A stretch of DNA of 64,000 bases, taken from an uncultured Acidobacteriota bacterium. GTDB lineage: Bacteria > Acidobacteriota > Terriglobia > Acidiferrales > UBA7541. Below, in pieces: positions 1 to 64,000 of the stretch. Below the pieces are notes generated by a model, which was not told where the DNA came from, made no database searches, and saw nothing but the letters and a program-made list of their open reading frames with translations. How positions within the stretch are numbered: the stretch's first letter is position 1; each line of letters begins with the position of its first letter. The stretch lies in contig CAVRFZ010000025.1 of NCBI GenBank assembly GCA_963720655.1, positions 24,444 through 88,443 on the forward strand, given 5' to 3'. The position numbers and the translations under genes were made by a program.

Positions 1-1161
1 ACGGGACTCGGCATGCTCGCTCTCGCTTTGATCGTTGTTTTCGCGCGCTATGTGAAAAAAGTGCCAGGCTATATCGTGGCACTCTTTATCGGAACGGCGA
101 TCGTCGCTATTCTCAAGCTGCCGGTGGAAACCATCGGCACGCGCTTCGGAGGAATTCCCTCCGGCTTGCCAAAATTGCAAGTGCCGCAATTTCGTTTTGA
201 CCTGCTGCGACCGCTGATTTCTCCGGCCGTCACCGTCGCAATGCTGGGAGCGATCGAATCGCTAATGTCCGCGGTAGTTTCTGACCGCATGAGCGGGGAT
301 AAACACAATCCGAACGTCGAACTCGTGGCGCAGGGCGTTGCCAACATTTTTTCGCCGCTCTTCGGAGGCTTGCCGGCCACCGGGGCGATCGCTCGCACTG
401 CGACGAACATTCGCTCGGGCGCCAGGACCCCGGTTGCCGGAATGATTCATGCACTCACGTTGCTTGCGATTGTTCTATTCGCCGCGCCACTTGCCCGTTT
501 TATCCCCCTCGCGGTGCTCGCCGCGATTCTCTTCGTGGTTTCTTACAACATGGGCGAGTGGAGAGAAATTCCTGAGTTGCTGAAGCTGTCGCATCTGGAA
601 ATTGGGACCTGGGCGGTCACATTTCTGTTGACTGTGTTCGCAGATCTGACCGTTGCGGTGGAAGTCGGGATGATACTTGCCGCGCTCGTATTCATCCGTA
701 AGGTTACTTCCACAACCACCGTCTCCCAGGTGACCGAAGAATATGTTCGCGAAGGTTACGCGCACATGCTGCAGCACAAGGAAATTCCGCCGTACGTAAC
801 CATTTTCCGTATTCACGGTCCATTTCTTTTCGGCGCGACCGATAAGATCGAAGAAATCTTCTCGCAAATTGCGGAATTGCCGCCAATCGTAATTCTGCGA
901 CTGCGCAACATGACCGCGATTGACGCCACCGGACTACAAGCCTTGGAAAAACTTGCGGACGTGATCCACAGCTCCGGCCGGGAGCTCGTCCTATGCGGCG
1001 CGCGCGAACAGCCGGCGCGGCTAATGAGGCAGGCTGAGTTTGAGCAGCACGTCGGCGCAGAAAACATTTGCCGCAATGTGGAAGAAGCCCTGGAGCGAGC
1101 TAAGGCGCTTCACGCGGAGATGGCACCGCAGCGTGCGGGGGCAGTCGTTCTGGAAAGCTGA
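1..1161 (+). CDS. SulP-family anion transporter, C-terminal part with STAS domain (5' end outside window)
   Basis: The frame is open to base 1. A multi-TM core (GAIESLMSAVVSD, GGLPATGAIARTA) is followed by a STAS-like tail (FRIHGPFLFGATDKI, LRLRNMTAIDATGLQALEKL). Confidence 0.85.
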   Translation, partial: TGLGMLALALIVVFARYVKKVPGYIVALFIGTAIVAILKLPVETIGTRFGGIPSGLPKLQVPQFRFDLLRPLISPAVTVAMLGAIESLMSAVVSDRMSGDKHNPNVELVAQGVANIFSPLFGGLPATGAIARTATNIRSGARTPVAGMIHALTLLAIVLFAAPLARFIPLAVLAAILFVVSYNMGEWREIPELLKLSHLEIGTWAVTFLLTVFADLTVAVEVGMILAALVFIRKVTSTTTVSQVTEEYVREGYAHMLQHKEIPPYVTIFRIHGPFLFGATDKIEEIFSQIAELPPIVILRLRNMTAIDATGLQALEKLADVIHSSGRELVLCGAREQPARLMRQAEFEQHVGAENICRNVEEALERAKALHAEMAPQRAGAVVLES

Positions 1162-1216
1162 AAAGGCGAGACAGAACGAAAACATTTGGAGGGCCCCGGT
1201 TTAACCTTGGAGGCTG

Positions 1217-1744
1217 TTACGCGTTCGACTCCTGCGGCTTCCCCGCTTCTTTGGCGGTTTTGGCGCCCTCGTCGCGCGCTCGCTTCTTCTGTAGATATTC
1301 CCGCCACGTAAGGTAAATCAGGATGAGGTCGAAGATCGTAAGCAACACCAGAAAAATCGAATGCGTGTGCGTGAATCGATGCATCTGGTAGACGCAAAAC
1401 ACGCCGAACACAACCATCGTCAGCGGATAGGCCCACAATTTGTTCATCCAGAGACCGGCTACGAGCAAGGCCTTCGACAGTCCGTGCGTAATCAGATAAA
1501 TCGAAGCGAATTCCCTCCCGCCATTCGCGAGAGATTGGGTCCAATGAAAAAGGTGGGCAACAATCACTTCGTCGTACTTGCCCGGCAGGTCATGCAGTGC
1601 GGCAAACCGGAAAAATTCATTCATCGCGCTCGGCTTGATAAACCAGATCAGCACGCCGCCGATGCATTCGAGCAGGCCGTCGAATCCCTTGATCGCGATT
1701 CCGGCCTGGAAACTCTTATCGAGGAGTGAGCCGCCAAGTTTCAA
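1217..1744 (-). CDS. DUF2127-like small membrane protein
   Basis: 175 aa with four hydrophobic helices and a basic C-terminal tail. The pattern resembles DUF2127; the family call was made by eye only. Confidence 0.6.
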   Translation of the reverse strand: MKLGGSLLDKSFQAGIAIKGFDGLLECIGGVLIWFIKPSAMNEFFRFAALHDLPGKYDEVIVAHLFHWTQSLANGGREFASIYLITHGLSKALLVAGLWMNKLWAYPLTMVVFGVFCVYQMHRFTHTHSIFLVLLTIFDLILIYLTWREYLQKKRARDEGAKTAKEAGKPQESNA

Positions 1745-1754
1745 ATGAATCCCG

Positions 1755-2408
1755 TCAGGTTGCGTGTTCGAGCGATTTCAATTCTTCGCGGAGGTAGTCT
1801 CGCCAACTTTCGGGCAGGGCTTCCAGATTCGCTGCGCGTCTCAAAAGGTTAGCATCTTTCCCGCCATCTCTGTAGAGCGCGTTGATCTCGGCGATACTGA
1901 TTCTTTCGGGGTCTTCGTGAATTCTTTGGATTGGGTCACCGGCTCTTACGATTCCTTGTTGCTCCACCGCAAGATAAAATCCGGATCGTCCATTCGTGAG
2001 CATGCGTTTCAGCATGTCGTCGCGCTGGAATTTCAGCGCGAGTTTGTAGCACGGAGTTCGCGGTTGCGTCACGATCACGATTGCTTCGCCGATTCGAAAT
2101 TTGTCCCCGATGTGAATTTCGTCCTCCAGCATTCCTTCGGTCGTGAGGTTCTCGCCGAACATTCCCCAGGGCAGCGCCATCTCCGACAGTTCGGTTTTCC
2201 AGAGCGGATAGTGCTCCGACGGGTATGCATACACCGCTTTAGCCGGGCCGCCGTGGACGGTCAAGTCAGCCTGGCGATCGCCGTCGAGGTTCAAGCGTCG
2301 CATCATCACAGGTCCCTCGATTGGTTCTTTGAAGATTCCGGTGCGGACTTGGTGGCCTTTCCAGACCACGGTGCGCGGCACGGCCACGTTGAGCGAAATA
2401 AGCTTCAT
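1755..2408 (-). CDS. MOSC domain protein (YiiM-like)
   Basis: 217 aa with GDRQADLTVHGG and the conserved Cys motif QPRTPCYKL typical of MOSC/YiiM proteins. Confidence 0.85.
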   Translation of the reverse strand: MKLISLNVAVPRTVVWKGHQVRTGIFKEPIEGPVMMRRLNLDGDRQADLTVHGGPAKAVYAYPSEHYPLWKTELSEMALPWGMFGENLTTEGMLEDEIHIGDKFRIGEAIVIVTQPRTPCYKLALKFQRDDMLKRMLTNGRSGFYLAVEQQGIVRAGDPIQRIHEDPERISIAEINALYRDGGKDANLLRRAANLEALPESWRDYLREELKSLEHAT

Positions 2409-2424
2409 TGAGGAATTCTCTCTG

Positions 2425-3426
2425 TCACGACCTGCAATCCAGCACTGCCGCGCCGTTGATGCGATCCGCCTTCAAATCATTCAAGGCACGATTGGCTTCG
2501 CGCAGCGGAAAGAGAGTAACCTCGCTGCGGATCGGAATTTCGGCCGCGACTCGTAGGAAATCCTTGCCATCGTTGCGTGTGTTGTTTGCGACGCTTCGTA
2601 TCACGCGCTCCTCGTAGAGCAAACCGTAGTCGAATTCCGGAATCGGGCTCATGTGAATTCCGCCGAGGACCAGCACTCCGGCTTTCTTCAGCGCCTTCAG
2701 CGCCGGCGGAACTAATTCACCGGCCGGCGCAAACATGATGGCCGCGTCGATTTTGTCCGGAGGTGCGTCGGCGGCTTCGCCTACCCACACGGCGCCCAGT
2801 TTGCGAGCCAGCTCCTGATGCTTTTTGCCGCGTGTGGCCGCGTAAACTTCCGCGCCCCAATGCCGCGCCACCTGAATTGCCACGTGCCCCGCGGCGCCAA
2901 AGCCGTACAACGCAAGGCGTCCGCCTTTTTTGATTCCCGAAATCCGTAGGCAGCGGAAACCGATGATTCCGGCACAGAGAAGAGGAGCGGCCTGTTCATC
3001 GTCAAAGCTTTCCGGAATCTCGTATACAAAATCCTCCAGCGCCACGGCGTACTCCGCGTAGCCTCCATCCACGGTGTAGCCGGTAAACTCCGGATGGTCG
3101 CAGAGATTTTCCATTCCTGCGCGGCAGTATTCGCAGCTCTGATCCGTGCTATGAAGCCACGCAATTCCCACGCGCGCCCCCACGCGAAATCGCCGAGCCC
3201 CCTCTCCGCATTTCTCGACTGTGCCAACGACCTGGTGCCCGGGGATCACAGGAGATTTTCGCGGCGGCAATTCGCCTTCAACCACGTGCAAGTCAGTGCG
3301 GCAGACTCCACAAAAATGCACGCGGACCAGTATTTCACCCTTTCCGGGATGCGGAACGGGAACGTCGGCAAATTCCAGCGGATTCGTTTCAATCCGTGCT
3401 GCGGCCCGCAGAACGCACGCTTTCAT
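2425..3426 (-). CDS. zinc-dependent alcohol dehydrogenase (MDR family)
   Basis: CGVCRTDLH catalytic-zinc motif, [12 protein letters not shown] structural-zinc motif, GFGAAGH Rossmann motif. I placed the start at MKACVL (3426) rather than at the ORF-track start 3468. Confidence 0.85.
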
Positions 3427-4318
3427 TTTTCGATCCTTCTTTTCCCAGCCCCGCGTCTTCGGACACATTCAGCGCGATGGCGGACCAATCGAGATCGCCA
3501 CGGCCTTTGGCGACCGCTGAAACCCAGCGGTCATGCATCAGGCTGCCGAGCGGCAGGGGCGTGGTGCTGGCGGCGGCCATCTGCAAAATCAGATTGACGT
3601 CCTTCAACCCCAGCGTGAGCCGGAAGCCGGCGGGTTCAAAGCGCTGTTCGGCTATCTGGTTGGCGTAACCGGCGTGCAGAGGGGAAAATTTGCCGATCAT
3701 CTCCGCGACGGCTTTCTTGCTCACGCCGCTCTTTTCCGCGAGAGTCAACATTTCCGCGAGCGTCTCGATGGTTGCGGCCACCATGAAATTTCCGCACAAC
3801 TTGACCACGTTGGCGGCGCCGGGATCCTCGCCGAAATCGAATAGGCCCTGGCCGATGGCGTTTTGAATCGGCTCGGCGCGCTGCTTGGCGGCGGCCGCAC
3901 CGGACGTGCAAACCCACAGGCGCTTTGCCGCCGCCGCATCGGGGCGGCCGAACACCGGCGAGGCCACATAGGCCACTTGATGTTTGGCATGATGCTCGGC
4001 CAAGCGACGGGAGGTTACGGGCGAGATAGTGCTGAGCGAGACGTGAATTCCGCCGGGGCCCAGCCGTTCGACGAATGAGCCGCTCGCCAAGCACAAATCC
4101 TCCAAGGCACGGTCGTCCGCTACCATCGTCACGACGATCCCGCCGGACTGCGCTGCGTCCGCTGGTTTCGACGCAAGTGTGGCGCCTTTTTCGACGAGCG
4201 CAGCAGCTTTTGCAGCCGTTCGGTTGTACACCCGCAGGCCATAACCGGCCTTGAGCAGATTCGCAGCAATCGGTGCTCCCATGTTTCCCAACCCTATAAA
4301 TCCGAGTGTCTCTGGCAT
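3389..4318 (-). CDS. NAD(P)-dependent oxidoreductase, 3-hydroxyisobutyrate/6-phosphogluconate dehydrogenase family
   Basis: N-terminal [13 protein letters not shown] dinucleotide fold, 309 aa, HIBADH-like length. Its 3' end overlaps the ADH start by about 38 nt. Confidence 0.85.
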
Positions 4319-4478
4319 TGTGGATGTCCTCCGTCGGACGCTTATTTGCTGAGCAGGTCGCTATTCAATGGATGCGCCTCGCGATTAGTATGACTCATTT
4401 CCAGACTGTTAAATCTCGGTGCCGCTGGTTGCCGCGCGAGGGCGCGCTCTTCCGTGATTTAATGTCCCGGGGGCAGCG

Positions 4479-5441
4479 ATGGCGAAGAAGAGTTTCAAAC
4501 AGCTTTCCGAGCGGGAAATTCTGGCGCTGGCTATTTTTCTCGAGGAAGAAGACGGGCGCGTTTACGGCGATTTCGCGGACGGCCTTCGCGAGAGCTATCC
4601 AGCCACCGCCAAGATGTTCGAGGAGATGCAGGCGGAGGAGTCAGGGCACCGACAGGCGCTAATCGATCTCTATCGCCAGAAATTCGGCGAGCACATCCCG
4701 TTGATTCGCCGGCAGGATGTGAAAGGTTTTATCGAACGCCGTCCTGAATGGCTCGTGCGCCCGCTGGGAATCCAGAATGTCCGCAAGCAAGCCGAGGTGA
4801 TGGAACTTGAAACACGGCGCTTCTATGAACGCTCTATCAGCCACGTAACGGATGCTTCGATTCGCAAGCTTCTGGGCGACCTGGCGGAGGTCGAGCGGCA
4901 GCATTACGCCAAGGCAGAATCGCTCGAAAAGCAGCAGGTCACTACGGGCGCGCGCGGCGAGGAAGAAAAGGCCGGCCGGCGAATGTTCATGCTGCAGATT
5001 ATTCAGCCGGGGCTCGCGGGATTGATGGACGGCTCCGTGTCGACGCTGGCCCCTATCTTTGCCGCAGCGCTCGCGACGCATAGCAGTTGGGACGCGTTCC
5101 GCGTCGGACTTGCAGCATCGCTCGGCGCCGGAATTTCGATGGCATTTGCCGAGGCGCTTTCAGACGATGGCTCGCTCACAGGGCGAGGGCGCCCGGTGAT
5201 CCGCGGCCTTGTGACAGGCCTAATGACGGCTGCAGGCGGAATTGGACACACGCTGCCATTTCTCATCACAAATTTTCATGCGGCGCTCGTTGCGGCGATG
5301 GTCGTGGTGGCGATCGAGCTGGCGATTATCAGCTATGTCCGGCATCGTTATATGGACACGCCCCTCTTTGCGTCTTCACTGCAGGTGGTGGTGGGAGGCG
5401 GTCTCGTGTTTGCTGTGGGAATCATAATCGGGAGTTCGTGA
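4479..5441 (+). CDS. erythrin-VIT1 fusion (ferritin-like domain + VIT1/CCC1 iron transporter domain)
   Basis: The N-terminal half has rubrerythrin/ferritin-like ExxH pairs ([16 protein letters not shown]). The C-terminal half is Gly/Ala-rich TM helices typical of VIT1/CCC1. Confidence 0.8.
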
Positions 5442-5458
5442 TTACAAAGGAGCCGTTG

Positions 5459-6469
5459 ATGATGAATCGGACCGTAGTAGGATTCGCGCTCGCGCTGTTT
5501 TGCGCGCCGCTCGCTTGCGCTCAAAATGTGGTGAAGTATCACACGACGATGGACGACGTGAAGTACACCTACAACAGCACCTCGGCGCCGGTCGCAAAAT
5601 TAGCCCCCGAAGACATTCTCGAAACGAACACCGTGGACGCCTTCGGCAACGCGCTTCAAAAGCCAGGCGACACGTTGGCGCTCGTAAAAGGCGACAACCC
5701 GTTGAGCGGACCCTTTTATATCGAGACCGCGGAACCAGGCGACACACTCGCGATTGAATTTCTCAAGATGGAGGTGGACTCTTCGCAGGGCGTTGGCGCG
5801 TTCGCTCCGGGTTTCGGCGCGCTGAATGAGACGTTCTACACGCCGATGGTCCATCCTCCGCTGCCCGAGCGTATTTGGTTTTATCCGATCGACAATGCGG
5901 CGGGCACCGCCACGTTTCACGCCCTCGACTCAAATTTTTCCGTGAAGTTCCCGTTGCATCCGTTCTTAGGCTGCATCGGAGTGGCGCCCGCAGGCGCCGA
6001 GGCGCGCAGCTCAGTGGTACCGGCTGAGTTCGGCGGCAATATGGACGCGCCGGAAGCGAGCGTGGGCAACACGCTCTACCTTCCCGTAAACGTTCGCGGC
6101 GCGCTGCTCTACATGGGTGACGGACACGCGGCGATGGGCGACGGCGAAGTGGCAGGCACAGCGGTTGAGGTTCCGCTGCGAGTCCGGATGCGTGTCTCGG
6201 TGATTAAGGGCAAAAAGATCGATTGGCCGCGCTTCGAAAATACCGACGAAATCATGGCCGCCGGAATCTACCGCCCGCTCGATGATTCGCTGCGAATCGC
6301 GTTCACGCAGCTAATTAGCTGGATTCATGCCGATTACGGGCTTTCGGAGCTCGACGCGTATGAACTGCTCTCAAAGGTGGCGAAGATACACCTCACCGAG
6401 ATGGTGGATCCGAACTACGTGATCATTGCGAAGATCGAAAAGAAATACCTTCCAGCCAAGATTCACTAA
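5459..6469 (+). CDS. acetamidase/formamidase-family amidohydrolase with signal peptide
   Basis: The start is set at MMNRTVVGFALALFCAPLACAQ (a signal peptide). GGNMDAPE and YMGDGHAAMGDGEV motifs match the FmdA/AmdA family. The upstream ORF extension overlaps the VIT1 gene. Confidence 0.8.
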   Translation: MMNRTVVGFALALFCAPLACAQNVVKYHTTMDDVKYTYNSTSAPVAKLAPEDILETNTVDAFGNALQKPGDTLALVKGDNPLSGPFYIETAEPGDTLAIEFLKMEVDSSQGVGAFAPGFGALNETFYTPMVHPPLPERIWFYPIDNAAGTATFHALDSNFSVKFPLHPFLGCIGVAPAGAEARSSVVPAEFGGNMDAPEASVGNTLYLPVNVRGALLYMGDGHAAMGDGEVAGTAVEVPLRVRMRVSVIKGKKIDWPRFENTDEIMAAGIYRPLDDSLRIAFTQLISWIHADYGLSELDAYELLSKVAKIHLTEMVDPNYVIIAKIEKKYLPAKIH

Positions 6470-6507
6470 CGAACCTTATCCAATGGTCGGTAGCGACAGG
6501 CCAATTG

Positions 6508-6602
6508 TGTCGATTAGACCCAGATTTCTAATCGAGACACCACGATTAAAAATGCCCGTATCTAGCTTAAAAACATACATTTGCAAATTTCTAATCGAGA
6601 CA
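6508..6602 (+). promoter_or_regulatory. repeat cluster: TGTCGATTAGA (inverted) plus two direct copies of ATTTCTAATCGAGACA
   Basis: The 16-nt motif is exact at 6524-6539 and 6587-6602 (63 nt apart). An inverted partial copy lies at 6508-6518. The cluster sits in an AT-richer spacer between the formamidase stop and the DUF3147 genes. Confidence 0.4.
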
Positions 6603-6766
6603 AAAAAGCCTTTTCGTTGTGGAGCTCGTATCGAGTGAGAAATCGCGGGAAAGGCTCAGAGGCGCGCCAGCATACCGAGAAGTGCTGATTTCAATATGCC
6701 GAGAGCTGCGCTGTAATCTCCCCGTAACATTTGCGATGGCGTGTAATTTTGCCGAGCAATCGACCC

Positions 6767-7105
6767 ATGCAAATCCTATTCCGCTTCGTCATTGGCGGTC
6801 TTGTCGTATCGCTGTTCGCTGCGTTTGCCGACGCATTGAAGCCCAAGAGCTTTGCCGGCCTCTTCGCCGCGGCGCCTTCGGTAGCGATAGGCACTCTTGG
6901 GTTGACGATTTTGAGCGAAGGGAAATTATTCGCGGCTACCGAAGCGCGGTCGATGATCTTTGGCGCGATTGCTCTGTTCTTCTACGCGATGGCGGCGATG
7001 CGGCTGATGATGAGGTACAAGCTGAATGCTGCTCCAGCAGCGTTCTCAGCCATTGCGGTGTGGATGATTTGCGCGATGGGAGTTTGGTACGTGTTGTTGC
7101 GCTGA
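6767..7105 (+). CDS. DUF3147-like small membrane protein
   Basis: The start is taken at MQILFRFVIGG. There are four hydrophobic helices, and the gene abuts a paralogous downstream gene. Confidence 0.6.
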   Translation: MQILFRFVIGGLVVSLFAAFADALKPKSFAGLFAAAPSVAIGTLGLTILSEGKLFAATEARSMIFGAIALFFYAMAAMRLMMRYKLNAAPAAFSAIAVWMICAMGVWYVLLR

Positions 7106-7591
7106 TTGCGAATGAGAGTTCACTTCGACATTTCGGATTTGAAAGATACGAAATGGTATGAGTTAGCCACGCGCTTTCTCTTCGGAGGCGCGATCACCGC
7201 TATCACCGGAATACTAGCGAACCGCTACGGACCCGTGTTCGGCGGTTTGTTCCTCGCTTTCCCTGCCCTTTTTCCCGCGAGCGCCACTCTGCTCGAGAAA
7301 CACGAGCGAGAAAAGAAAAGAAGAGCGGGAATAGCAAACACCAGTCGCGGGCGAGAGGCTGCTGCTCTGGATGCGCGCGGCGCAGCGATCGGAAGTATCG
7401 GCCTCGCCGGTTTCGCACTTATAGCGTGGAAGCTCGTGCCCATGTCGAACGGCGTGATCGCGCTTTTTGGAGCGCTTGTGGTGTGGGCCGCGATTTCAGT
7501 TCTGATCTGGCGTCTGCGCAGGCACCGCCTTTTTCTCCGCAAAGGTCACGCTGGCACTGCCTCGCACGCGCCTGTTTCGCCAAAGGGTTGA
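7106..7591 (+). CDS. DUF3147-like membrane protein (second paralog)
   Basis: TTG at 7106 or ATG at 7112. The RFLFGGAITAITG helix resembles the upstream paralog. A central basic loop is followed by C-terminal helices. Confidence 0.55.
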   Translation: MRMRVHFDISDLKDTKWYELATRFLFGGAITAITGILANRYGPVFGGLFLAFPALFPASATLLEKHEREKKRRAGIANTSRGREAAALDARGAAIGSIGLAGFALIAWKLVPMSNGVIALFGALVVWAAISVLIWRLRRHRLFLRKGHAGTASHAPVSPKG

Positions 7592-7592
7592 C

Positions 7593-8162
7593 TTACGCTT
7601 TGCGGCGAGCCGCTTTTCTGCCGTCTTCGATTCGACGCCATGCTTCTGCGGGACCTTTTACGTCGAGAATTCGATATTTCTTACCCAGATGCCTGTGGTA
7701 GTTGACGAAGAACTCTTCTAGTTCCTGCACGAATTTCTTGCCCAGGTCATCAATGTGCTTGACGTAGGCGTAGCTGTGATTTTCTTCCTCGACGCCGACG
7801 ATCCGATCGTTGCGCTGCCCTTTCTTTTTCTTGCCCTGCTCTCCTTCAATCACCCCGATCACCCGGCATTTCACGAGCACTCCGGGAAAAGCGGGCTCGT
7901 CCATTAGAACCAAAACATCCGTAGGATCGCCGTCCTCCGCTTTGGTCGAGGGAATAAAACCGAAGTCGTAAGGAAACGTCATGCCGGCGGGCAGGACCTT
8001 CGCGAGCGCGAACACTTCCTGTTCCGGGTCAAACGCGAATTTGTTCCGGCTGCCTTTGGGAGTTTCGACGATGACCTGGATCCTGCTTTGGAGGTCTTTA
8101 TCGAATGGCGCGAGGCGCGTCGGGTCGGCGAGAACGCCGCGTGATTTGATTTTTGTGGGCAT
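7593..8162 (-). CDS. ppa: inorganic pyrophosphatase
   Basis: VIVETPKGSRNKF, YPYDFGFIP-like (FPYDFGFIPST) and DGDPTDVLVL are family I PPase signatures. Confidence 0.9.
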   Translation of the reverse strand: MPTKIKSRGVLADPTRLAPFDKDLQSRIQVIVETPKGSRNKFAFDPEQEVFALAKVLPAGMTFPYDFGFIPSTKAEDGDPTDVLVLMDEPAFPGVLVKCRVIGVIEGEQGKKKKGQRNDRIVGVEEENHSYAYVKHIDDLGKKFVQELEEFFVNYHRHLGKKYRILDVKGPAEAWRRIEDGRKAARRKA

Positions 8163-8452
8163 CGGTCAGTCGTTGTTGAACAAACTACCAGCGGCTTTCA
8201 AGGTTCCACAACTTCGCGTGCGGGCTCTCTCGCGGGAGAGCCTCCTGAGTCGAACATGAAATCCTATCGAGCGTCCTCCCCGTCCGTCGATACAGTGAAA
8301 GGCTTACTTTTTGCTGCCACATTGCTGGTGAAGGCCCGGCAACACGGGCAGCAGCAAAAAAAACTGAAGAGTGTATTGCGAAGCGGCACGGGAGCAAAGT
8401 ACTCTGGAACCTAGCGAATCGCCTTTTGTTAATAGGAAATCGGAGGAAATCG

Positions 8453-8704
8453 GTGGCTAAGACATTCGAAGTGGAAATCAAGTTTGAGGATCGCGAGAAG
8501 GGGCCGGGAACCGTGGCGGGGAAAGCCATCGTTACGGCCGGCACCATGGCGGCGGCAATCGGAAAAGGCGTGCGCGAGATTCTCGATAAGACGGATCGAA
8601 AGCAGAATTTCGACATGCAGAAACACGGTGTCGAAATTTTGGTGCGGTCTTCTGCGGACGCGGGCGAGTCTGACGAAGCAGCCGAGTCAGCGGCCGGCGC
8701 ATAA
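8453..8704 (+). CDS. hypothetical small protein (83 aa)
   Basis: A GTG start lies 6 nt after GGAGGA. I recognised no family. The C-terminal tail is acidic. Confidence 0.4.
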   Translation: MAKTFEVEIKFEDREKGPGTVAGKAIVTAGTMAAAIGKGVREILDKTDRKQNFDMQKHGVEILVRSSADAGESDEAAESAAGA

Positions 8705-8883
8705 CCGCAGAAAAATTCGGACCGTCATCTGCTCTAGTTTCTGGACGACGGCCGAGCTCCGTATTCGACTCACCCGAATAATCAAACCTCCAAATTTTAA
8801 GGGCCTTTGGCTACGTGGCGCGAACTCTCGTCGTGGGCTAGGGCGTAGCGCACCCGTCCGTTGACACGCAGGCGCGTTGACAT

Positions 8884-10371
8884 GTGGGCGCGTCGCACCT
8901 AGAATCGCGGCCTAAATCGCACAGGCCAGGCTCTGATTCGAGAATTAGTGCGATTCTCGCGGAGCCGCTAATAGCGGAGACAGCCATCACACCCGGTCCG
9001 GGTAGGCCCAAAATAGCGATTGTGGACGACGATGCCGGGTTGCGCGCAAAGATTGCGTCTGCTCTGCGTTCAGATTTTGAAGTTCTCGAAGGCGAGGACT
9101 ACGACGCAGCGGTAAAGTTGCTGGAAGAGCGAGAGTTGGATGTGTTGCTGTTGGGGTTGCCCATCGCGTCCGGCGGCGTGCGGGAGTGCACTGAGTTGTT
9201 GTCAAGGCTGGACGGAAGCAACATCGACACGCTCGTGATCGTGCTGAGTTCCGATGAAAAGAAATCCACCGCGCTGAAGGTCATCGACGCGGGCTCTTAC
9301 GACTACTTCATCAAGCCAATCGACACGGACGTGCTCCGGCACCTGCTCGAGCGCGCAGTCGAGAAGCTGCACATCCAGCGCGAGAACCGGCTGCTGCGCG
9401 AGGAAATCAGCCGGAAGAACGCGCTCGGCGATCTGATCGGGACAACGGACTCGATGCGGCATGTGTTCGACTCAATCAAGCGGATGGCCCGGGCGACGAC
9501 CAACGTGATAATTCGCGGAGAGAGCGGCGTCGGAAAAGAGCTGGTGGCCCGCGCCCTCCACGAGCAGAGCCCGCGGCGAAACCGCGCTTTCATCAGCGTA
9601 AATTGCGCGGCGCTGCCCGAGGGGCTAATGGAGGCTGAGCTTTTTGGGTACGAGAAGGGGGCCTTTACAGGAGCAGTGGGAACGAAAGAAGGCCGCGTGG
9701 AGCTGGCCCATCAGGGAACACTGTTCCTCGATGAGATTGCAACGTTGACGCCACCATTACAGAGCAAGCTACTGCGGGTGCTGGAGGACCGGTCGCTGAC
9801 GAGGTTGGGCGGAAAGAAGCAGATCAAGGTGGATTTCCGGCTAATCAGCGCGACGAACGAGGACCTGGAAGAGATGGTGCGGGACGACCGGTTCCGCGAG
9901 GACCTGTATTACAGGATCCATGTGGTGCCGATTTTCGTGCCCGCGTTGCGCGAACGGGTAGAGGATATCCCTGTGCTGGCGGAGTATTTCGTCAGCGTCT
10001 ATTGCGCGGCCAATAGCTTTCCGGCGAAGCGTATCGCCGACGACGCCATGCAAGCGTTAAAACGCTACCCGTGGCCGGGCAACGTGCGCGAACTGGAGAA
10101 TGCGATTCAGAGGCTGGTGATCATGACGGACGGAGAAACGATTGAGCTCAAGGATCTGCCGATCGACATCATGCAGGTAGTCAGCCGGGACAGGGGACGG
10201 GTTAGGCTGTCGGGAAACGGGATCAATCTGGACAGAGAGATCGAGGCCTTCGAGCGACGGTGGGTGCAGGAAGCATTGGAACAATCGAAACAGGTAAAGT
10301 CAGAGGCGGCACGACTGCTGGGTGTCGATCGGAACCGATTGAACTACCTGTGCCGTAAGTACAGCCTGTGA
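8884..10371 (+). CDS. sigma-54-dependent transcriptional activator (receiver-like domain + AAA+ + Fis-type HTH)
   Basis: Walker A GESGVGKE, sigma-54 contact loop GAFTGA, C-terminal HTH AARLLGVDRNRLNYLCRKY. The receiver-like N-terminus has DVLLLGLP where the phospho-Asp is expected. The start codon is uncertain. Confidence 0.9.
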   Translation: MGASHLESRPKSHRPGSDSRISAILAEPLIAETAITPGPGRPKIAIVDDDAGLRAKIASALRSDFEVLEGEDYDAAVKLLEERELDVLLLGLPIASGGVRECTELLSRLDGSNIDTLVIVLSSDEKKSTALKVIDAGSYDYFIKPIDTDVLRHLLERAVEKLHIQRENRLLREEISRKNALGDLIGTTDSMRHVFDSIKRMARATTNVIIRGESGVGKELVARALHEQSPRRNRAFISVNCAALPEGLMEAELFGYEKGAFTGAVGTKEGRVELAHQGTLFLDEIATLTPPLQSKLLRVLEDRSLTRLGGKKQIKVDFRLISATNEDLEEMVRDDRFREDLYYRIHVVPIFVPALRERVEDIPVLAEYFVSVYCAANSFPAKRIADDAMQALKRYPWPGNVRELENAIQRLVIMTDGETIELKDLPIDIMQVVSRDRGRVRLSGNGINLDREIEAFERRWVQEALEQSKQVKSEAARLLGVDRNRLNYLCRKYSL

Positions 10372-10430
10372 TCCGGGTCTGCTTGCACAGGAGACTGGTA
10401 TCCGTATTTGCACATGGTGAAAAATTCATT

Positions 10431-10450
10431 GGCGTTGAGTAAATCAACAC
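10431..10450 (+). promoter_or_regulatory. candidate enhancer (UAS) inverted repeat GGCGTTGAG-N4-TCAACAC
   Basis: GTTGA-N5-TCAAC palindrome about 100 nt upstream of the -24/-12 promoter at 10543. A related GCGTTGAA/TTCAAC set lies upstream of the second sigma-54 promoter. Confidence 0.35.
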
Positions 10451-10542
10451 GGTAAAGACATTGGGGCAGAAGCAATCCGGGACGCAGAATTCGATCAAAC
10501 ACATTCCACGAGACTTATCGGGCGACTCGAGTCTCGAGGTGA

Positions 10543-10558
10543 TTGGCAACTTGATTGC
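10543..10558 (+). promoter_or_regulatory. sigma-54 (-24/-12) promoter
   Basis: TGGCAACTTGATTGCA matches TGGCAC-N5-TTGCA, with GG and GC exactly 12 nt apart. It lies 52 nt upstream of the peptide-1 ATG. Confidence 0.7.
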
Positions 10559-10609
10559 AAGATAGAAAGCATCGCCCCAGAGGGGCAACTTGAGAGGGAG
10601 AACAAAGAC

Positions 10610-10678
10610 ATGGCAAAGAAAACCTTGAAGAAGTCCAAGAAGCTCGAATCGACCAAGCCGTTGATCAGCCGCGGATAA
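10610..10678 (+). CDS. small Lys-rich peptide 1 (22 aa, MAKKTLKKSKKLESTKPLISRG)
   Basis: A GAGGGAG Shine-Dalgarno sits 9 nt upstream, a sigma-54 promoter lies upstream, and two hairpin terminators follow. It shares the KKLE..K.LI.R motif with two paralogs. The ORF is below the ORF-track size cutoff. Confidence 0.6.
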   Translation: MAKKTLKKSKKLESTKPLISRG

Positions 10679-10738
10679 TTTTTAGGTGCGCCCGAAATAG
10701 TGGCGCACTTTGCGGAGAAGGATTCTTGAAATGAGAAG

Positions 10739-10764
10739 AGGCCGCTCCTAGGAGCGGCCTTTTC
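10739..10764 (+). terminator. rho-independent terminator after peptide 1
   Basis: AGGCCGCTCC-TA-GGAGCGGCCT stem followed by TTTCC. It is preceded by a second hairpin, GTGCGCC-N9-GGCGCAC-TTT, at 10686-10711. Confidence 0.7.
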
Positions 10765-11003
10765 CACGTTAGGGCCAGAAAGTTAAAGGCCAAAGTCAGG
10801 GCAGAAAAATTCTGAAGATCGGCTTCTTGACCGTACCCTGGGCCGATTGGCTCAAGAGTCCGCAGGATCAGACCTGTAAGTGCCAGTATTTTAGTCATTT
10901 AGGAAACGGCACCTCTATGGATTAAGTTGGTTGCGCGTGATTCCGCGGCAGATTAGACTTTCTATCGTAGATGGAGCTCAACTTTTCATAACACGGTGCA
11001 AAA

Positions 11004-11099
11004 ATGAAGTCCAAACCGAAGCCAAAAACCCTTAAGAAGTCGACCAAACTCGAACCCTTGAAATCCCTCATCGTCCGCGCTCCTTGGGCCTCAAAGTAG
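11004..11099 (+). CDS. small Lys-rich peptide 2 (31 aa, MKSKPKPKTLKKSTKLEPLKSLIVRAPWASK)
   Basis: It is a paralog of peptide 1 (TLKKS.KLE..K.LI.R) with synonymous codon differences. An in-frame TAA lies 12 nt upstream of the ATG. The SD is weak (GGTG) and no clear promoter was found. Confidence 0.5.
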   Translation: MKSKPKPKTLKKSTKLEPLKSLIVRAPWASK

Positions 11100-11122
11100 C
11101 GACGGTTCCGTCAACCAGCCAG

Positions 11123-11917
11123 CTATTTACCCCTCTTACGAGCCAAGTACATCGTTCGCAGACCTGTAGATACTCGTCGGTTGCTGGGGGGCGCGGCGAG
11201 ATCGCTAAAATCCAGAACACGAACTAGTTCCAGCCCAGCCTGCCTGAGGTGGCGGATTATATCGGCATGGGGCCACTCGATTTCTTCCAGCAGGTCATCG
11301 TGGCGCTCCCAAAGGTCCTTTCGACCACGAATGAACCAAGTTACTCGATTCCAGCCTTTACCCCTCTTGCGGTCGAATCCGCCGTGCTCGACTGCAAAGA
11401 AATTCGGTCCTTCACCATAATTGGTTATGGACCAGTGCTGTTCGTAAAGGAGCCGCTGGTGCAAATCGAAGTAGAAATAGCCCCCGGGACGAAGCGCGCG
11501 GGCAACGGCCCGGGCAACTTGAGCCAATTGGGAGCGGTTGGGCAGGTGATTTATCACGCCCCATTGCGAGCAAACCAGATCGACTGGCTCGGGAAGGCTG
11601 AAGGTGCGCATGTCCGCCCGCCAGACACGTACGCGGAGCCCCGTCGCGCGCACCTTCCCACGCGTGACGCGGCACATTTGTGGGGATAAATCGACGGCAT
11701 AGACTTTCAGGCCCCGTCGCGCGAAATCAATGGCAGCCGTGCCGCTTCCGCAGCCAAGCTCACACACGCTTTTGACTCCGGGAAGAATCGAACGGAGCAA
11801 TTTTTCCCGGTTGCGAACCCAAGACTTTTCATAGAGAGGCCAGATCTCGTCGTAAACGGGGCCTAGTTCGGCGTAGGTGTTCGGTTTTGGCGCGATCTTT
11901 GTGGATGGGCGGGGCAA
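11123..11917 (-). CDS. class I SAM-dependent methyltransferase
   Basis: Motif I VCELGCGSGTAAIDFA, then acidic D in VYAVDLSP, and motif-IV-like LVCSQWGVINHL. Confidence 0.85.
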   Translation of the reverse strand: MPRPSTKIAPKPNTYAELGPVYDEIWPLYEKSWVRNREKLLRSILPGVKSVCELGCGSGTAAIDFARRGLKVYAVDLSPQMCRVTRGKVRATGLRVRVWRADMRTFSLPEPVDLVCSQWGVINHLPNRSQLAQVARAVARALRPGGYFYFDLHQRLLYEQHWSITNYGEGPNFFAVEHGGFDRKRGKGWNRVTWFIRGRKDLWERHDDLLEEIEWPHADIIRHLRQAGLELVRVLDFSDLAAPPSNRRVSTGLRTMYLARKRGK

Positions 11918-11981
11918 CAGGGCTCCTAAACGAGCGCCCTTTATATCAGGGGAGCGTGATTTTGCCCACCGCTAAAGGGGC

Positions 11982-12028
11982 GGCGTTGAAACGTTGGATT
12001 TTTCAACAACATGAGCAAAATTCAACGC
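11982..12028 (+). promoter_or_regulatory. candidate enhancer (UAS) half-sites GGCGTTGAA / TTCAACAAC / TTCAACGC
   Basis: Inverted GCGTTGAA (11983) and TTCAACGC (12021), plus an internal TTCAAC (12003), lie 85-125 nt upstream of the sigma-54 promoter at 12110. Confidence 0.35.
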
Positions 12029-12109
12029 TTACTGAGCTCAAATCAGAGGGTAGGCGTGCGCCGCCGTGCCTAAGTGGTTTGATTTTAAGCCAGGAGAGGG
12101 AATTGTGTT

Positions 12110-12125
12110 TGGCGCGCGAATTGCA
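12110..12125 (+). promoter_or_regulatory. sigma-54 (-24/-12) promoter
   Basis: TGGCGCGCGAATTGCA has GG and GC exactly 12 nt apart. It lies 53 nt upstream of the peptide-3 ATG, the same geometry as at peptide 1. Confidence 0.7.
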
Positions 12126-12177
12126 CTTGCTCTGAACAAGCCCGGGCAGGGACGAGACCAAGAAAAAGGGACGAATC

Positions 12178-12288
12178 ATGAATCCAACCGCGAAGCCAGT
12201 AAAGAAAAACAAGAAAGTCGAGCCGGCAAAGAAGCTCGAGCGTAAAACACCGCTGATGTCCGTGCGCAGTCTCACGGTGAAGTGGTAG
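12178..12288 (+). CDS. small Lys-rich peptide 3 (36 aa, MNPTAKPVKKNKKVEPAKKLERKTPLMSVRSLTVKW)
   Basis: AAGGGA SD about 8 nt upstream, sigma-54 promoter upstream, two hairpins downstream, and the shared KKLE..K(T)PL motif. Confidence 0.6.
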   Translation: MNPTAKPVKKNKKVEPAKKLERKTPLMSVRSLTVKW

Positions 12289-12372
12289 GGGATTAAGTCG
12301 TCCCGAGATTTTAACGATCTTCCGACCTTGCGCTCCGCTAGGTCGGGAGTTTGAAGTAGCAGCAACCCCGAA

Positions 12373-12406
12373 GGGCCGCCGTCCCAGGAACGGCGGCCCT
12401 TTCTTT
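12373..12406 (+). terminator. rho-independent terminator after peptide 3
   Basis: GGGCCGCCG-loop-CGGCGGCCC stem followed by TTTCTTT. A further hairpin CCGACCT/AGGTCGG lies at about 12333-12357. Confidence 0.7.
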
Positions 12407-12429
12407 GTGACCGCGTCCAATCCCCACAA

Positions 12430-14577
12430 TCACCACCAAACCTGAGAACGCAACCAGTGCCAAGCGCTTCGACTCATCTGCCAGGCCAACGGCCTGCTCT
12501 TCGCTGTAATCTTGGCGACACCGGTCATCCCGGCGCTGAGTGAGCCGTCGGAGTTCGGAAATACCATCACGACGGCGAAGCGGTTAGTCAGTTCCTGCCC
12601 TAGTCGCGTTAGCTTTTGCGTGTCAGAGATGGGCGCATCGGTAGCGGCGGCGGGAAGAATCTGCTCCACATGGCCTGTGTAGGTGCGAAAAGCGTAGGGC
12701 AGAACTTTCACTCTTACAGGAGCACCGGCACGAATGTCGTTCAGATCGCGATCAGAGACGAAAATGCGCGCTTTCATCGTGCGAGCGTCAGAGAGGCGGC
12801 AGAATTCTTCGCCAGCGGCGAGAAACTGGCCGACTCGCTGGCGAATTTCGGAAGTTGTCACGATGCCGTCAAAGGGGGCGCGAATTTGTAGCGCGTCGAG
12901 ATTGGATGTGGCGACGGCGAGTTCTTTCTGAAGACGGATGCGTTCGCGCACGGACTGGGCAGACTTCCCGGATGCAGGCTGGTCCTGATTCTCTCGAAGG
13001 TTGCTGCTAGCCAAGGTGAGTTCGATGGTGGTCTTTCTGGCCTCCGCTTCAATCTCCGGGTTCTGCAGAACGGCGAGGAGTTGACCCGCCTTAACCTCTT
13101 GACCCTGGCGAACGAATACCTCTGAGATTGTTCCGGCAACTGAGGTGCGGAGATGCGCGGCCTTACCGGGCTCGAGGAGGAGTTCGGAGGAGACGCTGGT
13201 GGGGATAGGAGGCACGAATAAGAGCAAAGCGACTCCTAAGACGCCGAAAGTCTGAGCGCGCGTTAATCTCCAGGTCATGTAGGACCCCCCCTGTTTTCGA
13301 ATCCATGCGCGGGCGACAGGCACGGATGATTTGATCCCCTTTCGCGCGAAAAAATAAAGCACACCGGCAAACAAGAAATAGCCCCAGTCTCCGAACTTTG
13401 AGACGAGCACATTCTTCGCGAACAACAGGACCACGGCCAGCAGGGCGGCACTGTAGATGATTGCTGTGACGCCGAAAATGAAGAAGATTCGCCGGTGGCG
13501 GCGGCTGGAAGGAGGAAGATCAATATCCCGGCGAAAAATGTATTTCTGCGCCCAAACGCGCAGGAAAGCGAATGCGTCTTCGCGCAAGTTGTCGATATCG
13601 AGGAACTGCGAGAGGGCGTAATAACCATCGGCTTTGATGAGCGGATTCAGGTTTAAAACAGCGCCCTGTATGCCGCTGAGAAGCATCATCTTGTACGCCA
13701 AGTCACTAACGATAGTGCCGGGTGCGGTGAAGTGCCAGATCACGGCTGAAGTGCTGCAAAGAAGAAGCTCCACCCAGATGCCGGCGAAGATCACCCATTG
13801 GCGGCGTGAAGTGCGATCAAAGAGAAGGATATCTGTGGTGTCGGTATAAAAGGCGGGCGTCAGGTAGATCAGCAAAAACCCCATTTGGTGAACGTCGCCG
13901 CCGAAGTGCTTGCAGGTAAGCCCGTGGCCGAACTCGTGGACTGCGCCGAGCAGCAGAAGCAGGATCCAAAACGCCCACACATCGTAGGCGCTCTTTTCGG
14001 CGAAGGAATAAAGCGATGAAGTGTCGCGCTGCACCCGGCTCCAGTCGCCAGCTACAAAATAGGCCGCCGTGACAAACAGGAGGATGCAAAAAAACACGAA
14101 CTGAGTAGTGTAAATCCAGCTGAGATAAGGATCGAGCTTCGCGAGGGTTTTATTTGGGTCCCAGGCCTTGAAGCTGATGTATAGCATGCTGGACTGGTCG
14201 ACGCGGCCTTTGCGTTCGTCGCGGATGCGTTCAAGAACCGCGAGATTTTTTTCGCCCAGGGACCGTTCCCACATGGCGGGCTCAATTGAATCGAGAAATT
14301 CGAGAACTTCGGATTCCGCGATCGCAGAATCGGGGTCTTGTTCGGCGAGCGCCTCGGATATCTCGGCCGGTGTACGTGTTCCGTCGCACAGCAAAAGCAG
14401 CTGATATTCGAATTCACCGTAACGGTTGTAGGAATTGGTTTCGTAATTCTTGATGACGTAACTCTTTTCGCCATTCACGGTCTGTTCGCTGATGCGCAGA
14501 TCGGAGCGAAGCTTGGGGCGCCGCAATCCTTTGGAGAGGACGCTCGAGACCTGAATACTGGTGGGGCCAAAGCGCAT
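12430..14577 (-). CDS. triple-fusion protein: PqqD-like RRE domain + M50 site-2-protease membrane domain + HlyD-type periplasmic adaptor domain
   Basis: The N-terminus SYVIKNYETNSYNRYGEFEYQLLLLCDGTRTPAEISEALAE...VLEFLDSI is PqqD-like. HEFGHGLTCK (HExxH) and LNLNPLIKADGYY (NxxPxxxxDG) are M50 motifs within a multi-TM block. The C-terminus has a lipoyl-like hairpin (VAGTISEVFVRQGQEVKAGQLLAVL ... IRAPFDGIV). Confidence 0.8.
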   Translation of the reverse strand: MRFGPTSIQVSSVLSKGLRRPKLRSDLRISEQTVNGEKSYVIKNYETNSYNRYGEFEYQLLLLCDGTRTPAEISEALAEQDPDSAIAESEVLEFLDSIEPAMWERSLGEKNLAVLERIRDERKGRVDQSSMLYISFKAWDPNKTLAKLDPYLSWIYTTQFVFFCILLFVTAAYFVAGDWSRVQRDTSSLYSFAEKSAYDVWAFWILLLLLGAVHEFGHGLTCKHFGGDVHQMGFLLIYLTPAFYTDTTDILLFDRTSRRQWVIFAGIWVELLLCSTSAVIWHFTAPGTIVSDLAYKMMLLSGIQGAVLNLNPLIKADGYYALSQFLDIDNLREDAFAFLRVWAQKYIFRRDIDLPPSSRRHRRIFFIFGVTAIIYSAALLAVVLLFAKNVLVSKFGDWGYFLFAGVLYFFARKGIKSSVPVARAWIRKQGGSYMTWRLTRAQTFGVLGVALLLFVPPIPTSVSSELLLEPGKAAHLRTSVAGTISEVFVRQGQEVKAGQLLAVLQNPEIEAEARKTTIELTLASSNLRENQDQPASGKSAQSVRERIRLQKELAVATSNLDALQIRAPFDGIVTTSEIRQRVGQFLAAGEEFCRLSDARTMKARIFVSDRDLNDIRAGAPVRVKVLPYAFRTYTGHVEQILPAAATDAPISDTQKLTRLGQELTNRFAVVMVFPNSDGSLSAGMTGVAKITAKSRPLAWQMSRSAWHWLRSQVWW

Positions 14578-14589
14578 GGGTCGCGGTGC

Positions 14590-15528
14590 CTATGGTTTCG
14601 CTTTTGCAGTGCCCGGCCAAATCACATGTACAGCCATGCCGGGCCGCAAATCGGAAATTCCGGTTCCGACAAGCTGCGCGGTGACGTCGTAGCTGTCACT
14701 TGCGGGATCGACGGTGGGACTAACCTTCACCACGCGGGCTGAAAACGTGCGGCCGGAATTATCGACAAGCGAGAGATCGACGGGCGCGCCACGCTCGGGA
14801 CGCCTGGGGGAAGCTTCGGAAACCTGAAATTGGACCTGAAGGGGCGAAAGCTGGCTGATGCGAAAACACTTGTCATTCTTGGCCACCGTCTGACCTTCAC
14901 GAACATAGCGGCGCACGACGACACCGCTGAATGGGGCGCGCAGTCGGGTTTGGTCCAGTTGAATTTCGAGGCGATGAATTTCCGAATGGCTGCTTTCGAC
15001 CAGGGCTTGCCATCCATGCATATCGTATTCGGCGCCTTTTGCTTCAAACTCGGCGGCTTCCAGATCGGCTTCGCTTGAAAGCCCATATTCACGCAGCTGC
15101 TGTTGGCGTCTTAGAGCCGCGGCTTTGGCCTTGAGCTCGGCCTCTTTGAATTTCACGTTATTCTCGGCAACGGTGAGATCGTTGCGGGCCTTGTTGAGCT
15201 CCATCTGAAGGCTGCGGTCATCGAGCTGCCCTAGAATTTCACCGGCTTTGACGGCGCTGCCTTCGTCTTTCGCGAGGGAGGTGACGACACCGTCGCGCTC
15301 GGCAGAGAGATCCACTTGGTGCTCCACGGAGAGCACGCTGAGAACGTCGTTTGGCTCAGGAGGCTTGACGGTGGCGGTTGGTCCCGGCGGTTGTGACGGT
15401 CGCGAAGGCACGGCCGAAGACGGAGGTGGAGCGGCAGAAGTGGAATCCGGCGCGTGAGAAGAATCGCCACAGCCCGCCAGCGCGAGCGCCAAAGTTACGA
15501 TTGGAAGATACGTTGAACGTCTCATCAT
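14590..15528 (-). CDS. HlyD-family periplasmic adaptor lipoprotein
   Basis: Lipobox LALAGCGD, a Pro/Ser-rich linker, then barrel-sandwich and coiled-coil motifs (AERDGVVTSLAKDEGSAVKAGEILGQLD ... LRAPFSGVVV). Confidence 0.8.
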   Translation of the reverse strand: MMRRSTYLPIVTLALALAGCGDSSHAPDSTSAAPPPSSAVPSRPSQPPGPTATVKPPEPNDVLSVLSVEHQVDLSAERDGVVTSLAKDEGSAVKAGEILGQLDDRSLQMELNKARNDLTVAENNVKFKEAELKAKAAALRRQQQLREYGLSSEADLEAAEFEAKGAEYDMHGWQALVESSHSEIHRLEIQLDQTRLRAPFSGVVVRRYVREGQTVAKNDKCFRISQLSPLQVQFQVSEASPRRPERGAPVDLSLVDNSGRTFSARVVKVSPTVDPASDSYDVTAQLVGTGISDLRPGMAVHVIWPGTAKAKP

Positions 15529-15546
15529 GTCCCCTGCCCCTTCAGC

Positions 15547-17976
15547 TTACGGAAGCCAGCTCCAGACCTTCTGCCAAATCCAGCGAAATGGATCACGAAA
15601 TAGTGCGTAGCCTATCGGGTACCATCCGGTATGGAACCATTCGAGCGGGCCGCCTGCGGCGCGGATGCGAACGCGGCCAACCATTCCGTCGCGAGCGCGC
15701 CCGCCGGAATTCGAAAAGAGAGCGCGTACTAGAAAGTATTGGTCCCCAGCATCGGAATGAGTTTGAGCGCCGATACGATCGACGGTCCCGAAGAATGTTG
15801 CCGTCGGGAAGGCATTGAGCTTAAGGGCGACTTCCTTGCCAGGATGGACGAGGGCCAAATCCGTTTCAGGCACGCTCATTTCGGCGGCCATCCGTTCCTG
15901 GTCGACGATCTCGGCGAACGGATCTCCTGCCTTGACCATCACGCCAGTTTTCTCTTCAATTTTCGGCGTCACAACCACACCAGCAATCGGCGCACGAAGA
16001 TCCGCAGAGGCGACGCGCTGCTGTTCGAGTTTCACTTCGGCAGCATGAAGGTCGGCGCGCATTTTGGCTTGTCCTGCGGCCGATGGATCGTTACGAAATT
16101 CCGCTTCCGCAATTTCACGGCGAGCCTGCGCGAGAGCGGCTTCGGCTTGGGCAAGCTTGATGCGATCTTCGCTGTCGTCAAGCTGGGCAAGAGATTGGCC
16201 CGGCTGCACAGTTTCGCCTTCGCGAACGAAAACGTGCCGCACGACTCCGCCTTCGATCGAGCTAACAATGCGGCGCTCAGCGGGGACCACGGTAGCATCC
16301 GTACGCACGCGCACAGGCCATGGCACCAGAATAAGAATGGCGGCAACAATGGCGGCGCGCTCAGCATATAGGCGCCAGCGCTCCTTCGGCATCGCGGCAG
16401 CCAGGCGCTTTTTCTGTTCGGCAAGCGGCTGGAAAATATTCGCGAGCGGAACCTGCTGATAAAGCTGCGCATTGCGGATTGCAACAGTCGTCTGGTTGGC
16501 GAGAATCGAGACAGTCTCTTTGTTGGCGTCGGTGAGGAAGTCTGCGTCGCTGCTAAGAAGTATCATCGCGCCAAGAACGCCCTGATCGTCGCGCAGCGGC
16601 AAGGCATACGTGCCGTTGAGCTCGTAGGCTTCGAGGTATGAAACGAGCTGCGCGCGAGCATCTTCCGGATCGGCGTGCCAGCCATCGTCGTATTTATCGA
16701 CGGCGACGGGGCCTTCCTGCTGGGATACCCATTCCAGCCGGTCGCGCAGTTCGCTCATCTCGCGCGTTTTTGGAACCTCCGCTTCGCCCGAGACGGCGCC
16801 AAGAACGAATTTACGCCGATCGAAAAAGCCGATGACTAATTTGTCGAACGGAACTACGGAGGCGGCTTGCTGGGCGACAGTGGAAAGAACGTGATCGAGG
16901 TCCAGCGTGGATGTGATTTCCTGCGAAATTTTTAGAAGAGCGTCAAGGGCGTAGACCTTACGTTCGGATTCAAGAAGATTCGCATTGTGCAAGGCGACAG
17001 CAGCCTGCTCGCTGATGCTTTCGAGGAAAAAAAGATCTTCTTCGTTAAAGGGAGTGCCGTCTGCTTTGTTCACCAGCTCGACGATGCCGAGAACCTCGTT
17101 TTCCTTTCGTAGCGGCGCCGCCATCCACGACTCGATCTCGAATTCTCCGCCAGCCTTGATGCGCTCTTCGAGACCCGGTTCTTCCGATGGCGTTTCAAGG
17201 AGCTTCGGATTTCCCGCCTGGGCAATTTCACCGAGCAGCCCTTCGCTCGCGGAAACACTCGCACCTTGCTCCACCGTCGGATCCACTCCTGCGGTATTGG
17301 CCAGACGAAGTTCGTCTCCCGCCGCGAGCCACAGATTGCAGCCCTCAGCTCCGAGAATGTCTTTGATTTTGCCGGCGACGATGGGCAGCAGCTCTTCTAA
17401 CTCGAGTGTGGATGTGAAGGTGCGGCCAAGGTCGTAGAGAGCAGTGAGGCGTTCGAGAGTTGCGAGCTGGGCGTGGCGCTCGCCTTCTATAGCTTCGAGA
17501 TTCGTGAGAGCCTGGCCTGCAAGCCGCGCCGCTTCTTCGAGAAAATGCGCGTCTTGCTCTGTAAAGTTCCCGGCTCTCTTGTTCAGGACCTCGACCACGC
17601 CTTCGGGCCCTTCGACGCCGGGAAGGGAGGCAAACATTGCAGATTTGACGCGGACCCGGCTCGTCTCCTCCAGATGCTCGAGATCATCAAGCGACAGATC
17701 CTGCGCGCTAAGGCGGCTGGTGCTTGCCGACTCAAACACGATGGCGAGAGGACCTTCAGTGACCGGTTCGCTGGAGGGCACAATCCGCTCGCCGGTTTCG
17801 GTCCAGCGCGTACGGCATGCAAGCCCTTCCGATTCAGAATCGTGAATCCACACGAATACGGCGCGCGCTCCGAGCGTGGTGCCCACGCGAGCGGCAAACG
17901 TCTTCAAAAGCGTGTCCTGATCGCGACACGCTAGAGACACGCTCGCGAGTTCGAAGAGCGCCGAAGATGTTTCCAT
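15547..17976 (-). CDS. GAF-domain (about 3 copies) - TM - HlyD-type adaptor fusion protein
   Basis: The start is set at METSSALFEL with a GGGAGA SD. About 520 cytoplasmic residues carry repeated GAF-like units. A single TM (AAIVAAILILVPWPV) follows, then HlyD motifs (IEGGVVRHVFVREGETVQPGQSLAQLD ... LRAPIAGVVV). Confidence 0.8.
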   Translation of the reverse strand: METSSALFELASVSLACRDQDTLLKTFAARVGTTLGARAVFVWIHDSESEGLACRTRWTETGERIVPSSEPVTEGPLAIVFESASTSRLSAQDLSLDDLEHLEETSRVRVKSAMFASLPGVEGPEGVVEVLNKRAGNFTEQDAHFLEEAARLAGQALTNLEAIEGERHAQLATLERLTALYDLGRTFTSTLELEELLPIVAGKIKDILGAEGCNLWLAAGDELRLANTAGVDPTVEQGASVSASEGLLGEIAQAGNPKLLETPSEEPGLEERIKAGGEFEIESWMAAPLRKENEVLGIVELVNKADGTPFNEEDLFFLESISEQAAVALHNANLLESERKVYALDALLKISQEITSTLDLDHVLSTVAQQAASVVPFDKLVIGFFDRRKFVLGAVSGEAEVPKTREMSELRDRLEWVSQQEGPVAVDKYDDGWHADPEDARAQLVSYLEAYELNGTYALPLRDDQGVLGAMILLSSDADFLTDANKETVSILANQTTVAIRNAQLYQQVPLANIFQPLAEQKKRLAAAMPKERWRLYAERAAIVAAILILVPWPVRVRTDATVVPAERRIVSSIEGGVVRHVFVREGETVQPGQSLAQLDDSEDRIKLAQAEAALAQARREIAEAEFRNDPSAAGQAKMRADLHAAEVKLEQQRVASADLRAPIAGVVVTPKIEEKTGVMVKAGDPFAEIVDQERMAAEMSVPETDLALVHPGKEVALKLNAFPTATFFGTVDRIGAQTHSDAGDQYFLVRALFSNSGGRARDGMVGRVRIRAAGGPLEWFHTGWYPIGYALFRDPFRWIWQKVWSWLP

Positions 17977-18183
17977 TGCTCTCCCTGGAGGGGCGTTCTC
18001 ACACCCGCCCCCGCGCCGAGCCCGGAGACCGGGGGAAAGAGAACGCGCGGAGCCTAACAAAAGGGGCTGTAGCGCGTCAAGGAACTGTCCCCTAATGGCC
18101 CCGATAAACAGGACATACGAGAGTGCAAACCCTTGATTGCGGAGCGCAATTCAGTTAGCTTTGCAACTCGCTGTGAGGTACCT

Positions 18184-18519
18184 GTGAATATTGGTATTCG
18201 CAAAGCCGGACAAGCCACGATCCTGGATCTTGAGGGCCCCCTCAAACTTGGTGAGGCGGAAGAGGCATTCCGCAGTCAGATTCAGCAACTGATGGATGCG
18301 GGATCCACTCGCGTTGCCGTGAACCTGGCGGGTGTAACCGAGCTTGATAGCTCGGGAATTGGCGCTCTCGTCCGTTCTTTTACGATGTTGAAGCGGGCGG
18401 GCGGAAAATGCACGTTTTTCGCGCCGAGTAAGCGCGTGATGATGCTGCTGAAAATGGTGCGCCTGGATTCGATATTGGACCTTTCGGAAGACGAAGCCAC
18501 AGCGCTAACGCGCATTTAG
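18184..18519 (+). CDS. STAS-domain protein (anti-sigma-factor-antagonist type)
   Basis: GTG start after GAGG. ILDLEGPL...VAVNLAGVTELDSSGIGALV is the SpoIIAA/RsbV pattern with the conserved Ser. Confidence 0.8.
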   Translation: MNIGIRKAGQATILDLEGPLKLGEAEEAFRSQIQQLMDAGSTRVAVNLAGVTELDSSGIGALVRSFTMLKRAGGKCTFFAPSKRVMMLLKMVRLDSILDLSEDEATALTRI

Positions 18520-18603
18520 CTTTCGCTTTTGGATTCGAGCCTCATCCGCCTGAGATTGAACAATTCGCGTTCCCTCCTGTTTGTCCTATAGTTCCAGGCC
18601 GAG

Positions 18604-19422
18604 ATGCGTGCTTCGGAATGGATCCAAATCGCTTTTGCAATTGGGATTGGTTTGCTGGCGTGGACGCGACCCCTGGAAAAGCGACGGCGATTGCGCATTG
18701 CAAAGCTTGCCGTCATCGTGCCGGCGGCGATCTTAGGGGCACGATTTGCCTTTCACGGATTCGCGGGCTCCTTAGTGCGCGATTGGCTCCCGGCTGCGCT
18801 GTTGCTCATTCCTTACTGGCAAGCGGGGCAATTTTTTACCGGTCCCGACGAACGAATTCAGAACTGGCTGGCGCAAACAGACGAGAAAGTGTTGCGCGTG
18901 CTCCAACGGACAATCGGAAGCAACGAGAATGGGGGATGGGCCAGATATTTTGAAACAGCCTACCTGATGTGCTATCCGTTGGTGCCGATCGGACTGGCGA
19001 CTCTGTATCTGGGACATCACCGTGCGGCAGCCGATTTCTACTGGATCGTCGTCGTCTTAGCGAGCGACATCTGCTTTGCCGTCACGATTTTTGTTCCAGC
19101 CATGCCGCCTCGTTTGGTTCCTGAGCAAACTGGTGACTTCCGCGTGGCCGCGAATGAGGTTCGCAAGCTGAATTTAGAAGTCCTGAATCGCGGCAGCATT
19201 CAGGCCATCACGTTCCCGAGCGCGCACGTGGCGTCAACAATGGCGGTGGCGCTGGTGCTGACGCGATTCTTGCCGACGACCGGCGCGATATTCGTCGTTG
19301 TCGCAGTGAGCATCGCGCTCGGCGCGTTTCTCGGCCGCTACCATTACTTTCTCGACGTAGCGCTGGGCGCGATAGAAGCGGTGATTATTTTTCTGGTGTG
19401 CGTGCTGGTATTTCGACCGTAG
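18604..19422 (+). CDS. PAP2-superfamily-like integral membrane protein
   Basis: Six or more TM helices. FPSAHVAS and GRYHYFLDVALGA resemble the PSGH and SRxxxxxHxxxD motifs of PAP2 phosphatases and transferases. Confidence 0.55.
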   Translation: MRASEWIQIAFAIGIGLLAWTRPLEKRRRLRIAKLAVIVPAAILGARFAFHGFAGSLVRDWLPAALLLIPYWQAGQFFTGPDERIQNWLAQTDEKVLRVLQRTIGSNENGGWARYFETAYLMCYPLVPIGLATLYLGHHRAAADFYWIVVVLASDICFAVTIFVPAMPPRLVPEQTGDFRVAANEVRKLNLEVLNRGSIQAITFPSAHVASTMAVALVLTRFLPTTGAIFVVVAVSIALGAFLGRYHYFLDVALGAIEAVIIFLVCVLVFRP

Positions 19423-19442
19423 TTCCAGGCGAAACCGCGCCG

Positions 19443-20108
19443 CTAACGGCGGTCGAGAGCGGGGTGGCGGACGTCGCGGCCGGCAACAAAGTAGATAACG
19501 TCCTCGGCGATGTTCGTGGCGTGGTCGCCAATGCGCTCGAGATTCTTGGCAACGAGAATCAGCTCGAAAGCGGCAAACACCACCGCAGAATTTTCCATCA
19601 TGTAAGTAAGCAACTCGCGAAAGAGCTGATCACGCAAGCGATCCACCTGGTCGTCGCGCTGAAGAACGCTGCGGGCAAGATCAATATCGCCGCGGACCAG
19701 CGCATTCAAGCTATCGCGCACCATCCCTTCGGCGAGTTCGCTCATGCGGGGCAGATCGACGTAAGGCTTTACCTGGGGATGGCGCAGAACGCGCATCGCG
19801 GACTGCGCGATGTTGACGGCCTGATCGCCGATGCGTTCGAGGTCGCCGTTAATACGCGAGACCGCCAAGAGAAAACGCAGGTCGGCAGCCATCGGTTGCT
19901 GCAATGCGAGCAGCCGCTGTACGCGCTCGTCAATTTCGATCTGCATTTCATTGATCGCATCTTCTTCGCTAAGCACAATTTCAGCGAGGTGTTCTTCGGC
20001 GTCCAACACGGCGTGCACAGCCTGGTGTACCGCGCGCTCGGCCAGACTTCCCATCCAGAGCAGACGCTGCTTCAGTTCTTCGAGGTCGCGTTCAAAATGG
20101 CGTTCCAT
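19443..20108 (-). CDS. phoU: phosphate signalling complex protein PhoU
   Basis: Two PhoU repeats, each with E(D)xxxD motifs (INGDLERIGDQAVNIA, VAKNLERIGDHATNIAEDV). It lies immediately downstream of pstB. Confidence 0.9.
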   Translation of the reverse strand: MERHFERDLEELKQRLLWMGSLAERAVHQAVHAVLDAEEHLAEIVLSEEDAINEMQIEIDERVQRLLALQQPMAADLRFLLAVSRINGDLERIGDQAVNIAQSAMRVLRHPQVKPYVDLPRMSELAEGMVRDSLNALVRGDIDLARSVLQRDDQVDRLRDQLFRELLTYMMENSAVVFAAFELILVAKNLERIGDHATNIAEDVIYFVAGRDVRHPALDRR

Positions 20109-20166
20109 GTAATCTCAGTCCCCTTCACTCGAAAGCCGGAAACCGGGCCCAAAGCAGCACAGAGAA

Positions 20167-21006
20167 TCATCCGAAACGGCCGGTGATGTACGCTTCTGTG
20201 CGCGGGTCGGTCGGCGTTGTAAACAGTTTCGAAGTCTCGCTGTGCTCGATCAGTTTTCCGTCCAGCATGAACGCGGTGAAATCGCTGGCGCGCGCTGCCT
20301 GTTGCATGTTGTGCGTCACAATGGCCATCGTGCAGCTGTCTTTGAGCTGGAACATCAACTCCTCGATTTTGGCCGTGGTTACGGGATCGAGAGCGGAGCA
20401 CGGCTCGTCGAGCAAAAGAACTTCAGGATCGACAGCGAGAGCCCGCGCGATGCAAAGGCGCTGCTGCTGCCCGCCAGAGAGCGCAAAGGCCGACTTCTTG
20501 AGGTAGTCTTTCACTTCTTCCCACAGGGCAGCGCGACGCAAGCTTTTTTCCACGAGATCGTCGAGGCGTCCTTTGAAGCCATTCACCCGCAAGCCGTAGG
20601 CCACATTCTCGTAGATGGATTTGGGAAATGGGTTCGGCCGCTGGAACACCATGCCAACCCGGCGGCGCAGTCCGACCACATCCATTCCGTGAATATCTTG
20701 CTGGTCGAGCAAGATTTCGCCCTGCACACGGGTGTTCCGGATTGTTTCGTTCATGCGGTTGAGGGTACGCAGAAACGTCGACTTGCCGCAGCCCGATGGT
20801 CCAATTAGCGCGGTAATCTTGTTGGTCGGAATGTTCAAATTGAGACCGAAGACCGCCTGTTTGGGTCCATAGAAGACGTCGAGGTTCGAAATCTTAAAAC
20901 GCAACGGTGAGCTTTTTTCGGAACCCGTTGGTGTCGGCTCGGTCATCCGGACCTCCGTCGCAATCCGCTCAGCGGCGGGATTCTTTCCTTGAGTTGCTGA
21001 TGCCAT
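20167..21006 (-). CDS. pstB: phosphate ABC transporter ATP-binding protein
   Basis: Walker [10 protein letters not shown], signature [14 protein letters not shown], Walker B LLLDEP. The start is taken at MASATQ, 1 nt after the pstA stop. Confidence 0.9.
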
Positions 21007-21007
21007 G

Positions 21008-21862
21008 TCATACGCTCCGAGCATTGCCGCCGCGATTCAGGGCAAGACGGCAACCAAGATTTGCGAGGAGGACGAGTGCTAAGAGAACCAGGCCAGCGGC
21101 CCAAGCTTGGCGGTGCCAATCATCATAAGGCGCAATCGCATAGGTGTAAATCATCACCGGAAGCGAAGCGATTGGCTGGGACCATCCCGGACTCCAATAG
21201 CGATTGCTGAAGGCGGTGAACAGCAACGGAGCCGTTTCTCCGGCTACGCGCGCCAATGCCAGCAGCATACCGGTCAGAATTCCACCACTCGCAGCCGGCA
21301 GCACTACGGTGGCGATTGTCTTCCACTTGCTGGCGCCCAAAGCCATTGCGCCTTCGCGGAGAGTTCCCGGAATCGCTCGCAGAAACTCTTCCGTGCTGCG
21401 GACCGTAATCGGAATCACCATTATTCCCAAAGCGAAACCGCCGGCGAGAGTTGAGAAATGTTTCACGGGAAGCACAACCAGTGAGTACGCGAATATGCCG
21501 ATGACGATAGACGGCACACCGTTGAGCAAGTCCGTGGTGTAGCGAATCACGAAGGAAAAAGTCTGGCCGCCGAATTCCGCGAGGTAGACGCCGGCCATCA
21601 GACCGACCGGCAAACCGAGAACGGCGGCGAGCAACAAAAGCTTCAGGCTGCCGACGATGGCGTTGGCCATTCCTCCGCCCGTCTCACCGACGGGTTTTGG
21701 CAACTGCGTGAAGAAATTCCAATTGAGCGATGCACCACCATGCCAGATCAGATAACCGAGGATCAGGAACAAGACGGAGACGACCGATAAAGCAGCCACA
21801 CCCGTAAGGGTTAGCATTATGACGTTGAGGGATTTTCGCCACATTAAGAGCGCGCGGTTCAT
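21008..21862 (-). CDS. pstA: phosphate ABC transporter permease PstA
   Basis: Six-TM permease with an EAA-like loop ([14 protein letters not shown]). Position within the pstSCAB order supports the call. Confidence 0.9.
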
Positions 21863-22857
21863 GCGGGACGTCCTCCGCCGCGCTCAGTTGCCACGATCAG
21901 AATTCGAGCGAGACCATTCAGGATGAACGTCATCAGAAACAGGACGAGACCGAGTTCGATCAGCGCGCTCAGGTAAAGATCGCCGGTTGCTTCCGTGAAT
22001 TCATTGGCGATTACAGCGGCGATTGTGTAGCCCGGATGGAGAAGCGAGGCGCTGATCTTCGGGTCGTTGCCGATGACCATCGTGACGGCCATCGTTTCCC
22101 CGAGCGCACGCGCGAGGGCGAGGAATATCGAGCCCATAATTCCCGTCCGAGCCCACGGAACCACCACCTTCCATGTGGATTCCCACCGCGTGGCGCCCAG
22201 TGCGAGGGCTGCTTCGCGCTGCTCGCGCGGAACCGTCAGCAACACTTCGCGTGACACGGAAATAATGAACGGGACCACCATAATAGCCAGCACAATTCCC
22301 GCCGTAAAGAATCCCACTCCGTAGTTCGGCCCCGCAAATAGCTTTCCTATTCCTGGAAGTTTTCCAAGAGTGTTGATGAGAAGAGGACCGAGCCAGGAGC
22401 GCATCAGCGGAACGACTACGAAGATGCCAAGCAATCCGTAAATGACGCTGGGAACGGCAGCGAGCAGGTCGATCAGGAACGAAACAGCGTCACTGATTTT
22501 TCGCGGCGCAAGCTCAGAGAGAAAGATCGCGCTTGCGAGCCCGAGCGGGACCGCAAGCGCGAGTGCAACCACGGACGTCACAAGCGTCCCATAGATAAAC
22601 GGAGCTGCTCCGAAATTGTCGAAAATCGGGTCCCAGGTTGTCGTCCAAAAAAAGTGCCAACCGAATTTGGCGCGGGAAAGGTGGGAGTTCACCCACAATT
22701 CCCAAACCAGCATGGAGGTAATAAGAAGAATCGCAGCGGCGAAAGTGAGCGTAATAAGGTGAGCCATTTCATCGCCGTGCTGGAATCGCCGAACGAACGA
22801 ACGCGGCCCCGAATAGGGAGGAGCCGCGTGCGGAATCGTGGTGGCCGGTGATGTCAT
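21859..22857 (-). CDS. pstC: phosphate ABC transporter permease PstC
   Basis: Permease with an EAALALGATRWE loop. Its stop overlaps the pstA start by 4 nt. Confidence 0.9.
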   Translation of the reverse strand: MTSPATTIPHAAPPYSGPRSFVRRFQHGDEMAHLITLTFAAAILLITSMLVWELWVNSHLSRAKFGWHFFWTTTWDPIFDNFGAAPFIYGTLVTSVVALALAVPLGLASAIFLSELAPRKISDAVSFLIDLLAAVPSVIYGLLGIFVVVPLMRSWLGPLLINTLGKLPGIGKLFAGPNYGVGFFTAGIVLAIMVVPFIISVSREVLLTVPREQREAALALGATRWESTWKVVVPWARTGIMGSIFLALARALGETMAVTMVIGNDPKISASLLHPGYTIAAVIANEFTEATGDLYLSALIELGLVLFLMTFILNGLARILIVATERGGGRPA

Positions 22858-22858
22858 G

Positions 22859-23878
22859 CTACTGGATGAGCGAAATGGCCTTCATTTCCTTTTCGACTAC
22901 CGGTTTGGGCAGGCGAGCGTAAGCGAGACCTTCATTATATCCCTGTCCATCCGTCAGCATCCATTTCAGGAAACCCTTGATCGCATCGCGTTTCGTGGCA
23001 TCCGAGATTTGCGCCGGGATCAAGAGCCATGTAAAGCTGGAAACGGGATACACGGTCGGGCCGGGTTCGTTCGTGATCGACACGCGAAAGTCGGCCGGCA
23101 TGTCTTTCGCCGCCGCCGCTGCCGCGGCAGTGACGCCCGCCAAGTCCGCTTTCACAAACTTCCCGGAAGCGTTCTGAACCTTTCCGAAAGTGATGCCATT
23201 CTGAACGGCATAGATGAGTTCCACATATCCGACCGAACCGGGCGTTTGCTTTACGAGGCCGGATACACCTTCGTTTCCCTTGCCGCCCAGCCCAACTGGC
23301 CACTGCACGGATGTACCTTTACCGACTTTGTTCTTCCAGTCGTCGCTTACCTTGGAAAGGAAATCCGTCCAGATGTAGGACGTACCGCTGCCATCCGCCC
23401 GGTGAACAACGACGATATCGCTTGCCGGCAGATTCACTCCCGAATTTGCCTTGGCAATTTCCGGGTCATTCCATTTTGTGATTGTCCCCAGATAGATACC
23501 GGCCAGTGCTTTCTGAGTGAAGTTCAATTCCCCCGACACTCCAGCGACGTTGTAGATCGGAATCACGGCACCAAGTACGGTGGGGAAATGCAGAATCTTG
23601 AATTTTGCTTCTTTCAACTGGTCATCGGTCATCGGCCCGTCAGAGGCGCCGAAGTCTACTGTGCCGGCGAGAAGCTGGCGGATTCCGCCGCCTGAGCCAA
23701 TCGACTGGTAGTTAATCTGAACGTTGGGGTCCTTCTGGTGGTAAACATCAAACCACTTGGAGTAAATGGGATACGGGAAGGTGGCGCCTGCGGCATTCAG
23801 CAATATCGTGCCGGGGTGCGCTGCAACTGCAATTGCGAGAGCCAACAGGATCGACAGAACGAGAGAAGTCTTCTTCAT
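22859..23878 (-). CDS. pstS: phosphate-binding protein PstS
   Basis: Signal peptide, then GATFPYPIYSKW, GSGGGIRQ and SDGPMTD motifs of PstS. Confidence 0.9.
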   Translation of the reverse strand: MKKTSLVLSILLALAIAVAAHPGTILLNAAGATFPYPIYSKWFDVYHQKDPNVQINYQSIGSGGGIRQLLAGTVDFGASDGPMTDDQLKEAKFKILHFPTVLGAVIPIYNVAGVSGELNFTQKALAGIYLGTITKWNDPEIAKANSGVNLPASDIVVVHRADGSGTSYIWTDFLSKVSDDWKNKVGKGTSVQWPVGLGGKGNEGVSGLVKQTPGSVGYVELIYAVQNGITFGKVQNASGKFVKADLAGVTAAAAAAAKDMPADFRVSITNEPGPTVYPVSSFTWLLIPAQISDATKRDAIKGFLKWMLTDGQGYNEGLAYARLPKPVVEKEMKAISLIQ

Positions 23879-23918
23879 GGTGGCAGTACTCTCCTTAGGA
23901 GCGTATCTTTTGTCGGGA

Positions 23919-23940
23919 TTGTTACAGCTGCGTTACATAC
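23919..23940 (-). promoter_or_regulatory. candidate Pho box upstream of pstS
   Basis: The minus strand reads TGTAAC-GCAGC-TGTAAC (direct repeat, 11-nt period), 43-59 nt upstream of the pstS ATG. Compare the E. coli CTGTCAT-N4-CTGTCAT arrangement. Confidence 0.45.
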
Positions 23941-24210
23941 ACAACAATTGGAAGTGAAATAGGAAAAGCTCCTCTGCAAAAAAATGAGGAGGCGCGGCCC
24001 CGGGGGTTGTCCAGGCCGCGCCTCCTTGGTGGGCGCAGGTCGTAGACTGCATTTTCCAGCGCAAAATGCTGTTGCGCCAGAACTTGTCAAGCCGAACCCA
24101 TCAGCCGCCCGCGACAGAAGTCTTATCGTCGCATCCGTCCGGCTACAAAATCGATGGCGCAGCGTAGGCGCTCGTGTTCACTGCCGGATGACCGATGCGT
24201 GAAAAAACTG

Positions 24211-24915
24211 TTACGACGCTTTTGCGTCTTCCTGGGTGTCCATAAGCCGCGCTCGGCCGTGCCGTACCTCAAGACCGCGGACCCAAAACAGGACGTCCTC
24301 CGCAATATTCGTGGCGTGATCGGCGATTCGCTCCAAGTGCCGCGAGGCCAGAACGAAATGAAGGTTCGGCGCGGCGAGCGACGAATCCTTCGTCATTCCT
24401 GCGAGAAGTGCCTCGAAGACCTGATCGCGGTATTGGTCCACGATATCGTCGCTCTCAAGGACTTGTGTTGCCAGATCCACATTTTGGTAGATCAGAGCTC
24501 CAAGGCATTTCGAAACCATGGCGCGAACAGCTGTTGTCATTGGCTCGAGTTCGGAAGGCGTCTCAATCTTACCCATTCCGGCTAGAGAGATAGCGCGCTC
24601 GCTTAAGTTGACGGCCAGGTCACCCATGCGCTCGAGATCGTTATTTATCTTGAGAGTGGCCACGATCAAGCGAACGTCGGTTTCAAGAAGATTCGGCTGC
24701 CGCAACATGCGAATCGCATGTTCATCGATCAGGATCTCCATTTCGTTGATCCGGGGCTCGGTCAGAAACACTTCGCTGGCAAGCCGTTCGTTGCGCTCCA
24801 TCAACGCCCACAGAGCGCGGTTCAGCGAAGACTCCACAGTGCGCGCCTGTGAGATCAAGTAGTTCACCAGCACGTTCTGAAAAATCGCCTCCGAATTGGC
24901 CTTTGTTCCCGCCAC
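24211..24915 (-). CDS. PhoU-family protein (second paralog)
   Basis: Duplicated PhoU repeats (INNDLERMGDLAVNL, ASRHLERIADHATNIAEDV). Confidence 0.85.
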   Translation of the reverse strand: MAGTKANSEAIFQNVLVNYLISQARTVESSLNRALWALMERNERLASEVFLTEPRINEMEILIDEHAIRMLRQPNLLETDVRLIVATLKINNDLERMGDLAVNLSERAISLAGMGKIETPSELEPMTTAVRAMVSKCLGALIYQNVDLATQVLESDDIVDQYRDQVFEALLAGMTKDSSLAAPNLHFVLASRHLERIADHATNIAEDVLFWVRGLEVRHGRARLMDTQEDAKAS

Positions 24916-25050
24916 GTTGCGTTCCTCCCAGGGCCCTATGGGTATGCGCCCAGCCGTATCTTTTTCCAGCCACTACATGATTAGGGGCGGATGTTGCAAG
25001 AGGTTGAATCCGTCGTGAATGTTTCGAGACCGCGGAAGTAGGGGGGCCGG

Positions 25051-26862
25051 CTAATTAGCCAGGGGAATCGAAAAGGAGAATCGCGAGCCTTCGCCTACGG
25101 TGCTTTCCACCCACAGACGTCCGTCGTGCGCGTCGATGATGTGTTTGGCGATGGATAGGCCCAGGCCTGTGCCGCCTGCTTCCCGGGAACGGGCCGCGTC
25201 CACGCGATAGAAACGCTCGAAGATCCGCTCCTGGTCAATAAGTGGGATCCCGATTCCAGTATCCATAACCTCGATCACCATTTCGTTGGAATTGACGCGG
25301 GCGCTTACCCGGATCCGGCCGCCAGGTGGCGTGTACTGAATTGCGTTATCGACCAGATTCTGAAGAACGTCACGCAGCAAGCTGGCATCGCCGCGAACCG
25401 GTGGAAGTCCCGGCGGGATCTCTATGTCGAGGGTTATCTGTTTGCGGCTGGCTTTCATCAGAGCTGTTTCCGCACAGCGCTCGATAAACTCGATCACACC
25501 GACCGCCGAAAACTCCAGTTCGAGCTTCCCTGCTTCGATGCGTGCGAGCTTTAAGAGATCGTCCGTCAATCGCGCCAGCCGATTGGCGTGATCGCGCATG
25601 ATTTCAAGGAATCGCCGGTTGTTTTTTGGATCTTCGAGCGCTCCGCCCAACAGTGTTTCCGCAAAACCCTGGATCGCTGTGAGAGGAGTCTTGAATTCAT
25701 GAGAGACGTTGGCTACGAAATCTTGCCGGACGCGTTCGAGCCGCCGCAGCTCAGTGACATCGTGAAGCACAACCACCGCGCCTGATGGTTTTTGCGAAGG
25801 AAACGTTACGGGAGACGGCCGGTTCGCGTTGGACGCCGCGGCTGTGGGTTCGAGCGCCTTCACGGGAGCAGCCGTCACAGAGAAACTCTGCTGTGACACG
25901 ATACCGGTTACGATGTCGCTCTGAAGCCCTTCCTCTCCGCCCAGAGCCTTGCGGATCAGTCCGGTTAATTCCGAATTGCGAACCACCTCGATGAGCGGGC
26001 GCCCTTCGCTGCTTTTCGAATCTATGTTCAGAATTTCCGAAAACGCGCGATTGCAAAAGACGAGCCGCTCCTGCGCATCAATCACCGCCACACCTTCCAC
26101 CATGCTTCGGAGGATCGCGCTCGAACGATTGCGCTCGCCACTCAGCAGCCGGATCTCGGATTCGAGGCGCCGCGCCGTTTCGTTGAGCGATGCACCCAGC
26201 TCTGCGAGCTCATCGCTCGAGTTTTCACCGGGCAGCGGGCGGAAATCTCCTTCTGCGACGCGCTTTGAGAATTCCGTCAGGCGTTCCACGCGGGCCGAAA
26301 ACATCCGCGAAATCATAAGAGACGCGGCGAGTCCCATTAGAAATATCAGCAGAGAGGCGAACAGCAGCCGGTCACGCAGCTCGGTTAGCGCCACATCAAG
26401 GCTGGTTAATGGTTTCGCCGCGCGAATCACTACCGGAGCTCCGCCCGGAGGCTCGTAACGTATCGCTTGATAGACCGCCTGGCCCTCTAAGGCCGTGCTG
26501 AGCCGAAGGGATTGCCCTTGCCCGTTCGCGAACGCCTGCTGAACTTCCGGGCTGGTGGAGCGTTCTCCGAGTGTCTCGAGATCTTGTGCAGAGTCAGCAA
26601 GCACTTTGCCGCCGTTCTCGATCACGGTTACGCGGGCCCCCGATTGCGACATCCAGTCCACCCAAGAGCGAAGCTGGGAAATATCATTGATTGCGGGCGG
26701 ACGCGTGCGGGCGAGATTAAGAAGCGAAGTGAGTTCTTCGTTGGTTTTGCGAATGTATTCGCGGCGCAGTACTTCCGCAGAGTAGAAATCGACCGCCAGC
26801 AGAACTCCGACCAGGAGGGCTAGATACGTCAGCCCAATCTTCCAGAAAATCCTAGCTCGCAC
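25051..26862 (-). CDS. phoR: phosphate-regulon-type sensor histidine kinase (TM-HAMP-PAS-HisKA-HATPase)
   Basis: H-box VANVSHEFKTPLTAI, N-box LVDNAIQYT, G-boxes DTGIGI and GGTGLGLSI. Adjacent to and overlapping the OmpR-type regulator. The symbol is assigned from context. Confidence 0.8.
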   Translation of the reverse strand: MRARIFWKIGLTYLALLVGVLLAVDFYSAEVLRREYIRKTNEELTSLLNLARTRPPAINDISQLRSWVDWMSQSGARVTVIENGGKVLADSAQDLETLGERSTSPEVQQAFANGQGQSLRLSTALEGQAVYQAIRYEPPGGAPVVIRAAKPLTSLDVALTELRDRLLFASLLIFLMGLAASLMISRMFSARVERLTEFSKRVAEGDFRPLPGENSSDELAELGASLNETARRLESEIRLLSGERNRSSAILRSMVEGVAVIDAQERLVFCNRAFSEILNIDSKSSEGRPLIEVVRNSELTGLIRKALGGEEGLQSDIVTGIVSQQSFSVTAAPVKALEPTAAASNANRPSPVTFPSQKPSGAVVVLHDVTELRRLERVRQDFVANVSHEFKTPLTAIQGFAETLLGGALEDPKNNRRFLEIMRDHANRLARLTDDLLKLARIEAGKLELEFSAVGVIEFIERCAETALMKASRKQITLDIEIPPGLPPVRGDASLLRDVLQNLVDNAIQYTPPGGRIRVSARVNSNEMVIEVMDTGIGIPLIDQERIFERFYRVDAARSREAGGTGLGLSIAKHIIDAHDGRLWVESTVGEGSRFSFSIPLAN

Positions 26863-27547
26863 GGGTCTCGAATAAATACCCGGCGCCGCGAATCGTTTTC
26901 ATATAAGCCGGGTGCTGGGGATCGGCTTCGATTTTTTCCCGCAAGCGCCGTACATACACATCCACGCTGCGCGGCGTAACAAACCGCTCCGTTCCCCACA
27001 CGCCATCCAGTAATTGGTCTCGCGTGAAGACGCGGTTGGGCCGGGCGGCGAGGAAATACAACAGGCGAAATTCCAGCGTGCTCATCGGCACCGGTTTTCC
27101 CGCGCGCGTAACGCGATACGCGGCCGGATCAATCCGCAGAGCTCCGATTTCGAGAGCTTTCTCAGAGGGCGTTCCCGGATCGGCGCGGCGAAGAAGTGCC
27201 TTCACGCGCGCTGCGAGCTCGCGAGGACTGAAAGGCTTCGTGACGTAATCGTCGGCGCCCAATTCGAGGCCCACGACGCGATCCGCCTCTTCACCTTTGG
27301 CGGTCAAAATCAGGATCGGAAGCCGGTTCAAGCTAACGTCCTTGCGAACCTCTTTGCAGATCTCAAGACCCGACAGCTTCGGCAGCATCAGGTCGAGAAT
27401 CAGAAGATCGGGCGGAGTCTTGCGAAGCTGAGCCAAACCGGTGGCCCCATCGCCGGTCGCGCCCACCTGGTATCCATCCTTCTCCAGGTTGTACCGAACC
27501 AGCTCGATAATGTCTTTGTCGTCTTCAACAACCAGAATCCGCTTCAT
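26852..27547 (-). CDS. phoB: OmpR/PhoB-family response regulator
   Basis: The start is at MKRILVVEDD. Receiver Asp in LLILDLMLP, and a winged-helix C-terminus (RVFTRDQLL...VDVYVRRLREKIE...IRGAGY). The symbol is assigned from context. Confidence 0.85.
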   Translation of the reverse strand: MKRILVVEDDKDIIELVRYNLEKDGYQVGATGDGATGLAQLRKTPPDLLILDLMLPKLSGLEICKEVRKDVSLNRLPILILTAKGEEADRVVGLELGADDYVTKPFSPRELAARVKALLRRADPGTPSEKALEIGALRIDPAAYRVTRAGKPVPMSTLEFRLLYFLAARPNRVFTRDQLLDGVWGTERFVTPRSVDVYVRRLREKIEADPQHPAYMKTIRGAGYLFETRAS

Positions 27548-27852
27548 AGTTTTCTCTCTTTGGACGCCCTCAACATACGGGAAACACAGTCCCCGAAGCA
27601 AGCTGACGCTTGTAGCATCTTTTGATTAACGGATTGTTAAGAGCAGTTCCTCGGCTTCTGTTCCATTCTTACTCAGCCAGCTTCAAGAAACATCCTCAAG
27701 CCTTCCCATTTCGGTGCAGTTAGCTGAGACGATTTCGCCGTCCATTCCCCCCTGCAAGATCCTTTCGCGAACGTGGAGAGCCACCCAAATCCCTCGAAGC
27801 AGTGCGATGCCGATTCTCCAACCTGCCGATAAAAGGTGCAGGGGAGGCGTTT

Positions 27853-29019
27853 ATGAACGCTTGCGCTGGAAAGCGACTGGATCCGGGGCGGAAAAGCCCT
27901 GAGTCAATGGGGTTCGAGGGAGGGCTGCGGCGGAAGATTGTAGGGCAGGACGAAGCGGTGCAGGCCGTCGTAGACCTGTACCAGGTGTTTCGTGCCGGCC
28001 TGAACTCGCCGGGGCGGCCGGTGGGGAACCTGTTGTTCCTCGGGCCTACGGGAGCCGGCAAGACGCGCGTGGTGGAAGCCACGGCCGAGGTGCTGTTCGG
28101 CGATCCGCGGGCGGTGATCAAGGTGGATTGCGCCGAGTTTCAGCACTCGCACGAAATCGCGAAATTGATTGGGTCGCCTCCAGGGTATTTGGGGCACCGG
28201 GAGACGCATCCGCTAATCACCCAGGAAGCGCTCGCGCAATATCACACGGAGAAGCTGAAAATCTCGTTCCTCCTGTTCGACGAAATCGAGAAAGCGTCGG
28301 ATGCGCTATGGCAGCTGCTGCTGGGAATTTTGGACAAGGCCACACTCACGCTGGGAGACAACCGGCGAGTGGATTTGTCGCAGACGATGATTTTCATGAC
28401 CTCGAACCTGGGCGGCGGGGAAATCACGGAACTGATGACTGGCGGAATGGGGTTCGCGCCGACGGTACCGGCCGATTCCAAGCCGCGCCTCGATGAGAAG
28501 GTGGAAAAGACAGCATCGGAAGCGGCGAAGAGGAAATTCGCACCGGAGTTCATGAACCGGATCGACAAGACAATCGTGTTTCATCCGCTACGTTCAGAGC
28601 AGCTGGAACAGATTCTCGAGATCGAGCTGGGCATGGTGCAACAGCGCGTACTCGAGACAGCCAAGGGTCGTTTCTTGTTCCGCGTGATGCCAGGCGCGCG
28701 GCAATTCCTACTTCGCGAAGGTACAGACCTCAAGTACGGAGCCCGCCACTTGAAACGTGCCATCGAGCGCAGGCTCGTTTACCCAATCGCGAATCTGCTC
28801 TCAACCGAACAGGTGCGCCTGGGAGACATGATTTCGGTGGATTGCAGTGGCACTGACAGCGACCTTGTGTTTCTAAAAGAAGCCGAAGGCGCGCTGATCC
28901 CCCTCCCTGCTCTGCAAAAAACAAATGAGGCTGTCTCTGCCAGTTCAGGAGGCCGGGCGATACCGGTCGAGCCAGGAGTGGCGGTCGCCGAACGGCTACC
29001 GCTTCGGCCAACGCGCTGA
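27853..29019 (+). CDS. stand-alone Clp/Hsp100 D2-type AAA+ ATPase
   Basis: IVGQDEAV...RPVGNLLFLGPTGAGKT Walker A, LLFDEIEKA Walker B, sensor and arginine regions (FAPEFMNRID, GARHLKRAIE). No N-domain, D1 or middle domain. ATG follows a GGGGAGG SD. Confidence 0.75.
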   Translation: MNACAGKRLDPGRKSPESMGFEGGLRRKIVGQDEAVQAVVDLYQVFRAGLNSPGRPVGNLLFLGPTGAGKTRVVEATAEVLFGDPRAVIKVDCAEFQHSHEIAKLIGSPPGYLGHRETHPLITQEALAQYHTEKLKISFLLFDEIEKASDALWQLLLGILDKATLTLGDNRRVDLSQTMIFMTSNLGGGEITELMTGGMGFAPTVPADSKPRLDEKVEKTASEAAKRKFAPEFMNRIDKTIVFHPLRSEQLEQILEIELGMVQQRVLETAKGRFLFRVMPGARQFLLREGTDLKYGARHLKRAIERRLVYPIANLLSTEQVRLGDMISVDCSGTDSDLVFLKEAEGALIPLPALQKTNEAVSASSGGRAIPVEPGVAVAERLPLRPTR

Positions 29020-29100
29020 GGCGCTGCCGTTCTCGCGGAATCCAGGCCATACCTGACCTTTCCGACCGGCGATGCCAAAACCAAATATGCAGGGGGAAAA

Positions 29101-31125
29101 ATGTTGGAGTTCCTAACCAGCCGCGTCAAAGGGCGCTCAACTGGTCTATTCCAAGCCGCGCTCTGCGTGGCGGTTTGCGCGCTCTTCGCATTGCCTGCAA
29201 GGTCACAGCAGAAGCCCACTGATCTTGCGGATTCCAGCCTCGAAGATTTGATGAATGTTCAGGTCACCTCGGTTTCCAAGACGGAGCAGAAGATATCGCA
29301 GGTAGCGGCAGCCATTTTTGTGATTACGCAGGAGGACATTCGACGCTCAGGTGCAACCAATATCCCGGACCTGCTTCGCATGGTGCCGGGGCTCGACGTG
29401 GCGCAGATCAATGGCAACACCTGGGCTATCAGTTCTCGAGGCTTCAACCTTCAGTTCGCGAACAAACTTCTGGTGCTTATCGATGGCCGAGCGGTTTACT
29501 CACCGCTTTTCGGCGGCGTTGACTGGGACACACAGGACGTGCCGCTGGAAGACATCGCACGAATCGAGGTAATTCGCGGTCCGGGAGGAACTGTCTGGGG
29601 CGCCAACGCAGTGAATGGGGTAATCAACATCATTACGAAAAAGGCGGCAGATACTCACGGCGGGATGGTAGTAGCGGGCGGAGGCAACGTCGATCAGGAA
29701 TTCGGTACCGTTCAGTATGGGGGCGCAGCTAAGAACACGGACTACCGAATCTTTGCGAAATATCAGAACTACGATCGTTTTCTGGACTTGAACAACCAGG
29801 ATGGACAGGACGGTTGGCATTTATTGCACGGCGGATTCCGCATGGACTCGAATCTTTCCGCTAAAGACTCTTTGACAACAGAGGGAGATCTGTACAGCGG
29901 AAGCGAAGGGGCGATCATTGTCCATAGCGAATTTAACCCGCCTGACAATGTCAATGTTGCTCGCCTCACCGGGCTCTCGGGCGGAAACATCCTGAGCCGC
30001 TGGCAGCACACTTTTTCGAACGGGTCCGACGCCACCCTGCAGGTCTATTTCGACCGTTACGCGCGCTCGGGACCCGAATCGCGCGAGGATCGCAACACTG
30101 TTGACCTCGAATTTCATCATCACTTTGCGTGGGGCTCGCGGCAGGATTTCATCTGGGGCTTTGGTTATCGTCACACCTCGGATCAGACGGCAGGCACGAT
30201 CGATCAGTCATTTGTTCCCTCGGACTTTGCCGGTGAACTGTTCAATTTCTTCGTTCAAGATCAAATCACCCTAAAACCAGATCGTGTGTTTTTGACGATT
30301 GGAACGAAGCTTGAAAATGAGTATTTCACGGGATTTGATCCAGAGCCCACCGCTCGCGTCGCTTGGACTCCCAGCGGACAGCATACTTTCTGGGCCGCGG
30401 TTTCACGTGCGGCTCGCACCCCCACTCGTCGTGACAGAGGACTCGATGCGGTTCTCGCCGCATTGCCCGGACCGGCCGAGGTTGTGCTGTTGGGCGATCC
30501 GGACTTCCAAGCGGAACATGTTGTAGCTTACGAAGCCGGCTACCGCGCCCAGCCGCTTGCCCGTCTCTCGGTCGACGGGACGATTTTTTACAATAGCTAC
30601 ACTTCTCTTGAAAGTGTCGAGCCACTCCCTGACGTCGTTCAATCCAATCCTCCTCTCCTGATCCATCCGCAAACTTTCGGTAATGGCCTGTACGGTGAGA
30701 CTGAAGGCGTCGAAGTATTTGCGAGTTGGAAGGTGACTAATCGATGGACGCTCAGTCCGGGATATGCCTTTCTGGAAATGCATCTTCACGCCGCTCGGAG
30801 CAGCCAGGACACGACGAGCATTTCTGACATTCAGGGCACAAATCCGGTTCACCAGGCCCAACTTCGGTCTCACGTCGCGATGCTCCATGGTCTTTCCTGG
30901 GATGCTGCCGCGTACTTTGTAGATCGCCTCCCCGATCCGCAGATTGCCGCTTATACCCGCGTGGATACACAACTGAGCTGGCGAATCGCGGAATCCGTGG
31001 ACTTGAGTGTAGTCGGTCAAAACCTGCTCCACGATCATCACGTGGAGTTCAACGATCCACTCCAGAGCGTGAATTCCTCGCAGGTGGCACGCAGTATCTA
31101 CTCCAAATTTACTTGGCGGTTCTAG
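29101..31125 (+). CDS. TonB-dependent outer-membrane receptor
   Basis: Signal peptide, plug-domain motifs (DLMNVQVTSVSK, IEVIRGPGGTVWGANAVNGVINIITK), and a C-terminal aromatic end (SKFTWRF). Confidence 0.85.
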   Translation: MLEFLTSRVKGRSTGLFQAALCVAVCALFALPARSQQKPTDLADSSLEDLMNVQVTSVSKTEQKISQVAAAIFVITQEDIRRSGATNIPDLLRMVPGLDVAQINGNTWAISSRGFNLQFANKLLVLIDGRAVYSPLFGGVDWDTQDVPLEDIARIEVIRGPGGTVWGANAVNGVINIITKKAADTHGGMVVAGGGNVDQEFGTVQYGGAAKNTDYRIFAKYQNYDRFLDLNNQDGQDGWHLLHGGFRMDSNLSAKDSLTTEGDLYSGSEGAIIVHSEFNPPDNVNVARLTGLSGGNILSRWQHTFSNGSDATLQVYFDRYARSGPESREDRNTVDLEFHHHFAWGSRQDFIWGFGYRHTSDQTAGTIDQSFVPSDFAGELFNFFVQDQITLKPDRVFLTIGTKLENEYFTGFDPEPTARVAWTPSGQHTFWAAVSRAARTPTRRDRGLDAVLAALPGPAEVVLLGDPDFQAEHVVAYEAGYRAQPLARLSVDGTIFYNSYTSLESVEPLPDVVQSNPPLLIHPQTFGNGLYGETEGVEVFASWKVTNRWTLSPGYAFLEMHLHAARSSQDTTSISDIQGTNPVHQAQLRSHVAMLHGLSWDAAAYFVDRLPDPQIAAYTRVDTQLSWRIAESVDLSVVGQNLLHDHHVEFNDPLQSVNSSQVARSIYSKFTWRF

Positions 31126-31159
31126 AGAGGAGTGAAAGCGATTTAGGCCGGGACAAACC

Positions 31160-31795
31160 ATGGGACCCTCCTGCCAGCAAGCGAGCGCTGCCGTGCCGCG
31201 CGTCCCCGCGATGTGCATGAGGCTCGTGCTCGCTTTCATCATTCTGATTTCGCATTCGATCGCGGATTCGTCAGCCCTTATTGCTCAAACGAAGACGGCC
31301 ACTGAATATCAGGTGAAAGCCGCGTTCCTCTACAATTTCGCTAAATTTGTTGAGTGGCCGCCATCCGCTTTTAGCGATGCGAAGCAACCGCTCGACATTT
31401 GTGTCTACGGACGCGATCCGTTCGGAAGTGCTCTGGAAGATGCGCTGCTCGGAAAGACGATAGGTGAACGCCGCGTTGGCCTTGGACGGGCCACGCAATT
31501 CCAAGACCTTGCGGGTTGCCAGGTGGTTTTCCTGGGCGCCCCGGCGCGCGAATCCGCGGCGGAGTTGGCCAATCGGCTAAAAGGCCGCGCGGTTCTACTC
31601 GTTGGTGAAAGCGACGGCTTCGCAGCCTCCGGCGGCACGATCCAGTTCACGATCGAAGATAACCGCGTACATTTCGTCATCAATCCAGACGCGGCGGATC
31701 GAGCGGGCCTGAAGATCAGCTCAAAACTTCTGGCCCTGGCCAAAATCGTGCGCGATTCGAATCGGTCGGTTGCCGCCGGGAGCCCACTGCGATGA
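31160..31795 (+). CDS. YfiR-family (DUF4154) periplasmic protein
   Basis: YQVKAAFLYNFAKFVEWP and KISSKLLALAK are hallmark DUF4154 motifs. The start may be at 31208. Confidence 0.8.
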   Translation: MGPSCQQASAAVPRVPAMCMRLVLAFIILISHSIADSSALIAQTKTATEYQVKAAFLYNFAKFVEWPPSAFSDAKQPLDICVYGRDPFGSALEDALLGKTIGERRVGLGRATQFQDLAGCQVVFLGAPARESAAELANRLKGRAVLLVGESDGFAASGGTIQFTIEDNRVHFVINPDAADRAGLKISSKLLALAKIVRDSNRSVAAGSPLR

Positions 31796-34700
31796 TGCCA
31801 TCGAGCAGATATTCGATTCGGCGCAAGATCACGGAACTGGTTCTGGTCACCTGCGCGGTGGCAGTCCTTGTGGCCTGCGGTGTTTTTGCGGTCTACGACA
31901 TCGTGAGCTCCCGAGAGGCGCTCGCGCGCGACCTTATGACTATCGCGCAGATCACCGGATCCAACAGCACCGCCGCTCTTACGTTCGATGACGCTCAATC
32001 CGCCAATGAAATTCTCAGTTCGCTTAGCTCCAAACCACACATCGTCGAGGCGTGCATCTATAGGCGCGACGGAAGCGTTTTTGCCAAGTACAGCAGCGAC
32101 CCCTCCGCGGCGGATTTCTTGCCGCCTCCGGTTTCTCCCGACGGCGTGCGATCAATTAACGAATTCATGGAGGTTTTTCGTGAAATTCGTTTGAAGAACG
32201 AGGTTGTGGGCGCGATTTATGTGAAATCCGACCTTAAGGAGCTCAGCGCCCGCGAGGTTCGTTTCGCCTGGACGATTCTTGGAGTGATCTTACTTTCGTT
32301 CTTGTCCGTATATTTCTCCGCAGCCAAGTTGCAGCGGCTCATTTCCGATCCGATTCTGGATTTGGCCCGTGCCGCCTTCGCCGTTTCTACCGGAAAAGAC
32401 TATTCGCTCCGAGTCAGGAAGTGGAATGACGACGAAATCGGTTTTCTGTTTGACCGTTTCAACGAAATGCTGGGCCAGATTCAGGAACGCGACGTCGCTC
32501 TTCAGCAAGCGCGCGAGAGCCTGGAACTGCGCGTTCACGAACGCACGCTAGACTTGAAAAAAGAGATCGTCCAAAAGACAGCAGCCCAAGAGAAGCTTCA
32601 GCGCTCTCTCAGGGAGTTGGAAGATCTCAAATTTGCCCTTGACCAGCATGCCATCGTCGCCCGAACCGACGAGCGCGGAATTATCACCTTTGCCAACGAC
32701 AAGTTCTGCTCCGTTTCCCAATACAGCCGCGAAGAGCTGATCGGACAGGACCATCGGATTCTGAACTCCCGCTATCACAGCAAGGAATTCTTCGCCGGAT
32801 TGTGGGAAACGATCAAATCGGGAGAGGTGTGGAAAGGAGAAGTCAAGAATCGCGCGAAGGACGGGAGCTTTTACTGGGTTGACTCCACAATCGTTCCCTT
32901 CTGTGACGGCATCGGCAAGCCCAAGCAGTTCATCGTAATTCGCATGGACATCACAGGGCTCAAACAAATTGAAGAAGAATTGCGAGCCGCCAAGGACGTT
33001 GCCGAAGGCGCGAGCCGCGCGAAGAGCGAGTTCCTGGCCAACATGAGTCACGAAATTCGCACGCCAATGAACGGAATCATCGGCATGACCGAGCTGGCGC
33101 TCGATACGCAGTTGACCATCGAACAACGCGAATACCTCAACATGGTCAAGACCTCCGGCGTCTCGTTGTTGACACTCATCAACGACATCCTCGATTTCTC
33201 CAAGATCGAGGCGGGAAAACTAGACCTAGACGTGAGCGATTTTCCCCTGCGGCAAAGCGTCGGCGAGACCTTAAAGGCTCTCGGTTTCCGCGCGCATCAG
33301 AAGGGCCTCGAACTTGCGTGGCGCGTGGCGGAGAACGTGCCGGACCATCTGGCGGGGGACGCCAGTCGCGTGCGGCAGGTGCTTGTAAATCTGGTTGGAA
33401 ACGCAGTGAAGTTCACCGAAAAAGGAGAAATAGTCGTCGAAATCGAGCGGGATCCTAAGTCAACTGAGCAGACGATCCTTCTTCATTTCTGCGTGCGCGA
33501 TACGGGCATCGGAATTGCGAAAGAGAAACAGGACATGATCTTCGGGGCATTTACCCAAGCCGATAGCTCCACGACGAGAAGGTATGGCGGGACCGGACTC
33601 GGATTGGCGATTACAAGACGCCTCATAGATCTGATGGGCGGGAAACTGTGGCTGGAGAGCGAGCCAGGCGTGGGCAGCGCATTCCATTTTACGATTCAAT
33701 TCCAGCGAGCATCGGCCCAACCAGTTTCTGATTATCCGGATCCCCAAATCCTGTCGCACGCCTCGATTCTCGTCGTCGATGACAACGAGACAAATCGCAT
33801 CATCCTGGTTGAGATGCTCGGACGATGGGGGATGCAGATCGTGACCGCGAAAGATGCCAGAGAGGCCCTCGAAATCCTTGTACGCAGTGGAAACCGAGCC
33901 CCTCCTTCTCCGCAGTCATCTCAGATTTGCAGATGCCGGATATGGACGGATTCGAACTCGTAGAAAACATCCGCAAGAGTGTTCAGTTCGGTCAAATTCC
34001 GGTGCTCCTGCTGAGTTCGAGTGTGCAGCAAGGTGAGCACGAACGGTGCCGGCAACTGGGGATTTCAGCGTATTTGGCCAAGCCAATTCAGCCGTCGGAG
34101 CTTCTCAATGCGATTTTGAGCGCGCTGTCGCTGCATGCCAGTGAGCCGAGCCAGACGCAGGAAATGACGCAGGACAAGCCGCAGGAAGTGTTGCCACAAA
34201 GCGACCGGAGGCAAGGAATGAAAGTCTTACTTGCGGAAGATAACGCGGTCAATCGCACGCTCGCCACTCGCCTGCTTCAGAAACACGGCCACACCGTCGT
34301 TGTGGTCGAAAACGGACGCGAAGCTCTGGAAGCGCTCGAACGCGAAACCGTGGATCTGGTGTTGATGGACGTGCAGATGCCGGAGATGGACGGCCTGGAA
34401 GCCACGGCAGCGATTCGCGAAAAAGAGAAAAAGACGGGCCATCACTTGCCCATCATCGCGCTCACCGCGCACGCAATGAAAGGAGACCGCGAGAAGTGCC
34501 TGGCCGCCGGCACGGACGATTACCTGACCAAGCCGATTCGCACGGCGGATCTCTTTGCAGTTGTCGAGCGCTTGAGAAACGCAAAAACAAATACCACTTC
34601 CGAAGCACCCGCCATCACCAAAGCGCCGGCGACAAATGGTTTTGACAGCGATGCAGCGCTCAGGCACGTGGAGGGCGATCGCGACTTGCTCGATGAAATC

Positions 34701-34979
34701 ATCCGAATTTTTGCGGATCAATTCCCGAAAACACTGTACGAAATTCAGAATGCCATTCGCGCCGCCGACCTTCCTGCTCTCGAGCGAGCCGCCCATTCCC
34801 TGAAAGGCTCAGCGTCCAACCTTTTCGCGACCGGCGTGACTCAGGCTGCCGCAAAACTGGAAGAATCCGCGCGCTCCGGCGACTCTTCACGCTCTCGCGA
34901 ACAGTTTCAGGCGCTTGAAAGCGAAGTGGAAAAACTTCTGCGCGAACTCGAAGCTCTCTCGCGAAAGGTGGCCAGTTGA
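31792..34979 (+). pseudogene. hybrid sensor kinase (CHASE8-like sensor, HAMP, PAS, HisKA, HATPase, REC, REC, HPt) with an apparent -1 frame break inside the first REC
   Basis: ORF 31792-33963 ends in ILVVDDNETNRIIL...LVRSGNRAPPSP. The REC domain continues in ORF 33825-34979 as FSAVISDLQMPDMDGFEL. The break lies near the CCCC run at 33900-33905 and may be a sequencing error. Confidence 0.8.
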
Positions 34980-37135
34980 CATCGCTCTCGATTTTCGCGA
35001 GGAAGTCGCCTTCGGATTGGTTCCGCGGGAAATCCCCGGCCTCTTTCAGCGAGGCGATCCAGTATCGTCTGGTGATTGCGCTCGGATTCACCGTCCTTTA
35101 CGTAGCGTTGGATCACTCCGTCGTTTTTTTTCAGATATGGGAGGGAATCAGCGCCTGGTACCCTCCCGCCGGACTTGCCCTGGCGCTTCTCGTAGGACTT
35201 GATCTTGCTTACGCACCGCTTCTGTTGATCGCGGGGATGATCGCGGCAGGCGTCAACTATCCTCTGTCAGCGTTTTCGGTGGGATTTTGGGTTGTCAACT
35301 TCGTCGTCGCGATCGGATACACGTGCGCTGCTTACATGTTGCGCCGTCTCCGCGTTAACATCGCTTTCCGTTCTCTCCGCGATGTGAATCTGTTTGTGAT
35401 GGTGGCATTGGCAGCTTCATTTTGTGTCGCGGCTGCGGGCTCGGCAGCCTTCGTTTGGGCTGGAACGCTGCGACAAGCCGATTATCCCAAAGCGGTATTG
35501 AATTGGTGGATTGGCGATGCAGTTGCGCTGATTTGTCTCACGCCGTTTCTGCTCGTTCATGTCACTCCCTGGCTGCGCCGACGAGCTTTCCCCAAAGATT
35601 CGGTACTTTCACAACCTGATTCACCGCCATCCATCCGAGCGGTGAGCGGTTCTCCGGTCACCCGCACAATTGAAAGTTGCGCCCAAGGCGCCAGCATCCT
35701 TCTTTCCTTGTGGTTTGTGTTTGGCTGGAACCTGCTGAAGAGCTATGACCTTTTCTATCTTTTCTTTTTGCCAATTCTTTGGATTGCGGTTCGCCGCGGA
35801 TTGCGAGGAGCCACCAGCGCAGTGGTGCTGCTCAATTCCAGTGCGATGCTGATGCTTCGCATCTATTCGTCGGACTCGCAGCGGCTGACGCTCTTGCAGA
35901 TTTTGATGTTGATCGTCTCGCTCACCGGACTCTCGATCGGAACGGTGATCTCCGAGCGTGAGCTCGCCGAGCAGGAATCGAGGGAAGGTGAGGCGCGGCT
36001 CGAGGCTCTCGTGAAGTCCATTGATGAACTGGTGTTTGAATTTGATGCCGATAATAAATACAAGAACGTCTGGACGAACGACGAAACACTTCTTTTGCGG
36101 CCTAAAGGTGATTTGATTGGACGAAAGGTTACCGCGTTTCTCGATGAAGAGAGCACGCGCCCATTTCCTCCGATTTTTCAGCGGGTGCTGCGTACCGGCC
36201 GGGGCGAGAGTGTTGAATATCGCATACCCTTTCCTTCCGGGGAGCGCTGGTTCTTGGGCCGGGTTACTGCGATTCCGACGGCGGGAGGCGTGCCTAAAAC
36301 GGTTTGCATGACGGCGCGCGACATCACCGGCCTCAAACGAGCCGAACAAGATTTGCGCAGCGCCCGCGATGCCGCCGAAGCAGCGAGCCGCGCGAAGAGC
36401 GAATTCGTCGCCAATATGAGCCACGAAATACGCACTCCCATGAACGGGATTATCGGGATGACCGAACTGGCCCTTGATACCGAATTGACCGCCGATCAGC
36501 GCGAATATATGGAGCTTGTGAAGCTTTCTGCCGATTCATTATTGGCGCTTCTGAACGATATTCTCGATTTCTCCAAAATCGAAGCCGGAAAGATGGACTT
36601 GGACCCGCTGGAGTTCGCGGTGCAGGAGAATCTGGACGAAGCCTTGAAACTGATGCGATTTCGAGCCCGGCAGAAAGCCCTCGTGTTCGAATGGCGGATC
36701 GCGTCCGACGTCCCGCCGGTATTGATTGGCGACCCCGTAAGGTTGCGACAGGTACTGATCAATCTGGTGGGGAACGCGATCAAGTTTACAGAGCGCGGGG
36801 GCATCGATGTGGACGTCGCTTGCGGTCATCGCGAGGGTCAAAGTCTCGAGGTGGTATTCCGGGTGCGCGACACGGGGATTGGAATTCCCTCCGAAAAGCA
36901 GGCTCTGATTTTTGACGCCTTCACGCAAGCGGATAGTTCCACAACGCGAAGGTTCGGCGGCACCGGTCTCGGCCTCGCGATATCAAGCAGCCTCATCAAG
37001 TTGATGGGAGGCCAGATCTCGGTGGAAAGCGAGCCCGGAAAGGGCAGCACCTTTATGTTTACAGCGAAATTTGGACTACCGGCTGCCGAGTACTTGAATG
37101 CGATCCAGCCAAACCATCCAGAGAGGGTACGATGA
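34976..37135 (+). CDS. membrane sensor histidine kinase (MASE1-like TM domain, PAS, HisKA, HATPase)
   Basis: About 300 aa of polytopic N-terminus, then PAS, H-box [15 protein letters not shown], and [10 protein letters not shown]. The start overlaps the upstream stop by 4 nt. Confidence 0.8.
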
Positions 37136-38100
37136 TGATGGACCAAAAAGAAAACAAAGAGCGCATCCTCATTGCCGAGGATGATCCTGTTTCGCGACGC
37201 GTGCTCGAGACCCTGCTCAAAAAATGGGGCCACGAAATCGTGGTCGCAAACGATGGTCTGGAAGCAGTGCGCCTGCTGGAGAGCCGGGAGGCTCCGCGAC
37301 TCGCCGTTCTGGACTGGATGATGCCTGGCTTGGAGGGCGTTCAGGTCTGCCAGCGAATTCGCCAGGACACTACGCGACCGTATATGTACCTGCTGCTGCT
37401 CACCGCGCGCAGCCAAAAGGATGATCTCGTGCGCGGACTGGAGTCCGGCGCCGACGACTATCTGACCAAGCCCTTCGACGCACAGGAATTGCGAGCGCGC
37501 CTGCACGTCGGGAAGCGAATTTTAGAATTGCAGGACAATTTGATCGCTGCCCGCGAAAAGCTGCTCTACCAGGCCACTCACGACGCGCTCACGGGAATTT
37601 CCAATCGCGGAGTGAGTCTGGACGCGCTTCGCCGTGAGCGCTCTCGCCAAACCCGAGAAAGCGGTTTCTTCGCGATCGCGCTGCTCGACATCGATCATTT
37701 CAAATACGTCAACGACACATACGGCCACCTCGCCGGGGACGCGGTACTTACCGAGGCGGCTCAGCGAATCAAGAGCTGCATTCGGCCCTACGACACTTTA
37801 GGACGTTATGGAGGTGAGGAATTCCTGATTGTCCTTCCTACAGCCGATGGGCCCGGAGCTGCGTGTGTCGCCGAGAGAATCCGCGCAGCATTTGAATCGC
37901 AGCCAATCGTCACCGAGCGTGACAAGATCGCGATTACCGTAAGCCTCGGAATCGCCGCGAGTGGAGGACAGAACTCCTTCGATGCGGAATCGCTCTTGCA
38001 GAGGGCAGACGAAGCGCTCTATCGCGCGAAGCAGATGGGACGCAATCGTGTGGAAGTCGCAGTCCCATCGATAGAGGATGAGGGCGTGACCTCAGCCTAG
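37132..38100 (+). CDS. response regulator - GGDEF diguanylate cyclase
   Basis: Receiver ([25 protein letters not shown]) followed by a GGDEF domain with the active-site RYGGEEF. Confidence 0.9.
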
Positions 38101-38170
38101 TTGCCGGTTGCTAATGACGCAATCAAAGCTGAATCGCTCTGAACCATTGGCATGAGACACTACGACGAAT

Positions 38171-38662
38171 ATGGGCCGCAAGAGGGTCTTCGTCGCGCAA
38201 TCAATAATTAATGCGCCTGCGGAAGAAGTTTTTCGCTGGCACGCCGAGGCCCGTGCGCTTGAGCGATTGACGCCGCCCTGGGAGCCGCTGGAAGTGCTGC
38301 AGCCGGCGCCTGGTATACGCAACGGCGACCGCGGAATGCTGCGAGTGAAAGTCGGCCCGTTTCGCGTCCGCTGGGAATTCGAGCACCGCGACTACGTGGA
38401 GGGACGTCAATTTCGCGATGTCCAGATTCGAGGTCCATTTCGACGTTGGGACCACACGCATCGCATGATGCCGGAAGGCCCTAAGTCCTGCCGGCTCGAG
38501 GATCGCGTCGAATATGAATTGCCCCTTGGATTTATTGGCAGTCTCCTCGGAGGCTGGTTTGTAGACAAGAAGCTGCGGAAATTATTTCGCTATCGGCACA
38601 ATGTCACGGCAGAAGCAATGGCCGATCAGAACAATAGCAGTGCGACGCCGGAAGTGGCTTAA
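38171..38662 (+). CDS. SRPBCC-superfamily (cyclase/dehydrase-like) protein
   Basis: 163 aa. INAPAEEVFRWH...W(E)FEH...F.D.Q..GPF..W.H.H follows the polyketide_cyc2-like pattern. Confidence 0.65.
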   Translation: MGRKRVFVAQSIINAPAEEVFRWHAEARALERLTPPWEPLEVLQPAPGIRNGDRGMLRVKVGPFRVRWEFEHRDYVEGRQFRDVQIRGPFRRWDHTHRMMPEGPKSCRLEDRVEYELPLGFIGSLLGGWFVDKKLRKLFRYRHNVTAEAMADQNNSSATPEVA

Positions 38663-38681
38663 TCAGGGCATCTTATTTGTA

Positions 38682-38697
38682 CATACGGTACCGTATG
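38682..38697. promoter_or_regulatory. perfect 16-bp palindrome CATACGGTACCGTATG upstream of gltA
   Basis: Exact dyad symmetry, read directly from the sequence, about 140 nt upstream of the citrate synthase ATG and 20 nt after the SRPBCC stop. Confidence 0.35.
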
Positions 38698-38838
38698 GTG
38701 ACGCTGGCATTAACATCTGGTAGCGTCGGGGCGATTCCAGTTTCGCAAGCACAGGAAATTGGTATACATTTAGCGTAGAGAGGTAGCGACTGCGCACGCG
38801 CAGAGCGCCGTGGATGTAAGGCGCGAAGGGATTGAGCG

Positions 38839-40179
38839 ATGAATCCTGCCAAGTCAGAATCTGTGGTGAGCGCAAATCCAGCGGCCACCGGTCGCCGCGA
38901 CTCGCTGACAATCACCGACAACCGCAACGGCCGCCAATACGAAGTTCCCATCAAGCACGATACGATTCGCGCCATCGACCTGCGCCCAATCAAAATTGAT
39001 CCCTCTGACTTCGGAATGATGAGCTACGATCCGGCGTACTCGAATACGGCGTCGTGCATCAGCAAAATCACGTTTATTGACGGAGATAAAGGAATTCTGC
39101 GCTATCGCGGGTACTCGATCGAGGAGCTTTCCGAAAAGAGCACCTATCTCGAAACGGCTTACCTTCTACTCCGCGGCGAACTCCCCACTAAATCGCAACT
39201 TGCCGACTGGTCCTATCACGTCACTCATCACACCTTCATTCACGAAAGCATTAAAAAATTTCTCGACGGATTTCACTACGATGCGCACCCGATGGGCATG
39301 CTGATTTCCACTGTCGCCGCGCTCTCCACTTTTTATCCCGACGCGAAGGATATCTTCAATCCCGACTCGCGACTTAAGCAAACCTATCGCCTGGTCGGAA
39401 AGATGCCCACCCTGGCAGCGTTTGCCTATCGCCATAGCTTGGGCATGCCCTTCGCCTACCCCGATAACGATCTCAGCTATACCGGCAATTTCCTGAACAT
39501 GCTCTTCCGCACCACGGAACTGAAATACCGGCCGAATCCCACTCTCGAGCGCGCCCTGGACATTCTTTTTATTCTTCACGCCGATCACGAGCAGAATTGC
39601 TCCTCGAGCGCCATGCGGGGCGTAGGCAGTTCCCACGTCGATCCTTACTCGGCAACTGCCGCGGCCACCGCGGCGCTTTACGGCCCGCTCCATGGCGGCG
39701 CGAATGAGCAAGTGCTCCGCATGCTTCTCGAGATCGGCTCGGTGAAGAATGTGCCGGCGTACATCAAGAGCGTCAAAGCCGGCGAAAAGCTTCTGATGGG
39801 CTTCGGCCATCGCGTATACAAAAACTACGATCCGCGAGCCAGGATCGTAAAGCACATCGCCTATGAAGTTTTCGACGTGATGGGCCGCAACCCTCTCATC
39901 GAGATTGCGCTCGAATGCGAACGCATAGCGCTCGAAGATGAGTACTTCGTCACACGCCGCTTATATCCCAATGTGGATTTCTATACGGGTCTCATCTACC
40001 AGTCGATGGGCTTCCCCGTAACGATGTTTCCGGTCCTTTTTGCGATTCCACGCACTTCGGGCTGGATCGCGCAATGGGAAGAGATGTTGCTAGACCCTGA
40101 GCAAAAAATTTCCCGTCCGCGCCAGATCTATCTAGGACACGATTTGCGCGGGTACGTTCCACTTGACGACCGCAGCTGA
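38839..40179 (+). CDS. gltA: citrate synthase
   Basis: GILRYRGY, LHADHEQNCS, GPLHGGANE and GFGHRVYKNYDPRA are citrate synthase signatures. Confidence 0.95.
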   Translation: MNPAKSESVVSANPAATGRRDSLTITDNRNGRQYEVPIKHDTIRAIDLRPIKIDPSDFGMMSYDPAYSNTASCISKITFIDGDKGILRYRGYSIEELSEKSTYLETAYLLLRGELPTKSQLADWSYHVTHHTFIHESIKKFLDGFHYDAHPMGMLISTVAALSTFYPDAKDIFNPDSRLKQTYRLVGKMPTLAAFAYRHSLGMPFAYPDNDLSYTGNFLNMLFRTTELKYRPNPTLERALDILFILHADHEQNCSSSAMRGVGSSHVDPYSATAAATAALYGPLHGGANEQVLRMLLEIGSVKNVPAYIKSVKAGEKLLMGFGHRVYKNYDPRARIVKHIAYEVFDVMGRNPLIEIALECERIALEDEYFVTRRLYPNVDFYTGLIYQSMGFPVTMFPVLFAIPRTSGWIAQWEEMLLDPEQKISRPRQIYLGHDLRGYVPLDDRS

Positions 40180-40313
40180 AAACTGCTCTCTCCCCGTCCC
40201 GCTTTGACTCATTCCGCTGTGGCCTTAGTCCATCGGTTTTTTTCCGAAAAGTGATTGCATTCGGGCCTAATCTCTGGCAAAACACCCTGCACGCCTGCAG
40301 GGGGCCTCTGTAA

Positions 40314-40673
40314 ATGGAACTATCTACACGTGATTCCGGCACAGCCACGATTGTTGACGTGGTCGGCGACATTACGCTCTATAACTCGCCGGACATGCGC
40401 AAAATGCTCATCGATCTGCTGAAGACGCAGCGCAAACCTCGCGTGATCGTGAATATGCTCAGTGTGAAATATATTGATAGCGCGGGCGTTGCTTCTCTGG
40501 TAGAAGGTCTAAAAATTGCTAGGGATCTGAAGAGCACATTTGCGCTTTTTGGTCTCAGCCGCACGGCTCGAGAGGTACTCGAGCTCACGCGCCTGATAAA
40601 GGTTTTTGAAGTCTATAACAACGAACAAGAAGCTCTGCAGGGTGGCGGCGCACCAGCCGCTCCCGCGAGGTAA
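40314..40673 (+). CDS. STAS-domain protein, MlaB-like by position
   Basis: STAS pattern (IVDVVGDITL...VIVNMLSVKYIDSAGVASLV). It lies directly upstream of mlaE-mlaF-mlaD on the same strand. Confidence 0.7.
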   Translation: MELSTRDSGTATIVDVVGDITLYNSPDMRKMLIDLLKTQRKPRVIVNMLSVKYIDSAGVASLVEGLKIARDLKSTFALFGLSRTAREVLELTRLIKVFEVYNNEQEALQGGGAPAAPAR

Positions 40674-40732
40674 TTTCCGGTCGGATTCGGCGGGCAATTT
40701 TCGGGGATGCCGCCACCCGCCGGGTTTCACCA

Positions 40733-41527
40733 ATGGCATTTACTGAATCAGTCGGCGCAGCGACAATTAACGGCCTAGCCTACGTTGGTGGCTTGGCTCG
40801 CATCACGGGGGGCGCCGCCAAGGCCCTCTTCGTCGAACCCGGTCGCGTTGGAAAGCTCCTCAGTCGCTCGATTCATCAAGCGATGGCTGTCGGCGTGGAA
40901 GCCATTCCCATCGTTTCGCTCATTTCTTTCTTCATCGGATTGATTTTTGCGCTTCAAAGCGCCTATCAACTTCGCAAACTTGGCGCTCTCCAATTCGTTG
41001 CCGCGGCAGTCGCCATCGCAATCACGCGCGAGCTTGGCCCCCTGATGACGGCGGTCATGGTGATTGGCCGTTCCGGTTCTTCTTTCGCCGCAGAAATCGG
41101 CACAATGAAGGTCAACGAAGAAATCGATGCGATGGAAACGATGGCGCTCGAGCCAGTCCGTTTCCTCGTCGCTCCTAAATTGATCGCGATGATGCTCATG
41201 CTGCCCTGCCTCACCACCTGGGCCGATTTCATGGGCGTCGTAGGCGGAGGAGTGTTCGGCGTCACCAGCGGCCCCTTCACGTGGCATTCCTATTTCCAGG
41301 CCACGCTAGACGCACTGGTGAGGCGCGACATTCTCACAGGTTTGGTCAAGAGCATCATGTTCGGCGTTGTGATCACCGCCGTCGGCTGCATGGAGGGATT
41401 TTCGACCGGCCTCGGTTCCGAACAGGTGGGCCGCTCCACAACTTCGGCGGTCGTTAAATCAATTTTCATGGTCATTTTTGTAGACGTCATTTTTACAGCC
41501 ATTTTTTATTTCGCGATGCCGGACTGA
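40733..41527 (+). CDS. mlaE: MlaE-family ABC transporter permease
   Basis: REL(G)P..TA....GRSGS..AAEIG.M...EEIDA is the MlaE signature (ITRELGPLMTAVMVIGRSGSSFAAEIGTMKVNEEIDAM). Confidence 0.85.
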   Translation: MAFTESVGAATINGLAYVGGLARITGGAAKALFVEPGRVGKLLSRSIHQAMAVGVEAIPIVSLISFFIGLIFALQSAYQLRKLGALQFVAAAVAIAITRELGPLMTAVMVIGRSGSSFAAEIGTMKVNEEIDAMETMALEPVRFLVAPKLIAMMLMLPCLTTWADFMGVVGGGVFGVTSGPFTWHSYFQATLDALVRRDILTGLVKSIMFGVVITAVGCMEGFSTGLGSEQVGRSTTSAVVKSIFMVIFVDVIFTAIFYFAMPD

Positions 41528-41534
41528 ACGGACT

Positions 41535-42383
41535 ATGTCACCCGACCCTATCGTGAAACCGCCAGAGAGCCGCGCCGACGGTGGCCCCGCGATCTCCGTG
41601 CGCAACTTGCGCGTGAATTACGGCGAGCGTGAGATTCTGCACAGCATCAGCTTCGACATCAGTCCCGGCGAGACGCTCGTGATCCTCGGCGGCTCGGGCT
41701 CTGGCAAAAGCACGTTGTTGCGCACGCTGGTGGGACTTGAAAAACCCAGCGGCGGCGAAATCTGGATTCGTGGAAAGAATTTTGCGGCGCTGGACGACGC
41801 GAGCCGCGACGAGCTTTTGAAAAAAATGGGCATGTCGTTTCAAGGCGGCGCCTTATTCGGCTCGATGACCGTCGGCGATAACGTCGCGCTTCCGCTTCGC
41901 GAGCACACCCCTCTCGACGACTCCACAATTGAAATCATGGTCCGCCTGAAACTCGATCAGGTTGGCCTCTCAGGATTTGAGAATTACATGCCCGCACAGC
42001 TCAGCGGTGGAATGAAAAAGCGCGCCGCCATTGCGCGCGCCTTGGCCATGGATCCGGAGATTCTCTTCTTCGACGAACCATCCGCTGGTCTCGACCCGAT
42101 CATCGCCGCCGGCATCGACGAACTCATCCTGAAATTAAAAAAAGCGTTTCGCATGACGATCGTCGTCGTCACCCACGAACTCGCCAGCGCCTATTTGATC
42201 GCCGATCGAATGATCCTTCTCGATAAAGGCGTCATCGTCGCCAATGGAACTACGGCCGAGCTGCAAAAGAGCCTGCAGCCGCGCGTGCGCCAATTTCTCG
42301 ATCGCGTTCCGGAGCCGGAAATTTCAACGGAGCTGGATTATCTGCAGATGTTGACGGGAGAGATTCCGCCGTTGCGGCAATGA
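41535..42383 (+). CDS. mlaF: MlaF-type ABC transporter ATP-binding protein
   Basis: Walker A GGSGSGKST, signature LSGGMKKRAAIARA, Walker B ILFFDEPSAGLDP. Confidence 0.85.
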   Translation: MSPDPIVKPPESRADGGPAISVRNLRVNYGEREILHSISFDISPGETLVILGGSGSGKSTLLRTLVGLEKPSGGEIWIRGKNFAALDDASRDELLKKMGMSFQGGALFGSMTVGDNVALPLREHTPLDDSTIEIMVRLKLDQVGLSGFENYMPAQLSGGMKKRAAIARALAMDPEILFFDEPSAGLDPIIAAGIDELILKLKKAFRMTIVVVTHELASAYLIADRMILLDKGVIVANGTTAELQKSLQPRVRQFLDRVPEPEISTELDYLQMLTGEIPPLRQ

Positions 42384-42465
42384 TGGAGGGCGCGGAGCTC
42401 ATGCTATACTCCGCGCGCCTGAGGGGGACCTTCCCGAAACATCGGGCGGGATATTAAGGAAGCCA

Positions 42466-43432
42466 ATGGAATCGAAGCGAGAACAGGCACTCGTCGGATT
42501 ATTCGTAGTCGTGGCATCGGCATTACTGATCGCCACCATCTTGTATCTTTCCGGCAGCCTCTCCAGCGGGTTGGTCCCGTATCGCACCTATTTCAAGAAC
42601 GCGGGCGGAATGATTCCTGGCACCGAGGTTCACTACGCCGGCGGTCCGAAAATAGGGCGCGTCACGAAGGTCGCTCCAGATCCGAAAGATCCCACGCGCA
42701 TGGAGGTCGATTTCTGAATTGAGCCCAGCGTTCCGGTTAAGACCGACAGCTAAAGCGACGGTCGCCAGCACCAGTCCCCTGGGAGAAAATTTTCTTGGTC
42801 TTCTCGCCGGGACTCCTCCGGCCCCGCACGCGCCGCCGGGTTCGACGCTTCCCTCCAAAGAATATGTCAGCTTTGCAGACATCGGTGACATGCTCTCCGG
42901 CCTCGGCCCTTCCGCTCAGGAGCTAATCACCCATTTGAATGATCGCGTAATGGAGATGAAGGTAACGCTGGCGCGCGTGAATGACGTGCTCGATGACGAG
43001 AATCGCGCCAACATCAAAGCTACCATCGGCAACATAAAAGGCATGCTCGCTGAAAATCGCCCTGCCATTCGTTCGTCGCTGAATCACATAAACGATGCGA
43101 GCGCAAAGCTCAGCCCTCTCCTCGATAAGTTCAACAACCTCTCCGACAAAGCCAACGAGCTGATCGCCCACATGGACGGCGTCATCACCGATCCCAACGT
43201 CAAGGAGTCCATCGATAAGTTGAAGCAAACTCTAACGCAAGCGAACGAATTGACCACCCGGCTGAACAACCTGATGGATGCCAATTCCGAGAACCTCGAC
43301 GAGATCATCGACAACCTCCGCGCCGTCTCGAACAACATGCGCGAATTCACCGAAACCATTAAGACTCGTCCGTACACTTTGATTCGCACCTCAAGCCCGA
43401 AGCCGCACCAGACGGGTCAGGCGCCGAAGTAA
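42466..43432 (+). pseudogene. mlaD: MlaD/MCE-family protein disrupted by an in-frame TGA (42715) and a +1 shift (about 42751)
   Basis: Frame 1 reads ...RMEVDF*IEPSVPVKTDS*. Frame 2 then continues KATVASTSPLGENFLGL..., which together form one continuous MCE-domain motif. This may be a sequencing error or a pseudogene. Confidence 0.7.
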
Positions 43433-43466
43433 GGCTGAAGAGACAGGAGCTTTGAAAGGAACATTA

Positions 43467-44096
43467 ATGCGTCGCGCGAACAGTGCTGTGCTGGTGGCGG
43501 TACTTGTAGGAGTTCTGTCAGGATGTGGCGGCACGCGTCCTACCAAATACTACGTGCTCGACGTTCCCGCTCCGCCCACCACTCAGTCGTCCACCGCGTA
43601 TCCTGTCTCCCTGCTTGTCGCCAGGCCCGTCACCTCGCACCTCTATCGCGATGACCGCATCGTTTTCGGCGCGGGTCCGGTGGAACTTGGCACTTATGAG
43701 TTTGAGCGCTGGGCTCAATCCCCCGCCGACATGATGCAGGATCTCCTCGTCAGCTACTTGCGCAACTCCAAACAATACCGCTCCGTTCTTCGCCCCGGAA
43801 GTAATGCGAGGGGTGATTACATTGTTCGCTCTTACCTGCGCTCACTCGCTGAGATTGACTCACCGGATTTTGTCGCCCGCTTTGCCATCCATCTCGATCT
43901 ATACGATCCGAAGAAGGGCGCCACTGTCTGGAGCGGCGACTACTCCCATGACGAACCTGTGGGAAGCAAGACCGTTACGGCGGTTGTCGAGGCACTCGAC
44001 AAGAATGTTCGCGCCGGGCTGCAGCAACTCACCTCGGAAATGGGCCAGTACTTCGCCGAGCATCCGCCTACAGCGCCGTCACAGGCCGCCAAATAG
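43467..44096 (+). CDS. ABC-type transport auxiliary lipoprotein (DUF330 / PqiC-like)
   Basis: Lipobox VLSGCGG followed by KYYVLD. It lies directly downstream of the Mla/MCE genes. Confidence 0.7.
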   Translation: MRRANSAVLVAVLVGVLSGCGGTRPTKYYVLDVPAPPTTQSSTAYPVSLLVARPVTSHLYRDDRIVFGAGPVELGTYEFERWAQSPADMMQDLLVSYLRNSKQYRSVLRPGSNARGDYIVRSYLRSLAEIDSPDFVARFAIHLDLYDPKKGATVWSGDYSHDEPVGSKTVTAVVEALDKNVRAGLQQLTSEMGQYFAEHPPTAPSQAAK

Positions 44097-44248
44097 CGGC
44101 TCGGTCTGGGCGGCCCGTTCCATCTCTGCCAAATCCGCTGTTTCGTTTTGAAATTTCCCCACTGATGCGTATTGGCTCATCTATTCGCTCCTAGCTGCCG
44201 ATACGACATTCAAGGCGCCTTTGTCACAGGTGTCGTTGCGGGGGACCC

Positions 44249-46207
44249 TTGGATTTCCTGAGGCAGCTTTTCGGCTCGGGCGACTTCCAGCCACACGGCT
44301 TCTGCTATCTCTGGAACGCCCGGCTGGTCTGGCTGCACGCGATCTCAGATCTGCTGATAGGGCTCGCGTATCTTACGATTCCGGTCACGCTCGTCTGGTT
44401 CATTCGCAAACGGCGGGATCTTCCCTTCAGCTGGATCTTCGTCTGCTTCGGAGTATTCATCGTTGCCTGTGGCGCCACGCACGTCTTGGAAGTCTGGAAT
44501 CTCTGGCACGCGAACTATTGGCTCGCCGGCGTGATCAAGGCCATCACAGCGGCTGCCTCCATTCTCACTGCGATCCTTCTGATTCGACTGGTGCCGCAGG
44601 CCCTCGATCTTCCCAGCTCTAAGCAGTGGCTCCTTGCCAACGCCGCGCTTCAGCAGGAGGTGCAAGATCGGCGTGAACTCGAGCTCACTCTCCGCATCAG
44701 CGAGTCGATGTATCGCGAACAGGCCGAACTTCTCGAGCTAACTCACGACGCTATTTTCGTCCGTAGCCTCGAGAAGAAGGTTCTCTACTGGAATCGCGCA
44801 GCCGAGCGGCTCTACGGCTGGCAAAAGGAAGAGGCCCGCGGAAAAATTACTCACGAGCTTCTTCATACTGTTTCCCCGAAACCCTTGGAAGAAATTCAGG
44901 CCGACGTATTTGAAAAAGGTTACTGGGAAGGCGAACTCATTCATACCCGCCGCGATGGAGCGCAAATCACAGTCTCCAGCCGCTGGGCTTTGCGCGTGGA
45001 TGCCAATGGCAAACCGCTTTCCATTCTCGAAAGCAATCGAGATGTTACCCATCGCAAGTTGGAAGAAGCGAAGTTTCGGAATCTTCTCGAATCGGCCCCT
45101 GATGCAATCGTGATCGTCGACGAACACGGCCGCATCGTTCTGACGAATGCCCAAACGGAGAAATTGTTTGGTTATCCGCGTCACGAATTGCTGCACGAGC
45201 CCATCGAAATCCTCATTCCGCCTCGGTTTCATGGCCAGCATGCCGTACATCGCACCAGCTATGCTCATGCGCCTCGCCCTCGGGCTATGGGAGCTGGTTT
45301 GGAACTTTACGGCCGCCGCAAGGACGGCACTGAGTTTCCCGTTGAAGTCAGTCTGAGCCCGCTCGAAACAGAAGAGGGCAAGCTCGTCTCCAGTGCAATC
45401 CGCGATGTTTCTACCCGCAGGCAAGCCGAACAAGAGGTCGAGCTCCGCAGACAGGAATTGGCCCGCTCCAACGCCGATCTAGCCGCCGTCAACCAGGAGC
45501 TCGAAGCCTTCAGTTACTCCGTCTCTCACGATCTGCGCGCTCCCTTGCGCCACATTGATGGGTTCGCCCGCATTTTGAAAGAGGAGCATGCTGCAGAGCT
45601 GTCCGAAGAGGCTCAGCGCTATCTCGAACGCATCCTCCATGGCGCGAATCATATGGGCCAGCTTGTGGATGACCTCCTGAATCTCGCCAAGGTCGGAAGA
45701 AAAGAGCTGGTCCGCCAAAGAACGAAGCTCGACGTGCTTGTTCGGGAGACGCTTGCCGACTTGCCTGAAACGGAAAACCGTGCCGTTGAGTGGCGCGTTG
45801 AACCGTTGCCGGAAGTTGACTGCGACCCCGGCTTGCTCAAATTAGTCTTCAACAATCTTCTTGGCAATGCCCTCAAATTTACGCGCGGCCGCCAGCCCGC
45901 CGTGATCGAAATCGGCACACTCGACTCCGCTGAGATGACCACAATTTTTGTCCGCGACAATGGTGTGGGCTTCGATCCCAAGTATGCCGATAAACTTTTT
46001 GGAGTCTTCCAACGCCTTCATCGCCAAGAAGACTTCGAGGGCACAGGCATCGGCCTGGCTACCGTTCAGCGAATTATTCGCAGGCACGGTGGCGAAGTTT
46101 GGGCCGAATCTGAACTGGATCGTGGCGCCACATTCTGTTTCTCGCTCGGCGGTCGGTCATCAGCCGCACGCGAGCCCCGGCCTGTGGAGGTGAGTGACCG
46201 TGCCTGA
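44249..46207 (+). CDS. histidine kinase with N-terminal ETR1-like ethylene-binding domain (EBD), two PAS, HisKA, HATPase
   Basis: TTG start. ISDLLIGLAYLTIPVTLVWFIRKRRDLPFSWIFVCFGVFIVACGATHVLEVWNLW aligns with Arabidopsis ETR1 [52 protein letters not shown]. H-box VSHDLRAPLRHI. Confidence 0.85.
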   Translation: MDFLRQLFGSGDFQPHGFCYLWNARLVWLHAISDLLIGLAYLTIPVTLVWFIRKRRDLPFSWIFVCFGVFIVACGATHVLEVWNLWHANYWLAGVIKAITAAASILTAILLIRLVPQALDLPSSKQWLLANAALQQEVQDRRELELTLRISESMYREQAELLELTHDAIFVRSLEKKVLYWNRAAERLYGWQKEEARGKITHELLHTVSPKPLEEIQADVFEKGYWEGELIHTRRDGAQITVSSRWALRVDANGKPLSILESNRDVTHRKLEEAKFRNLLESAPDAIVIVDEHGRIVLTNAQTEKLFGYPRHELLHEPIEILIPPRFHGQHAVHRTSYAHAPRPRAMGAGLELYGRRKDGTEFPVEVSLSPLETEEGKLVSSAIRDVSTRRQAEQEVELRRQELARSNADLAAVNQELEAFSYSVSHDLRAPLRHIDGFARILKEEHAAELSEEAQRYLERILHGANHMGQLVDDLLNLAKVGRKELVRQRTKLDVLVRETLADLPETENRAVEWRVEPLPEVDCDPGLLKLVFNNLLGNALKFTRGRQPAVIEIGTLDSAEMTTIFVRDNGVGFDPKYADKLFGVFQRLHRQEDFEGTGIGLATVQRIIRRHGGEVWAESELDRGATFCFSLGGRSSAAREPRPVEVSDRA

Positions 46208-46652
46208 AGCCGTCGAAATCTTGTTGGTCGAAGACAATCCTGCTGACGCCGAGCTGACGATTCACGCTCTCCGGAAAAGCAAGCTGGTCAATCACATTTG
46301 CCTTCTGCAGGACGGCGCCGAGGCTCTTGATTTTCTCTTCTGCCGGGGCGCCTACTCCATGCGGAGATTCGACACTCCTCCCCGTCTGATCCTCCTCGAT
46401 TTGAAACTCCCCAAGGTCGACGGCATTGGAGTCCTCGAACAAATAAAAAGCGACACACGAACGAAAGCTATTCCGGTGATCCTTCTCACTTCCTCTAAGG
46501 AAGAGCGTGATGTGGCAAGAAGCTACAAGCTCGGCGTGAACAGTTACATCCAAAAACCGGTGAGTTTCACGGAGTTTCAAGACGTTGTGAGGCAGCTCGG
46601 CCTGTATTGGCTGATAGCCAATAGCAAGCCACCAGCTTCCGCATTCTCTTAG
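46194..46652 (+). CDS. single-domain response regulator (CheY/Rcp1-like)
   Basis: ILLVEDNPADAEL, LILLDLKLPKVDG, LTSS and IQKP are receiver motifs. It overlaps the kinase gene by 14 nt. Confidence 0.85.
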   Translation: MTVPEAVEILLVEDNPADAELTIHALRKSKLVNHICLLQDGAEALDFLFCRGAYSMRRFDTPPRLILLDLKLPKVDGIGVLEQIKSDTRTKAIPVILLTSSKEERDVARSYKLGVNSYIQKPVSFTEFQDVVRQLGLYWLIANSKPPASAFS

Positions 46653-46665
46653 GAGTCTCGACTCG

Positions 46666-48699
46666 ATGTCGGAAATCGCGTCCGAAAAAGAACCGCTTCG
46701 AGCAAAATCGCCGCTTCGTCTGCTCCAGGTGGAGCATGAGGCCGACGATATAGAACTCTGCCTGCGCGAGTTGAAGAAATCCGGGCTTCACTTTGAAGTT
46801 GACACCGTCGCCGCCAGGGAGCTTTACGTTCAGAAACTAATCGAGAAGCCTTTCGACGTCGTCATCGCCGACTATCGCCTGCCTGGCTGGACGGGAATGG
46901 ACGCGCTAGCCGAAATCAAGCAACGCGATCTCAATATTCCGCTAATTCTCGTCACGGGCACGCTGGGTGATCGTCTCGCAGTGGAATGTATCAAGGAGGG
47001 AATCACCGATTACGTCTTGAAAGACCAGTTGGCCCGCCTTCCCGCTGCCCTGATTCGAGCGCGCGAAGAAAAGGAGTTGCGCGACGCCGAAACCCGCGCC
47101 ATGGACGCGCTTCGTGCCAGCGAAGCTCGCTATCGAGGCCTGGTCCAAAACGCAACTTACGGAATGCTCTGGGTCACCGGCGAAGGGAATCTTCTCGCCG
47201 TAAATCCGGCATTCGTCCGCATGCTGGGATACAACTCCGCCGAAGAACTTCTCGCCATTGGTAACACCACTGCGCTTTACCGTGATCCCGCGGCATCGAC
47301 GAAACTCCGCGAAAGGTACAGGGCCAGTGGGCACGTAGAGGCCACCGTCGAATGGAAACGCAAAGACGACAAAATCATCACCGTACGGCTCAGCGGCCGC
47401 CGCGTCATCGACCCCGAACAGAATGGCGAGTGCGCGGAAGTCATCGTCGAGGATGTTACCGAGCGCCTGGCTCTCGAAAAACAACTGATGCAGGCTCAAA
47501 AGTTCGAAGCCATCGGCCAGCTCGCCGGTGGAATCGCCCACGACTTCAACAACATGATCGGAGCCATCATGGGCTGGTCCGATATTGGGATGGAAGAGAC
47601 CGAAGAAGGCGCTCGCCTCCGCCGCCATTTTCAAAAAATCCACCAGCAGGCCGAACGCGCCGCCGCGCTCACTCGTCAGCTCCTGGCTTTTGCTCGCCGC
47701 CAGATTCTAGAGCCGCGCAATATCGACCTGAACCAGAGCGTCACCGAAACTCTCAACCTCCTCGAAAAGGTGATTGGCAGCAATATCGAGATCAAGACCA
47801 TCCTCGCGCCAGCTCTCTCCCTCGTTCGCGCTGATCCCACGCAAGTCGAGCAGGTGCTCATGAATCTCTGCATCAACGCTCGCGACGCCATGCCCGAGGG
47901 CGGTTCCTTGCTCATCGAGACCGCGCTTGTCATCTTCGACACGGAATACTGTGCCCACCAACCATTCGCCCGCCCCGGCGACTACGTGATGCTCTCAGTC
48001 ACCGATACGGGAACGGGAATGGACACGGCCACCATCGATCGCATCTTTGAGCCGTTTTTCACCACCAAGGAACTGGGCAAGGGCACCGGTCTTGGCCTCG
48101 CCACGGTATACGGCATCGTCAGGCAACACGGCGGATTCACCCATGTGTATAGCGAACTGGGCGTCGGAACTACATTTCGCACATATTTTCCAGCCGCACC
48201 GCTCGCAACCAAATCCGTTGAAATAGTCGAGGACACGCAACCGGTTCGCGGCGGCGTCGAGACGATTCTCGTTGTAGAAGATCACCCCGGGCTGCGCGAA
48301 CTTGCTTTCGAAACTCTCACCAACCTCGGCTACAAAGTGATTCTCGCCTCTGACGGCGAGCAGGGGCTGCATGAATTTGAAAGCCGCCGCGACCAAATCA
48401 ATCTTCTTCTCTTGGATGTTGTTCTGCCCAAATTGAGCGGCCCGCAAATTTACTCGCGTATTTGCGAAATCAAGCCCGATGTTTCCGTGATTTTCGCAAC
48501 GGGTTACAGCGCTGATATCGCCTCGCTTCAAAAGGCCCAACAGAAAGGCTTGCCGGTGCTGCAAAAGCCCTACTCCCCGCGAAGCTTAGCGCGGAAGGTC
48601 CGCGACACCTTGGATCAACCCCGGGTTCCCGTTGTGCAAGAAAATGTGCAAGAAAAGCCCTGTAATTCGCCTCACCCCGCCGCACTTCATCACGATTAG
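46666..48699 (+). CDS. hybrid kinase: REC - PAS - HisKA - HATPase - REC
   Basis: N-terminal receiver (VVIADYRLPGWTG), PAS, H-box GGIAHDFNNMIGAI, GTGLGLATVYGIV, and a C-terminal receiver (LLLLDVVLPKLSG). Confidence 0.85.
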   Translation: MSEIASEKEPLRAKSPLRLLQVEHEADDIELCLRELKKSGLHFEVDTVAARELYVQKLIEKPFDVVIADYRLPGWTGMDALAEIKQRDLNIPLILVTGTLGDRLAVECIKEGITDYVLKDQLARLPAALIRAREEKELRDAETRAMDALRASEARYRGLVQNATYGMLWVTGEGNLLAVNPAFVRMLGYNSAEELLAIGNTTALYRDPAASTKLRERYRASGHVEATVEWKRKDDKIITVRLSGRRVIDPEQNGECAEVIVEDVTERLALEKQLMQAQKFEAIGQLAGGIAHDFNNMIGAIMGWSDIGMEETEEGARLRRHFQKIHQQAERAAALTRQLLAFARRQILEPRNIDLNQSVTETLNLLEKVIGSNIEIKTILAPALSLVRADPTQVEQVLMNLCINARDAMPEGGSLLIETALVIFDTEYCAHQPFARPGDYVMLSVTDTGTGMDTATIDRIFEPFFTTKELGKGTGLGLATVYGIVRQHGGFTHVYSELGVGTTFRTYFPAAPLATKSVEIVEDTQPVRGGVETILVVEDHPGLRELAFETLTNLGYKVILASDGEQGLHEFESRRDQINLLLLDVVLPKLSGPQIYSRICEIKPDVSVIFATGYSADIASLQKAQQKGLPVLQKPYSPRSLARKVRDTLDQPRVPVVQENVQEKPCNSPHPAALHHD

Positions 48700-49021
48700 C
48701 GTTGACACCATTTCTTCCCTCGTGGTATTTCAGAATTAATCCGTGGACACCGGCTTCTTGCCGGGTTGCTGGGTCGTCAGACGCGGAAGTACCACCCAAA
48801 GGACGATCCGGCAACGAGCCCACCCACCCCGGGAGGTGGAATGCCGCTTGGCTTTCACCTCCCTTTTTTATGCCTGTCTTTGTAATGCCGGTTTTCTGCT
48901 GATTGCGGCGCAGTGGCGCGCCGCCTCGCGATCGCTTGCTTACTCAAGCACTTGCGGGGTTATAATGCGCACTCGGCAGCCACTTAGGATCGCGCCAGTA
49001 TTTGAATGTGGGGGAGGGGAC

Positions 49022-49384
49022 ATGGGCCTGCAAATTGCCGCGCGTAAAGCCGGAAACGTCACCATCCTCGATCTGCAAGGCCGTATTACAATCGGCACCA
49101 GCAATGACGCTCTTGGTGCCGAATTGCGACGCCTCGCCGAAATCGCCCCCTGCGACATCCTTGTCAATCTCTCTGGCGTTCAACAGGTAGACAGCTCCGG
49201 CATCAGCACGCTGGTTCGTTCCTTCGTCACGCTCGAACGCAACGCCGGCAGCCTGAAGCTTCTCAATCCCACCGGCCACGTCCGCGAAGTCCTCGAACTC
49301 ACGCGCCTCATCCAATCCATCCCCACCTACACCGACGAAGCAAAAGCCGTCGCCAGCTTCCGCGGCGGCGCCGCCCTGGCCTAA
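49022..49384 (+). CDS. STAS-domain protein (anti-sigma-factor-antagonist type)
   Basis: ATG after a GGGGAGGGGA SD. ILDLQGRITIG...ILVNLSGVQQVDSSGISTLV. About 50 percent similar to the STAS protein at 18184. Confidence 0.8.
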   Translation: MGLQIAARKAGNVTILDLQGRITIGTSNDALGAELRRLAEIAPCDILVNLSGVQQVDSSGISTLVRSFVTLERNAGSLKLLNPTGHVREVLELTRLIQSIPTYTDEAKAVASFRGGAALA

Positions 49385-49465
49385 TCCGGCCGCAAGCAGT
49401 ATTTGATTTCGTGAAAGTAGTTTCGGAAAAAGAAAATAAACCGGCGGGATAAATTAAGTGAAGAC

Positions 49466-50053
49466 CTAAGCGTTCTTCTTCAGGTCCGCCAGCACGAGCT
49501 TCGCGACTTCCTTCAGCGTGTCAAACACACCCTGCCCGGTAACTGCAACCGCCTCCATCGAAGGCTCACCCTTCACGCTAAGCTGTTTCTGTAATTCCTC
49601 TACGGGCAGCACGTTCGGCAGATCGCGCTTATTCAACTGCAACACGTAAGGAATCGTATCGAAATTCAAATTGTGATCCTTCAGATGTTCGCGCAGGTTG
49701 TCGAGTGTTTCGAGGTTCGCATCCAGCCGCTCTTCCTGCGAATCCGCCACGAACACCACTCCATCCGCGCCCTTCAAAATCAATCGTCGGCTCGCCTCGT
49801 AAAACACCTGCCCCGGAACGGTATACAAATGAAAACGAGTCCGAAATCCGCGCACAGTCCCCAGGTCGAGCGGTAGAAAATCGAAGAAAAGCGTGCGATC
49901 CGTCTCGGTGGCGAGCGACACCATCTTTCCCTTTTGGTTCGACCCCGTGTGCTCGTAGATCCACTGCAGGTTCGCGGTCTTCCCGCCAAGGCCGGGGCCA
50001 TAGTAGACAAGCTTGCAGTTAATTTCGCGCGCGGGAAAATTAATAAACGGCAC
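49466..50053 (-). CDS. mglA: MglA-like Ras-superfamily small GTPase
   Basis: GTG start 4 nt after GAGGAA gives [44 protein letters not shown] and LNKRDL all match the MglA family. About 195 aa. Confidence 0.85.
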
Positions 50054-50298
50054 AATTTCCTCAGTTTTGCAGCCGAGGTTACTTATAGCACAGCCTCGCA
50101 CCACCGCCAACGCGACCGCCACCCCGTGCTTCGCAATTGACAACTCTCCGCCGCACTGCCAGTTAGCAGGAATTCACCCGCGGACTGACATTCTGTGTCC
50201 AATCCGCCAAAAATCAGCCCGCCACCTACCTTGAGCCCTGCATTGACGCAGGTGCCCGACTTTGCTATGTTTCCTCGACAGTAATACGGAGCCACCAC

Positions 50299-50913
50299 GT
50301 GAAGCATCGCGCAGCCCGCACCTCTCGATCCCCGAGAAGTAGCCAGAAGATGCTGAAAACAAAGAGCTTGAAAGCGATCGCCAAGGCAAAAGTCATGCCT
50401 CCCGATCCCGAGGCGGGCGCCAAGCTCGCTCAGCTCAAATTCTACGAAGAGGCTCTTAAGTATTTTCAGCAGCAGAAGTTTCAACGCGCCAAGCAGTCCC
50501 TGGAACGCGCCCTGGAAGGTCCCAGCAGGGAACTCCGCGATCGCGCGCAAGTTCATGTCCGCATTTGCGAACAGCGCATCTCGCGCCTGCCGGCTGCTGC
50601 GCCAAAATCCGCCGAGGATCACTACACGCAGGGCGTCGCGCTCATGAATCTGGGCCGCTGGGACGAAGCCCGCGAGCATCTTGATCGCGCCCGCAAATCC
50701 GCCCCTAAAGCCGACCACATCGTGTACGCGATGGCCGCGCTCGATTGCCTCACCGGCGAAGCTGATTCTGCCATGCAGAATCTGAAAATCGCCATCCAGC
50801 TTCGCCCCGAAAATCGCTACCACGCCCGCAATGACGAGGACTTCGCATTCTTGCAGGAAGACCCTCGATTCACCGAGCTGCTCTACCCCGAGCGAGACGG
50901 TTCGAGCGCCTAG
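50299..50913 (+). CDS. TPR-repeat protein
   Basis: TPR-like helical repeats (YEEALKYFQQQKFQRAKQSLERAL, HYTQGVALMNLGRWDEAREHLDRA, AMQNLKIAIQLRPEN). The start may be at 50350. Confidence 0.6.
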   Translation: MKHRAARTSRSPRSSQKMLKTKSLKAIAKAKVMPPDPEAGAKLAQLKFYEEALKYFQQQKFQRAKQSLERALEGPSRELRDRAQVHVRICEQRISRLPAAAPKSAEDHYTQGVALMNLGRWDEAREHLDRARKSAPKADHIVYAMAALDCLTGEADSAMQNLKIAIQLRPENRYHARNDEDFAFLQEDPRFTELLYPERDGSSA

Positions 50914-50928
50914 CCTCAATTTTCTTCC

Positions 50929-51948
50929 GTGAAAAATAGTTCGCACCCTCGCGTCCGCCCAGTTCGCATCGTGGCACTCGGCGGCGGCACCGGACTCTCC
51001 ACAGTCCTGCGCGGACTCAAGCAGCACATCGGCGATCCCAAACGCGGGATCGAGCGGCCCATCTCGGATCTCGCCGCGGTCGTCACCGTCACCGACGACG
51101 GCGGAAGTTCTGGCCGTCTTCGCCGCGATTATCGCGTCCTCCCGCCGGGCGACATTCGCAATTGCATGGTCGCGCTTTCAAAAGACGAGGACCTCCTCGG
51201 CAAATTATTTCAATACCGCTTTTCCGCCGGCCGAGGCCTCGCCGGCCACAGCTTCGGCAATTTATTTCTCACCGCCCTCACCAATATCACCGGCGATTTC
51301 CCGGAAGCAGTGCACGTTTCCTCGCAGGTGCTCGCAATTCGCGGACGCATCTTTCCTTCGACGACCGAGAACGTCACCCTCGAAGCCGAGCTCGAAGATG
51401 GTTCCCTCGTGGCCGGCGAAACAAGAATTTCCCGCTCGAAGCAGCGAATCCGCCGCATTCGTCTCGTCCCGCGCCGCGTTCGTCCGCTCTCCGAAGTGCT
51501 CGCCGCGCTTCACTCCGCAGACTTGATTCTCGTCGGCCCCGGCTCGCTCTACACCAGCATCATTCCCAATCTCCTGGTCGAGGGCGTCACAAAAGCGATC
51601 GCCCGCTCGAGCGCCAAATGCGTTTACATCGCCAACCTCATGACGCAACCTGGCGAGACCGAGCACTACTCCGTCGCCGATCACGTCCGCGCCATCTACG
51701 AACACACCCGCGTTCCCATATTCCACTCGGCGGTGATCAATCGCACTCCGGCCTCCCCGCAAATGTTGCGCCGCTATCGCAAACAAGGCGCCGAGATTGT
51801 GAAGCCTTCGCTCACTGAACTGAAGCGGATGCGTTTGCCCTATATCACCTCCGATCTTCTGCAACAGCGCGGCAAGATCCGCCACGATACCAGCCGCCTC
51901 GCTAAACTCCTCCTGCGCGAATTCGTCACGCAGCATCCCCGCCACTGA
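50929..51948 (+). CDS. YvcK/CofD-family gluconeogenesis-morphology factor
   Basis: IVALGGGTGLSTVLRGLK, VVTVTDDGGSSGRLR, PPGDIRNCMVAL, GPGSLYTSIIPNLLV. Confidence 0.85.
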   Translation: MKNSSHPRVRPVRIVALGGGTGLSTVLRGLKQHIGDPKRGIERPISDLAAVVTVTDDGGSSGRLRRDYRVLPPGDIRNCMVALSKDEDLLGKLFQYRFSAGRGLAGHSFGNLFLTALTNITGDFPEAVHVSSQVLAIRGRIFPSTTENVTLEAELEDGSLVAGETRISRSKQRIRRIRLVPRRVRPLSEVLAALHSADLILVGPGSLYTSIIPNLLVEGVTKAIARSSAKCVYIANLMTQPGETEHYSVADHVRAIYEHTRVPIFHSAVINRTPASPQMLRRYRKQGAEIVKPSLTELKRMRLPYITSDLLQQRGKIRHDTSRLAKLLLREFVTQHPRH

Positions 51949-52134
51949 TTGCTGTCCTGTTTTGCGTCAGTCTAAAGGCACTTTCAAAAAGCCTTTTCTT
52001 GCGCCTCGTTCCCCCTGTTCGTATACTTGCCCGCGCTGTTTATGAGCCATATTGGCGTAATTTGTGACTGCCTATAACAACGTCCATTTCCGAACGCTTT
52101 CATTCATGCTCGTCAGATTCCTCCAGGAGGTGTC

Positions 52135-53403
52135 ATGTCTGCGGCTGCGCAGGATGAATTAAACGTTTATCAGTCTGCGGAAGCGCGCTTCGAAATCGCT
52201 GCGCATAAGCTGAATTTGGAAGATGGCCTCTACCGCTATCTGAAATATCCCAGCAAGGAAATCACGGTTTACATTCCAGTTCCGCTCGACAACGGCAAGC
52301 TCGAAGTCTTCACCGGCTATCGCGTGCTGCACTCCACGATTCGGGGTCCCGGTAAAGGCGGCATCCGCTTCGACCCAAACGTCAGCCTCGATGAAGTCCG
52401 CGCCCTCGCCGCTTGGATGACTTGGAAATGCGCGGTCGTCAATATTCCTTTCGGTGGCGCGAAGGGCGGCGTGATCTGCGATCCGAGCAAACTCTCAAAA
52501 ACCGAAATCGAGCGCATCACCCGCCGCTATACCGCCGAGCTGAGCGAATGGTTCGGGCCCGAGCGCGATGTTCCCGCGCCGGACATCGGCACCAACGCGC
52601 AAACCATGGCCTGGGTGATGGACACCTACGCCATGCACGTCCGTCAGGCTACCACCGCCGTCGTCACCGGCAAGCCGCTTGAACTCGGCGGCTCACAAGG
52701 CCGCACCGAGGCTACCGGCCGTGGCTTAATGATTTGCTGCGACAAAGCCATTCAGAAACTCGGAATGCAGCGCCGCGGCGCTCGCGTCATCATTCAGGGC
52801 TTTGGCAACGTCGGCTCCCAGGCCGCCGACCTGATGCACAAGGCGGGCTACAAGATCATCGGCGTTGCGGACATACACGGCGGTCTTTACAACGAAGGCG
52901 GCTTCGACATCCCGAAACTAGTCGAATGGGTCTACGGCCAGCGCAAACCACTTCCTGATTTCCCGGGTGGCGGCGAGAAAATGAGCGCGCAGGAAGTGCT
53001 TTTCCACCCCTGCGAGATTCTCGTTCCCGCGGCCACCGAAAATCAGATCACCACGAAAAATGCTCACCGCGTGGATTGCAAAATCCTGTGCGAGGGCGCC
53101 AACGGCCCCACCACGTCGCACGCCGACCCGATCATCGAGAAAAAGGGAATCTTTATCATCCCGGACATTCTCGGCAATGCCGGCGGCGTCACCGTCAGCT
53201 ATTTCGAGTGGGTGCAGGATCGCCAGGGCTTTTTCTGGCGCGAGAGCGAAGTGAATGAACGCCTGCAGGACGTGATGGAACAAAGTTTCGATCAAGTTGT
53301 GCTTTACGCCGAAACCCACGGGGTGAATAATCGTATCGCTGCATACATTGTGGCGATCGATCGCGTGGCCCGCGCACTGAAATTGCGCGGCATCTACGCA
53401 TAG
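52135..53403 (+). CDS. gdhA: Glu/Leu/Phe/Val-family dehydrogenase, glutamate dehydrogenase type
   Basis: GPGKGGIRF, catalytic-Lys region PFGGAKGG, Rossmann [10 protein letters not shown]-terminal SYFEWVQ. Confidence 0.9.
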
Positions 53404-53416
53404 CGACAGCCGCACA

Positions 53417-53440
53417 GTAGGGGCACGGCATGCCGTGCCC
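53417..53440 (+). repeat. REP-like element: GTAG(G) head + palindrome GGCACGGCATGCCGTGCC
   Basis: Perfect 18-20 nt palindrome 14 nt after the gdh stop. A near-identical inverted copy lies at 58921-58944. Confidence 0.6.
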
Positions 53441-53509
53441 GATCGACCGGTGGGAAGAAGCTGCCCATCGTCATCTTGAATGTAAGCGTCGTTCGCGACG
53501 GAGGCAATT

Positions 53510-54313
53510 CTGTACCCTGAAGCCATTTCGCCGGGCGCTCTAAAAACCGAGGACGAACACCGCCGCGACATTTGCGCCGTCGGCCGCTGGATTCACGATC
53601 GCGGCTACGTTGCCTCCACCGACGGCAACATCTCGCTCCGCCTCGACCCTCGCCGCATTCTCACTTCTCCCACCGGCATCAGCAAAGGCATGATGACGCC
53701 CGACGATCTCGTCGTCACCGATCTTCAAGGTCACAAGCTGAGCGGCCGCCGCAACGCCAGTTCCGAACTCGGCATGCATCTCCTGATTTACAGCCGCCGG
53801 CCCGACATCAATGCCGTTTGCCATGCGCACCCGCCTGCTGCCACTGGCTATGCGGCTGCCGGCATTCCGCTTAACAAAGCTATCCTTTGCGAACTCGTTC
53901 TCTCCCTCGGCTGCATTCCGGTCGCGCGCTACGGCACTCCCGGAACCAGCGAACTCACCGAAGCTCTCGAACCGCTCGTCCAAAGCTACGAAGCAATCTT
54001 GATGGCCAATCACGGCGTGGTCTGCTACGGGCAGGATCTCCTCTCCGCTTTTTTCCGCATGGAGACCACCGAACACTTCGCTCGCGTCTCCCTCGTAACC
54101 GAATTAATCGGCAAACAAGTCTTGCTTTCCAGCGGAGATGTGGAAAAATTGCTCGCGGCGCGCGCCCGTTACGGCGTTCAAACAGCTTCGTCAATCGGCC
54201 CAGACTGTCCAGTCACGGCAGACGCCGCCGATTCCGAGCGAATCACGCTGACGCGTCGCGAACTCGAAGCGCTCGTGGATGAAGCCGTACAGAAAGAGCG
54301 CTCGCGCCGCTAG
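53510..54313 (+). CDS. class II (zinc) aldolase/adducin-family protein, fuculose/rhamnulose-1-P aldolase-like, with C-terminal amphipathic extension
   Basis: DGNISLRL, TPTGISKG, AVCHAHPP, MANHGVV. The frame is open upstream of the ORF-track Met. The only plausible start is CTG at 53510, 5 nt after GGAGG (no in-frame ATG/GTG/TTG), so the start is uncertain. Confidence 0.75.
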   Translation: MYPEAISPGALKTEDEHRRDICAVGRWIHDRGYVASTDGNISLRLDPRRILTSPTGISKGMMTPDDLVVTDLQGHKLSGRRNASSELGMHLLIYSRRPDINAVCHAHPPAATGYAAAGIPLNKAILCELVLSLGCIPVARYGTPGTSELTEALEPLVQSYEAILMANHGVVCYGQDLLSAFFRMETTEHFARVSLVTELIGKQVLLSSGDVEKLLAARARYGVQTASSIGPDCPVTADAADSERITLTRRELEALVDEAVQKERSRR

Positions 54314-54348
54314 CGCAACAGGCCGTGTTCGAATTTTCGAAAAGCTTT

Positions 54349-54372
54349 GTAGGCCGCGGTTTTAACCGCGGC
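54349..54372 (+). repeat. REP-like element: GTAGG head + palindrome GCCGCGGTTTTAACCGCGGC
   Basis: Perfect palindrome 36 nt after the aldolase stop. Confidence 0.55.
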
Positions 54373-54390
54373 AATTGCCAAACCAGAAAA

Positions 54391-54419
54391 AAGGGGCTTT
54401 AGCCCCTGAAGTACATCAG
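54391..54419 (+). repeat. hairpin element AAGGGGCTTTAGCCCCTGAAGTACATCAG (copy 1)
   Basis: AGGGGCT/AGCCCCT stem. A second copy lies at 54945-54976, so the BMC-H gene is flanked by direct copies. Confidence 0.55.
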
Positions 54420-54475
54420 GCCTGTTTCAGACGGACACCAGACAACGTTCAGAAGTGGTTGCCGGAGGATCCAGA

Positions 54476-54772
54476 ATGGGCGAAGCACTCGGTATGATCG
54501 AAACGCGCGGCATGGTTGCGATGATCGAGGCCTCAGACGCGATGGTAAAAGCGGCCAAGGTCACGCTCGTCGGTTGGGAGAAGATCGGTTCCGGCTACGT
54601 CACCGCGATGGTCCGCGGCGATGTGGCTGCCGTGAAAGCGGCCACCGACGCCGGCGCCGCCGCTGCGCGCCGCGTGGGCGAATTGATCGCCGTCCACGTC
54701 ATCCCGCGGCCGCATCAATCGCTCGAGGATGTGTTGCCCATCGGCAAGACCCCGATGGTAGCCGCCAAGTAG
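54476..54772 (+). CDS. bacterial microcompartment shell protein, BMC-H (Pfam BMC/PduA-CcmK type)
   Basis: ATG after a [34 protein letters not shown]...[20 protein letters not shown] is the canonical BMC-H fold signature. Confidence 0.9.
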
Positions 54773-54886
54773 CCGTCGGCAAAGCGCCGAGGCTCGGCGC
54801 ACCAGCGCGCAACTGTCACCGGTCGTCGTCGGATGTCATGGTCTGGTCGTTGTCGAAGAATTGGTTTGGTTGGTTTCCGGTCGGAG

Positions 54887-54976
54887 CCCCCTGCTTTAGC
54901 AGGGGGAGCTGGACTTCAGTCCAGCGGAAAAAGCGCCCAAGAACAAGGGGCTTTAGCCCCGGGAAGTACGATTCAG
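54887..54976 (+). repeat. array of three stem-loops in the BMC-H / BMC-P spacer
   Basis: CCCCCTGC-TTTA-GCAGGGGG (54887-54906), GCTGGACT-TC-AGTCCAGC (54908-54925), and AAGGGGCTTTAGCCCCGGGAAGTACGATTCAG (54945-54976, copy 2). Confidence 0.55.
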
Positions 54977-55126
54977 AAATGATCACAAACTCGAACCCGA
55001 TTGCGCCGCAAATTCACGCCTGTCGCCAGTTTCGCAGCTCAGGCGAGCGGAATTGACCTGAGGCCTTTGACGCAAGCTGAAAGCCTGATCGGGACGTAAA
55101 AAGCTTTATCAGAACAAATCAATCTC

Positions 55127-55431
55127 ATGCTTCTCGCTCGCATCGTCGGCACCGTCGTTTCCACTCGCAAAGACCCGCGCCTCGAAGGCAAAAAGCTGCT
55201 CATCGTAAAGCCCATCAATCCCGAAGGCGGCGACGAATCCGGCTACTTGATCGCCTTGATACCGTTGACGCCGGCTTCCGCGAAACCGTCCTCGTCGTCT
55301 CCGGCAGCTCCGCCCGCCTGGCCGCCGAATGCAAGGACCGCCCCGTCGACGCCGCCATCATCGGCATCGTCGACACGATCCAGCTAGACGCCCACCACGA
55401 AGCCGAACTCGCCGCCGCCCGAAAGAAATGA
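55127..55431 (+). pseudogene. BMC-P (EutN/CcmL-type pentamer) shell protein 1 with an apparent 1-nt deletion near 55258
   Basis: MLLARIVGTVVSTRKDPRLEGKKLLIV...GYLIAL, then the -1 frame reads DTVDAGFRETVLVVSGSSARLAAECKDRPVDAAIIGIVDTI. The uncorrected frame gives low-complexity P/S/A sequence. Confidence 0.75.
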
Positions 55432-55461
55432 CCCAACACCCGCTTACAGTAGGGCAGAAGC

Positions 55462-55746
55462 ATGATTCTCGGCCGCGTCATCGGCAAAGTCGTCGCTACC
55501 ATGAAAAACGACACACTCATCGGCCAACGCCTGCTCATCGTGCAGCCAATCGACCGTCACGGCCGCGATAAAGGTAAAGCGATTGTCGCGCTCGATTCGG
55601 TAGGCGCCGGAGCGGGTGAAACCGTTTACTGGTGCCGAGGAAAAGAAGCCAGCTTTCCATTTCTTCCGGTCGAGGTTCCCACGGAAGCAACAATCGTAGG
55701 AATCGTCGACGAAATCAACGTCCCCACAGAATCCGGGAATTCCTGA
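55462..55746 (+). CDS. BMC-P (EutN/CcmL-type) shell protein 2
   Basis: MILGRVIGKVVATMKND...LLIVQP...VALDSVGAGAGETV...ATIVGIVDEI. Confidence 0.85.
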   Translation: MILGRVIGKVVATMKNDTLIGQRLLIVQPIDRHGRDKGKAIVALDSVGAGAGETVYWCRGKEASFPFLPVEVPTEATIVGIVDEINVPTESGNS

Positions 55747-56028
55747 ATGCTGATCGCGCGCGTCGTCGGTGACATAGTCGCCACTCAAAAAGATCCGTCG
55801 CACCACGCCCGAAAAATCCTGCTCGTGCAGCCGCTGAATCTCGACGGCTCCGATCGCGGCGAAGCTGTTGTCGCCCTCGATGCCGTGGATGCCGGAATCG
55901 GTGAGCGCGTGCTGCTTTCCGCCGAAGGCTTTTGCGCGATGACCGCCGTCGGCCGCCCCAACTCCCCCATCGACACCGCCGTAATCGGCATAATCGACGA
56001 AGTAACGCTGATCGAAAACATAAAGTAA
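55747..56028 (+). CDS. BMC-P (EutN/CcmL-type) shell protein 3
   Basis: MLIARVVGDIVATQKD...ILLVQP...VALDAVDAGIGERVLL...DTAVIGIIDEV. It starts immediately after the stop of paralog 2. Confidence 0.85.
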   Translation: MLIARVVGDIVATQKDPSHHARKILLVQPLNLDGSDRGEAVVALDAVDAGIGERVLLSAEGFCAMTAVGRPNSPIDTAVIGIIDEVTLIENIK

Positions 56029-56037
56029 CGGATCCCA

Positions 56038-56060
56038 GTAGGAGCGGGTCTCAGACCCGC
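56038..56060 (+). repeat. REP-like element: GTAGG head + palindrome GCGGGTCT-C-AGACCCGC
   Basis: It lies 10 nt after the BMC-P3 stop. Confidence 0.5.
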
Positions 56061-56223
56061 CCGCGCAGCCCACTCCACCACCGCGCCACCCACATCCGAT
56101 CTTGCCTGTCCTCTGACGATCGCAAAACCAAGTTCACGCAAACGCCACAATCGCGGCGCAAGTCCGAAATGGCGAGGCGCTTGTTCTGAGCCTGTTATTT
56201 GATTGCTTTGAAACAACTCACCC

Positions 56224-56259
56224 AAAAAAAAGGCAGCGCTCGCTGCATCGAGCGCTGCC
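56224..56259 (-). terminator. rho-independent terminator of the 56300-56680 gene
   Basis: GGCAGCGCTCG-CTGCA-(T)CGAGCGCTGCC stem followed on the minus strand by T8. Confidence 0.7.
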
Positions 56260-56299
56260 CATTCCGCGACCACCAACAAATCCCAGCTGCGTCAGATCG

Positions 56300-56680
56300 T
56301 TACTTTCCCGCTACCGTGCCACTCGTCACCGAAATGTATTTGGCCTTGCCGCCAAAATGAACCTCGGCGATTTGGTTGCTATCCAGCACGACGGAGGTGT
56401 ACGAAGCCTTGCTCTGCCCGTCTTTCCACTCGATCGGTGCTTCCGCCACCACTTTTCCATCGCGTGAGATCGTCATTTTCGTTTCATCTGCCGACACTTG
56501 ATACGTTCCGGGCTTGAGATCTTTGCCGGCCAGCGTCGCGGAGCTATGTAGATCGACGGCAATATGAGAAACCGGCTTGACTGTTTTTGAATCGTCGGCG
56601 CGAGCTGCGATTGGAATCGCCAGAGCAAGCGCCGCCAGGATTGTCACCACAAAATTCATTCGACGATGTTCCATTTTCAT
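56300..56680 (-). CDS. small secreted hypothetical protein
   Basis: Signal peptide (NFVVTILAALALAIPIAARA), then a beta-rich 95-aa domain. No family recognised. Confidence 0.55.
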   Translation of the reverse strand: MKMEHRRMNFVVTILAALALAIPIAARADDSKTVKPVSHIAVDLHSSATLAGKDLKPGTYQVSADETKMTISRDGKVVAEAPIEWKDGQSKASYTSVVLDSNQIAEVHFGGKAKYISVTSGTVAGK

Positions 56681-57105
56681 TTCTCCTTGTTCTCACTCGC
56701 CCCTTGCAATGCTTAGACGCGATGATTCCTGCACCGAGAGCGCCATTTCAAAAGATTCATAAAAAAAGCCTTGCAGCAATCGTTACAACTAAATCACTCC
56801 GTATGCGGACACCATGCGTGCGAAAGCGAACAGCTTGCTCGGGCCAGCGAGTAAAAATGGGTAAAAAATCAACACTCTCCGAATTTTCGGAGAAATGCCA
56901 AACGCTGCAAAATGCGTTTTCGCTGCGCTCTTCTTGTATACGGAGCGCTGCGGCGATTAGTTCCGGCGTAATAGAAAATTAACAATATTTATCAAGATTC
57001 GGATTTGTGTTGCTGATTAGGTTGCACCCTTTTGGTGCATACGCCTTTTCTGGCCTGCGGGGCCCAGATTGACACCCTGACCACGCTCAGGAATAATCGC
57101 TCGAC

Positions 57106-57732
57106 ATGATCGGTTCGCTTCGCGGCAAGCTCATTGAGAAACGGCCTAACCAGCTCCTCGTTGACGTGAATGGCGTGGGCTATCAGGTGCAGATTCCGCT
57201 CTCCACGTTCGCGAGCCTCGCTGCGCTCCACGCCGAAACGAACCTGTTGATTCACACGCACGTACGCGAAGACCAGCTCACGCTGTACGGCTTTGCAACG
57301 GCACGCGAAAAGCAGTGTTTTGAGCTGCTGATTTCCGCGTCTGGCGTGGGGCCTTCGCTTGCGTTGAAGATTTTGTCCGGGATGAGCATCGAAGAGCTGG
57401 TTCCCGCAATCCGCAAAAGCGATCTCGCGCAGCTCGTTAAAATTCCGGGCGTTGGCCGCAAGACCGCCGAACGAATCGTCGTCGAACTGCGCGACAAGCT
57501 CGTCGTGATTGACGTTCCGGAGGCGGGCAAGCCGAGCACGCGCTCTCAGCTCGAGGACGACGTGGCGTCTGCTCTTATGAATCTTGGTTACGATGCGAAG
57601 TCTGTCGAACGTGCCGTTGAAAAATCGCGCGCGGCAAGCGGCAACGATTTCGAAAAATTGCTGCGTTCATCGCTCCAGATTCTCGGCAGCTCCGCCATGC
57701 AAAAATCGGCCCGCGCAGGTCGCGACGAATGA
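57106..57732 (+). CDS. ruvA: Holliday junction branch migration complex subunit RuvA
   Basis: MIGSLRGKL...[10 protein letters not shown]...FGF...ERQ-like [17 protein letters not shown], and HhH motif [16 protein letters not shown]. Confidence 0.95.
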
Positions 57733-58758
57733 CCGACAATCGCAGCCGGATCATCTCCGGTAAAGCGCTCGAGGAAGACGCGCGCATTGACGCAACCGTG
57801 CGTCCGCAGAAAATCGAGGACTTCATCGGCCAGTCGCGCGTAAAAGAAAATCTGAAAATCGCCGTGGACGCCGCGCGCAATCGCGGCGACGCGCTCGATC
57901 ACGTCCTGCTCTACGGCCCGCCCGGCCTGGGCAAGACCACGCTCGCGCAAATTCTCGCCAATGAAATGGGCTCAGCCATCAAAATCAGCTCCGGCCCGCT
58001 GCTGGAAAAAAAGGGCGACCTCACCGCCGTGCTCACATCGCTCGACGCGCGCGATTTTTTCTTTCTCGACGAAATTCACCGCCTGCAGCCGGCGCTCGAA
58101 GAAATTCTCTATCCCGCGATGGAGGATTTCCGCATTGACCTGATCATCGGCCAGGGCCCCGGCGCGCGCGTTCATCCGTATCAGCTGAACCGCTTCACGC
58201 TGATCGGCGCCACCACGCGCGCGGGCCTGATCATGGCGCCGCTGCGCTCGCGTTTCGGCATCGTTCATCGCCTGGAATTTTATTCGCCGGAAGATTTGCA
58301 GCGCATCGTGCGAGCGCTCCGCAAAAATTCTCGGCATCACGATGGACCGCGAAGGCGCCGCCGAAATCGCGCGCCGCAGCCGCGGCACTCCGCGCGTCGC
58401 GAATCGTTTGCTGCGCCGCGTGCGCGATTTCGCCGAAGTGCGCGCCAAAGGCCACATCACGCTCGGCGTTGCGCGCGACGCGCTAGCAATGCTCGGCGTC
58501 GACGAGCACGGCCTCGACGAAGTGGACCGGAACCTGATGCTGACTATTATTCAGAAATATTCAGGCGGCCCCGTCGGCCTGAATACGATTGCCGCGTCGC
58601 TCAGCGAGGAAGAAGACGCCATCGAAGAAATCTACGAGCCTTACTTGATGCAACTCGGGCTGCTTGACCGCACGCCGCGCGGCCGCGTGGCGACGGCGCT
58701 GGCTTACAAGCATTTCGGCTTTGATGAGCCGCGCCGCCAGCCTGCGCTTTTCAGCTAG
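57729..58758 (+). pseudogene. ruvB: Holliday junction DNA helicase RuvB with an apparent 1-nt insertion near 58314
   Basis: [31 protein letters not shown], ...QRIVR, then the +1 frame reads [42 protein letters not shown]. Most likely a sequencing or assembly error. Confidence 0.9.
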
Positions 58759-58920
58759 CCGTCCAACTGGCATTTGCGCCAGTCCCCCCTTTTACCGCCG
58801 ATTAGAATTTCGTCAAATTGCTGATTCGTGGCGGTTTGCCGTGAATTTTAATCGCGGTACCGTGTATTAAAACTCGCGGTCGGTAACCCCAAGTGGCGCG
58901 GCCTTGCTCATCGCGCGTTC

Positions 58921-58944
58921 GGGCACGGCATGCCGTGACCCCAC
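58921..58944 (-). repeat. REP-like element, inverted copy (minus strand GTGGGGTCACGGCATGCCGTGCCC)
   Basis: It has the same GCACGGCATGCCGTG core as 53417-53440, in the ruvB / LssY-like spacer. Confidence 0.55.
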
Positions 58945-59134
58945 GGAATACAGCACTGCTTCTTTAGATGCGTGGCTAGCTTAGCCGGTAGCTTCGTGGC
59001 GAGAAATCTCTGCCTCGTGCTTGGGTGTTGCCAATTTCCACAAGGTAGACCTGCAAAGTCGATGGCATCCACTTGGAGGTGTGGCAACATCGAAGTACCG
59101 GTACGAAGAAAACTGCTCGGGGTGTGGTGTCGGC

Positions 59135-60692
59135 GTGAGAGCGAAGAGAAGCTGGAAGCAGAGAGTTGGGGATTGGCGACCGATCATTCTGGCTGCGGTC
59201 GCAGCGTTTCCTGCTGCTGCGGGAGCGGGCGCGTGCGATCAGATACCGGCGGGGCAGACGTTTGAGAGTCAGGCTATTGCAGCCGCTCGCTTCGTACAGC
59301 TCGAAGCCTAATACGAGCGTTCGGGCTCTTCTGGTTGAATCTCCGCAGTGCGATGGGTCAGCCGTTTTTCCGATTGGCACGATCGTCGAAGGATATATCC
59401 AGTCCGTTCATCGTGTGGGCATGGGAATCCGCCATGAGACTGCTGCGCTTCACGTGGTATTCAACCGGTTTTCCAACGGCAACGGTGAATCGTCGGAAAT
59501 GCAGTCACAAGTGGTGGACGTGGACAACGCCCGCGAGAACGTGAAGAAGGGCGTGATTCAAGGCGTGCTGGGAACGCAAACTCCGCAGGGACGCATCACC
59601 AGCCGGCTGAAATATCTTCCGACGATCAATCCCTATTCTGATTGGTTTCTGCTCGCTTATCGGGCAACTTTCCCAATTTTCCCCGAGCCGGAGATTTATT
59701 TTCCTGCGGGAACGGACATGCGCCTGGAATTAACGTCTTCGATGCCTGTGATCAACCGGCCGCCGGCGGAATCAATGGTGAGCGAGTTCGACCAGTCAGA
59801 AAAGGACGAGCTGAGCATGATGGTGCAGTCGCTTCCCGAGCGTACGTTCACGAGAAAAGGCCAAGAAGCGGACGCAATCAATCTTGTTTTTCTGGGATCT
59901 CGAGAGCAGGTGGAAAATTCTTTCGCGGCGGCGGGCTGGCGAGGCAGCGATGCGTCATCGAAGCGCGCGTCGTTTCGGCAGTTTCACGCGTTTTTGGCGC
60001 TGAAGAACTATCCTACCGAACCGATGTCGCAGCAATTCTTCGAGGGGCGCGCGACGGACATGACGCGGCAGAAAAGCCTGAACAGCTATGCGAAGCGAGA
60101 TCATTCGCGGGTGTGGAGCACGGGCGAACGATGGGATGGGCAGCCGGCGTGGGTGGCGGCGGGAACGCGGGATACGGACGCGGTGCTCTCCCTTCGCCAG
60201 AAAAAACTAATTCATCGTGTGGAAGCAAATATTGATGAGGAACGCGACAAGATCGTGCGGGACCTCTCCGTGGCCGGCTGTGTGGATGCGGTTTTCGTAG
60301 CTGCGCGGCCGGGAGCTTCGCGAGCCCTTGAAAATGCCACGAGAGATGACATGCACACCGATGGCGGCGTGAGTGTGGTGAAGCTGAAAAACTGCGAACG
60401 GCCGGATTTTGCGCAGGCAGAGACCGAGACAAATTTGCAGGCGCGGCCGCGGTCGAAATTTGCGCGTTATTTTCGGATGCAGGTGCTTTCGTTCCGCGGC
60501 GACGTGCTGCGCGGCAATATTATTTACGGAGTTTTTGACCTTAGCCGGATGAGCATTCGCGCCTTACGGAGCGACCGCGCGCGCAACGCGGAAGCTCGAG
60601 AATATGCGCGTTCGCTGCGGGCTCCTGCGAGCGCTCCTCCTGAAACCTCGCACGCGCCGGCCTCCCTGGCCCTGACTTCCTCGACCGATTAA
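59135..60692 (+). pseudogene. LssY-C-terminal-domain-like secreted protein with a possible 1-nt insertion near 59267
   Basis: The ORF from 59166 has DAINLVFLGSREQVENSFAAAGW...RDHSRVW, an LssY_C-like pattern. The upstream frame encodes a signal-like WRPIILAAVAAFPAAAGAGA...IPAGQTFE that joins onto VRLLQPLASYSS. The N-terminal reconstruction is inference. Confidence 0.55.
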
Positions 60693-60785
60693 ACTTGGCT
60701 TTGTTGACAAGCGACGGCAAGCCACCCTTCGGCTCCGCCAGGACAGGTTGCGCTCTGAATAGTTACGTCTCGCGGCGAACGGTTT

Positions 60786-61193
60786 TCAGATCTTCTTTCG
60801 GTCTTCACGACCGTCAACGGAGAGCGCGCCTGCTGACAGGCCGCCGACGGCAATTCCGCCCGCAGCCAGGCCGCCCATTGCGATCGCGCCCAGCGCCAAG
60901 CCGCCCATCGCGATTAAACCAACCGAGATTCCACCTAGTGCGACAACTCCCATTGCTTTGCCGCCGAGGGCCAGGATGCCGCGAGCGCTACCGCCGAGAG
61001 CGATGTATCCGCGAGCGGAGCCGCCCATCGCGAGCCAGCCGCGCGCTTCGTCACCAATGGCGATGATGCCGTGGGCTTTGCCGTGAGGTTCGTCGAGATC
61101 CGGATCGGGGCCGAGGGCGACATCGACGAGCGGCAATCCGGCGAAGGTTCGTTTTGAGCGGCTTCGAATTGTTTTTTGCGAGTGGTTTTTCAT
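60786..61193 (-). CDS. decapeptide-repeat protein (8 tandem units, consensus x-I-A-[LM]-G-G-x-A-x-G)
   Basis: IIAIGDEARG WLAMGGSARG YIALGGSARG ILALGGKAMG VVALGGISVG LIAMGGLALG AIAMGGLAAG GIAVGGLSAG after a basic 40-aa N-terminus. Confidence 0.55.
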   Translation of the reverse strand: MKNHSQKTIRSRSKRTFAGLPLVDVALGPDPDLDEPHGKAHGIIAIGDEARGWLAMGGSARGYIALGGSARGILALGGKAMGVVALGGISVGLIAMGGLALGAIAMGGLAAGGIAVGGLSAGALSVDGREDRKKI

Positions 61194-61316
61194 ATATTTT
61201 CTGTCACTTTGAGGCTACGTTGGCGGACGGAGGGTGTCAACGGTTCCCCCCGAGCGCGCAGGACCGCCAGTCCACTTTGGCTCTACCTGCATTTTTAATG
61301 GCAGCTACCATCCGCT

Positions 61317-61829
61317 ATGCGCGACATCCACATTCGTTCTGCTGTTCGGAGCGACCTTCCGCGGCTCACCGAGATTTACAACCACTACGTAATCCATACG
61401 CCGATTACATTTGATCTCGCGCCGCATACGGTGGAGGCGCGCGTGCCTTGGTTCGAGCAGTTTGCCGCTACTGGCCGGCATCGTCTTCTGGTGGCGGAAG
61501 AAAACGGCATCGTGGTCGGTTATGCGGGCACCACGCGATTTCGCAATAAAGCGGCGTATGAGACGAGCGTTGAGACTACGGTTTATTGCAGCCATGATGC
61601 GCTTGGGCGCGGCATTGGGAGCCGTCTTTACGCCGCGCTTTTTGAAGCGATCGCCGGGGAAGATATTCACCGGATCATCGGCGGCTACACACTGCCTAAT
61701 GCGGCCACGCTTGCGTTGCATGAGCGATTCGGATTCAAGCAGGTTGCGGTGTTCAGCGAGGCAGGGCGAAAATTTGGGCGCTACTGGGATGTGGGATTTT
61801 CCGAGCGGCCGCTGCGATTACTGACCTAG
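61317..61829 (+). CDS. GNAT-family N-acetyltransferase (phosphinothricin acetyltransferase-like)
   Basis: IR.A...D...I..IYN.YV...T.TF, and an acetyl-CoA motif GRGIGSRLYAALF, matching PAT-like length and pattern. Confidence 0.8.
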   Translation: MRDIHIRSAVRSDLPRLTEIYNHYVIHTPITFDLAPHTVEARVPWFEQFAATGRHRLLVAEENGIVVGYAGTTRFRNKAAYETSVETTVYCSHDALGRGIGSRLYAALFEAIAGEDIHRIIGGYTLPNAATLALHERFGFKQVAVFSEAGRKFGRYWDVGFSERPLRLLT

Positions 61830-61944
61830 CGCTATTCCTCGAACAAGTTGTGCCGATAAATGGATACGAGTGTTTGCGCGTGGCGGTTTCCGCGAAATTT
61901 AGAGTGTACCGTCTTGAGACATCGTTCCTTCCGGGAAGAGAAGC

Positions 61945-62478
61945 GTGGAAATGAAAAGTCTTCCTGAAAAAACGGCGAGCGCCAGATGCAGTTTGGCGTC
62001 CAAAGAGCGGAGGCACCACGATCGGCTTGCATTCACGGCATCCGTCGTTGCGATCGAACCAGTTTCTGGCACGCGAATCGACGCGCGAACTACGGACGTC
62101 TGCCCGGGCGGATGCTACGTAGATTCGATGAGCCCGTTTCCAGCCGGAACCGTCTTGCAGCTGCGGCTAACGAAAGATGGAAAGTCATTTCATTCCAGTG
62201 CGCGAGTGGTGTCGTCGGATGCGGGCGTTGGAATGGGCGTCAGCTTTTCATCTCCTGCTCCCGATCAGGGGGAGCTTTTAGAAAGCTGGCTCGCGGGATC
62301 GGTGCGCTGCGAATCCGCGTCATCGAAGGAGTTGCAGCCGGACGAGCAGGGCACGGAAGGCTGCCTGCTCAAAGAGGACCAGGGCTACGTCTTGAACGAA
62401 TTGCTGATCAAGCTGATGCGCAAAGGCGTGCTCAGTGAAGAAGAAGGTGAAGATATGTTGCGGAAGCTTCACCATTAG
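61945..62478 (+). CDS. PilZ-domain protein
   Basis: ERRHHDR (RxxxR) and DVCPGGCYV (D.S..G-like) motifs. GTG at 61945 or ATG at 61951. Confidence 0.7.
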   Translation: MEMKSLPEKTASARCSLASKERRHHDRLAFTASVVAIEPVSGTRIDARTTDVCPGGCYVDSMSPFPAGTVLQLRLTKDGKSFHSSARVVSSDAGVGMGVSFSSPAPDQGELLESWLAGSVRCESASSKELQPDEQGTEGCLLKEDQGYVLNELLIKLMRKGVLSEEEGEDMLRKLHH

Positions 62479-62561
62479 CCCAGCCGATTGGTTTTAATCC
62501 TCTCTGTTTTCCTGGTTCTGCTCTGTTCCGCCAAACACAGTGGCTCGAGATCCATTGGTGA

Positions 62562-64000
62562 TTATTCGCAGCGCAGGGAGACCATGGGGTCGATGCGGGC
62601 GGCGCGGCGGGCTGGGATGTAACTGGCGAGAAGCGCAATCAGGGTGAGAAGCGCGGCGATTGCGACGAACGTCAGCGGGTCTGTGGAACGCACGCCGAAA
62701 AGCAGGCTGCGCATCAGGCGGGTGAGCGCGAAGGCGCCAGCGAGGCCGATGGCTACGCCCGTTAGCGCGAGAATCATTCCCTGGCGGACGATGAGATTGA
62801 GAATGTTCTTCTGCGTTGCGCCCAGCGCGAGGCGGATTCCGATTTCGCGCGTGCCTTGATTCACCATGTAGGCCATCACACCGTAGATGCCGATCGTCGC
62901 GAGCGCCAGTGCGAGAGCGGCAAAAAGCCCCAACATCACCATTGAGAAGCGGCGGCGGGCCAGGGATTCCTGGACGCGGTCGTCCATCGTGCGCACGTTG
63001 TAGATGGGAAGATCGGGGTCGAGCTCGCGAATTTCTTTTTTTATGGCGGAGGTGAGGGCGGCGGGCGCGACGTTGCTTCGCAGGACGACGTTCATCGCGG
63101 GCGTGGTGTACTGCGAATGCGGAAAATAGAAAGCGATGCGCGAATCGGAATCGAGCGCGTCCTGCTTCACGCGGCCAACCACGCCGACGATCGTGATCCA
63201 CGGCTCTTTGGAATCGAGGCCGCCCGTGCGGATTCGTTTGCCGAGGGGATCTTCGTGCGGCCAATACTGCTGGGCGAAATATTCGTCGATGATCGCGACT
63301 TTCTGCGTGGTAGGCGTGTCGAGGTCATTGAAGAATCGGCCCTGGCGCAACGGGATTTGCATCGCTTCGAAATAGTGGCCGCTGACGATGCGTTCATCGG
63401 CATTGATGAAATTTTCGCCGGGGGGCGGCGTGCGTCCTTCGATGGTGATGGGACCCCAGGCAAACATTTCGCTGAGCGGAAGCGACGTGACGGCGCCTGC
63501 GGCTGAGACGCCGGGGATGCGTTCGAGGCGATCATTGAGCTGGCGATAGGTGGCGAGGACGGTGGGACGATCTTTGTAGCGCAGGCCGTTGGTGGTGAGT
63601 TCTAGCGTGAGGACGTTGTGCGGATTGAAGCCGGGCGCGACGTTTTCAAGACTTGCGAAGCTGCGAATCAGCAGGCCGGCGCCAATCAGCAGCACCACCG
63701 AAAGCGCGAGTTCGGAGACAACGAGGAGACGGCGGAGATTGTTGCCGCGTCCCCAGACGGCGCCCGTGCCGGCTGAGCCGCGCGTGCCGTCGCTCAGTAT
63801 GGCGTGCATATCGAGGCGCGCGATGCGCAGAGCTGGAGCGAGGCCGAAGAGAATTCCGGAAAGAACGGAGAGCGATAGCGTGAAGAGCAGGGCCTGGCGG
63901 TCGACGCCGATGTCGCTCAAGCGCGGGACGCTTTTCGGGCCGAGCACGTGAATCCAGTGGACACTGAGAATCGCGAAGATAATTCCCAGCGCGCCACCGC
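62562..64000 (-). CDS. FtsX/MacB-type ABC transporter permease, ADOP-like (5' end outside window)
   Basis: The frame is open to the window end (..[17 protein letters not shown]..). A large periplasmic loop is followed by a C-terminal FtsX 3-TM block ([22 protein letters not shown]...[11 protein letters not shown]). Confidence 0.85.

Follow-up and report, generated by a model that had tools for sequence, protein, structure and literature searches.

A putatively sigma-54-controlled small-peptide locus of Acidobacteria with a candidate module for leader-guided cleavage and export

Gene organization of the locus

The window analysed here, 64,000 nucleotides of a contig from an uncultured Acidobacteriota bacterium, contains between positions 8,884 and 18,519 three very short genes that face a minus-strand operon. 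On the plus strand, the gene of a sigma-54 enhancer-binding protein (bEBP, 8884-10371) is followed by pep1 (10610-10678, 22 aa), pep2 (11004-11099, 31 aa) and pep3 (12178-12288, 36 aa). Converging on them, the minus-strand genes encode a 715-aa fusion of RRE, M50 and HlyD domains (12430-14577), a lipoprotein HlyD adaptor (14590-15528) and a GAFx3-TM-HlyD adaptor (15547-17976). A STAS protein (18133-18519, plus strand; STAS E = 4.2e-15) is encoded divergently from the operon. Between pep2 and pep3, on the minus strand, lies a class I SAM methyltransferase (11123-11917; Methyltransf_25 E = 1.6e-19), an accessory gene outside the core.

An earlier, sequence-only reading had listed these genes together with two -24/-12 promoters and two terminators, and each of them is present where it was placed. 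What was observed there is real and far beyond chance. One gene boundary had to be moved: the open GAF-HlyD frame extends as far as a TTG at 18060, but the N-termini of homologues (METxSALFELASV) match at the ATG at 17976, which is thus the most likely start and gives a protein of 809 aa. The STAS protein may truly begin at a GTG at 18184.

Sigma-54 signals around the peptide genes

The bEBP combines a receiver domain (Response_reg, E = 1.6e-13), a Sigma54_activat domain (E = 2e-69) with a GAFTGA motif in the translation, and an HTH_8 domain (E = 5e-6). Its receiver lacks the phospho-acceptor aspartate (LDVLLLGLP); in 74/74 close loci, the residue found there is G or A.

The pep1 promoter, TGGCAACTTGATTGCA (10544-10559, plus strand), ends 50 nt before the ATG, and that of pep3, TGGCGCGCGAATTGCA (12110-12125, plus strand), 52 nt before it, in good agreement with the roughly 52 nt proposed before. 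As had also been noticed, no canonical -24/-12 element belongs to pep2; a pep2-like copy in a related locus (L054), with the same RAPWAxK tail, does have its own sigma-54 promoter. An enhancer-like palindrome, GTTGAGTAAATCAAC (10434-10448), is located 110 bp 5' of the pep1 -24 element. Its counterpart with one mismatch, GTTGGATTTTTCAAC (11993-12007), is located 117 bp 5' of the pep3 promoter, with extra half-sites nearby at 11985-11989 and 12021-12026. Intrinsic terminators on the plus strand follow pep1 (10735-10768; dG -25.8 kcal/mol, z -4.48, then UUUU) and pep3 (12370-12408; dG -26.6 kcal/mol, z -4.41, then UUUCUUU); the latter stands between convergent genes and so probably serves both. 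With a correctly spaced -24 GG/-12 GC, an enhancer-like site and a GAFTGA-bearing bEBP, the locus appears to hold all the parts of a sigma-54 regulon.

The search pattern TGGC-N7-TTGCW has only 3 matches in the whole 64-kb window. In related loci it is 42-fold enriched in the gaps between the fusion and bEBP genes, where 109/109 matches lie on the peptide strand; more distant loci retain TTTGGCAY-N5-YTGCA 5' of their peptide genes. Of 116 peptide promoters, 60 have the exact palindrome GTTGA-N5-TCAAC between -110 and -130; it occurs 87 times in 1.66 Mb, where about one occurrence is expected. The position of these enhancer palindromes is conserved, and the palindromes differ between clades.

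Short peptides with a conserved leader and a variable tail

Each peptide consists of a Lys-rich N-terminal leader (MAKKTLKKSKKLExTKPL) and a C-terminal tail. Pep1, MAKKTLKKSKKLESTKPLISRG, is MAKKTLKKSKKLESTKPL followed by ISRG; pep2 is MKSKPKPKTLKKSTKLEPLKSL followed by IVRAPWASK; pep3 is MNPTAKPVKKNKKVEPAKKLERKTPL followed by MSVRSLTVKW. The leader is conserved (identity 0.60) and the tail hypervariable (0.07), sometimes only 3-4 residues long. Across the leader, the entropy of the three codon positions is 0.58, 0.09 and 0.75: the second positions are almost invariant while the first and third vary, which places the leader under purifying selection as protein.

Homologues of pep1 were found by tblastn in 59/80 loci, of pep2 in 15 and of pep3 in 23. 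The exact sequence of pep3 is present in public protein collections under the name 'hypothetical protein'; pep1 and pep2 are absent from them, and searches of Pfam and NCBIfam returned no family for the peptides. In more distant Acidobacteria the tail becomes a series of tandem repeats, with units of 3-11 residues; at least three units are present in 34/51 distant precursors.

Several other identities were considered for these genes and rejected. Attenuators or uORF leader peptides do not fit, since a strong terminator follows each small gene and no same-strand gene lies downstream. The highly basic, very hydrophilic character of the peptides likewise speaks against small membrane proteins and hydrophobic type I toxins. 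Rfam gave a sub-threshold, terminator-like match and no family of known sRNA.

An intramembrane protease fused to a recognition domain and an adaptor

The 715-aa fusion comprises a cytoplasmic RRE (about residues 21-100), a 7-TM metalloprotease of the M50/S2P type and a periplasmic MacA-like adaptor (458-713). Its AlphaFold2 model has a pLDDT of 86.3 and seven TM helices, a number that puts the RRE inside and the adaptor (PAP) domain outside. In the model, the RRE shows the three strands (28-34, 37-44, 49-54) and three helices (55-62, 70-80, 88-97) expected of a PqqD-like winged helix, with a pLDDT of about 90.

The sequence-only reading had called the N-terminal domain PqqD-like, and at the level of the family it passes profile tests: 19/30 members match PqqD (PF05402; best E = 8.5e-7), although the window protein alone, at 18.1-20.7 bits, stays below the gathering cut-off of 23.4. 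The four best PDB matches of a 30-sequence N-terminal profile are TbiB1, TfuB1 and two PqqD structures (E = 0.002-0.009), and one relative is named 'PqqD family peptide modification chaperone' by NCBI. The protease assignment holds as well. The motifs HEFGH (214-218) and NLNPLIKADG (309-318) correspond to HExxH and NxxPxxxxDG; in 48 sequences of 24-57% identity, six residues never vary (H214, E215, H218, P312, D317, G318) and two hardly do (N309, N311). The Peptidase_M50 score of the window protein, 25.9 bits, is just below the cut-off of 27.2. At the C-terminus, HlyD_3/HlyD_D23 match residues 472-646 (HlyD_3 E = 6.6e-18), and the top Foldseek matches are MacA and MexA (E = 1e-13).

Within the fusion, conservation is highest in the RRE and the linker, which parallels the conserved leader of the peptides, and a distinct type of leader goes with every fusion lineage. 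These patterns are indirect support for the idea that the RRE may dock its cognate leader.

The two other operon proteins are adaptors too (RND_mfp 91, 153 and 97 bits for the three at the locus). The lipoprotein HlyD, whose 153 bits exceed the cut-off (HlyD_D23 E = 2.7e-20), has the lipobox LAGC, whose Cys20 is invariant in 16 orthologues together with R141. It bears a long α-hairpin with an R-x3-L-x6-S tip motif (RQQQLREYGLSS), kept in 77/79 close orthologues; this RLS docking motif is described in a review (PMC8277102). The third adaptor shows GAF similarity (E = 1e-33) in three cytoplasmic stretches, and HlyD_D23 (E = 5.4e-22). The STAS protein resembles anti-sigma antagonists.

Conservation of the module

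We compared 160 related loci, in which the identity of the fusion ranges from 98% down to about 30%, the latter value being that of the distant set. In more than 94% of contigs with enough flank, STAS, GAF-HlyD, the lipoprotein HlyD and RRE-M50-HlyD come in this order and are followed, in convergent orientation, by the small peptide gene(s) and the bEBP gene. GAF-HlyD and the lipoprotein HlyD each occur in 75/76 close and 41/42 distant loci. Among loci with enough flank, 73/74 close ones and 33/35 distant ones have a bEBP gene that converges on that of the fusion; where both flanks exceed 5 kb, STAS is present in 55/67 close and 18/19 distant ones. Units made of a sigma-54 promoter and a Lys-rich ORF number 121, in 76/81 close sources, and leader-bearing peptides occur in 50 distant loci. 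The proposed association of the fusion with small Lys-rich ORFs and a sigma-54 activator therefore extends across both the close and the distant set.

Further away, the fusion lineages L165 and L167 are accompanied by arrays of small ORFs with conserved leaders of their own (LEERIAP), and L166 and L168 adjoin repeat precursors; homologues of the fusion in Verrucomicrobia and Planctomycetes were found without the partner genes. A scan of 1.84 billion cluster representatives, with a 16-sequence subset alignment of the fusion as query, returned 2,819 homologues with E < 1e-30, many of the best aligning end to end. Where genes of the module have been annotated, the labels go no further than the likes of 'efflux adaptor' and 'hypothetical protein'.

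The SAM methyltransferase recurs in only about 11/80 related loci, in either orientation. Some loci carry other tailoring genes between the peptide and bEBP genes, a SET domain protein in 14 and an ATP-grasp-like one in 8, and no modifying enzyme is conserved across the related loci. It may be that the peptide is only cleaved and otherwise left unmodified.

Three further associations were discarded. The adjacent pst/phoU operon reflects lineage synteny, seen in close relatives and absent from distant loci; an 83-aa ORF 5' of the bEBP gene (8453-8704) occurs only in the 12 closest loci; and PADLOC, searched for a link to anti-phage defence, gave no match for the three HlyD proteins or STAS.

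A proposed path for the peptides and its alternatives

We now propose that the locus is a dedicated peptide-production and export module, in which leader-guided intramembrane cleavage is coupled to export of short variable peptides; we consider this fairly probable, though well short of assured. The bEBP, its receiver presumably not phosphorylatable in this clade, would bind the palindromic enhancers about 110-130 bp 5' of each peptide gene and turn on short monocistronic transcripts that end at the strong terminators. Their products would be cytoplasmic Lys-rich precursors, whose leader would be presented to the cytoplasmic RRE of the fusion for cutting by the M50 domain near the KPL boundary; with the tandem-repeat precursors of relatives, the protease probably also cuts between units. 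The freed peptides may then enter a periplasmic tunnel built from the three adaptors, that is the fusion's own domain, GAF-HlyD and the lipoprotein HlyD, the last of which could dock through its RLS-tipped hairpin onto a TolC-like duct encoded elsewhere. Once exported, they would most likely act as strain-specific signals or antagonistic peptides, while the GAF domains and STAS probably serve to gate the machine or to adjust expression by feedback. Several points stand against this explanation: such hydrophilic peptides are unlike the classical transmembrane substrates of S2P proteases, export has no evident source of energy, the PqqD and M50 scores of the window protein taken alone are sub-threshold, the tail may vary through relaxed constraint, and the Verrucomicrobia and Planctomycetes homologues come without the partner genes.

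A bolder version, which we hold only tentatively and regard as doubtful, is a new, pump-less route of peptide secretion through the envelope of diderms, formed by the three adaptors and the fused M50 protease. The leader-guided protease would itself be the entry port at the inner membrane, and the precursors, single-unit or tandem-repeat, would be chopped into many copies of short strain-specific peptides that serve as a sigma-54-gated code for communication or kin discrimination in Acidobacteria and some other soil phyla.

The lack of an ATPase, a pump and an outer-membrane factor (OMF), stressed by the sequence-only reading, is borne out in the window: no transporter, OMF or ABC ATPase occurs in the locus or among the ten large window ORFs scanned. 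A search of the window with the TolC-like OEP proteins of the Oligoflexia locus described below, which is a weak test, also gave no match. Nor is any pump or OMF conserved near the module in related loci; the nearest to a partner is a MacB-like ADOP permease, of the duplicated FtsX type, which adjoins the operon in 13/80 loci. Many orphan ADOP permeases are carried by Acidobacteria, so that a pump in trans is possible. The module would then be an ordinary tripartite exporter, with a MacB-like/ADOP or other ABC/MFS pump and a TolC-like duct encoded elsewhere; the M50-RRE part would do no more than take off the leader, which is the task of C39 domains in CvaB-type exporters, and the pump-less look would be an artefact of viewing a single locus. 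The adaptor domain is indeed nearest MacA, the partner of MacB, OMF genes are often unlinked, and in the Oligoflexia locus (L161) two OEP proteins are encoded next to the same trio of adaptor types. Yet no permease is encoded close by in the other 67/80 close loci or in those distant loci that were inspected, the ADOP permeases found here come without an ATPase partner, and a pump gene has never become fixed despite the deep conservation of the core synteny. Three adaptors, one of them fused to a 7-TM protein, are also unlike the MacAB, AcrAB and HlyBD operons. We therefore consider this alternative unlikely.

Alternatively, the peptides could stay in the cell as regulators, cytoplasmic or at the membrane face, that the RRE-M50 part destroys or activates, the HlyD assembly having a separate function in the envelope; they might modulate the bEBP, the GAF domains or STAS, or act through their polycationic N-terminus. 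It is the Lys-rich N-terminus that is conserved, next to tails that can be as short as a few residues, and tail variability could reflect relaxed constraint instead of diversifying selection, in which case the Lys-rich part would be the functional moiety. The pseudo-receiver of the bEBP, the cytoplasmic GAFs and STAS likewise suggest an intracellular signalling circuit, and S2P proteases classically act in regulated proteolysis. Nevertheless, a protease joined covalently to a periplasmic adaptor, next to a conserved RLS-tipped lipoprotein adaptor, points to traffic across the envelope; secreted signals or toxins, and not housekeeping regulators, typically show identical tandem units and hypervariability between strains, and in other lineages the fusion is paired with bacteriocin-like precursor arrays. 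Altogether, retention in the cell seems quite improbable.

A reading in which the small ORFs are no genes at all, with non-coding sRNAs made from the sigma-54 promoters or a fortuitous adjacency, is scarcely credible: the ORFs are very short, and two are missing from public collections, but their leader is kept as amino acids in 160 loci while the DNA diverges, with one invariant Leu encoded by both CTG and TTG, their Shine-Dalgarno sequences are strong, and no Rfam family matched.

Acidobacteria are among the most abundant bacteria of soil, and to our knowledge almost nothing is known of how they signal or compete. The module is widespread and tightly conserved. Should the export reading be correct, it would define a family of ribosomal peptides whose cores are hypervariable or multi-copy, a leader cleavage coupled to export without an ABC transporter, and a clean sigma-54 circuit of enhancer, promoter, peptide and terminator that is directly testable.

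Comparison with known systems

The sequence-only reading had held the composition of this locus to be undescribed. For the module as a whole this stands, as we found no description of it or of the RRE-M50-HlyD fusion in the searchable literature; it does not stand for the RRE-S2P leader peptidase, a type already known from daptides (DapP/MpaP).

In the maturation of pheromones by Eep/RseP in Firmicutes, with export by PptAB, an S2P protease makes short secreted signal peptides, as is proposed for the module. Its substrates are lipoprotein signal peptides or hydrophobic SHPs, a separate ABC transporter exports them, and RRE, adaptors and sigma-54 control are absent. The epipeptide protease YydH/LiaK (yydFGHIJ) is also an M50 membrane protease for a small ribosomal peptide, and JGI annotates the fusion family under its name, 'putative peptide zinc metalloprotease protein'. 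The match to NF058609 is weak (E = 1.1e-13; 51.5 bits, cut-off 225); compared with yydFGHIJ, the module lacks the radical-SAM epimerase and a YydIJ-type ABC transporter, and has the RRE and HlyD domains in addition.

With CvaAB-TolC and the NHLP-type HlyD and C39-ABC systems the module would have a functional logic in common: a leader-specific protease is physically coupled to an HlyD adaptor and a TolC-like duct for one-step cleavage and export. There, a cytoplasmic C39 protease is fused to the ABC transporter that supplies ATP; here, M50 is fused to the adaptor itself, with no ABC protein and three adaptors instead of one. The adaptor domains are nearest MacA of MacAB-TolC (sequence E = 6.9e-30, Foldseek 1e-13), with an RLS tip on the lipoprotein paralogue, but a MacB gene is not among the conserved genes of the locus. 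Two adaptors of the module carry extra parts, three cytoplasmic GAFs in one case and a protease in the other, neither of which is known for MacA.

The daptide protease (NF041824) has likewise an N-terminal RRE fused to M50, and it too is encoded beside several small precursor genes that share a conserved leader. The fusion matches this model (daptide_HExxH) over residues 23-417 (model 3-371 of 379; E = 3.9e-54) and scores 184.2 bits where the daptide family requires 300: it is homologous, below equivalog level. Daptide clusters encode an oxidative decarboxylase, an aminotransferase, an N-methyltransferase and a DUF-RRE protein, whereas no ADH, aminotransferase or DUF-RRE is present in the locus or conserved in the 160 related loci. 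The best NCBIfam match of the window methyltransferase is the daptide methyltransferase, at 59.9 bits against a cut-off of 175. Daptide precursors have an invariant C-terminal Thr and an ELExMEAP leader, while the window peptides have neither and end in G, K and W. We thus rejected a daptide cluster as the identity of the locus, its defining enzymes and the C-terminal Thr being missing. Unlike the daptide protease, the fusion adds a periplasmic adaptor at its C-terminus, in a diderm with two more adaptors, and the predicted sigma-54 control is a feature of this module and not of daptides. If the proposed reading holds, RRE-S2P peptidases, first used for the discovery of daptides, would serve much broader families of peptides.

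Organization of the locus

The locus begins with a sigma-54 enhancer-binding protein (bEBP; 8884-10371, plus strand), composed of a receiver domain, a Sigma54_activat AAA+ core (E 2e-69) with the GAFTGA motif and an HTH_8 domain. Three small Lys-rich ORFs lie on the same strand: pep1 (10610-10678; MAKKTLKKSKKLESTKPLISRG), pep2 (11004-11099; MKSKPKPKTLKKSTKLEPLKSLIVRAPWASK) and pep3 (12178-12288; MNPTAKPVKKNKKVEPAKKLERKTPLMSVRSLTVKW). A gene for a class I SAM methyltransferase (11123-11917, minus strand) is placed between pep2 and pep3. Converging on the peptide genes, an operon of three minus-strand genes encodes a 715-aa fusion of a PqqD-like recognition domain (RRE), an M50 site-2-type intramembrane metalloprotease and a HlyD adaptor (12430-14577); a lipoprotein HlyD with the lipobox LAGC (14590-15528); and an 809-aa GAFx3-TM-HlyD protein (GAF-HlyD). 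The last most likely starts at the ATG at 17976, as the N-termini of its homologues read METxSALFELASV. A STAS gene (18133-18519) is transcribed divergently from the operon. Every gene named in the sequence-only reading was recovered when ORFs were listed, translated and searched for domains. Its claim that the locus lacks a pump also held: no transporter, TolC-like outer-membrane factor (OMF) or transport ATPase was found in the locus or in the ten large window ORFs scanned.

Conservation of the module

The fusion family is large. A phmmer search with the fusion against 1.84 billion cluster representatives gave 19,321 matches, of which 2,819 reach E below 1e-30. Among the strongest, many measure about 700 aa and align over their full length, at 26-36% identity. 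From a scan of species-representative genomes we collected 80 close loci (L001-L080; fusion identity 62-98%); nearly all are named as Acidobacteriota, in most cases as ‘Candidatus Acidiferrales’. A divergent sub-alignment, used to scan metagenomes, added 80 distant loci from soil and peat (L081-L160), whose fusions are only about 30% identical.

Counting only contigs with enough flank, close loci carry GAF-HlyD in 75/76 cases, the lipoprotein HlyD in 75/76, a convergent bEBP in 73/74 and STAS in 55/67. Gene order is kept in the distant loci, with 41/42, 41/42, 33/35 and 18/19, respectively. The proposed co-occurrence of small ORFs and a sigma-54 activator with the fusion is therefore real in both sets. 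Clustering of all ORFs of at least 120 aa in the close loci yielded no further conserved gene beyond the pst/phoU lineage synteny. Fusion homologues of Verrucomicrobia and Planctomycetes are missing the partner genes. In an Oligoflexia genome (L161), the fusion (M50-HlyD), a short HlyD and GAF-HlyD are flanked by two genes of the TolC family (OEP; 6431-7930 and 13626-15179), and no sigma-54 peptide gene was found in that locus.

PAP2, phoU and the pst operon come next in the window beyond STAS, outside the module; phoU, pstBACS and a putative PhoR/PhoB pair (19443-26862) directly adjoin it. This adjacency probably reflects synteny and not function, since it is kept in many Acidiferrales loci and absent from the distant ones. 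Just upstream of the bEBP gene, a conserved 83-aa ORF with a good Shine-Dalgarno sequence (8453-8704, plus strand) matches no Pfam family; being confined to the 12 closest loci, it probably also lies outside the module. At least six sensor kinases or phosphorelay proteins are encoded between 25 and 49 kb of the window, including a histidine kinase with an ethylene-receptor-like N-terminus (ETR1_N, E 7e-41) followed by PAS domains (44249-46207, plus strand).

The protease-adaptor fusion

By homology, parts of the module belong with a RiPP leader peptidase and others with adaptors that dock TolC. Residues 23-417 of the fusion align to the complete NF041824 model, the daptide intramembrane metalloprotease (E 3.9e-54), with 184 bits, below the family cut-off of 300 bits; the match to the YydH/LiaK epipeptide protease of NCBIfam is weaker. 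The sequence-only reading had assigned a PqqD-like domain to the N-terminus. Taken alone, the window protein scores just below threshold for Pfam PqqD and M50, but its family upholds the assignment: 19/30 members match PqqD (best E 8.5e-7), and the four best PDB matches of a 30-member profile of residues 16-128 are TbiB1, TfuB1 and two PqqD structures (E 0.0017-0.009). TbiB1 and TfuB1 are lasso-peptide RREs. One relative is named ‘PqqD family peptide modification chaperone’ by NCBI.

In the AlphaFold2 model of the fusion (mean pLDDT 86.3), residues 28-97 form three strands and three helices, and residues 458-713 an adaptor with lipoyl, alpha-hairpin and beta-barrel parts. The model also has a linker helix, which is strongly conserved, and seven hydrophobic helices bearing HEFGH and NLNPLIKADG. 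Structurally, the adaptor part comes closest to MacA, MexA and AcrA (E about 1e-13), and by sequence it matches MacA with E 6.9e-30. As the predicted number of transmembrane helices is odd, the RRE would be cytoplasmic and the adaptor periplasmic.

Both M50 motifs reported earlier are present. Across 48 family members at 24-57% identity, H214, E215, H218, P312, D317 and G318 never vary and N309 and N311 hardly do; with its catalytic residues kept in this way, the protease is expected to be active. Conservation within the protein is highest in the N-terminus, RRE and linker; the periplasmic adaptor part is the fastest-evolving. Among close relatives, residues 1-140 are 88-100% identical and the adaptor part goes down to 48-85%. 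GAF-HlyD is 95-96% identical in genomes whose fusion is only 80-89% identical.

Of the three adaptors, the lipoprotein HlyD has the longest hairpin: its lipoyl halves are separated by about 94 residues, those of the other two by about 60. At the hairpin tip is the motif R-x3-L-x6-S (RQQQLREYGLSS), which 77/79 close orthologues retain; its Arg does not vary among 16 sequences, distant ones included. The RLS motif is a hairpin signature of periplasmic adaptors (Chem Rev review, PMC8277102).

Peptide genes and their control

The peptide genes have an enhancer, promoter and terminator architecture. Sigma-54 promoters lie 50 nt upstream of pep1 (TGGCAACTTGATTGCA, 10544-10559) and 52 nt upstream of pep3 (TGGCGCGCGAATTGCA, 12110-12125), in agreement with the spacing of about 52 nt read earlier; TGGC-N7-TTGCW has only three matches in the 64-kb window. 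The strong terminators described after two peptide ORFs correspond to hairpins of -25.8 (pep1) and -26.6 kcal/mol (pep3), with z about -4.4 and U-tracts. In the close loci, the fusion-bEBP gaps (124 kb) contain 109 copies of the strict promoter pattern (0.88 per kb), all of them on the peptide strand; the rest of these loci (1,497 kb) has 31 (0.021 per kb).

A 15-bp palindrome, GTTGA-N5-TCAAC, is found 110-130 bp upstream of the -24 element in 60/116 peptide promoters; from base composition, about one copy would be expected in 1.66 Mb, and 87 are present. The window has two such candidate enhancers, one perfect (10434-10448) and one with a single mismatch (11993-12007). The palindrome is absent from the distant clade (L081-L160), in which GGTTAA/TTAACC words are the commonest 7-mers upstream of peptide promoters (37/53, a raw count without background control). 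Such a difference between clades would be expected of a dedicated activator that co-evolves with the sites it binds.

The bEBP receiver of the window lacks the phospho-acceptor Asp (residues about 85-96, LDVLLLGLPIAS). All 74 close loci have G or A here; of 47 distant loci, 32 have D and the rest N, H or G. From its sequence, the receiver of the window clade is a pseudo-receiver, so activation must come from something other than phosphorylation, in a non-canonical manner. This control might be exerted by the conserved STAS protein or by the cytoplasmic GAF domains. In one Blastocatellia locus, a histidine kinase gene is directly upstream of the bEBP gene.

If a unit is taken as TGGC-N7-TTGCA with a Lys-rich ORF (15-60 aa) starting 45-60 nt behind it, the fusion-bEBP gaps of the close set contain 121 promoter and peptide units in 76/81 sources. 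A leader of the window type is MAKKTLKKSKKLESTKPL. Close-clade leaders end in K-P-L and are 60% identical on average over their last 16 residues, followed by tails of 3-30 residues that are only 7% identical: ISRG, SKSR, MRTH and QRPGI occur in relatives with 95-96% identical GAF-HlyD. Some tails repeat a KPLMxV-like unit, as in KPLMNVKPLMNVKPLIRVS.

Some loci have candidate tailoring genes in the stretch from the peptide genes to the bEBP gene, none of them being core. These encode the class I SAM methyltransferase (about 11 loci, the window among them), a SET-domain protein (14/80 loci; PF00856, E 6.5e-19) and, in the same position as the latter, a GSP_synth/ATP-grasp-like protein (8/80 loci; E 2.8e-11; for example L002 13916-15157). 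SET domains form a protein lysine methyltransferase family. The SET-domain gene adjoins Lys-rich peptide genes or directly follows the bEBP gene (L014 5945-6457, L021 7536-7991, L031 12218-12682 and 11 more loci).

Precursors in other lineages

In the distant set, 53 small genes in 50 loci share a different but equally conserved leader, MSIQKKSLISTLKTTKKANVA, with a strong Shine-Dalgarno sequence and a TTTGGCAY-N5-YTGCA promoter. The MSIQKKSLIS-type module is found in Terriglobia. The tail consists of 3-12 tandem copies of a 3-11-residue unit in 34 of the 51 distinct peptides. Nearly all units contain K or R and they differ from locus to locus (AKM, KVH, NTRA, TLAKG, KLGTQ, KTPGA, VTNRRPKMA). 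Example loci with tandem-repeat precursors are L108 (between 3192 and 3738), L130 and L119.

In the Blastocatellia-type loci L166 and L168, the precursors are 133-144 aa long, lie behind sigma-54 promoters and contain xxDRANPxx or LVGVTMEERSNP repeats, eight or so in number. L168 possesses a second, stand-alone RRE-M50 protease of 421 aa, the order being operon, histidine kinase, bEBP, 144-aa repeat precursor and stand-alone protease (10239-14914 and 14955-16276). A GAF-SpoIIE phosphatase is encoded next door, a possible partner-switching link to the STAS proteins of other loci.

Longer fusion variants (810-814 aa, L165 and L167) stand beside arrays of four to seven small ORFs. These paralogous 46-67-aa ORFs precede the fusion (L165 775-1650 and 7094-7778; L167 6791-7869) and have a conserved (L/I)EE(L)EERIAP leader (LEERIAP) and Asn/Pro/Gly-rich cores; they look like another family of peptides, handled by a protease-adaptor of this type.

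Proposed function and comparison with known systems

The module is deeply conserved, with coding selection on its peptides and intact catalytic residues. Most economically, it is a leader-guided cleavage-and-export machine for small ribosomal peptides, with the dedicated sigma-54 activator as its switch. The activator would turn on the peptide genes; the RRE would bind the leader and M50 would cut near KPL, or between repeat units. The product may exit via an adaptor tunnel and an unlinked OMF, and could serve as a strain-specific signal or antagonist.

The main alternative is that a pump acting in trans serves the adaptors, which would make the system less unusual. MacB-like duplicated permeases (ADOP) are plentiful in Acidobacteriota, and one of 833-842 aa lies divergently between STAS and GAF-HlyD in 13/80 loci (for example L023 3660-6188); it might partner the adaptors as a pump, or be no more than a paralogue common in Acidobacteria. 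Second to this comes a role of the peptides as intracellular regulators. Non-coding or chance small ORFs are effectively excluded: leader entropy by codon position is 0.58, 0.09 and 0.75 (48 distinct DNA sequences), an invariant leader Leu is encoded by CTG as well as TTG, and the codons point to protein-level selection.

Neither the peptides nor the module correspond to any family in Pfam, NCBIfam, Rfam or PADLOC. Public records give the peptides as ‘hypothetical protein’ or leave them uncalled, and the fusion as ‘efflux adaptor’ or ‘putative peptide zinc metalloprotease’. A full-text literature search, provisional as most subscription-journal papers lie outside it, returned nothing on an RRE-M50-HlyD fusion, on a GAF-HlyD protein or on this sigma-54 peptide module. 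A genuinely new secretion route is, in our view, less likely than not but a realistic prospect.

The individual parts are of known kinds. The sequence-only reading named no described RiPP class or tripartite exporter of this composition. Provisionally, the assembly is undescribed: a protease-adaptor fusion and three adaptor paralogues with no pump, and hypervariable or tandem-repeat precursors driven by sigma-54. The RRE-M50 arrangement is an already known type of RiPP leader peptidase, since, according to the daptide paper, RREs joined at the N-terminus of an intramembrane site-2 protease were what led to the daptide clusters.

Follow-up and report, generated by a model that had tools for sequence, protein, structure and literature searches.

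Predicted sigma-54 promoters and conserved candidate enhancer dyads upstream of small lysine-rich peptide genes in an uncultured Acidobacteriota bacterium

What controls very short genes that are preceded by sequences resembling -24/-12 promoters? For the 64-kb stretch of Acidobacteriota DNA analysed here (the window), an initial annotation proposed that two such sequences are sigma-54 promoters, and tied them through shared upstream repeats to an adjacent activator gene encoding a bEBP. This reading is supported by our analysis: the promoters and dyads are conserved in 75 loci, and the adjacent gene does encode a bEBP. We therefore consider it very likely, judging from sequence, that the activator, the dyads, and the two peptide promoters make up an enhancer-dependent sigma-54 switch. 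Directly observed are the motifs, how they are arranged and conserved across genomes, and which domains the activator contains. The promoters, peptide genes, and terminators are as follows.

10544..10559, plus strand: predicted sigma-54 (-24/-12) promoter 1, TGGCAACTTGATTGCA, with a predicted start near 10570
10610..10678, plus strand: peptide gene 1 (MAKKTLKKSKKLESTKPLISRG), with GAGGGAG in front and orthologues in most loci
10735..10764, plus strand: predicted intrinsic terminator after peptide gene 1, with 15-nt arms, 93% complementary, then TTTTCC
11004..11099, plus strand: peptide gene 2 (..IVRAPWASK), of the same family as peptides 1 and 3
12110..12125, plus strand: predicted sigma-54 (-24/-12) promoter 3, TGGCGCGCGAATTGCA, with a predicted start near 12136
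12178..12288, plus strand: peptide gene 3 (MNPTAKPVKKNKKVEPAKKLERKTPLMSVRSLTVKW), homologous to peptide gene 1
12371..12401, plus strand: predicted intrinsic terminator after peptide gene 3, with 15-nt arms, 93% complementary, then CTTTCTTTG

Promoter 3 was found where it had been placed, and promoter 1 lies one position further along than its earlier coordinates of 10543-10558. The geometry is the same at both sites, with GG and GC 12 nt apart as described, that is, separated by exactly 10 bp, and each 16-mer has one mismatch to TGGCAC-N5-TTGCW. The distance from the last base of TTGCA to the A of the ATG is 51 nt for the ATG at 10610 and 53 nt for that at 12178, where 52 and 53 nt had been given. 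Counting both strands, the 64 kb contain TGGC-N7-TTGCW three times compared to 1.34 matches expected from shuffles, an excess that is not significant alone. The third match (9738-9753, minus strand) sits within the coding sequence of the activator, with neither an enhancer site nor a dyad nearby, and as a promoter it was taken as chance. The probability of a match in both 25-nt windows 5' of the peptide ATGs is approximately 4e-8 given the base composition. A promoter matrix (the family matrix) built from other genomes only and then applied to the window ranks promoter 3 first (26.1 bits) and promoter 1 second (17.1 bits, with a family median of 23.7). Promoter 1 carries TGGCAA instead of TGGCAC/GC; an identical sequence is present in one related locus (L001), and its position is kept among orthologues. 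The third-ranked site (45008-45023, minus strand, 15.0 bits) has no nearby dyad and was likewise taken as chance. Promoters 1 and 3 are well-supported predictions, for which transcription starts near 10570 and 12136, some 11-12 nt 3' of the GC, and dependence on RpoN may be inferred. No rpoN gene is present in the 64-kb window, and we assume one elsewhere in the genome because a bEBP is present.

The following candidate enhancer sites, none of which is assigned to a strand, were identified upstream of the two promoters.

10414..10432: predicted promoter 1 enhancer site A, degenerate dyad GGTGA-AAAAT-TCATT, core 10416-10430, 17.2 bits
10432..10450: predicted promoter 1 enhancer site B, perfect dyad GTTGA-GTAAA-TCAAC, core 10434-10448, 22.3 bits
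11983..11990: extra half-site GCGTTGAA (within GGCGTTGAA), recognized by sequence and left out of dyad scoring
11991..12009: predicted promoter 3 enhancer site A, GTTGG-ATTTT-TCAAC, core 11993-12007, 20.9 bits
12012..12026: predicted promoter 3 enhancer site B, good right half only (TCAAC, 12022-12026)

All of the repeats reported earlier were found at their positions (GGCGTTGAGTAAATCAACAC at 10431-10450, GGCGTTGAA at 11982-11990, TTCAACAAC at 12002-12010, and TTCAACGC at 12021-12028). Among these repeats it is the full dyad that carries the information and is enriched in the window; the bare heptamer GCGTTGA is not enriched (13 occurrences versus 14.9 expected). When a dyad matrix (GTTGAA-N3-TTCAAC) derived from other genomes only was scored across the window, the three best dyads were exactly the sites 5' of promoters 1 and 3, namely promoter 1 site B, promoter 3 site A, and promoter 1 site A, in that order. 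The fourth-best dyad scores 13.9 bits, and about two sites of at least 12 bits are expected by chance.

Upstream of promoter 1, the repeat already noted is a perfect dyad and the highest-scoring site in the 64 kb, and the second, degenerate dyad next to it had been overlooked. The centre of site A lies 121 nt 5' of the T of TGGC, in agreement with the mode of -122 seen in the family, and the centre of site B, at -103, coincides with the second family mode (-103). The repeats upstream of promoter 3 are also present, but they had been paired incorrectly: the true dyad is GTTGG-ATTTT-TCAAC at 11993-12007, and half-site GCGTTGAA, 8 nt 5' of this dyad, has no partner at dyad spacing. The centre of promoter 3 site A (-110) falls in a minor cluster of the family (-115 to -109), approximately one helical turn off the main mode. 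Promoter 3 has just one good dyad, as site B in its entirety scores less than 3 bits with the dyad matrix; the TCAAC-to-TCAAC spacing of 19 is nevertheless the family mode (48 cases). As originally proposed, the dyads are located at the customary bEBP distance upstream of the promoters, with helical-turn phasing.

The comparison set consisted of 75 syntenic loci from genomes of other Acidobacteriota (Ca. Acidiferrales-type), in which 142 TGGC-N7-TTGC elements precede K-rich peptide ORFs. The distance from these promoters to the ATG is typically 45-60 nt, with a mode of 50-51 nt. Outside the positions fixed by the filter, TT preceding TGGC is conserved, as is the A following TTGC (132/140). The motif is found 20-110 nt upstream of 134 of 183 peptide-like ORFs, compared to 54 of 1540 random positions (3.5%). 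The most enriched upstream hexamer is GTTGAA/TTCAAC, present in 126 of the 142 regions where 17.6 are expected, and fixed spacings recur in the family (GTTGA to TCAAC, 10 in 67 cases; TCAAC to TCAAC, 19 or 20 in 68 cases). Conservation of the repeats in orthologous loci had been named as a check on the proposal, and they are indeed kept: for 138 of the 142 promoters, in the 75 loci, a GTTGAA-N3-TTCAAC site scoring 10 bits or more lies within -200 to -40. A second site 18-21 bp away, usually at a spacing of 19-20 bp, accompanies 118 of the 142. The dyads lie about 100-125 nt upstream of the promoters, with centres clustering 122 and 103 nt 5' of the T of TGGC, and 211 of the 317 strong dyad sites in 1.66 Mb of loci are positioned 40-200 nt 5' of a peptide promoter.

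Metagenomes were scanned with a pattern of dyad, gap, and promoter core that is blind to coding content. The scan yielded 125 matches, 95 of which have a K-rich small ORF of the family 29-72 nt downstream, and at least three more are family members clipped by a contig end or by the 100-nt read-out limit. We give next to no credence to the idea that the two promoter matches and the repeats in the window are coincidental, and regard it as already refuted. The unenriched bare heptamer and the three core promoter matches would fit with chance, but the joint placement of the two promoter matches 5' of the peptide ATGs would not, matrices trained without the window put these very sites first, and the arrangement is kept in 75 genomes and was recovered blind from metagenomes.

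A further alternative is that TGGC-N7-TTGCA is part of a longer transcript, in which it would be bound by a protein or act at the RNA level; such a transcript could, for example, read through from the activator gene, which lies 5' of the element on the same strand. We consider this very improbable. Both the sequence of the element and its exact spacing agree with the sigma-54 consensus, and it keeps to positions 45-60 nt 5' of a peptide ATG and approximately 100-125 nt 3' of the dyads. In the case of promoter 3, a terminator and a convergent gene lie between it and the activator gene. The region matches no Rfam family, as a search over 10300-12450 gave only sub-threshold matches, on the terminator hairpin.

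Sigma-54 promoters are therefore the preferred reading of these elements, and the ORFs downstream appear to be translated. The amino-acid motif KK.LKK.KKLE.TKPL is conserved in the peptide family while third codon positions vary; for peptide gene 1 the summed variability is 13.5 bits at the third codon position versus 1.4 bits at the second, in a test that is partly biased by sequence selection. A Shine-Dalgarno-like GGGAG/GGAGG is kept 6-10 nt 5' of the peptide ATGs. The N-terminal part of the peptides is conserved, and their C-terminal tails are variable. Two of the three peptides are absent from public protein collections, in which the exact peptide 3 protein is labelled just 'hypothetical protein', and none of the three matches an NCBIfam family. 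These absences, together with the shortness of the ORFs (22-36 codons), would also be compatible with real promoters whose products are small RNAs and whose ORFs are untranslated. However, the conserved peptide motif with its varying third positions, the ribosome-binding-like sequences, the precursor-like variable tails, and the synteny of the peptide genes with a protease/export operon all leave this only a slim chance.

Peptide gene 2 lacks a comparable promoter, as had been stated: the best upstream score with the family promoter matrix is -3.5 bits, and no enhancer site of at least 8 bits was found upstream of 11004. The R[AST]PW-type gene in near-clade loci is likewise without its own promoter or enhancer, and those in loci L053 and L016 have their own promoter. 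A weak TTGCGC-17-TAGACT element is present at 10931-10959, from which peptide gene 2 might be expressed, as it might be through read-through past the terminator at 10735-10764.

The gene 5' of the first enhancer and its own promoter are given below.

8877..8905, plus strand: predicted sigma-70-type promoter of the activator gene, TTGACA-17-TAGAAT, 11/12 consensus matches
8986..10371, plus strand: bEBP gene (degenerate receiver, AAA+ sigma-54 activation domain, and Fis-type HTH)

The activator ORF is open from 8884, but the GTG at this position was ruled out as the start because it is inside the sigma-70-type promoter. Translation likely begins at the in-frame ATC at 8986, which lies behind a conserved GGAGA and agrees with tblastn spans of 462-466 aa and with a conserved GGAGA-N5-ATC. 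In related loci cGTTGACA-N17-TAGAAT is nearly invariant 5' of the activator gene, and a search of this upstream region with both matrices found no sigma-54 promoter or enhancer.

The activator has the features of a bEBP, namely an AAA+ domain with Walker A, Walker B, and GAFTGA, and a C-terminal HTH. Pfam matches are to Sigma54_activat (PF00158; 2e-69), Response_reg (1.6e-13), and HTH_8 (5e-6). GAFTGA is intact at 9658 and Walker A (GESGVGKE) is at 9517, and the Walker B FLDEI is visible when the protein is aligned to NtrC1, its closest solved structure (3.6e-82); FleQ is among its structural relatives. It lacks the features of an NtrC-type response regulator, an acceptor Asp and a cognate kinase. 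The acceptor position of the receiver is Gly (LDVLLLGLP versus VVLLDLLLP in NtrC1); in homologues it is Gly in 27, Ala in 11, and Asp in 0, and no histidine kinase was found among the conserved neighbouring genes that were scanned for domains. With Gly or Ala replacing the acceptor Asp in the whole family, classical phosphorylation would not be the activating signal.

We infer that this activator binds the GTTGAA-N3-TTCAAC dyads. There is a small chance that the sigma-54 promoters are real and the dyads are bound instead by another regulator, either a different bEBP or a repressor encoded elsewhere. In favour of this are the degenerate receiver and one locus (L025) in which dyads and promoter are retained although no activator gene lies next to them. 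However, in some 75 loci the activator gene immediately precedes the first enhancer, often with its stop no more than 30 nt away, and both the half-site and the recognition region of the HTH (GVDRNRLNYLCRKY, at least 90% invariant across 76 loci) are nearly invariant. Moreover, the activator is the only bEBP in the 64-kb window, and the placement of the dyads, with its helical-turn phasing, is that customary for a bEBP (PMC7057263).

Convergent with the peptide genes is the following operon.

12430..18060, minus strand: M50-type (HEFGH) membrane protease-HlyD fusion, HlyD, and GAF x3-HlyD, assigned with Pfam/NCBIfam

The operon is syntenic in approximately 76 of 80 loci. The best promoter score upstream is only -5.2 bits, and the operon lacks its own sigma-54 promoter or enhancer. 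It is likely the machinery for processing and exporting the peptides, which these M50-protease/HlyD proteins probably bind, cleave, and export, synteny being the basis for this assignment.

With the activator as the preferred occupant of the dyads, the locus would operate as follows. The activator would be produced from its own sigma-70-type promoter, and its dimers would occupy two 15-bp dyads (GTTGAA-N3-TTCAAC), 19-20 bp apart, whose centres lie approximately 103-122 nt 5' of the -24 element, or roughly -129/-148 from the predicted start. The dyad-bound activator would oligomerise and loop to the closed RNA polymerase-sigma-54 complex at TGGC-N7-TTGCA, and promoter opening would be driven by ATP hydrolysis via its GAFTGA loop. 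Promoters 1 and 3 would each drive a short single-gene transcript comprising some 40 nt of 5' UTR, a ribosome-binding site, an ORF of 22 or 36 codons, and an intrinsic terminator; the products would be lysine-rich, leader-like precursor peptides. This follows the general bEBP/sigma-54 mechanism, in which enhancers are usually 100-150 bp away (PMC7057263).

Small peptide genes seem to be the sole members of the bEBP regulon. The locus under its control, with leader-like peptides beside an M50-protease/HlyD fusion, looks undescribed: the literature searched held no account of this locus or its peptide family, nor of the GTTGAA dyad or any control of comparable peptides by sigma-54, and a candidate paper on TMcins proved unrelated. 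We tentatively raise the possibility, which we hold to be rather doubtful, of an undescribed peptide system widespread in soil Acidobacteriota, in which a phosphorylation-independent pseudo-receiver bEBP activates, via sigma-54, a variable set of very short precursors that are trimmed and exported by a fused RRE-like/M50-protease/HlyD machinery. Such a system might be a quorum-sensing-like peptide signalling circuit or a new RiPP-like class; if this is true, it would be unusual in its own right for precursor genes of peptide signals or RiPPs to be controlled by sigma-54. The predictions amount to a precise regulatory model for a soil lineage that is common yet uncultured, with a promoter, an enhancer motif, a spacing, and a candidate activator. 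In addition, the composite signature of dyad, 95-125 nt, and TGGC-N7-TTGCA detects tiny genes that gene callers mostly miss, and about three quarters of its blind metagenome matches belong to the peptide family, so it is usable for cataloguing this family. It could also guide heterologous expression, with the activator and RpoN, to identify the mature products.

Among peptide systems, the locus is similar to those of the daptide protease MpaP and the epipeptide proteases YydH/LiaK, which also have tandem precursor genes with a constant N-terminal part and variable C-terminal tails beside an M50-like HExxH membrane protease. In contrast, daptide or radical-SAM tailoring genes are absent here, the protease is fused to HlyD, and two more HlyD proteins are present, one of which has three GAF domains. 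The best NCBIfam match of the protease is the daptide intramembrane metalloprotease (3.9e-54), with a score of 184.2 versus a cut-off of 300, and a weaker match to YydH/LiaK (1.1e-13) is also below the curated cut-off. A methyltransferase gene present in some loci matches the daptide methyltransferase weakly (59.9 versus a cut-off of 175). With these scores, and with no NCBIfam match for the peptides, assignment as a daptide RiPP system was rejected. The literature searched yielded no report of sigma-54/bEBP control for RiPP or pheromone loci with an HExxH leader protease.

Among bEBPs, the top named family by score is PrsR, the PEP-CTERM-box response regulator (TIGR02915), but this identity was rejected, as the activator scores 429.3 bits against an NCBIfam equivalog cut-off of 502.6. 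In environmental bacteria, the PrsR system likewise places many genes for short secreted or sorted proteins under sigma-54-type control. Unlike that system, the locus has no PrsK kinase, exosortase, or PEP-CTERM motif, and its peptides are lysine-rich precursors of 20-50 aa. FleQ-type bEBPs share the N-terminal receiver fold without phosphorylation, a likeness found across bEBPs in general. The inputs of FleQ are c-di-GMP and FleN, neither of which is indicated by anything at this locus, and its targets are flagellar and biofilm genes.

The arrangement most resembles NtrC and glnAp2 of enteric bacteria in its GG-N10-GC promoter, its two tandem activator dyads more than 100 bp upstream, and an activator with receiver, AAA+ (GAFTGA), and Fis-type HTH. 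The sigma-70-type promoter of the activator gene, with an enhancer-like half-site in its -35 region, recalls glnAp1, which NtrC sites overlap in a similar manner. However, the half-site here is GTTGAA rather than the NtrC-type TGCACC, the receiver has Gly or Ala in place of the acceptor Asp, no histidine kinase was found in the locus, and the targets are small peptide genes rather than those of nitrogen metabolism; NCBIfam NtrC models score far under their cut-offs on the activator. The proposed mechanism is that of a conventional bEBP/sigma-54 enhancer switch, in which the enhancer motif and the regulon are new. Since such a switch is textbook, it is the regulon and the locus that give the finding its value.

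The host is an acidobacterial genome of 57% GC, and MAGs carrying the Candidatus Acidiferrales label are its closest relatives in public databases. Its locus comprises the gene for an enhancer-binding activator (bEBP), three small lysine-rich peptide genes of one family downstream on the common strand (pep1, pep2 and pep3), and a convergent operon for the presumed processing and export machinery. Only pep3 is publicly annotated, as a hypothetical protein; pep1 and pep2 are uncalled. The features are as follows (dyad centres relative to the T of TGGC).

8877–8905: sigma-70-type promoter of the activator gene, TTGACA-17-TAGAAT, 11 of 12 consensus matches
8884 or 8986–10371, plus strand: bEBP gene; receiver-like domain, sigma-54 interaction AAA+ domain (PF00158, 2e-69), AAA lid, Fis-type HTH
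9140–9175: degenerate receiver stretch, residues around LDVLLLGLPIASGG, Gly at the acceptor position
10414–10432: dyad site, 17.2 bits, centre -121
10432–10450: dyad site, 22.3 bits, centre -103, best in the window
10610–10678, plus strand: pep1, product MAKKTLKKSKKLESTKPLISRG
10735–10764: strong hairpin and T-rich run after pep1
11004–11099, plus strand: pep2
11123–11917, minus strand: methyltransferase gene between pep2 and pep3
11991–12009: dyad site, 20.9 bits, centre -110
12178–12288, plus strand: pep3
12371–12401: strong hairpin and T-rich run after pep3
12430–14577, minus strand: M50-type HExxH membrane protease fused to an HlyD adaptor (M50-HlyD), in the operon convergent to the peptides
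14590–15528, minus strand: HlyD protein, same operon
15547–18060, minus strand: protein with three GAF domains and HlyD (GAF-HlyD), same operon
18133–18519, plus strand: STAS-domain protein gene, divergent from the GAF-HlyD gene

Eighty related loci were fetched from GTDB species representatives with the M50-HlyD protein as query (558 relatives in total). Their M50-HlyD proteins are 61–98% identical, and about 76 of the 80 share the gene order bEBP, a gap of 0.25–5 kb, then M50-HlyD, HlyD and GAF-HlyD. The methyltransferase, a weak match to the daptide-type RiPP enzyme, occurs in some related loci but not in others, with its strand varying, and thus looks like an accessory tailoring gene. The synteny of the STAS-domain gene is retained in most related loci; its product could be a partner-switching regulator tied to the peptide system.

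The initial annotation placed sigma-54 promoters with identical GG-to-GC spacing ahead of pep1 and pep3 (promoters 1 and 3). The spacing is indeed 12 nt in both, and promoter 3 lies at 12110–12125 as described, while promoter 1 had been set one nucleotide off and occupies 10544–10559. Each has one mismatch to TGGCAC-N5-TTGCW, and they end 51 nt (promoter 1) and 53 nt (promoter 3) before the ATG. Both strands of the 64 kb hold three matches to TGGC-N7-TTGCW versus 1.34 expected, the third being antisense within the bEBP gene; base composition gives a probability of about 4e-8 for a match in both 25-nt windows upstream of the pep1 and pep3 ATGs.

With GG and GC fixed and at most one core mismatch allowed, the gaps between bEBP and operon in 75 loci contain 142 TGGC-N7-TTGC elements on the peptide strand. 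A K-rich small ORF follows every one of them, most commonly at 50–51 nt. At positions left free by this filter, the two bases before TGGC are T in 104 and 123 of 140 elements, and the base after TTGC is A in 132 of 140. In the reverse approach, starting from the peptides, an element lies 20–110 nt upstream of 134 of 183 peptide-like ORFs versus 54 of 1540 random positions. A 24-nt matrix derived solely from other genomes ranks promoters 3 and 1 as the top two in the 64 kb (26.1 and 17.1 bits); the next match, on the opposite strand inside a gene, scores 15.0 bits. Because 49 of the 183 ORFs lack a strict -24/-12 element, some family members are probably expressed differently or co-transcribed. 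A second peptide class, e.g. MEKKSKPVKGKKTAPVKPLMKRADLPAVKPLIKF (L020–L068, at about 9400–9760 with loci reverse-complemented to the window's orientation), likewise lacks the element.

The most enriched hexamer in the 250 nt upstream of each promoter is GTTGAA/TTCAAC, present in 126 of the 142 regions versus 17.6 expected from random locus segments. GTTGA and TCAAC start 10 nt apart in 67 cases, giving a 15-bp dyad, GTTGAA-N3-TTCAAC, and a second TCAAC follows the first at 19 nt (48 cases) or 20 nt (20 cases), so that the aligned sites approximate cGTTGAAattyTCAACrggcgrTGAttaaTTCAACgc. Scored with a palindromic 19-nt matrix trained with the window left out, 138 of the 142 promoters have a site reaching 10 bits between -200 and -40, and 118 have a second one 18–21 bp from the first. 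This supports the original reading of sigma-54 promoters with enhancers. The best sites are centred at -122 ± 2 and -103 ± 2, and a smaller group lies near -112, roughly one helical turn off. The loci, 1.66 Mb in all, contain 317 sites that reach 12 bits, of which 211 fall 40–200 nt upstream of these promoters; the strong remaining ones are mostly upstream of further promoters skipped by the peptide filter.

The three dyads listed for the window are its best; the fourth reaches 13.9 bits, and chance alone would produce about two that reach 12 bits. The inverted repeats of the initial annotation were thus correctly positioned and conceived, and their pairing is refined here. Promoter 1 has two dyads where one had been described. 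Promoter 3 has as its dyad GTTGG-ATTTT-TCAAC (11993–12007), with a half-site that ends in TCAAC (12022–12026) behind it, and GGCGTTGAA (11982–11990) is an extra, unpaired half-site. One sub-clade (L030, L047, L064 and L071–L073) carries a dyad match, TTGTTGATTATTTCAACGA (21–23.5 bits, at about 14615 in loci reverse-complemented to the window's orientation), within the GAF-HlyD coding sequence; no promoter was found near it in these loci, and the window has no counterpart.

JGI metagenome contigs were scanned for GTTGAA-N3-TTCAAC, 95–125 nt and TGGC-N7-TTGCA, ignoring coding content, which returned at least 120 stretches with at least 125 matches. Among the matches listed, 95 of 125 precede a K-rich small ORF of the peptide family by 29–72 nt, so the signature is nearly diagnostic of this family. 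Those listed include at least three further family members (L104, L152, L164), whose ORF is cut by the contig end or the 100-nt read-out limit; most of the others look unrelated and are plausibly chance matches. The outcome of this blind scan suggests that the regulon of the activator is essentially the peptide genes. Three related AT-rich contigs (L129, L159, L194) show the pattern followed by an ORF that is not lysine-rich (MNTVKKTASGLRVIPTGE..), representing either chance or, in another lineage, some other target of sigma-54.

The activator has an intact GAFTGA loop and Walker A motif, and among solved structures Aquifex NtrC1 is closest to it (3.6e-82). Its HTH region, GVDRNRLNYLCRKY, is at least 90% invariant over 76 loci, in step with the invariance of the half-sites. 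In the degenerate receiver domain, Gly (DVLLLGLP) stands in the alignment where NtrC1 has its phospho-acceptor Asp (VVLLDLLLP), and homologues in L001–L080 have Gly (27) or Ala (11) there and never Asp. The N-terminal domain is a conserved pseudo-receiver, so the activating signal would not be classical phosphorylation. No histidine kinase was found among the conserved neighbouring genes that were domain-scanned.

The sequence cGTTGACA-N17-TAGAAT ahead of the activator gene is almost invariant in essentially all related loci. Because the first GTG of the ORF (8884) falls inside this promoter and GGAGA-N5-ATC is conserved, translation likely starts at a non-canonical, in-frame ATC at 8986. A half-site resembling those of the enhancers (cGTTGAc) is part of the -35 region, and a further GTTGAC lies 16 bp upstream of it in the window (8860) and in its closest relatives; the activator could autoregulate through these half-sites.

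Neither matrix found a sigma-54 promoter or dyad ahead of the export operon or the activator gene in the window. As first noted, pep2 has no comparable promoter (best upstream score -3.5 bits; no dyad of at least 8 bits). Within the nearest clade (L002–L012, L077), orthologues of the R[AST]PW type likewise lack both elements; farther off, the L053 and L016 orthologues are preceded by a promoter and dyads of their own. Several pep2 relatives carry TAGAAT/TAAAAT 6 nt before the ATG, which suggests a leaderless sigma-70 transcript in those relatives. In the window, the region before pep2 (10765–11003) has only a weak TTGCGC-17-TAGACT at 10931–10959.

Given the hairpin and T-rich run after each gene, pep1 and pep3 each appear to form a separate single-gene unit. 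A few nucleotides past the predicted start, many peptide 5' UTRs in L001–L080 would form a short, conserved hairpin, GCCC(C)-loop-(G)GGGC (in the window at 10574–10586 and, weaker, at about 12141–12151). Its stem is kept and its loop sequence is free to vary; it may act as a stabilising 5' structure or offer a binding site.

In the peptides a basic N-terminal part (..KK.LKK.KKLE.TKPL) is conserved and the tails are variable, and their codons vary at the third position as is typical of coding sequence. The protease carries HEFGH and NPL..ADG (NLNPLIKADG) motifs, and the M50-HlyD N-terminus weakly matches PqqD/RRE-like domains (residues 61–103). Together these make it plausible that a leader/core precursor is cleaved and exported by the M50-HlyD machinery. 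Since the adjacent genes examined showed neither an ABC/RND pump nor an outer-membrane channel, M50-HlyD with two further HlyD proteins would seem an unusual export architecture.

We consider it very probable that promoters 1 and 3 are controlled by a bEBP/sigma-54 enhancer switch following the standard scheme (PMC7057263). The activator would bind the tandem dyads, oligomerise, reach the closed sigma-54 holoenzyme at -24/-12 through DNA looping and open the promoter at the cost of ATP, giving a transcript of about 110–270 nt for one precursor peptide. Beside the observed motifs, geometry, conservation and domain content, such a switch would entail binding by this activator, RpoN dependence, the predicted start sites and an input signal.

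Our searches of the literature returned nothing on this locus or its dyad, nor on peptide genes of this sort under sigma-54 control. The activator was rejected as an orthologue of NtrC, PrsR, AtoC or ZraR: all curated models scored below their cut-offs, and its receiver lacks the phospho-acceptor. The peptide and protease genes only loosely resemble daptide and YydF/YydH-type loci, with matches below cut-offs, and none of the tailoring enzymes of those loci is present. The regulatory device is of a familiar kind, and its interest lies in the defined regulon, the pseudo-receiver activator and the peptide-export locus; as a switch, it would work like NtrC at glnAp2.

Follow-up and report, generated by a model that had tools for sequence, protein, structure and literature searches.

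Conserved lysine-rich micro-ORFs beside an RRE-M50-HlyD gene in soil Acidobacteria: candidate leader-plus-tail peptide precursors

Introduction

Double-glycine bacteriocins and class II microcins are exported by a C39-peptidase ABC transporter, an HlyD-type adaptor and TolC, e.g., CvaABC for colicin V. The locus described here is comparable in that the proposed product is an unmodified small peptide whose leader would be cut on the way out through an envelope conduit of the adaptor/TolC type, and in having several peptide paralogues. It differs in its proposed means of recognition, an RRE, and of cleavage, a metalloprotease; there is no GG motif at its leader/tail junction, and no gene for a C39 peptidase or an ABC ATPase in its module. 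In Gram-positive bacteria the M50 protease Eep, which has neither an RRE nor an adaptor domain, matures pheromones (the cAD1-type sex pheromones and SHP) that start out as signal peptides or as hydrophobic precursors of short length. Very short, linear, unmodified peptides produced with a site-2-type protease, with variable and species-specific mature parts, are what the two have in common, though no Rgg- or PrgX-type receptor is evident here.

Among studied enzymes, the nearest by sequence to the M50 protein of this locus is MpaP, which removes the leader of daptides. It is an RRE-dependent intramembrane peptidase for short precursors with an N-terminal ELExMEAP motif, directly after which it cuts (Ren et al., bioRxiv 10.1101/2023.03.08.531785). 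The M50 protease of the epipeptide system (YydF/EpeX; YydH/EpeP), EpeP, is thought to cleave and export EpeX in one step (review PMC10885120). At the far end of the size range, giant LEPR-XLL-type proteins lack known transport signals according to a 2026 preprint.

What, then, is to be made of three micro-ORFs, P1, P2 and P3, in an acidobacterial window (the whole stretch of DNA analysed, 64 kb in length) that lie between a sigma-54 activator gene and three convergent genes for membrane proteins (Table 1)?

Table 1. Positions of the features in the window
Feature	Position	Strand	Details
Sigma-54 activator	8884..10371	+	start codon uncertain; Pfam Sigma54_activat 2e-69, Response_reg 1.6e-13, HTH_8 5e-6
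Putative P1 UAS pair, TGA-N5-TCA palindromes	10418..10446		TGAAAAATTCA at 10418, GTTGAGTAAATCAAC around 10436
P1 predicted -24/-12 sigma-54 promoter	10544..10559	+	TGGCAACTTGATTGCA
5′-UTR hairpin	10574..10586	+	GCCCCAGAGGGGC; where the P1 transcript is predicted to begin; recurs in the RNA fold
P1 RBS	5′ of the P1 ORF		GAGGGAG
P1, type A micro-ORF	10610..10678	+	leader MAKKTLKKSKKLESTKPL, tail ISRG; HMM score 39.6
Terminator hairpin and T-run after P1	10739..10766	+	intrinsic type
P2, type C micro-ORF	11004..11099	+	MKSKPKPKTLKKSTKLEPLKSL, tail IVRAPWASK; weak RBS
Methyltransferase	11123-11917		best NCBIfam match a daptide-type RiPP methyltransferase, 2.5e-16, 59.9 bits (cut-off 175)
P3 putative degenerate UAS region	11983..12028		GTTGGATTTTTCAAC (11993-12007) within the inverted repeat GCGTTGAA...TTCAACGC
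P3 predicted -24/-12 sigma-54 promoter	12110..12125	+	TGGCGCGCGAATTGCA
P3, type B micro-ORF	12178..12288	+	MNPTAKPVKKNKKVEPAKKLERKTPL, tail MSVRSLTVKW
Terminator hairpin and T-run after P3	12370..12405	+	intrinsic type
RRE-M50-HlyD fusion	12430..14577	-	convergent with P3; Pfam Peptidase_M50, HlyD_3, PqqD
Short HlyD / RND membrane-fusion-protein adaptor	14590..15528	-	lipoprotein-like N-terminus; TIGR01730 6.6e-45; 79/80 loci
GAF-HlyD	15547..18060	-	Pfam GAF 1e-33 (3 stretches), HlyD_D23 5e-22; 76/80 loci

The micro-ORFs and their control signals

The first-pass annotation had placed and translated all three micro-ORFs correctly, and the synonymous differences that it quoted (Leu ttg/ctt, Ser tcc/tcg, Lys aag/aaa, Glu gaa/gag) are present. 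The motif by which it united them, KKLE-x2-K-x-L-[IM], fits P1 and P2 while in P3 the basic residue comes one position earlier (KKLE-R-K-TP-L-M). Its term ‘unannotated’ holds for P1 and P2, the exact sequences of which are absent from public protein collections, and not for P3, which is there exactly as a ‘hypothetical protein’; a 21-aa orthologue of P1 is also on record in those collections. P1 has an orthologue in the related locus L001 and in further loci. P2 is a diverged copy with clear orthologues elsewhere, e.g., L003 (MKQKKTTKQLKKPTKIEPTKPLVRAPWASK) and P0149 (MNAKQKQKPKTLKKSTRLDAVKSLIIHAPWMPK), the last of these sharing its deviant KSLI motif; no sigma-54 box is present in its upstream region and it lies 3′ of the P1 terminator, a placement that its orthologues share. 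The P3 leader has, relative to type A, an internal duplication of 6-7 residues, and its tail is kept in the close relatives L002, L004, L008, L011 and L012. The last residues of P1, P2 and P3 are G, K and W respectively, and a six-frame scan of the 64 kb window with tight motifs returned P1 and P3 only.

The P1 promoter is among only three exact matches to TGGC-N7-TTGCW in the 64 kb window, with the two palindromes 127 and 109 nt 5′ of its -24 GG. Across the family, TGA-N5-TCA stands 105-131 nt upstream of the -24 element at 108 of 122 promoters, against 0.02 expected, and is often doubled with the sites 18-19 nt apart; these palindromes are likely to be the binding sites (UAS) of the activator. 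The degenerate counterpart at P3 is 118 nt 5′ of the -24 GG and so inside the range of distances seen for the family. A strict sigma-54 box was found within 130 nt upstream of 105 of the 176 members in the first-pass collection (0.0065 expected), mostly 61-71 nt before the ATG, and the relaxed form GG-N8-TTGCA in about 135 of 169, 59-77 nt before it. Seventy-seven of 130 family promoters are followed by a GCCC-N4/5-GGGC hairpin, which in 41 cases is spaced exactly 14 nt from the -12 element. For 144 of the 169 members a terminator-like hairpin follows within 120 nt. Most micro-ORFs have, in short, their own -24/-12 promoter, UAS palindrome, RBS and terminator. The activator gene, which 75 of the 80 related loci have immediately 5′ of the micro-ORFs, encodes a receiver-like domain, an AAA+ sigma-54 interaction domain (PF00158) with GAFTGA and a Fis-type HTH; the receiver is without its phospho-acceptor Asp, the Asp54-equivalent being Gly or Ala in 75 of 75 orthologues.

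A family selected as peptides

The 80 loci were chosen by presence of the RRE-M50-HlyD gene (80/80 by selection) and sample one order-level clade, with M50-HlyD identity of 62-98%, the association of peptide with protease in them being by synteny. A family HMM found 169 micro-ORFs of 20-45 codons in 78 of these 80 Acidobacteriota (Acidiferrales-type) loci, mostly two or three per locus. With a single exception (166 of 167 members in those loci) they are on the expected strand and within a zone of about 1.6 kb, from the M50-HlyD stop to the stop of the sigma-54 activator, that makes up 3.5% of the sequence searched; the three-gene operon is convergent with them. Micro-ORFs, sigma-54 activator, GAF-HlyD, HlyD and RRE-M50-HlyD form a fixed five-part module whose genes are kept in 75-80 of the 80 loci, versus only 4-48 for flanking genes. 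P1, P2 and P3 are real, conserved genes of a kind that almost all the related soil acidobacterial genomes in this sample possess.

Is it the peptide that is conserved? For the 46 distinct type A leader sequences, entropy at codon positions 1, 2 and 3 is 0.40, 0.06 and 0.78, variation at the invariant residues A2, T15, P17 and L18 is synonymous only, and the 5′UTR is unconserved apart from the GGGAG of the RBS. P2-like, P3-like and type-D subfamilies likewise have a third-position excess, with values of 0.63/0.47/1.22 for type C (12 distinct sequences, in which the tail R[AST]PW is conserved) and 0.69/0.67/1.19 for type B. The earlier claim of selection on the protein is upheld by this codon-position bias, by which measure the micro-ORFs are under purifying selection as peptides. 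That their N-terminal part is conserved and their C-terminal part variable was also a correct reading: leaders, with the consensus MAKKTLKKxKK[LIM]ExTKPL, are 87% identical in pairwise comparison, and tails, of 1-17 aa, 24% compared with 21% for shuffled tails. Leaders contain 36% Lys against 0.6% Arg and end in [KT][PTS]L. The 165 tails examined have no Cys, and their last residue is mostly K, R, N, P or G, with Thr in four. Some tails, MSVRSLTVKW, R[AST]PW and IRWGGN, are nonetheless conserved among relatives.

The membrane apparatus and its relatives

The RRE-M50-HlyD fusion is laid out as a PqqD-like RRE (residues ~20-105), an M50 site-2-type metalloprotease with HEFGH at 214-218 and a HlyD/MacA-like adaptor (~460-715), this last domain having a MacA/MexA-like adaptor fold by structural match. 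The model of its N-terminal domain (pLDDT 82, pTM 0.70) has strands at 28-34, 37-44 and 49-54 and helices at 55-62, 70-80 and 88-97, i.e., as predicted, the three-stranded sheet and three-helix winged-helix fold of an RRE. Top Foldseek matches of the model are TbiB1, of which the structure is leader-peptide-bound, PqqD, lasso B1, CteB and TglHI (E 0.008-0.3, prob 0.84-1.0), and there are weak PqqD HMM matches (9e-4 in the window protein, 1e-5 in its Methylosinus homologue). In NCBIfam the fusion matches daptide_HExxH (3.9e-54, below cut-off), YydH/LiaK (1e-13) and RND_mfp (6e-26). Of its two partners, the short adaptor matches a 293-aa adaptor of an E. coli plasmid system, and GAF-HlyD has, besides its HlyD-type adaptor, a transmembrane segment and three GAF domains on the cytoplasmic side, with a BLASTP match of 2e-18 to the GAF-HlyD of an Ensifer giant-protein cluster.

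Against NF041824, the MpaP family, the protease aligns over profile positions 3-371 of 379 with E 3.9e-54 and 184 bits, the cut-off being 300; by this measure it is a relative of that family, not an equivalog. In both, an RRE forms the N-terminal part of a fusion with a site-2 (M50) protease, and ELExMEAP and KLExTKPL, each with what follows, are in the same L(-7) E(-6) register. In contrast to MpaP, the protease here has an extra C-terminal periplasmic adaptor domain and two partner adaptors; the leader is poly-Lys where that of daptides is acidic; the invariant C-terminal Thr of daptides, which is converted to dimethyl-propanediamine, has no counterpart in the tails; and the setting is a Gram-negative acidobacterium with sigma-54-dependent genes. 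The epipeptide system has a small peptide and a membrane M50 protease in common with this locus (51.5 bits to NF058609, YydH/LiaK, for a cut-off of 225), but is Gram-positive, and EpeP is without adaptor domains, while a radical-SAM epimerase and an ABC transporter are lacking here.

The apparatus is not confined to Acidobacteria. In eight proteobacterial plasmid loci a distantly homologous three-protein set is encoded directly 3′ of a giant gene, the clusters containing giant LEPR-XLL, DUF4347 or Ig-like proteins, TolC, two HlyD-type adaptors and RRE-M50-HlyD. The three membrane proteins match the acidobacterial ones 1:1 with the same domain architecture, including, in Ensifer, GAF-HlyD. In both groups a candidate substrate gene adjoins the apparatus and the substrate N-terminus has a basic stretch and then L-E-(P/S/A)-basic; in the five readable cargo N-termini the motif that comes after the basic stretch is [LI]E[PS]R. 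The differences are large: cargo of 2,300 to over 8,000 residues as against 20-45; cargo and apparatus co-oriented in one operon with TolC and often a SecA-like ATPase, DUF3467 or SapC, whereas none of these four occurs within 10 kb in the acidobacterial loci; and no sigma-54 activator. Homology of the motif itself is statistically unsupported, as the LEPR-XLL model NF012209, which the Methylosinus cargo matches at 1.7e-7, has no match among 100 micro-ORFs even at E<=10, and hhalign of the leader with the five cargo N-termini aligned just ‘LE’ (probability 0.06%). The giant-protein clusters are annotated, but, as far as could be found, the literature does not describe them as a system.

The presence of the same apparatus beside giant proteins suggests a general, undescribed export route. 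Tentatively, and with a good deal of doubt, the trio may be regarded as an envelope-spanning export core in which the RRE reads a basic ‘L-E-(P/S/A)’ leader that the metalloprotease clips, the cargo being giant LEPR-XLL/DUF4347/Ig-like adhesins in Proteobacteria and, in Acidobacteria of Acidiferrales type, sigma-54 mini-peptides composed of a leader and a hypervariable tail of 1-17 residues, possibly a species-specific signal.

What may the peptides do?

The likeness to leader and core regions that the first-pass annotation saw in the micro-ORFs gains from their neighbour, a protein predicted to combine an RRE fold, an HExxH M50 protease and a periplasmic adaptor, with MpaP as its best characterised relative. 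With moderate confidence the micro-ORFs are taken to encode leader-plus-tail precursors cut and exported by the adjacent RRE-M50/adaptor complex. The activator, bound at the UAS, would turn on the micro-ORFs; the Lys-rich leader (KK[LIM]E-x-TKPL or variants) would be bound by the cytoplasmic RRE of the M50 fusion; the intramembrane metalloprotease would cleave where leader meets tail, or close by; and the three adaptors, with an outer-membrane channel encoded elsewhere, would export either the entire peptide or just its tail, which is short, cationic and variable between species. The lack of any conserved modification enzyme makes an unmodified linear peptide the probable product, one that may act as a signal, as an antimicrobial or in some other way. 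Several observations count against precursors and export. Two of the 80 loci have apparatus and activator with no micro-ORF between them; no ATPase, ABC transporter or TolC is encoded within 10 kb in the 80 loci; the micro-ORFs are convergent with the transporter operon, in front of which no sigma-54 box was found; tails of the same genome are not significantly more alike than those of different genomes (p=0.08); and tails that go down to 1-3 residues and evolve nearly neutrally are odd for a functional core.

Might the conserved part be the function? A small cationic intracellular protein that consists of the Lys-rich N-terminal 18-26 residues, is made under sigma-54 control and binds, for example, nucleic acid, ribosome or membrane, with an unconstrained tail and a transporter linked to it by shared history or regulation alone, would accommodate the near-random tails and the conserved leader equally well, and such minimal tails speak for it. 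The strict preference for Lys over Arg suggests a specific interaction of the leader, and micro-ORFs and transporter operon are separate, convergent transcription units. It is unlikely all the same, since it leaves unexplained why 166 of 167 copies are beside an RRE-protease, why paralogues with different tails are retained in each genome, why the three tails named above are conserved among relatives and why conservation breaks off abruptly at KPL, the register matching that of MpaP cleavage.

Less probable again is that the peptides are regulators, which would either act on the RRE-M50-adaptor complex as plugs or short-lived substrates or bind to the GAF domains or the pseudo-receiver activator, with their cleavage tuning export of other cargo or feeding back on sigma-54 expression. 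The non-phosphorylatable receiver, with no adjacent kinase, needs another input, the largest adaptor has its three cytoplasmic GAF sensor domains, the homologous apparatus of Proteobacteria has large cargo, and a peptide in which the leader alone matters could well have a very short tail. But a candidate cargo gene, giant or otherwise, is missing from the 64 kb window and equally, within 10 kb, from the 80 loci, a simple regulator would not be expected to come as several diverging paralogues in each genome, and we know of no precedent for peptides that regulate such an export complex.

To turn from regulation to tailoring, could these be modified RiPP precursors of a known class, daptide-like with a methylated C-terminus or epipeptides, that the methyltransferase gene between P2 and P3 serves? 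Although the best NCBIfam matches of both methyltransferase and protease are daptide-type, the scores are far under the curated cut-offs (Table 1 and above), the methyltransferase gene is confined to 10 of 80 loci, where its orientation varies, tail-final Thr is rare and Cys absent, and the conserved module has no equivalent of MpaB (DUF-RRE), MpaC (oxidative decarboxylase), MpaD (aminotransferase) or MpaM (methyltransferase) and no radical-SAM epimerase. The methylated C-terminal fragments that the earlier reading envisaged accordingly find no backing, no other modification enzyme being conserved either; for want of such enzymes identity with daptides or epipeptides was rejected, and membership of a known modified class is very improbable. 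Chance ORFs in sigma-54-dependent small RNAs or regulatory DNA, with no peptide made, would suit the shortness, the strong 5′ and 3′ hairpins and the predicted-transcript folding z-scores of -3.4 and -2.5, but are effectively refuted by the codon-position analysis, together with preservation of frame, ATG and RBS in about 170 copies with otherwise unconserved 5′UTRs, the lack of an Rfam match and a folding signal that amounts to the terminator and the short 5′ hairpin.

Significance

A widespread micro-protein family, mostly under gene-calling thresholds, is added to a dominant group of soil and peat bacteria. As candidate RiPP-like peptides without tailoring enzymes, its members would be missed both by mining for such enzymes and by size-filtered gene calling. 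The family can be tested directly, now that promoter, activator site, RBS and terminator have each been defined. No example of an RRE-protease fused to a periplasmic adaptor is known to have been solved or studied, and if a 22-residue natural substrate were confirmed for such a protein, that would be an ideal biochemical handle on the machinery. For the giant LEPR-XLL-type proteins, some of which are among the largest bacterial proteins, there is now a concrete hypothesis of recognition and export. Should the tails be signals, they would amount to peptide-based communication in Acidobacteria, a Gram-negative phylum.

The small genes and their neighbours

The three Lys-rich micro-ORFs, P1, P2 and P3, singled out in the first-pass annotation are present in the sequence as it described, as are the synonymous codon differences it quoted between them. 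The motif it proposed for all three, KKLE-x2-K-x-L-[IM], holds for P1 and P2 but not for P3, where the basic residue after LE comes one position earlier. When all six frames of the 64 kb window were scanned, P1 and P3 alone contained tight versions of the motif, P2 being a more diverged copy. That they are unannotated is correct for P1 and P2, whose exact sequences are not on record, but not for P3, whose exact sequence is public under the name ‘hypothetical protein’. The representative protein library also has a 21-aa orthologue of P1. The three genes for the adaptor proteins form one operon, convergent with the micro-ORFs, and an ORF with an anti-sigma-factor-antagonist-like STAS domain diverges from it. 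The window is from an acidobacterium; the closest relative of the window is a MAG contig with 98% protein identity, and relatives of the window are labelled Candidatus Acidiferrales.

Features of the peptide locus in the window
Feature	Position	Strand	Remark
Sigma-54-dependent activator	8884-10371	+	
Palindromes of P1	10418-10446		both sites, 10418 and 10436
Promoter of P1	10544		TGGCAACTTGATTGCA
5′ GC hairpin	10574-10586		
P1	10610-10678	+	
P2	11004-11099	+	
Methyltransferase	11123-11917	-	class I SAM; between P2 and P3
Degenerate palindrome of P3	11983-12028		~11993-12007
Promoter of P3	12110		TGGCGCGCGAATTGCA
P3	12178-12288	+	
PqqD-like/RRE, M50 HExxH protease and HlyD adaptor fusion	12430-14577	-	
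Short HlyD/RND-type adaptor	14590-15528	-	
Triple-GAF and HlyD protein	15547-18060	-	
STAS-domain ORF	18133-18519	+	

A family of peptides in a fixed module

Do such short reading frames encode peptides that are under selection? With the M50-HlyD protein as query, 80 related loci (62–98% identity) were fetched from species-representative genomes and scanned, first by regular expression and then with an HMM built from 97 seeds. The HMM identified 169 micro-ORFs; 78 of the 80 loci have them, usually two or three each, and two loci are without peptides. All but one of the 167 micro-ORFs in those loci are on the expected strand within a zone of ~1.6 kb, 3.5% of the sequence searched, between the stop codons of the M50-HlyD and activator genes; the sole member found outside it (L013 5694, +) is an additional gene of type A, beyond the transporter operon and with a sigma-54 box of its own. 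The five-part module of GAF-HlyD, HlyD, RRE-M50-HlyD, peptides and activator recurs in 75–80 of the 80 loci, and the genes that flank it in the window in only 4–48. The module is typical of Acidobacteria, and contigs that have it under the labels Dormiibacterota, Cybelea, Planctomycetaceae, Binatus and Udaeobacter (L004, L061, L072, L073 and L075) are probably mis-binned MAG contigs; L072 has two peptides identical to those of the Acidobacteriota contig L071, at the same locus coordinates.

Types of micro-ORF peptide
Type	Pattern	Remark	Window member
A	MAKKTLKK[AS]KK[LIM]E[ASP]TKPL + tail		P1
B	M.PTAKPVKK.KK....KKLE[RK]K.PL + tail	6-7 residue internal leader duplication	P3
C	MK.KKT.K.LKKPTK[LI]EPTKPL.R[AST]PW..	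just past type A terminator, usually without own sigma-54 box	P2
D	MAKAKPVKKGKKLG[AS]VKPL + tail	some tails are repeated [KR]PL-ended units	none

The codon-position bias which the first-pass annotation had named as distinguishing a peptide from an RNA element is indeed found. Among 46 distinct type A leaders entropy is 0.40, 0.06 and 0.78 at codon positions 1, 2 and 3, with A2, T15, P17 and L18 invariant and third positions free to vary, and a third-position excess is also seen in types B, C and D. The type A 5′UTR is not conserved except for its GGGAG ribosome binding site (RBS), and such folding signal as the predicted transcripts have comes from terminators plus a short 5′ hairpin.

Conservation stops abruptly within the peptides, the pairwise identity of leaders being 87% and that of tails 24%, compared to 21% in shuffled tails. 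Leaders are 36% Lys and 0.6% Arg, whereas the tails, of 1–17 residues (median 8), have no Cys, almost no acidic residues and an abundance of R, K, V, P, G and T, with Trp in 39 of 165. Some tails (MSVRSLTVKW, R[AST]PW, IRWGGN) are kept among close relatives, and the resemblance among tails of one genome does not significantly exceed that between genomes (p=0.08), which gives no support for concerted evolution. In certain type D peptides (L027 12386, L065 4202, L077 13232/12736, L050 7352 and L026 2609) the tail consists of two or three repeats, each ending in [KR]PL, e.g., VKPLMNVKPLMNVKPLIRVS, and looks like a multi-core precursor or a series of repeated cleavage sites.

Neither NCBIfam nor Pfam has a family for these peptides. 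A profile search with the three window peptides against 1.84 billion representative proteins gave only 13 matches, all close relatives and several with long, mis-called N-termini; as none of the 13 is a giant protein with a micro-ORF-type leader, they provide no bridge to giant cargo of the sort considered below. In public records P3-like peptides (P0137-P0148) are often called from a GTG, TTG or ATG codon further upstream, as ‘proteins’ of 54–73 aa; judged by the conserved ATG, RBS and sigma-54 spacing, the real product has 35–39 aa. A truncated type B copy, MNPTAKPVKKNKKLITGKKLEREECR (L006 13190), is probably frameshifted.

Promoters and the adjacent activator

The window contains just three exact matches to the canonical -24/-12 sigma-54 promoter, and two of them belong to P1 and P3, 66 and 68 nt respectively before the ATG; both genes also have a purine-rich RBS and a downstream GC-rich hairpin with T-run. 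P2 has no promoter of that kind and only a weak RBS. Most members of the family (about 135 of 169) have a relaxed -24/-12 (GG-N8-TTGCA) 59–77 nt upstream of the ATG, and the strict form is present in 105 of 176, with 0.0065 expected per 130 nt. A looser pattern permitting two mismatches was uninformative (395 matches against 347 expected), and no sigma-54 box was found upstream of the transporter operon. The palindrome TGA-N5-TCA (more fully GTTGA-N5-TCAAC) occurs 105–131 nt upstream of the -24, the usual place for an enhancer-binding-protein site, in 108 of 122 promoters, where 0.02 would be expected, and it is often doubled, the two sites being 18–19 nt apart. The product of the adjacent activator gene is the obvious candidate to bind it. 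In 77 of 130 promoters a short GC hairpin, GCCC-N4/5-GGGC, starts 14 nt after the -12 TTGCA, where the transcript is predicted to begin; it may stabilise the mRNA or be regulatory.

What does the activator respond to? In its receiver domain (around ELDVLLLGLPIASGG) all 75 orthologues have Gly (45) or Ala (30) where NtrC1 has the phospho-acceptor Asp, and there is no histidine kinase gene next to it, so it must be controlled some other way.

The RRE-M50-HlyD protein

This 715-aa protein has three parts. Though the full-length model was poor (pLDDT 57), and a fold search with it gave adaptor matches only, the N-terminal domain modelled alone (pLDDT 82, pTM 0.70) has the three strands and three helices of a RiPP recognition element (RRE) fold, with leader-peptide-bound TbiB1, PqqD, lasso-peptide B1, CteB and TglHI as best structural matches; weak PqqD HMM matches agree. 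The middle part is an M50 protease with HEFGH, and the C-terminal part a MacA/MexA-like periplasmic adaptor. Over RRE and protease the best family match, at 3.9e-54 and below cut-off, is to the daptide intramembrane leader peptidase, followed by YydH/LiaK, and searching the PDB by sequence turned up no structure related to the RRE-M50 part.

The daptide enzyme is an RRE-dependent intramembrane peptidase that removes the leader of short precursors, which have an N-terminal ELExMEAP motif and are cut right after P(-1) (bioRxiv 10.1101/2023.03.08.531785). When that register is applied here, the end of K-L(-7)-E(-6)-x-T-K-P-L(-1) coincides exactly with the point at which the micro-ORF peptides cease to be conserved, and the leader-type peptide MAKKTLKKSKKLESTKPL, with L12, E13, K16, P17 and L18 in its KLExTKPL block, is a candidate RRE ligand. 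Another M50 protease, EpeP, is thought to both cleave and export its peptide (PMC10885120).

Giant-protein clusters in Proteobacteria

A search among the proteins of plasmid records showed distant homologues of RRE-M50-HlyD (23–27% identity, ~710 aa, same architecture) in many Proteobacteria. In the eight loci inspected the homologue and two further adaptors are encoded directly after a giant gene, with TolC seen in six of the eight, and a SecA-like ATPase, DUF3467 or SapC is added in some.

Giant genes of the eight proteobacterial loci
Locus	Giant gene	Length
E. coli IncF (L081, NZ_CP104683.1)	Ig-like	13.4 kb (4,457 aa)
Methylosinus (L082, pMSC49a)	LamG	26.5 kb
Thalassospira	PGAP name ‘LEPR-XLL domain-containing protein’	12 kb
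Burkholderia	DUF4347	
Niveispirillum	DUF4347	
Kosakonia	Ig-like	
Alisedimentitalea	Ca-binding	24 kb
Ensifer		>5,800 aa

Each of the three E. coli adaptors has its own counterpart among the three window genes, and the Ensifer GAF-HlyD matches that of the window at 2e-18. The Methylosinus gene GYH34_RS19190 (9903-11819), annotated ‘prepilin peptidase’, encodes a SecA-like ATPase (NCBIfam SecA, 7e-179), and similar SecA paralogues are in the Ensifer and Alisedimentitalea clusters.

Five cargo N-termini were readable; they have a basic stretch, then [LI]E[PS]R.[LV][LFY][DSN][AG], and one matches NCBIfam NF012209 (LEPR-XLL domain). The micro-ORF leaders, a basic stretch then [LIM]E[PSA]TKPL, have a similar look that is without statistical support: none of 100 micro-ORF peptides matches NF012209, and a profile-profile comparison with LEPR-XLL cargo N-termini was not significant, aligning only ‘LE’. 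The clusters therefore serve as evidence for a substrate, tagged at its N-terminus, that is encoded next to the apparatus, and are not used as evidence of the peptides being LEPR-XLL members. That the micro-ORFs are remnants of a lost giant cargo gene is rejected in view of their own promoters and terminators, multiple copies and purifying selection. A 2026 preprint on giant LEPRxLL proteins states that they are without known transport signals, and the literature searched contained no account of an M50-adaptor system. The three-protein apparatus of Proteobacteria has the look of a dedicated but as yet undescribed exporter of giant surface proteins, and clinical E. coli IncF plasmids are among its carriers.

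What the peptides may be

The analysis shows that the genes are coding, that the family exists within a fixed module, how promoters, upstream activator sites and terminators are arranged, and which folds the domains have. As regards leader binding, cleavage site, export and biological role, we infer a joint reading which we modestly favour: sigma-54 would induce expression of precursor peptides, the RRE would bind their leader, the M50 protease would cut between KPL and tail, and the product, probably unmodified, would leave through the three adaptors with an unlinked outer-membrane channel. Its weak points are that the tails are very short and near-neutral, that no ATPase or TolC is nearby (no homologue of TolC, SecA-like, DUF3467 or SapC proteins was found within 10 kb in the acidobacterial loci), that peptide genes and operon are separate, convergent transcription units, and that two loci lack peptides. 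Such tails would fit equally well with the Lys-rich part itself being the product, an intracellular small protein, which, set beside the RRE-protease fusion of the module and the coincidence of the daptide register with the end of conservation, we consider unlikely. Regulation by the peptides of the apparatus, or of the activator with its pseudo-receiver, would suit an activator controlled otherwise than by phosphorylation; it is rather improbable. For a modified RiPP of known class there is the methyltransferase gene, the best match of whose product, a weak one, is the daptide methyltransferase; as it is in only 10 of the 80 related loci, in either orientation, it is rejected as a core component and is probably an insertion that has no relation to the system. 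Tested against the features that define daptides, epipeptides, LEPR-XLL proteins and double-glycine peptides, the micro-ORF system fell short in each case; membership of the daptides or epipeptides is rejected, and a known class is very improbable. With the variation by codon position and no Rfam match, RNA elements or chance ORFs are rejected as scarcely credible.

As precursors cut and exported in this way, the peptides and their protease would work like the leader-peptide/RRE-protease system of daptide MpaA/MpaP, and conceptually like double-glycine microcins, which are exported through adaptor/TolC conduits. Possibly, and this we put forward with some doubt, the micro-ORF system reveals an export pathway of an altogether new category, one that giant adhesins share.
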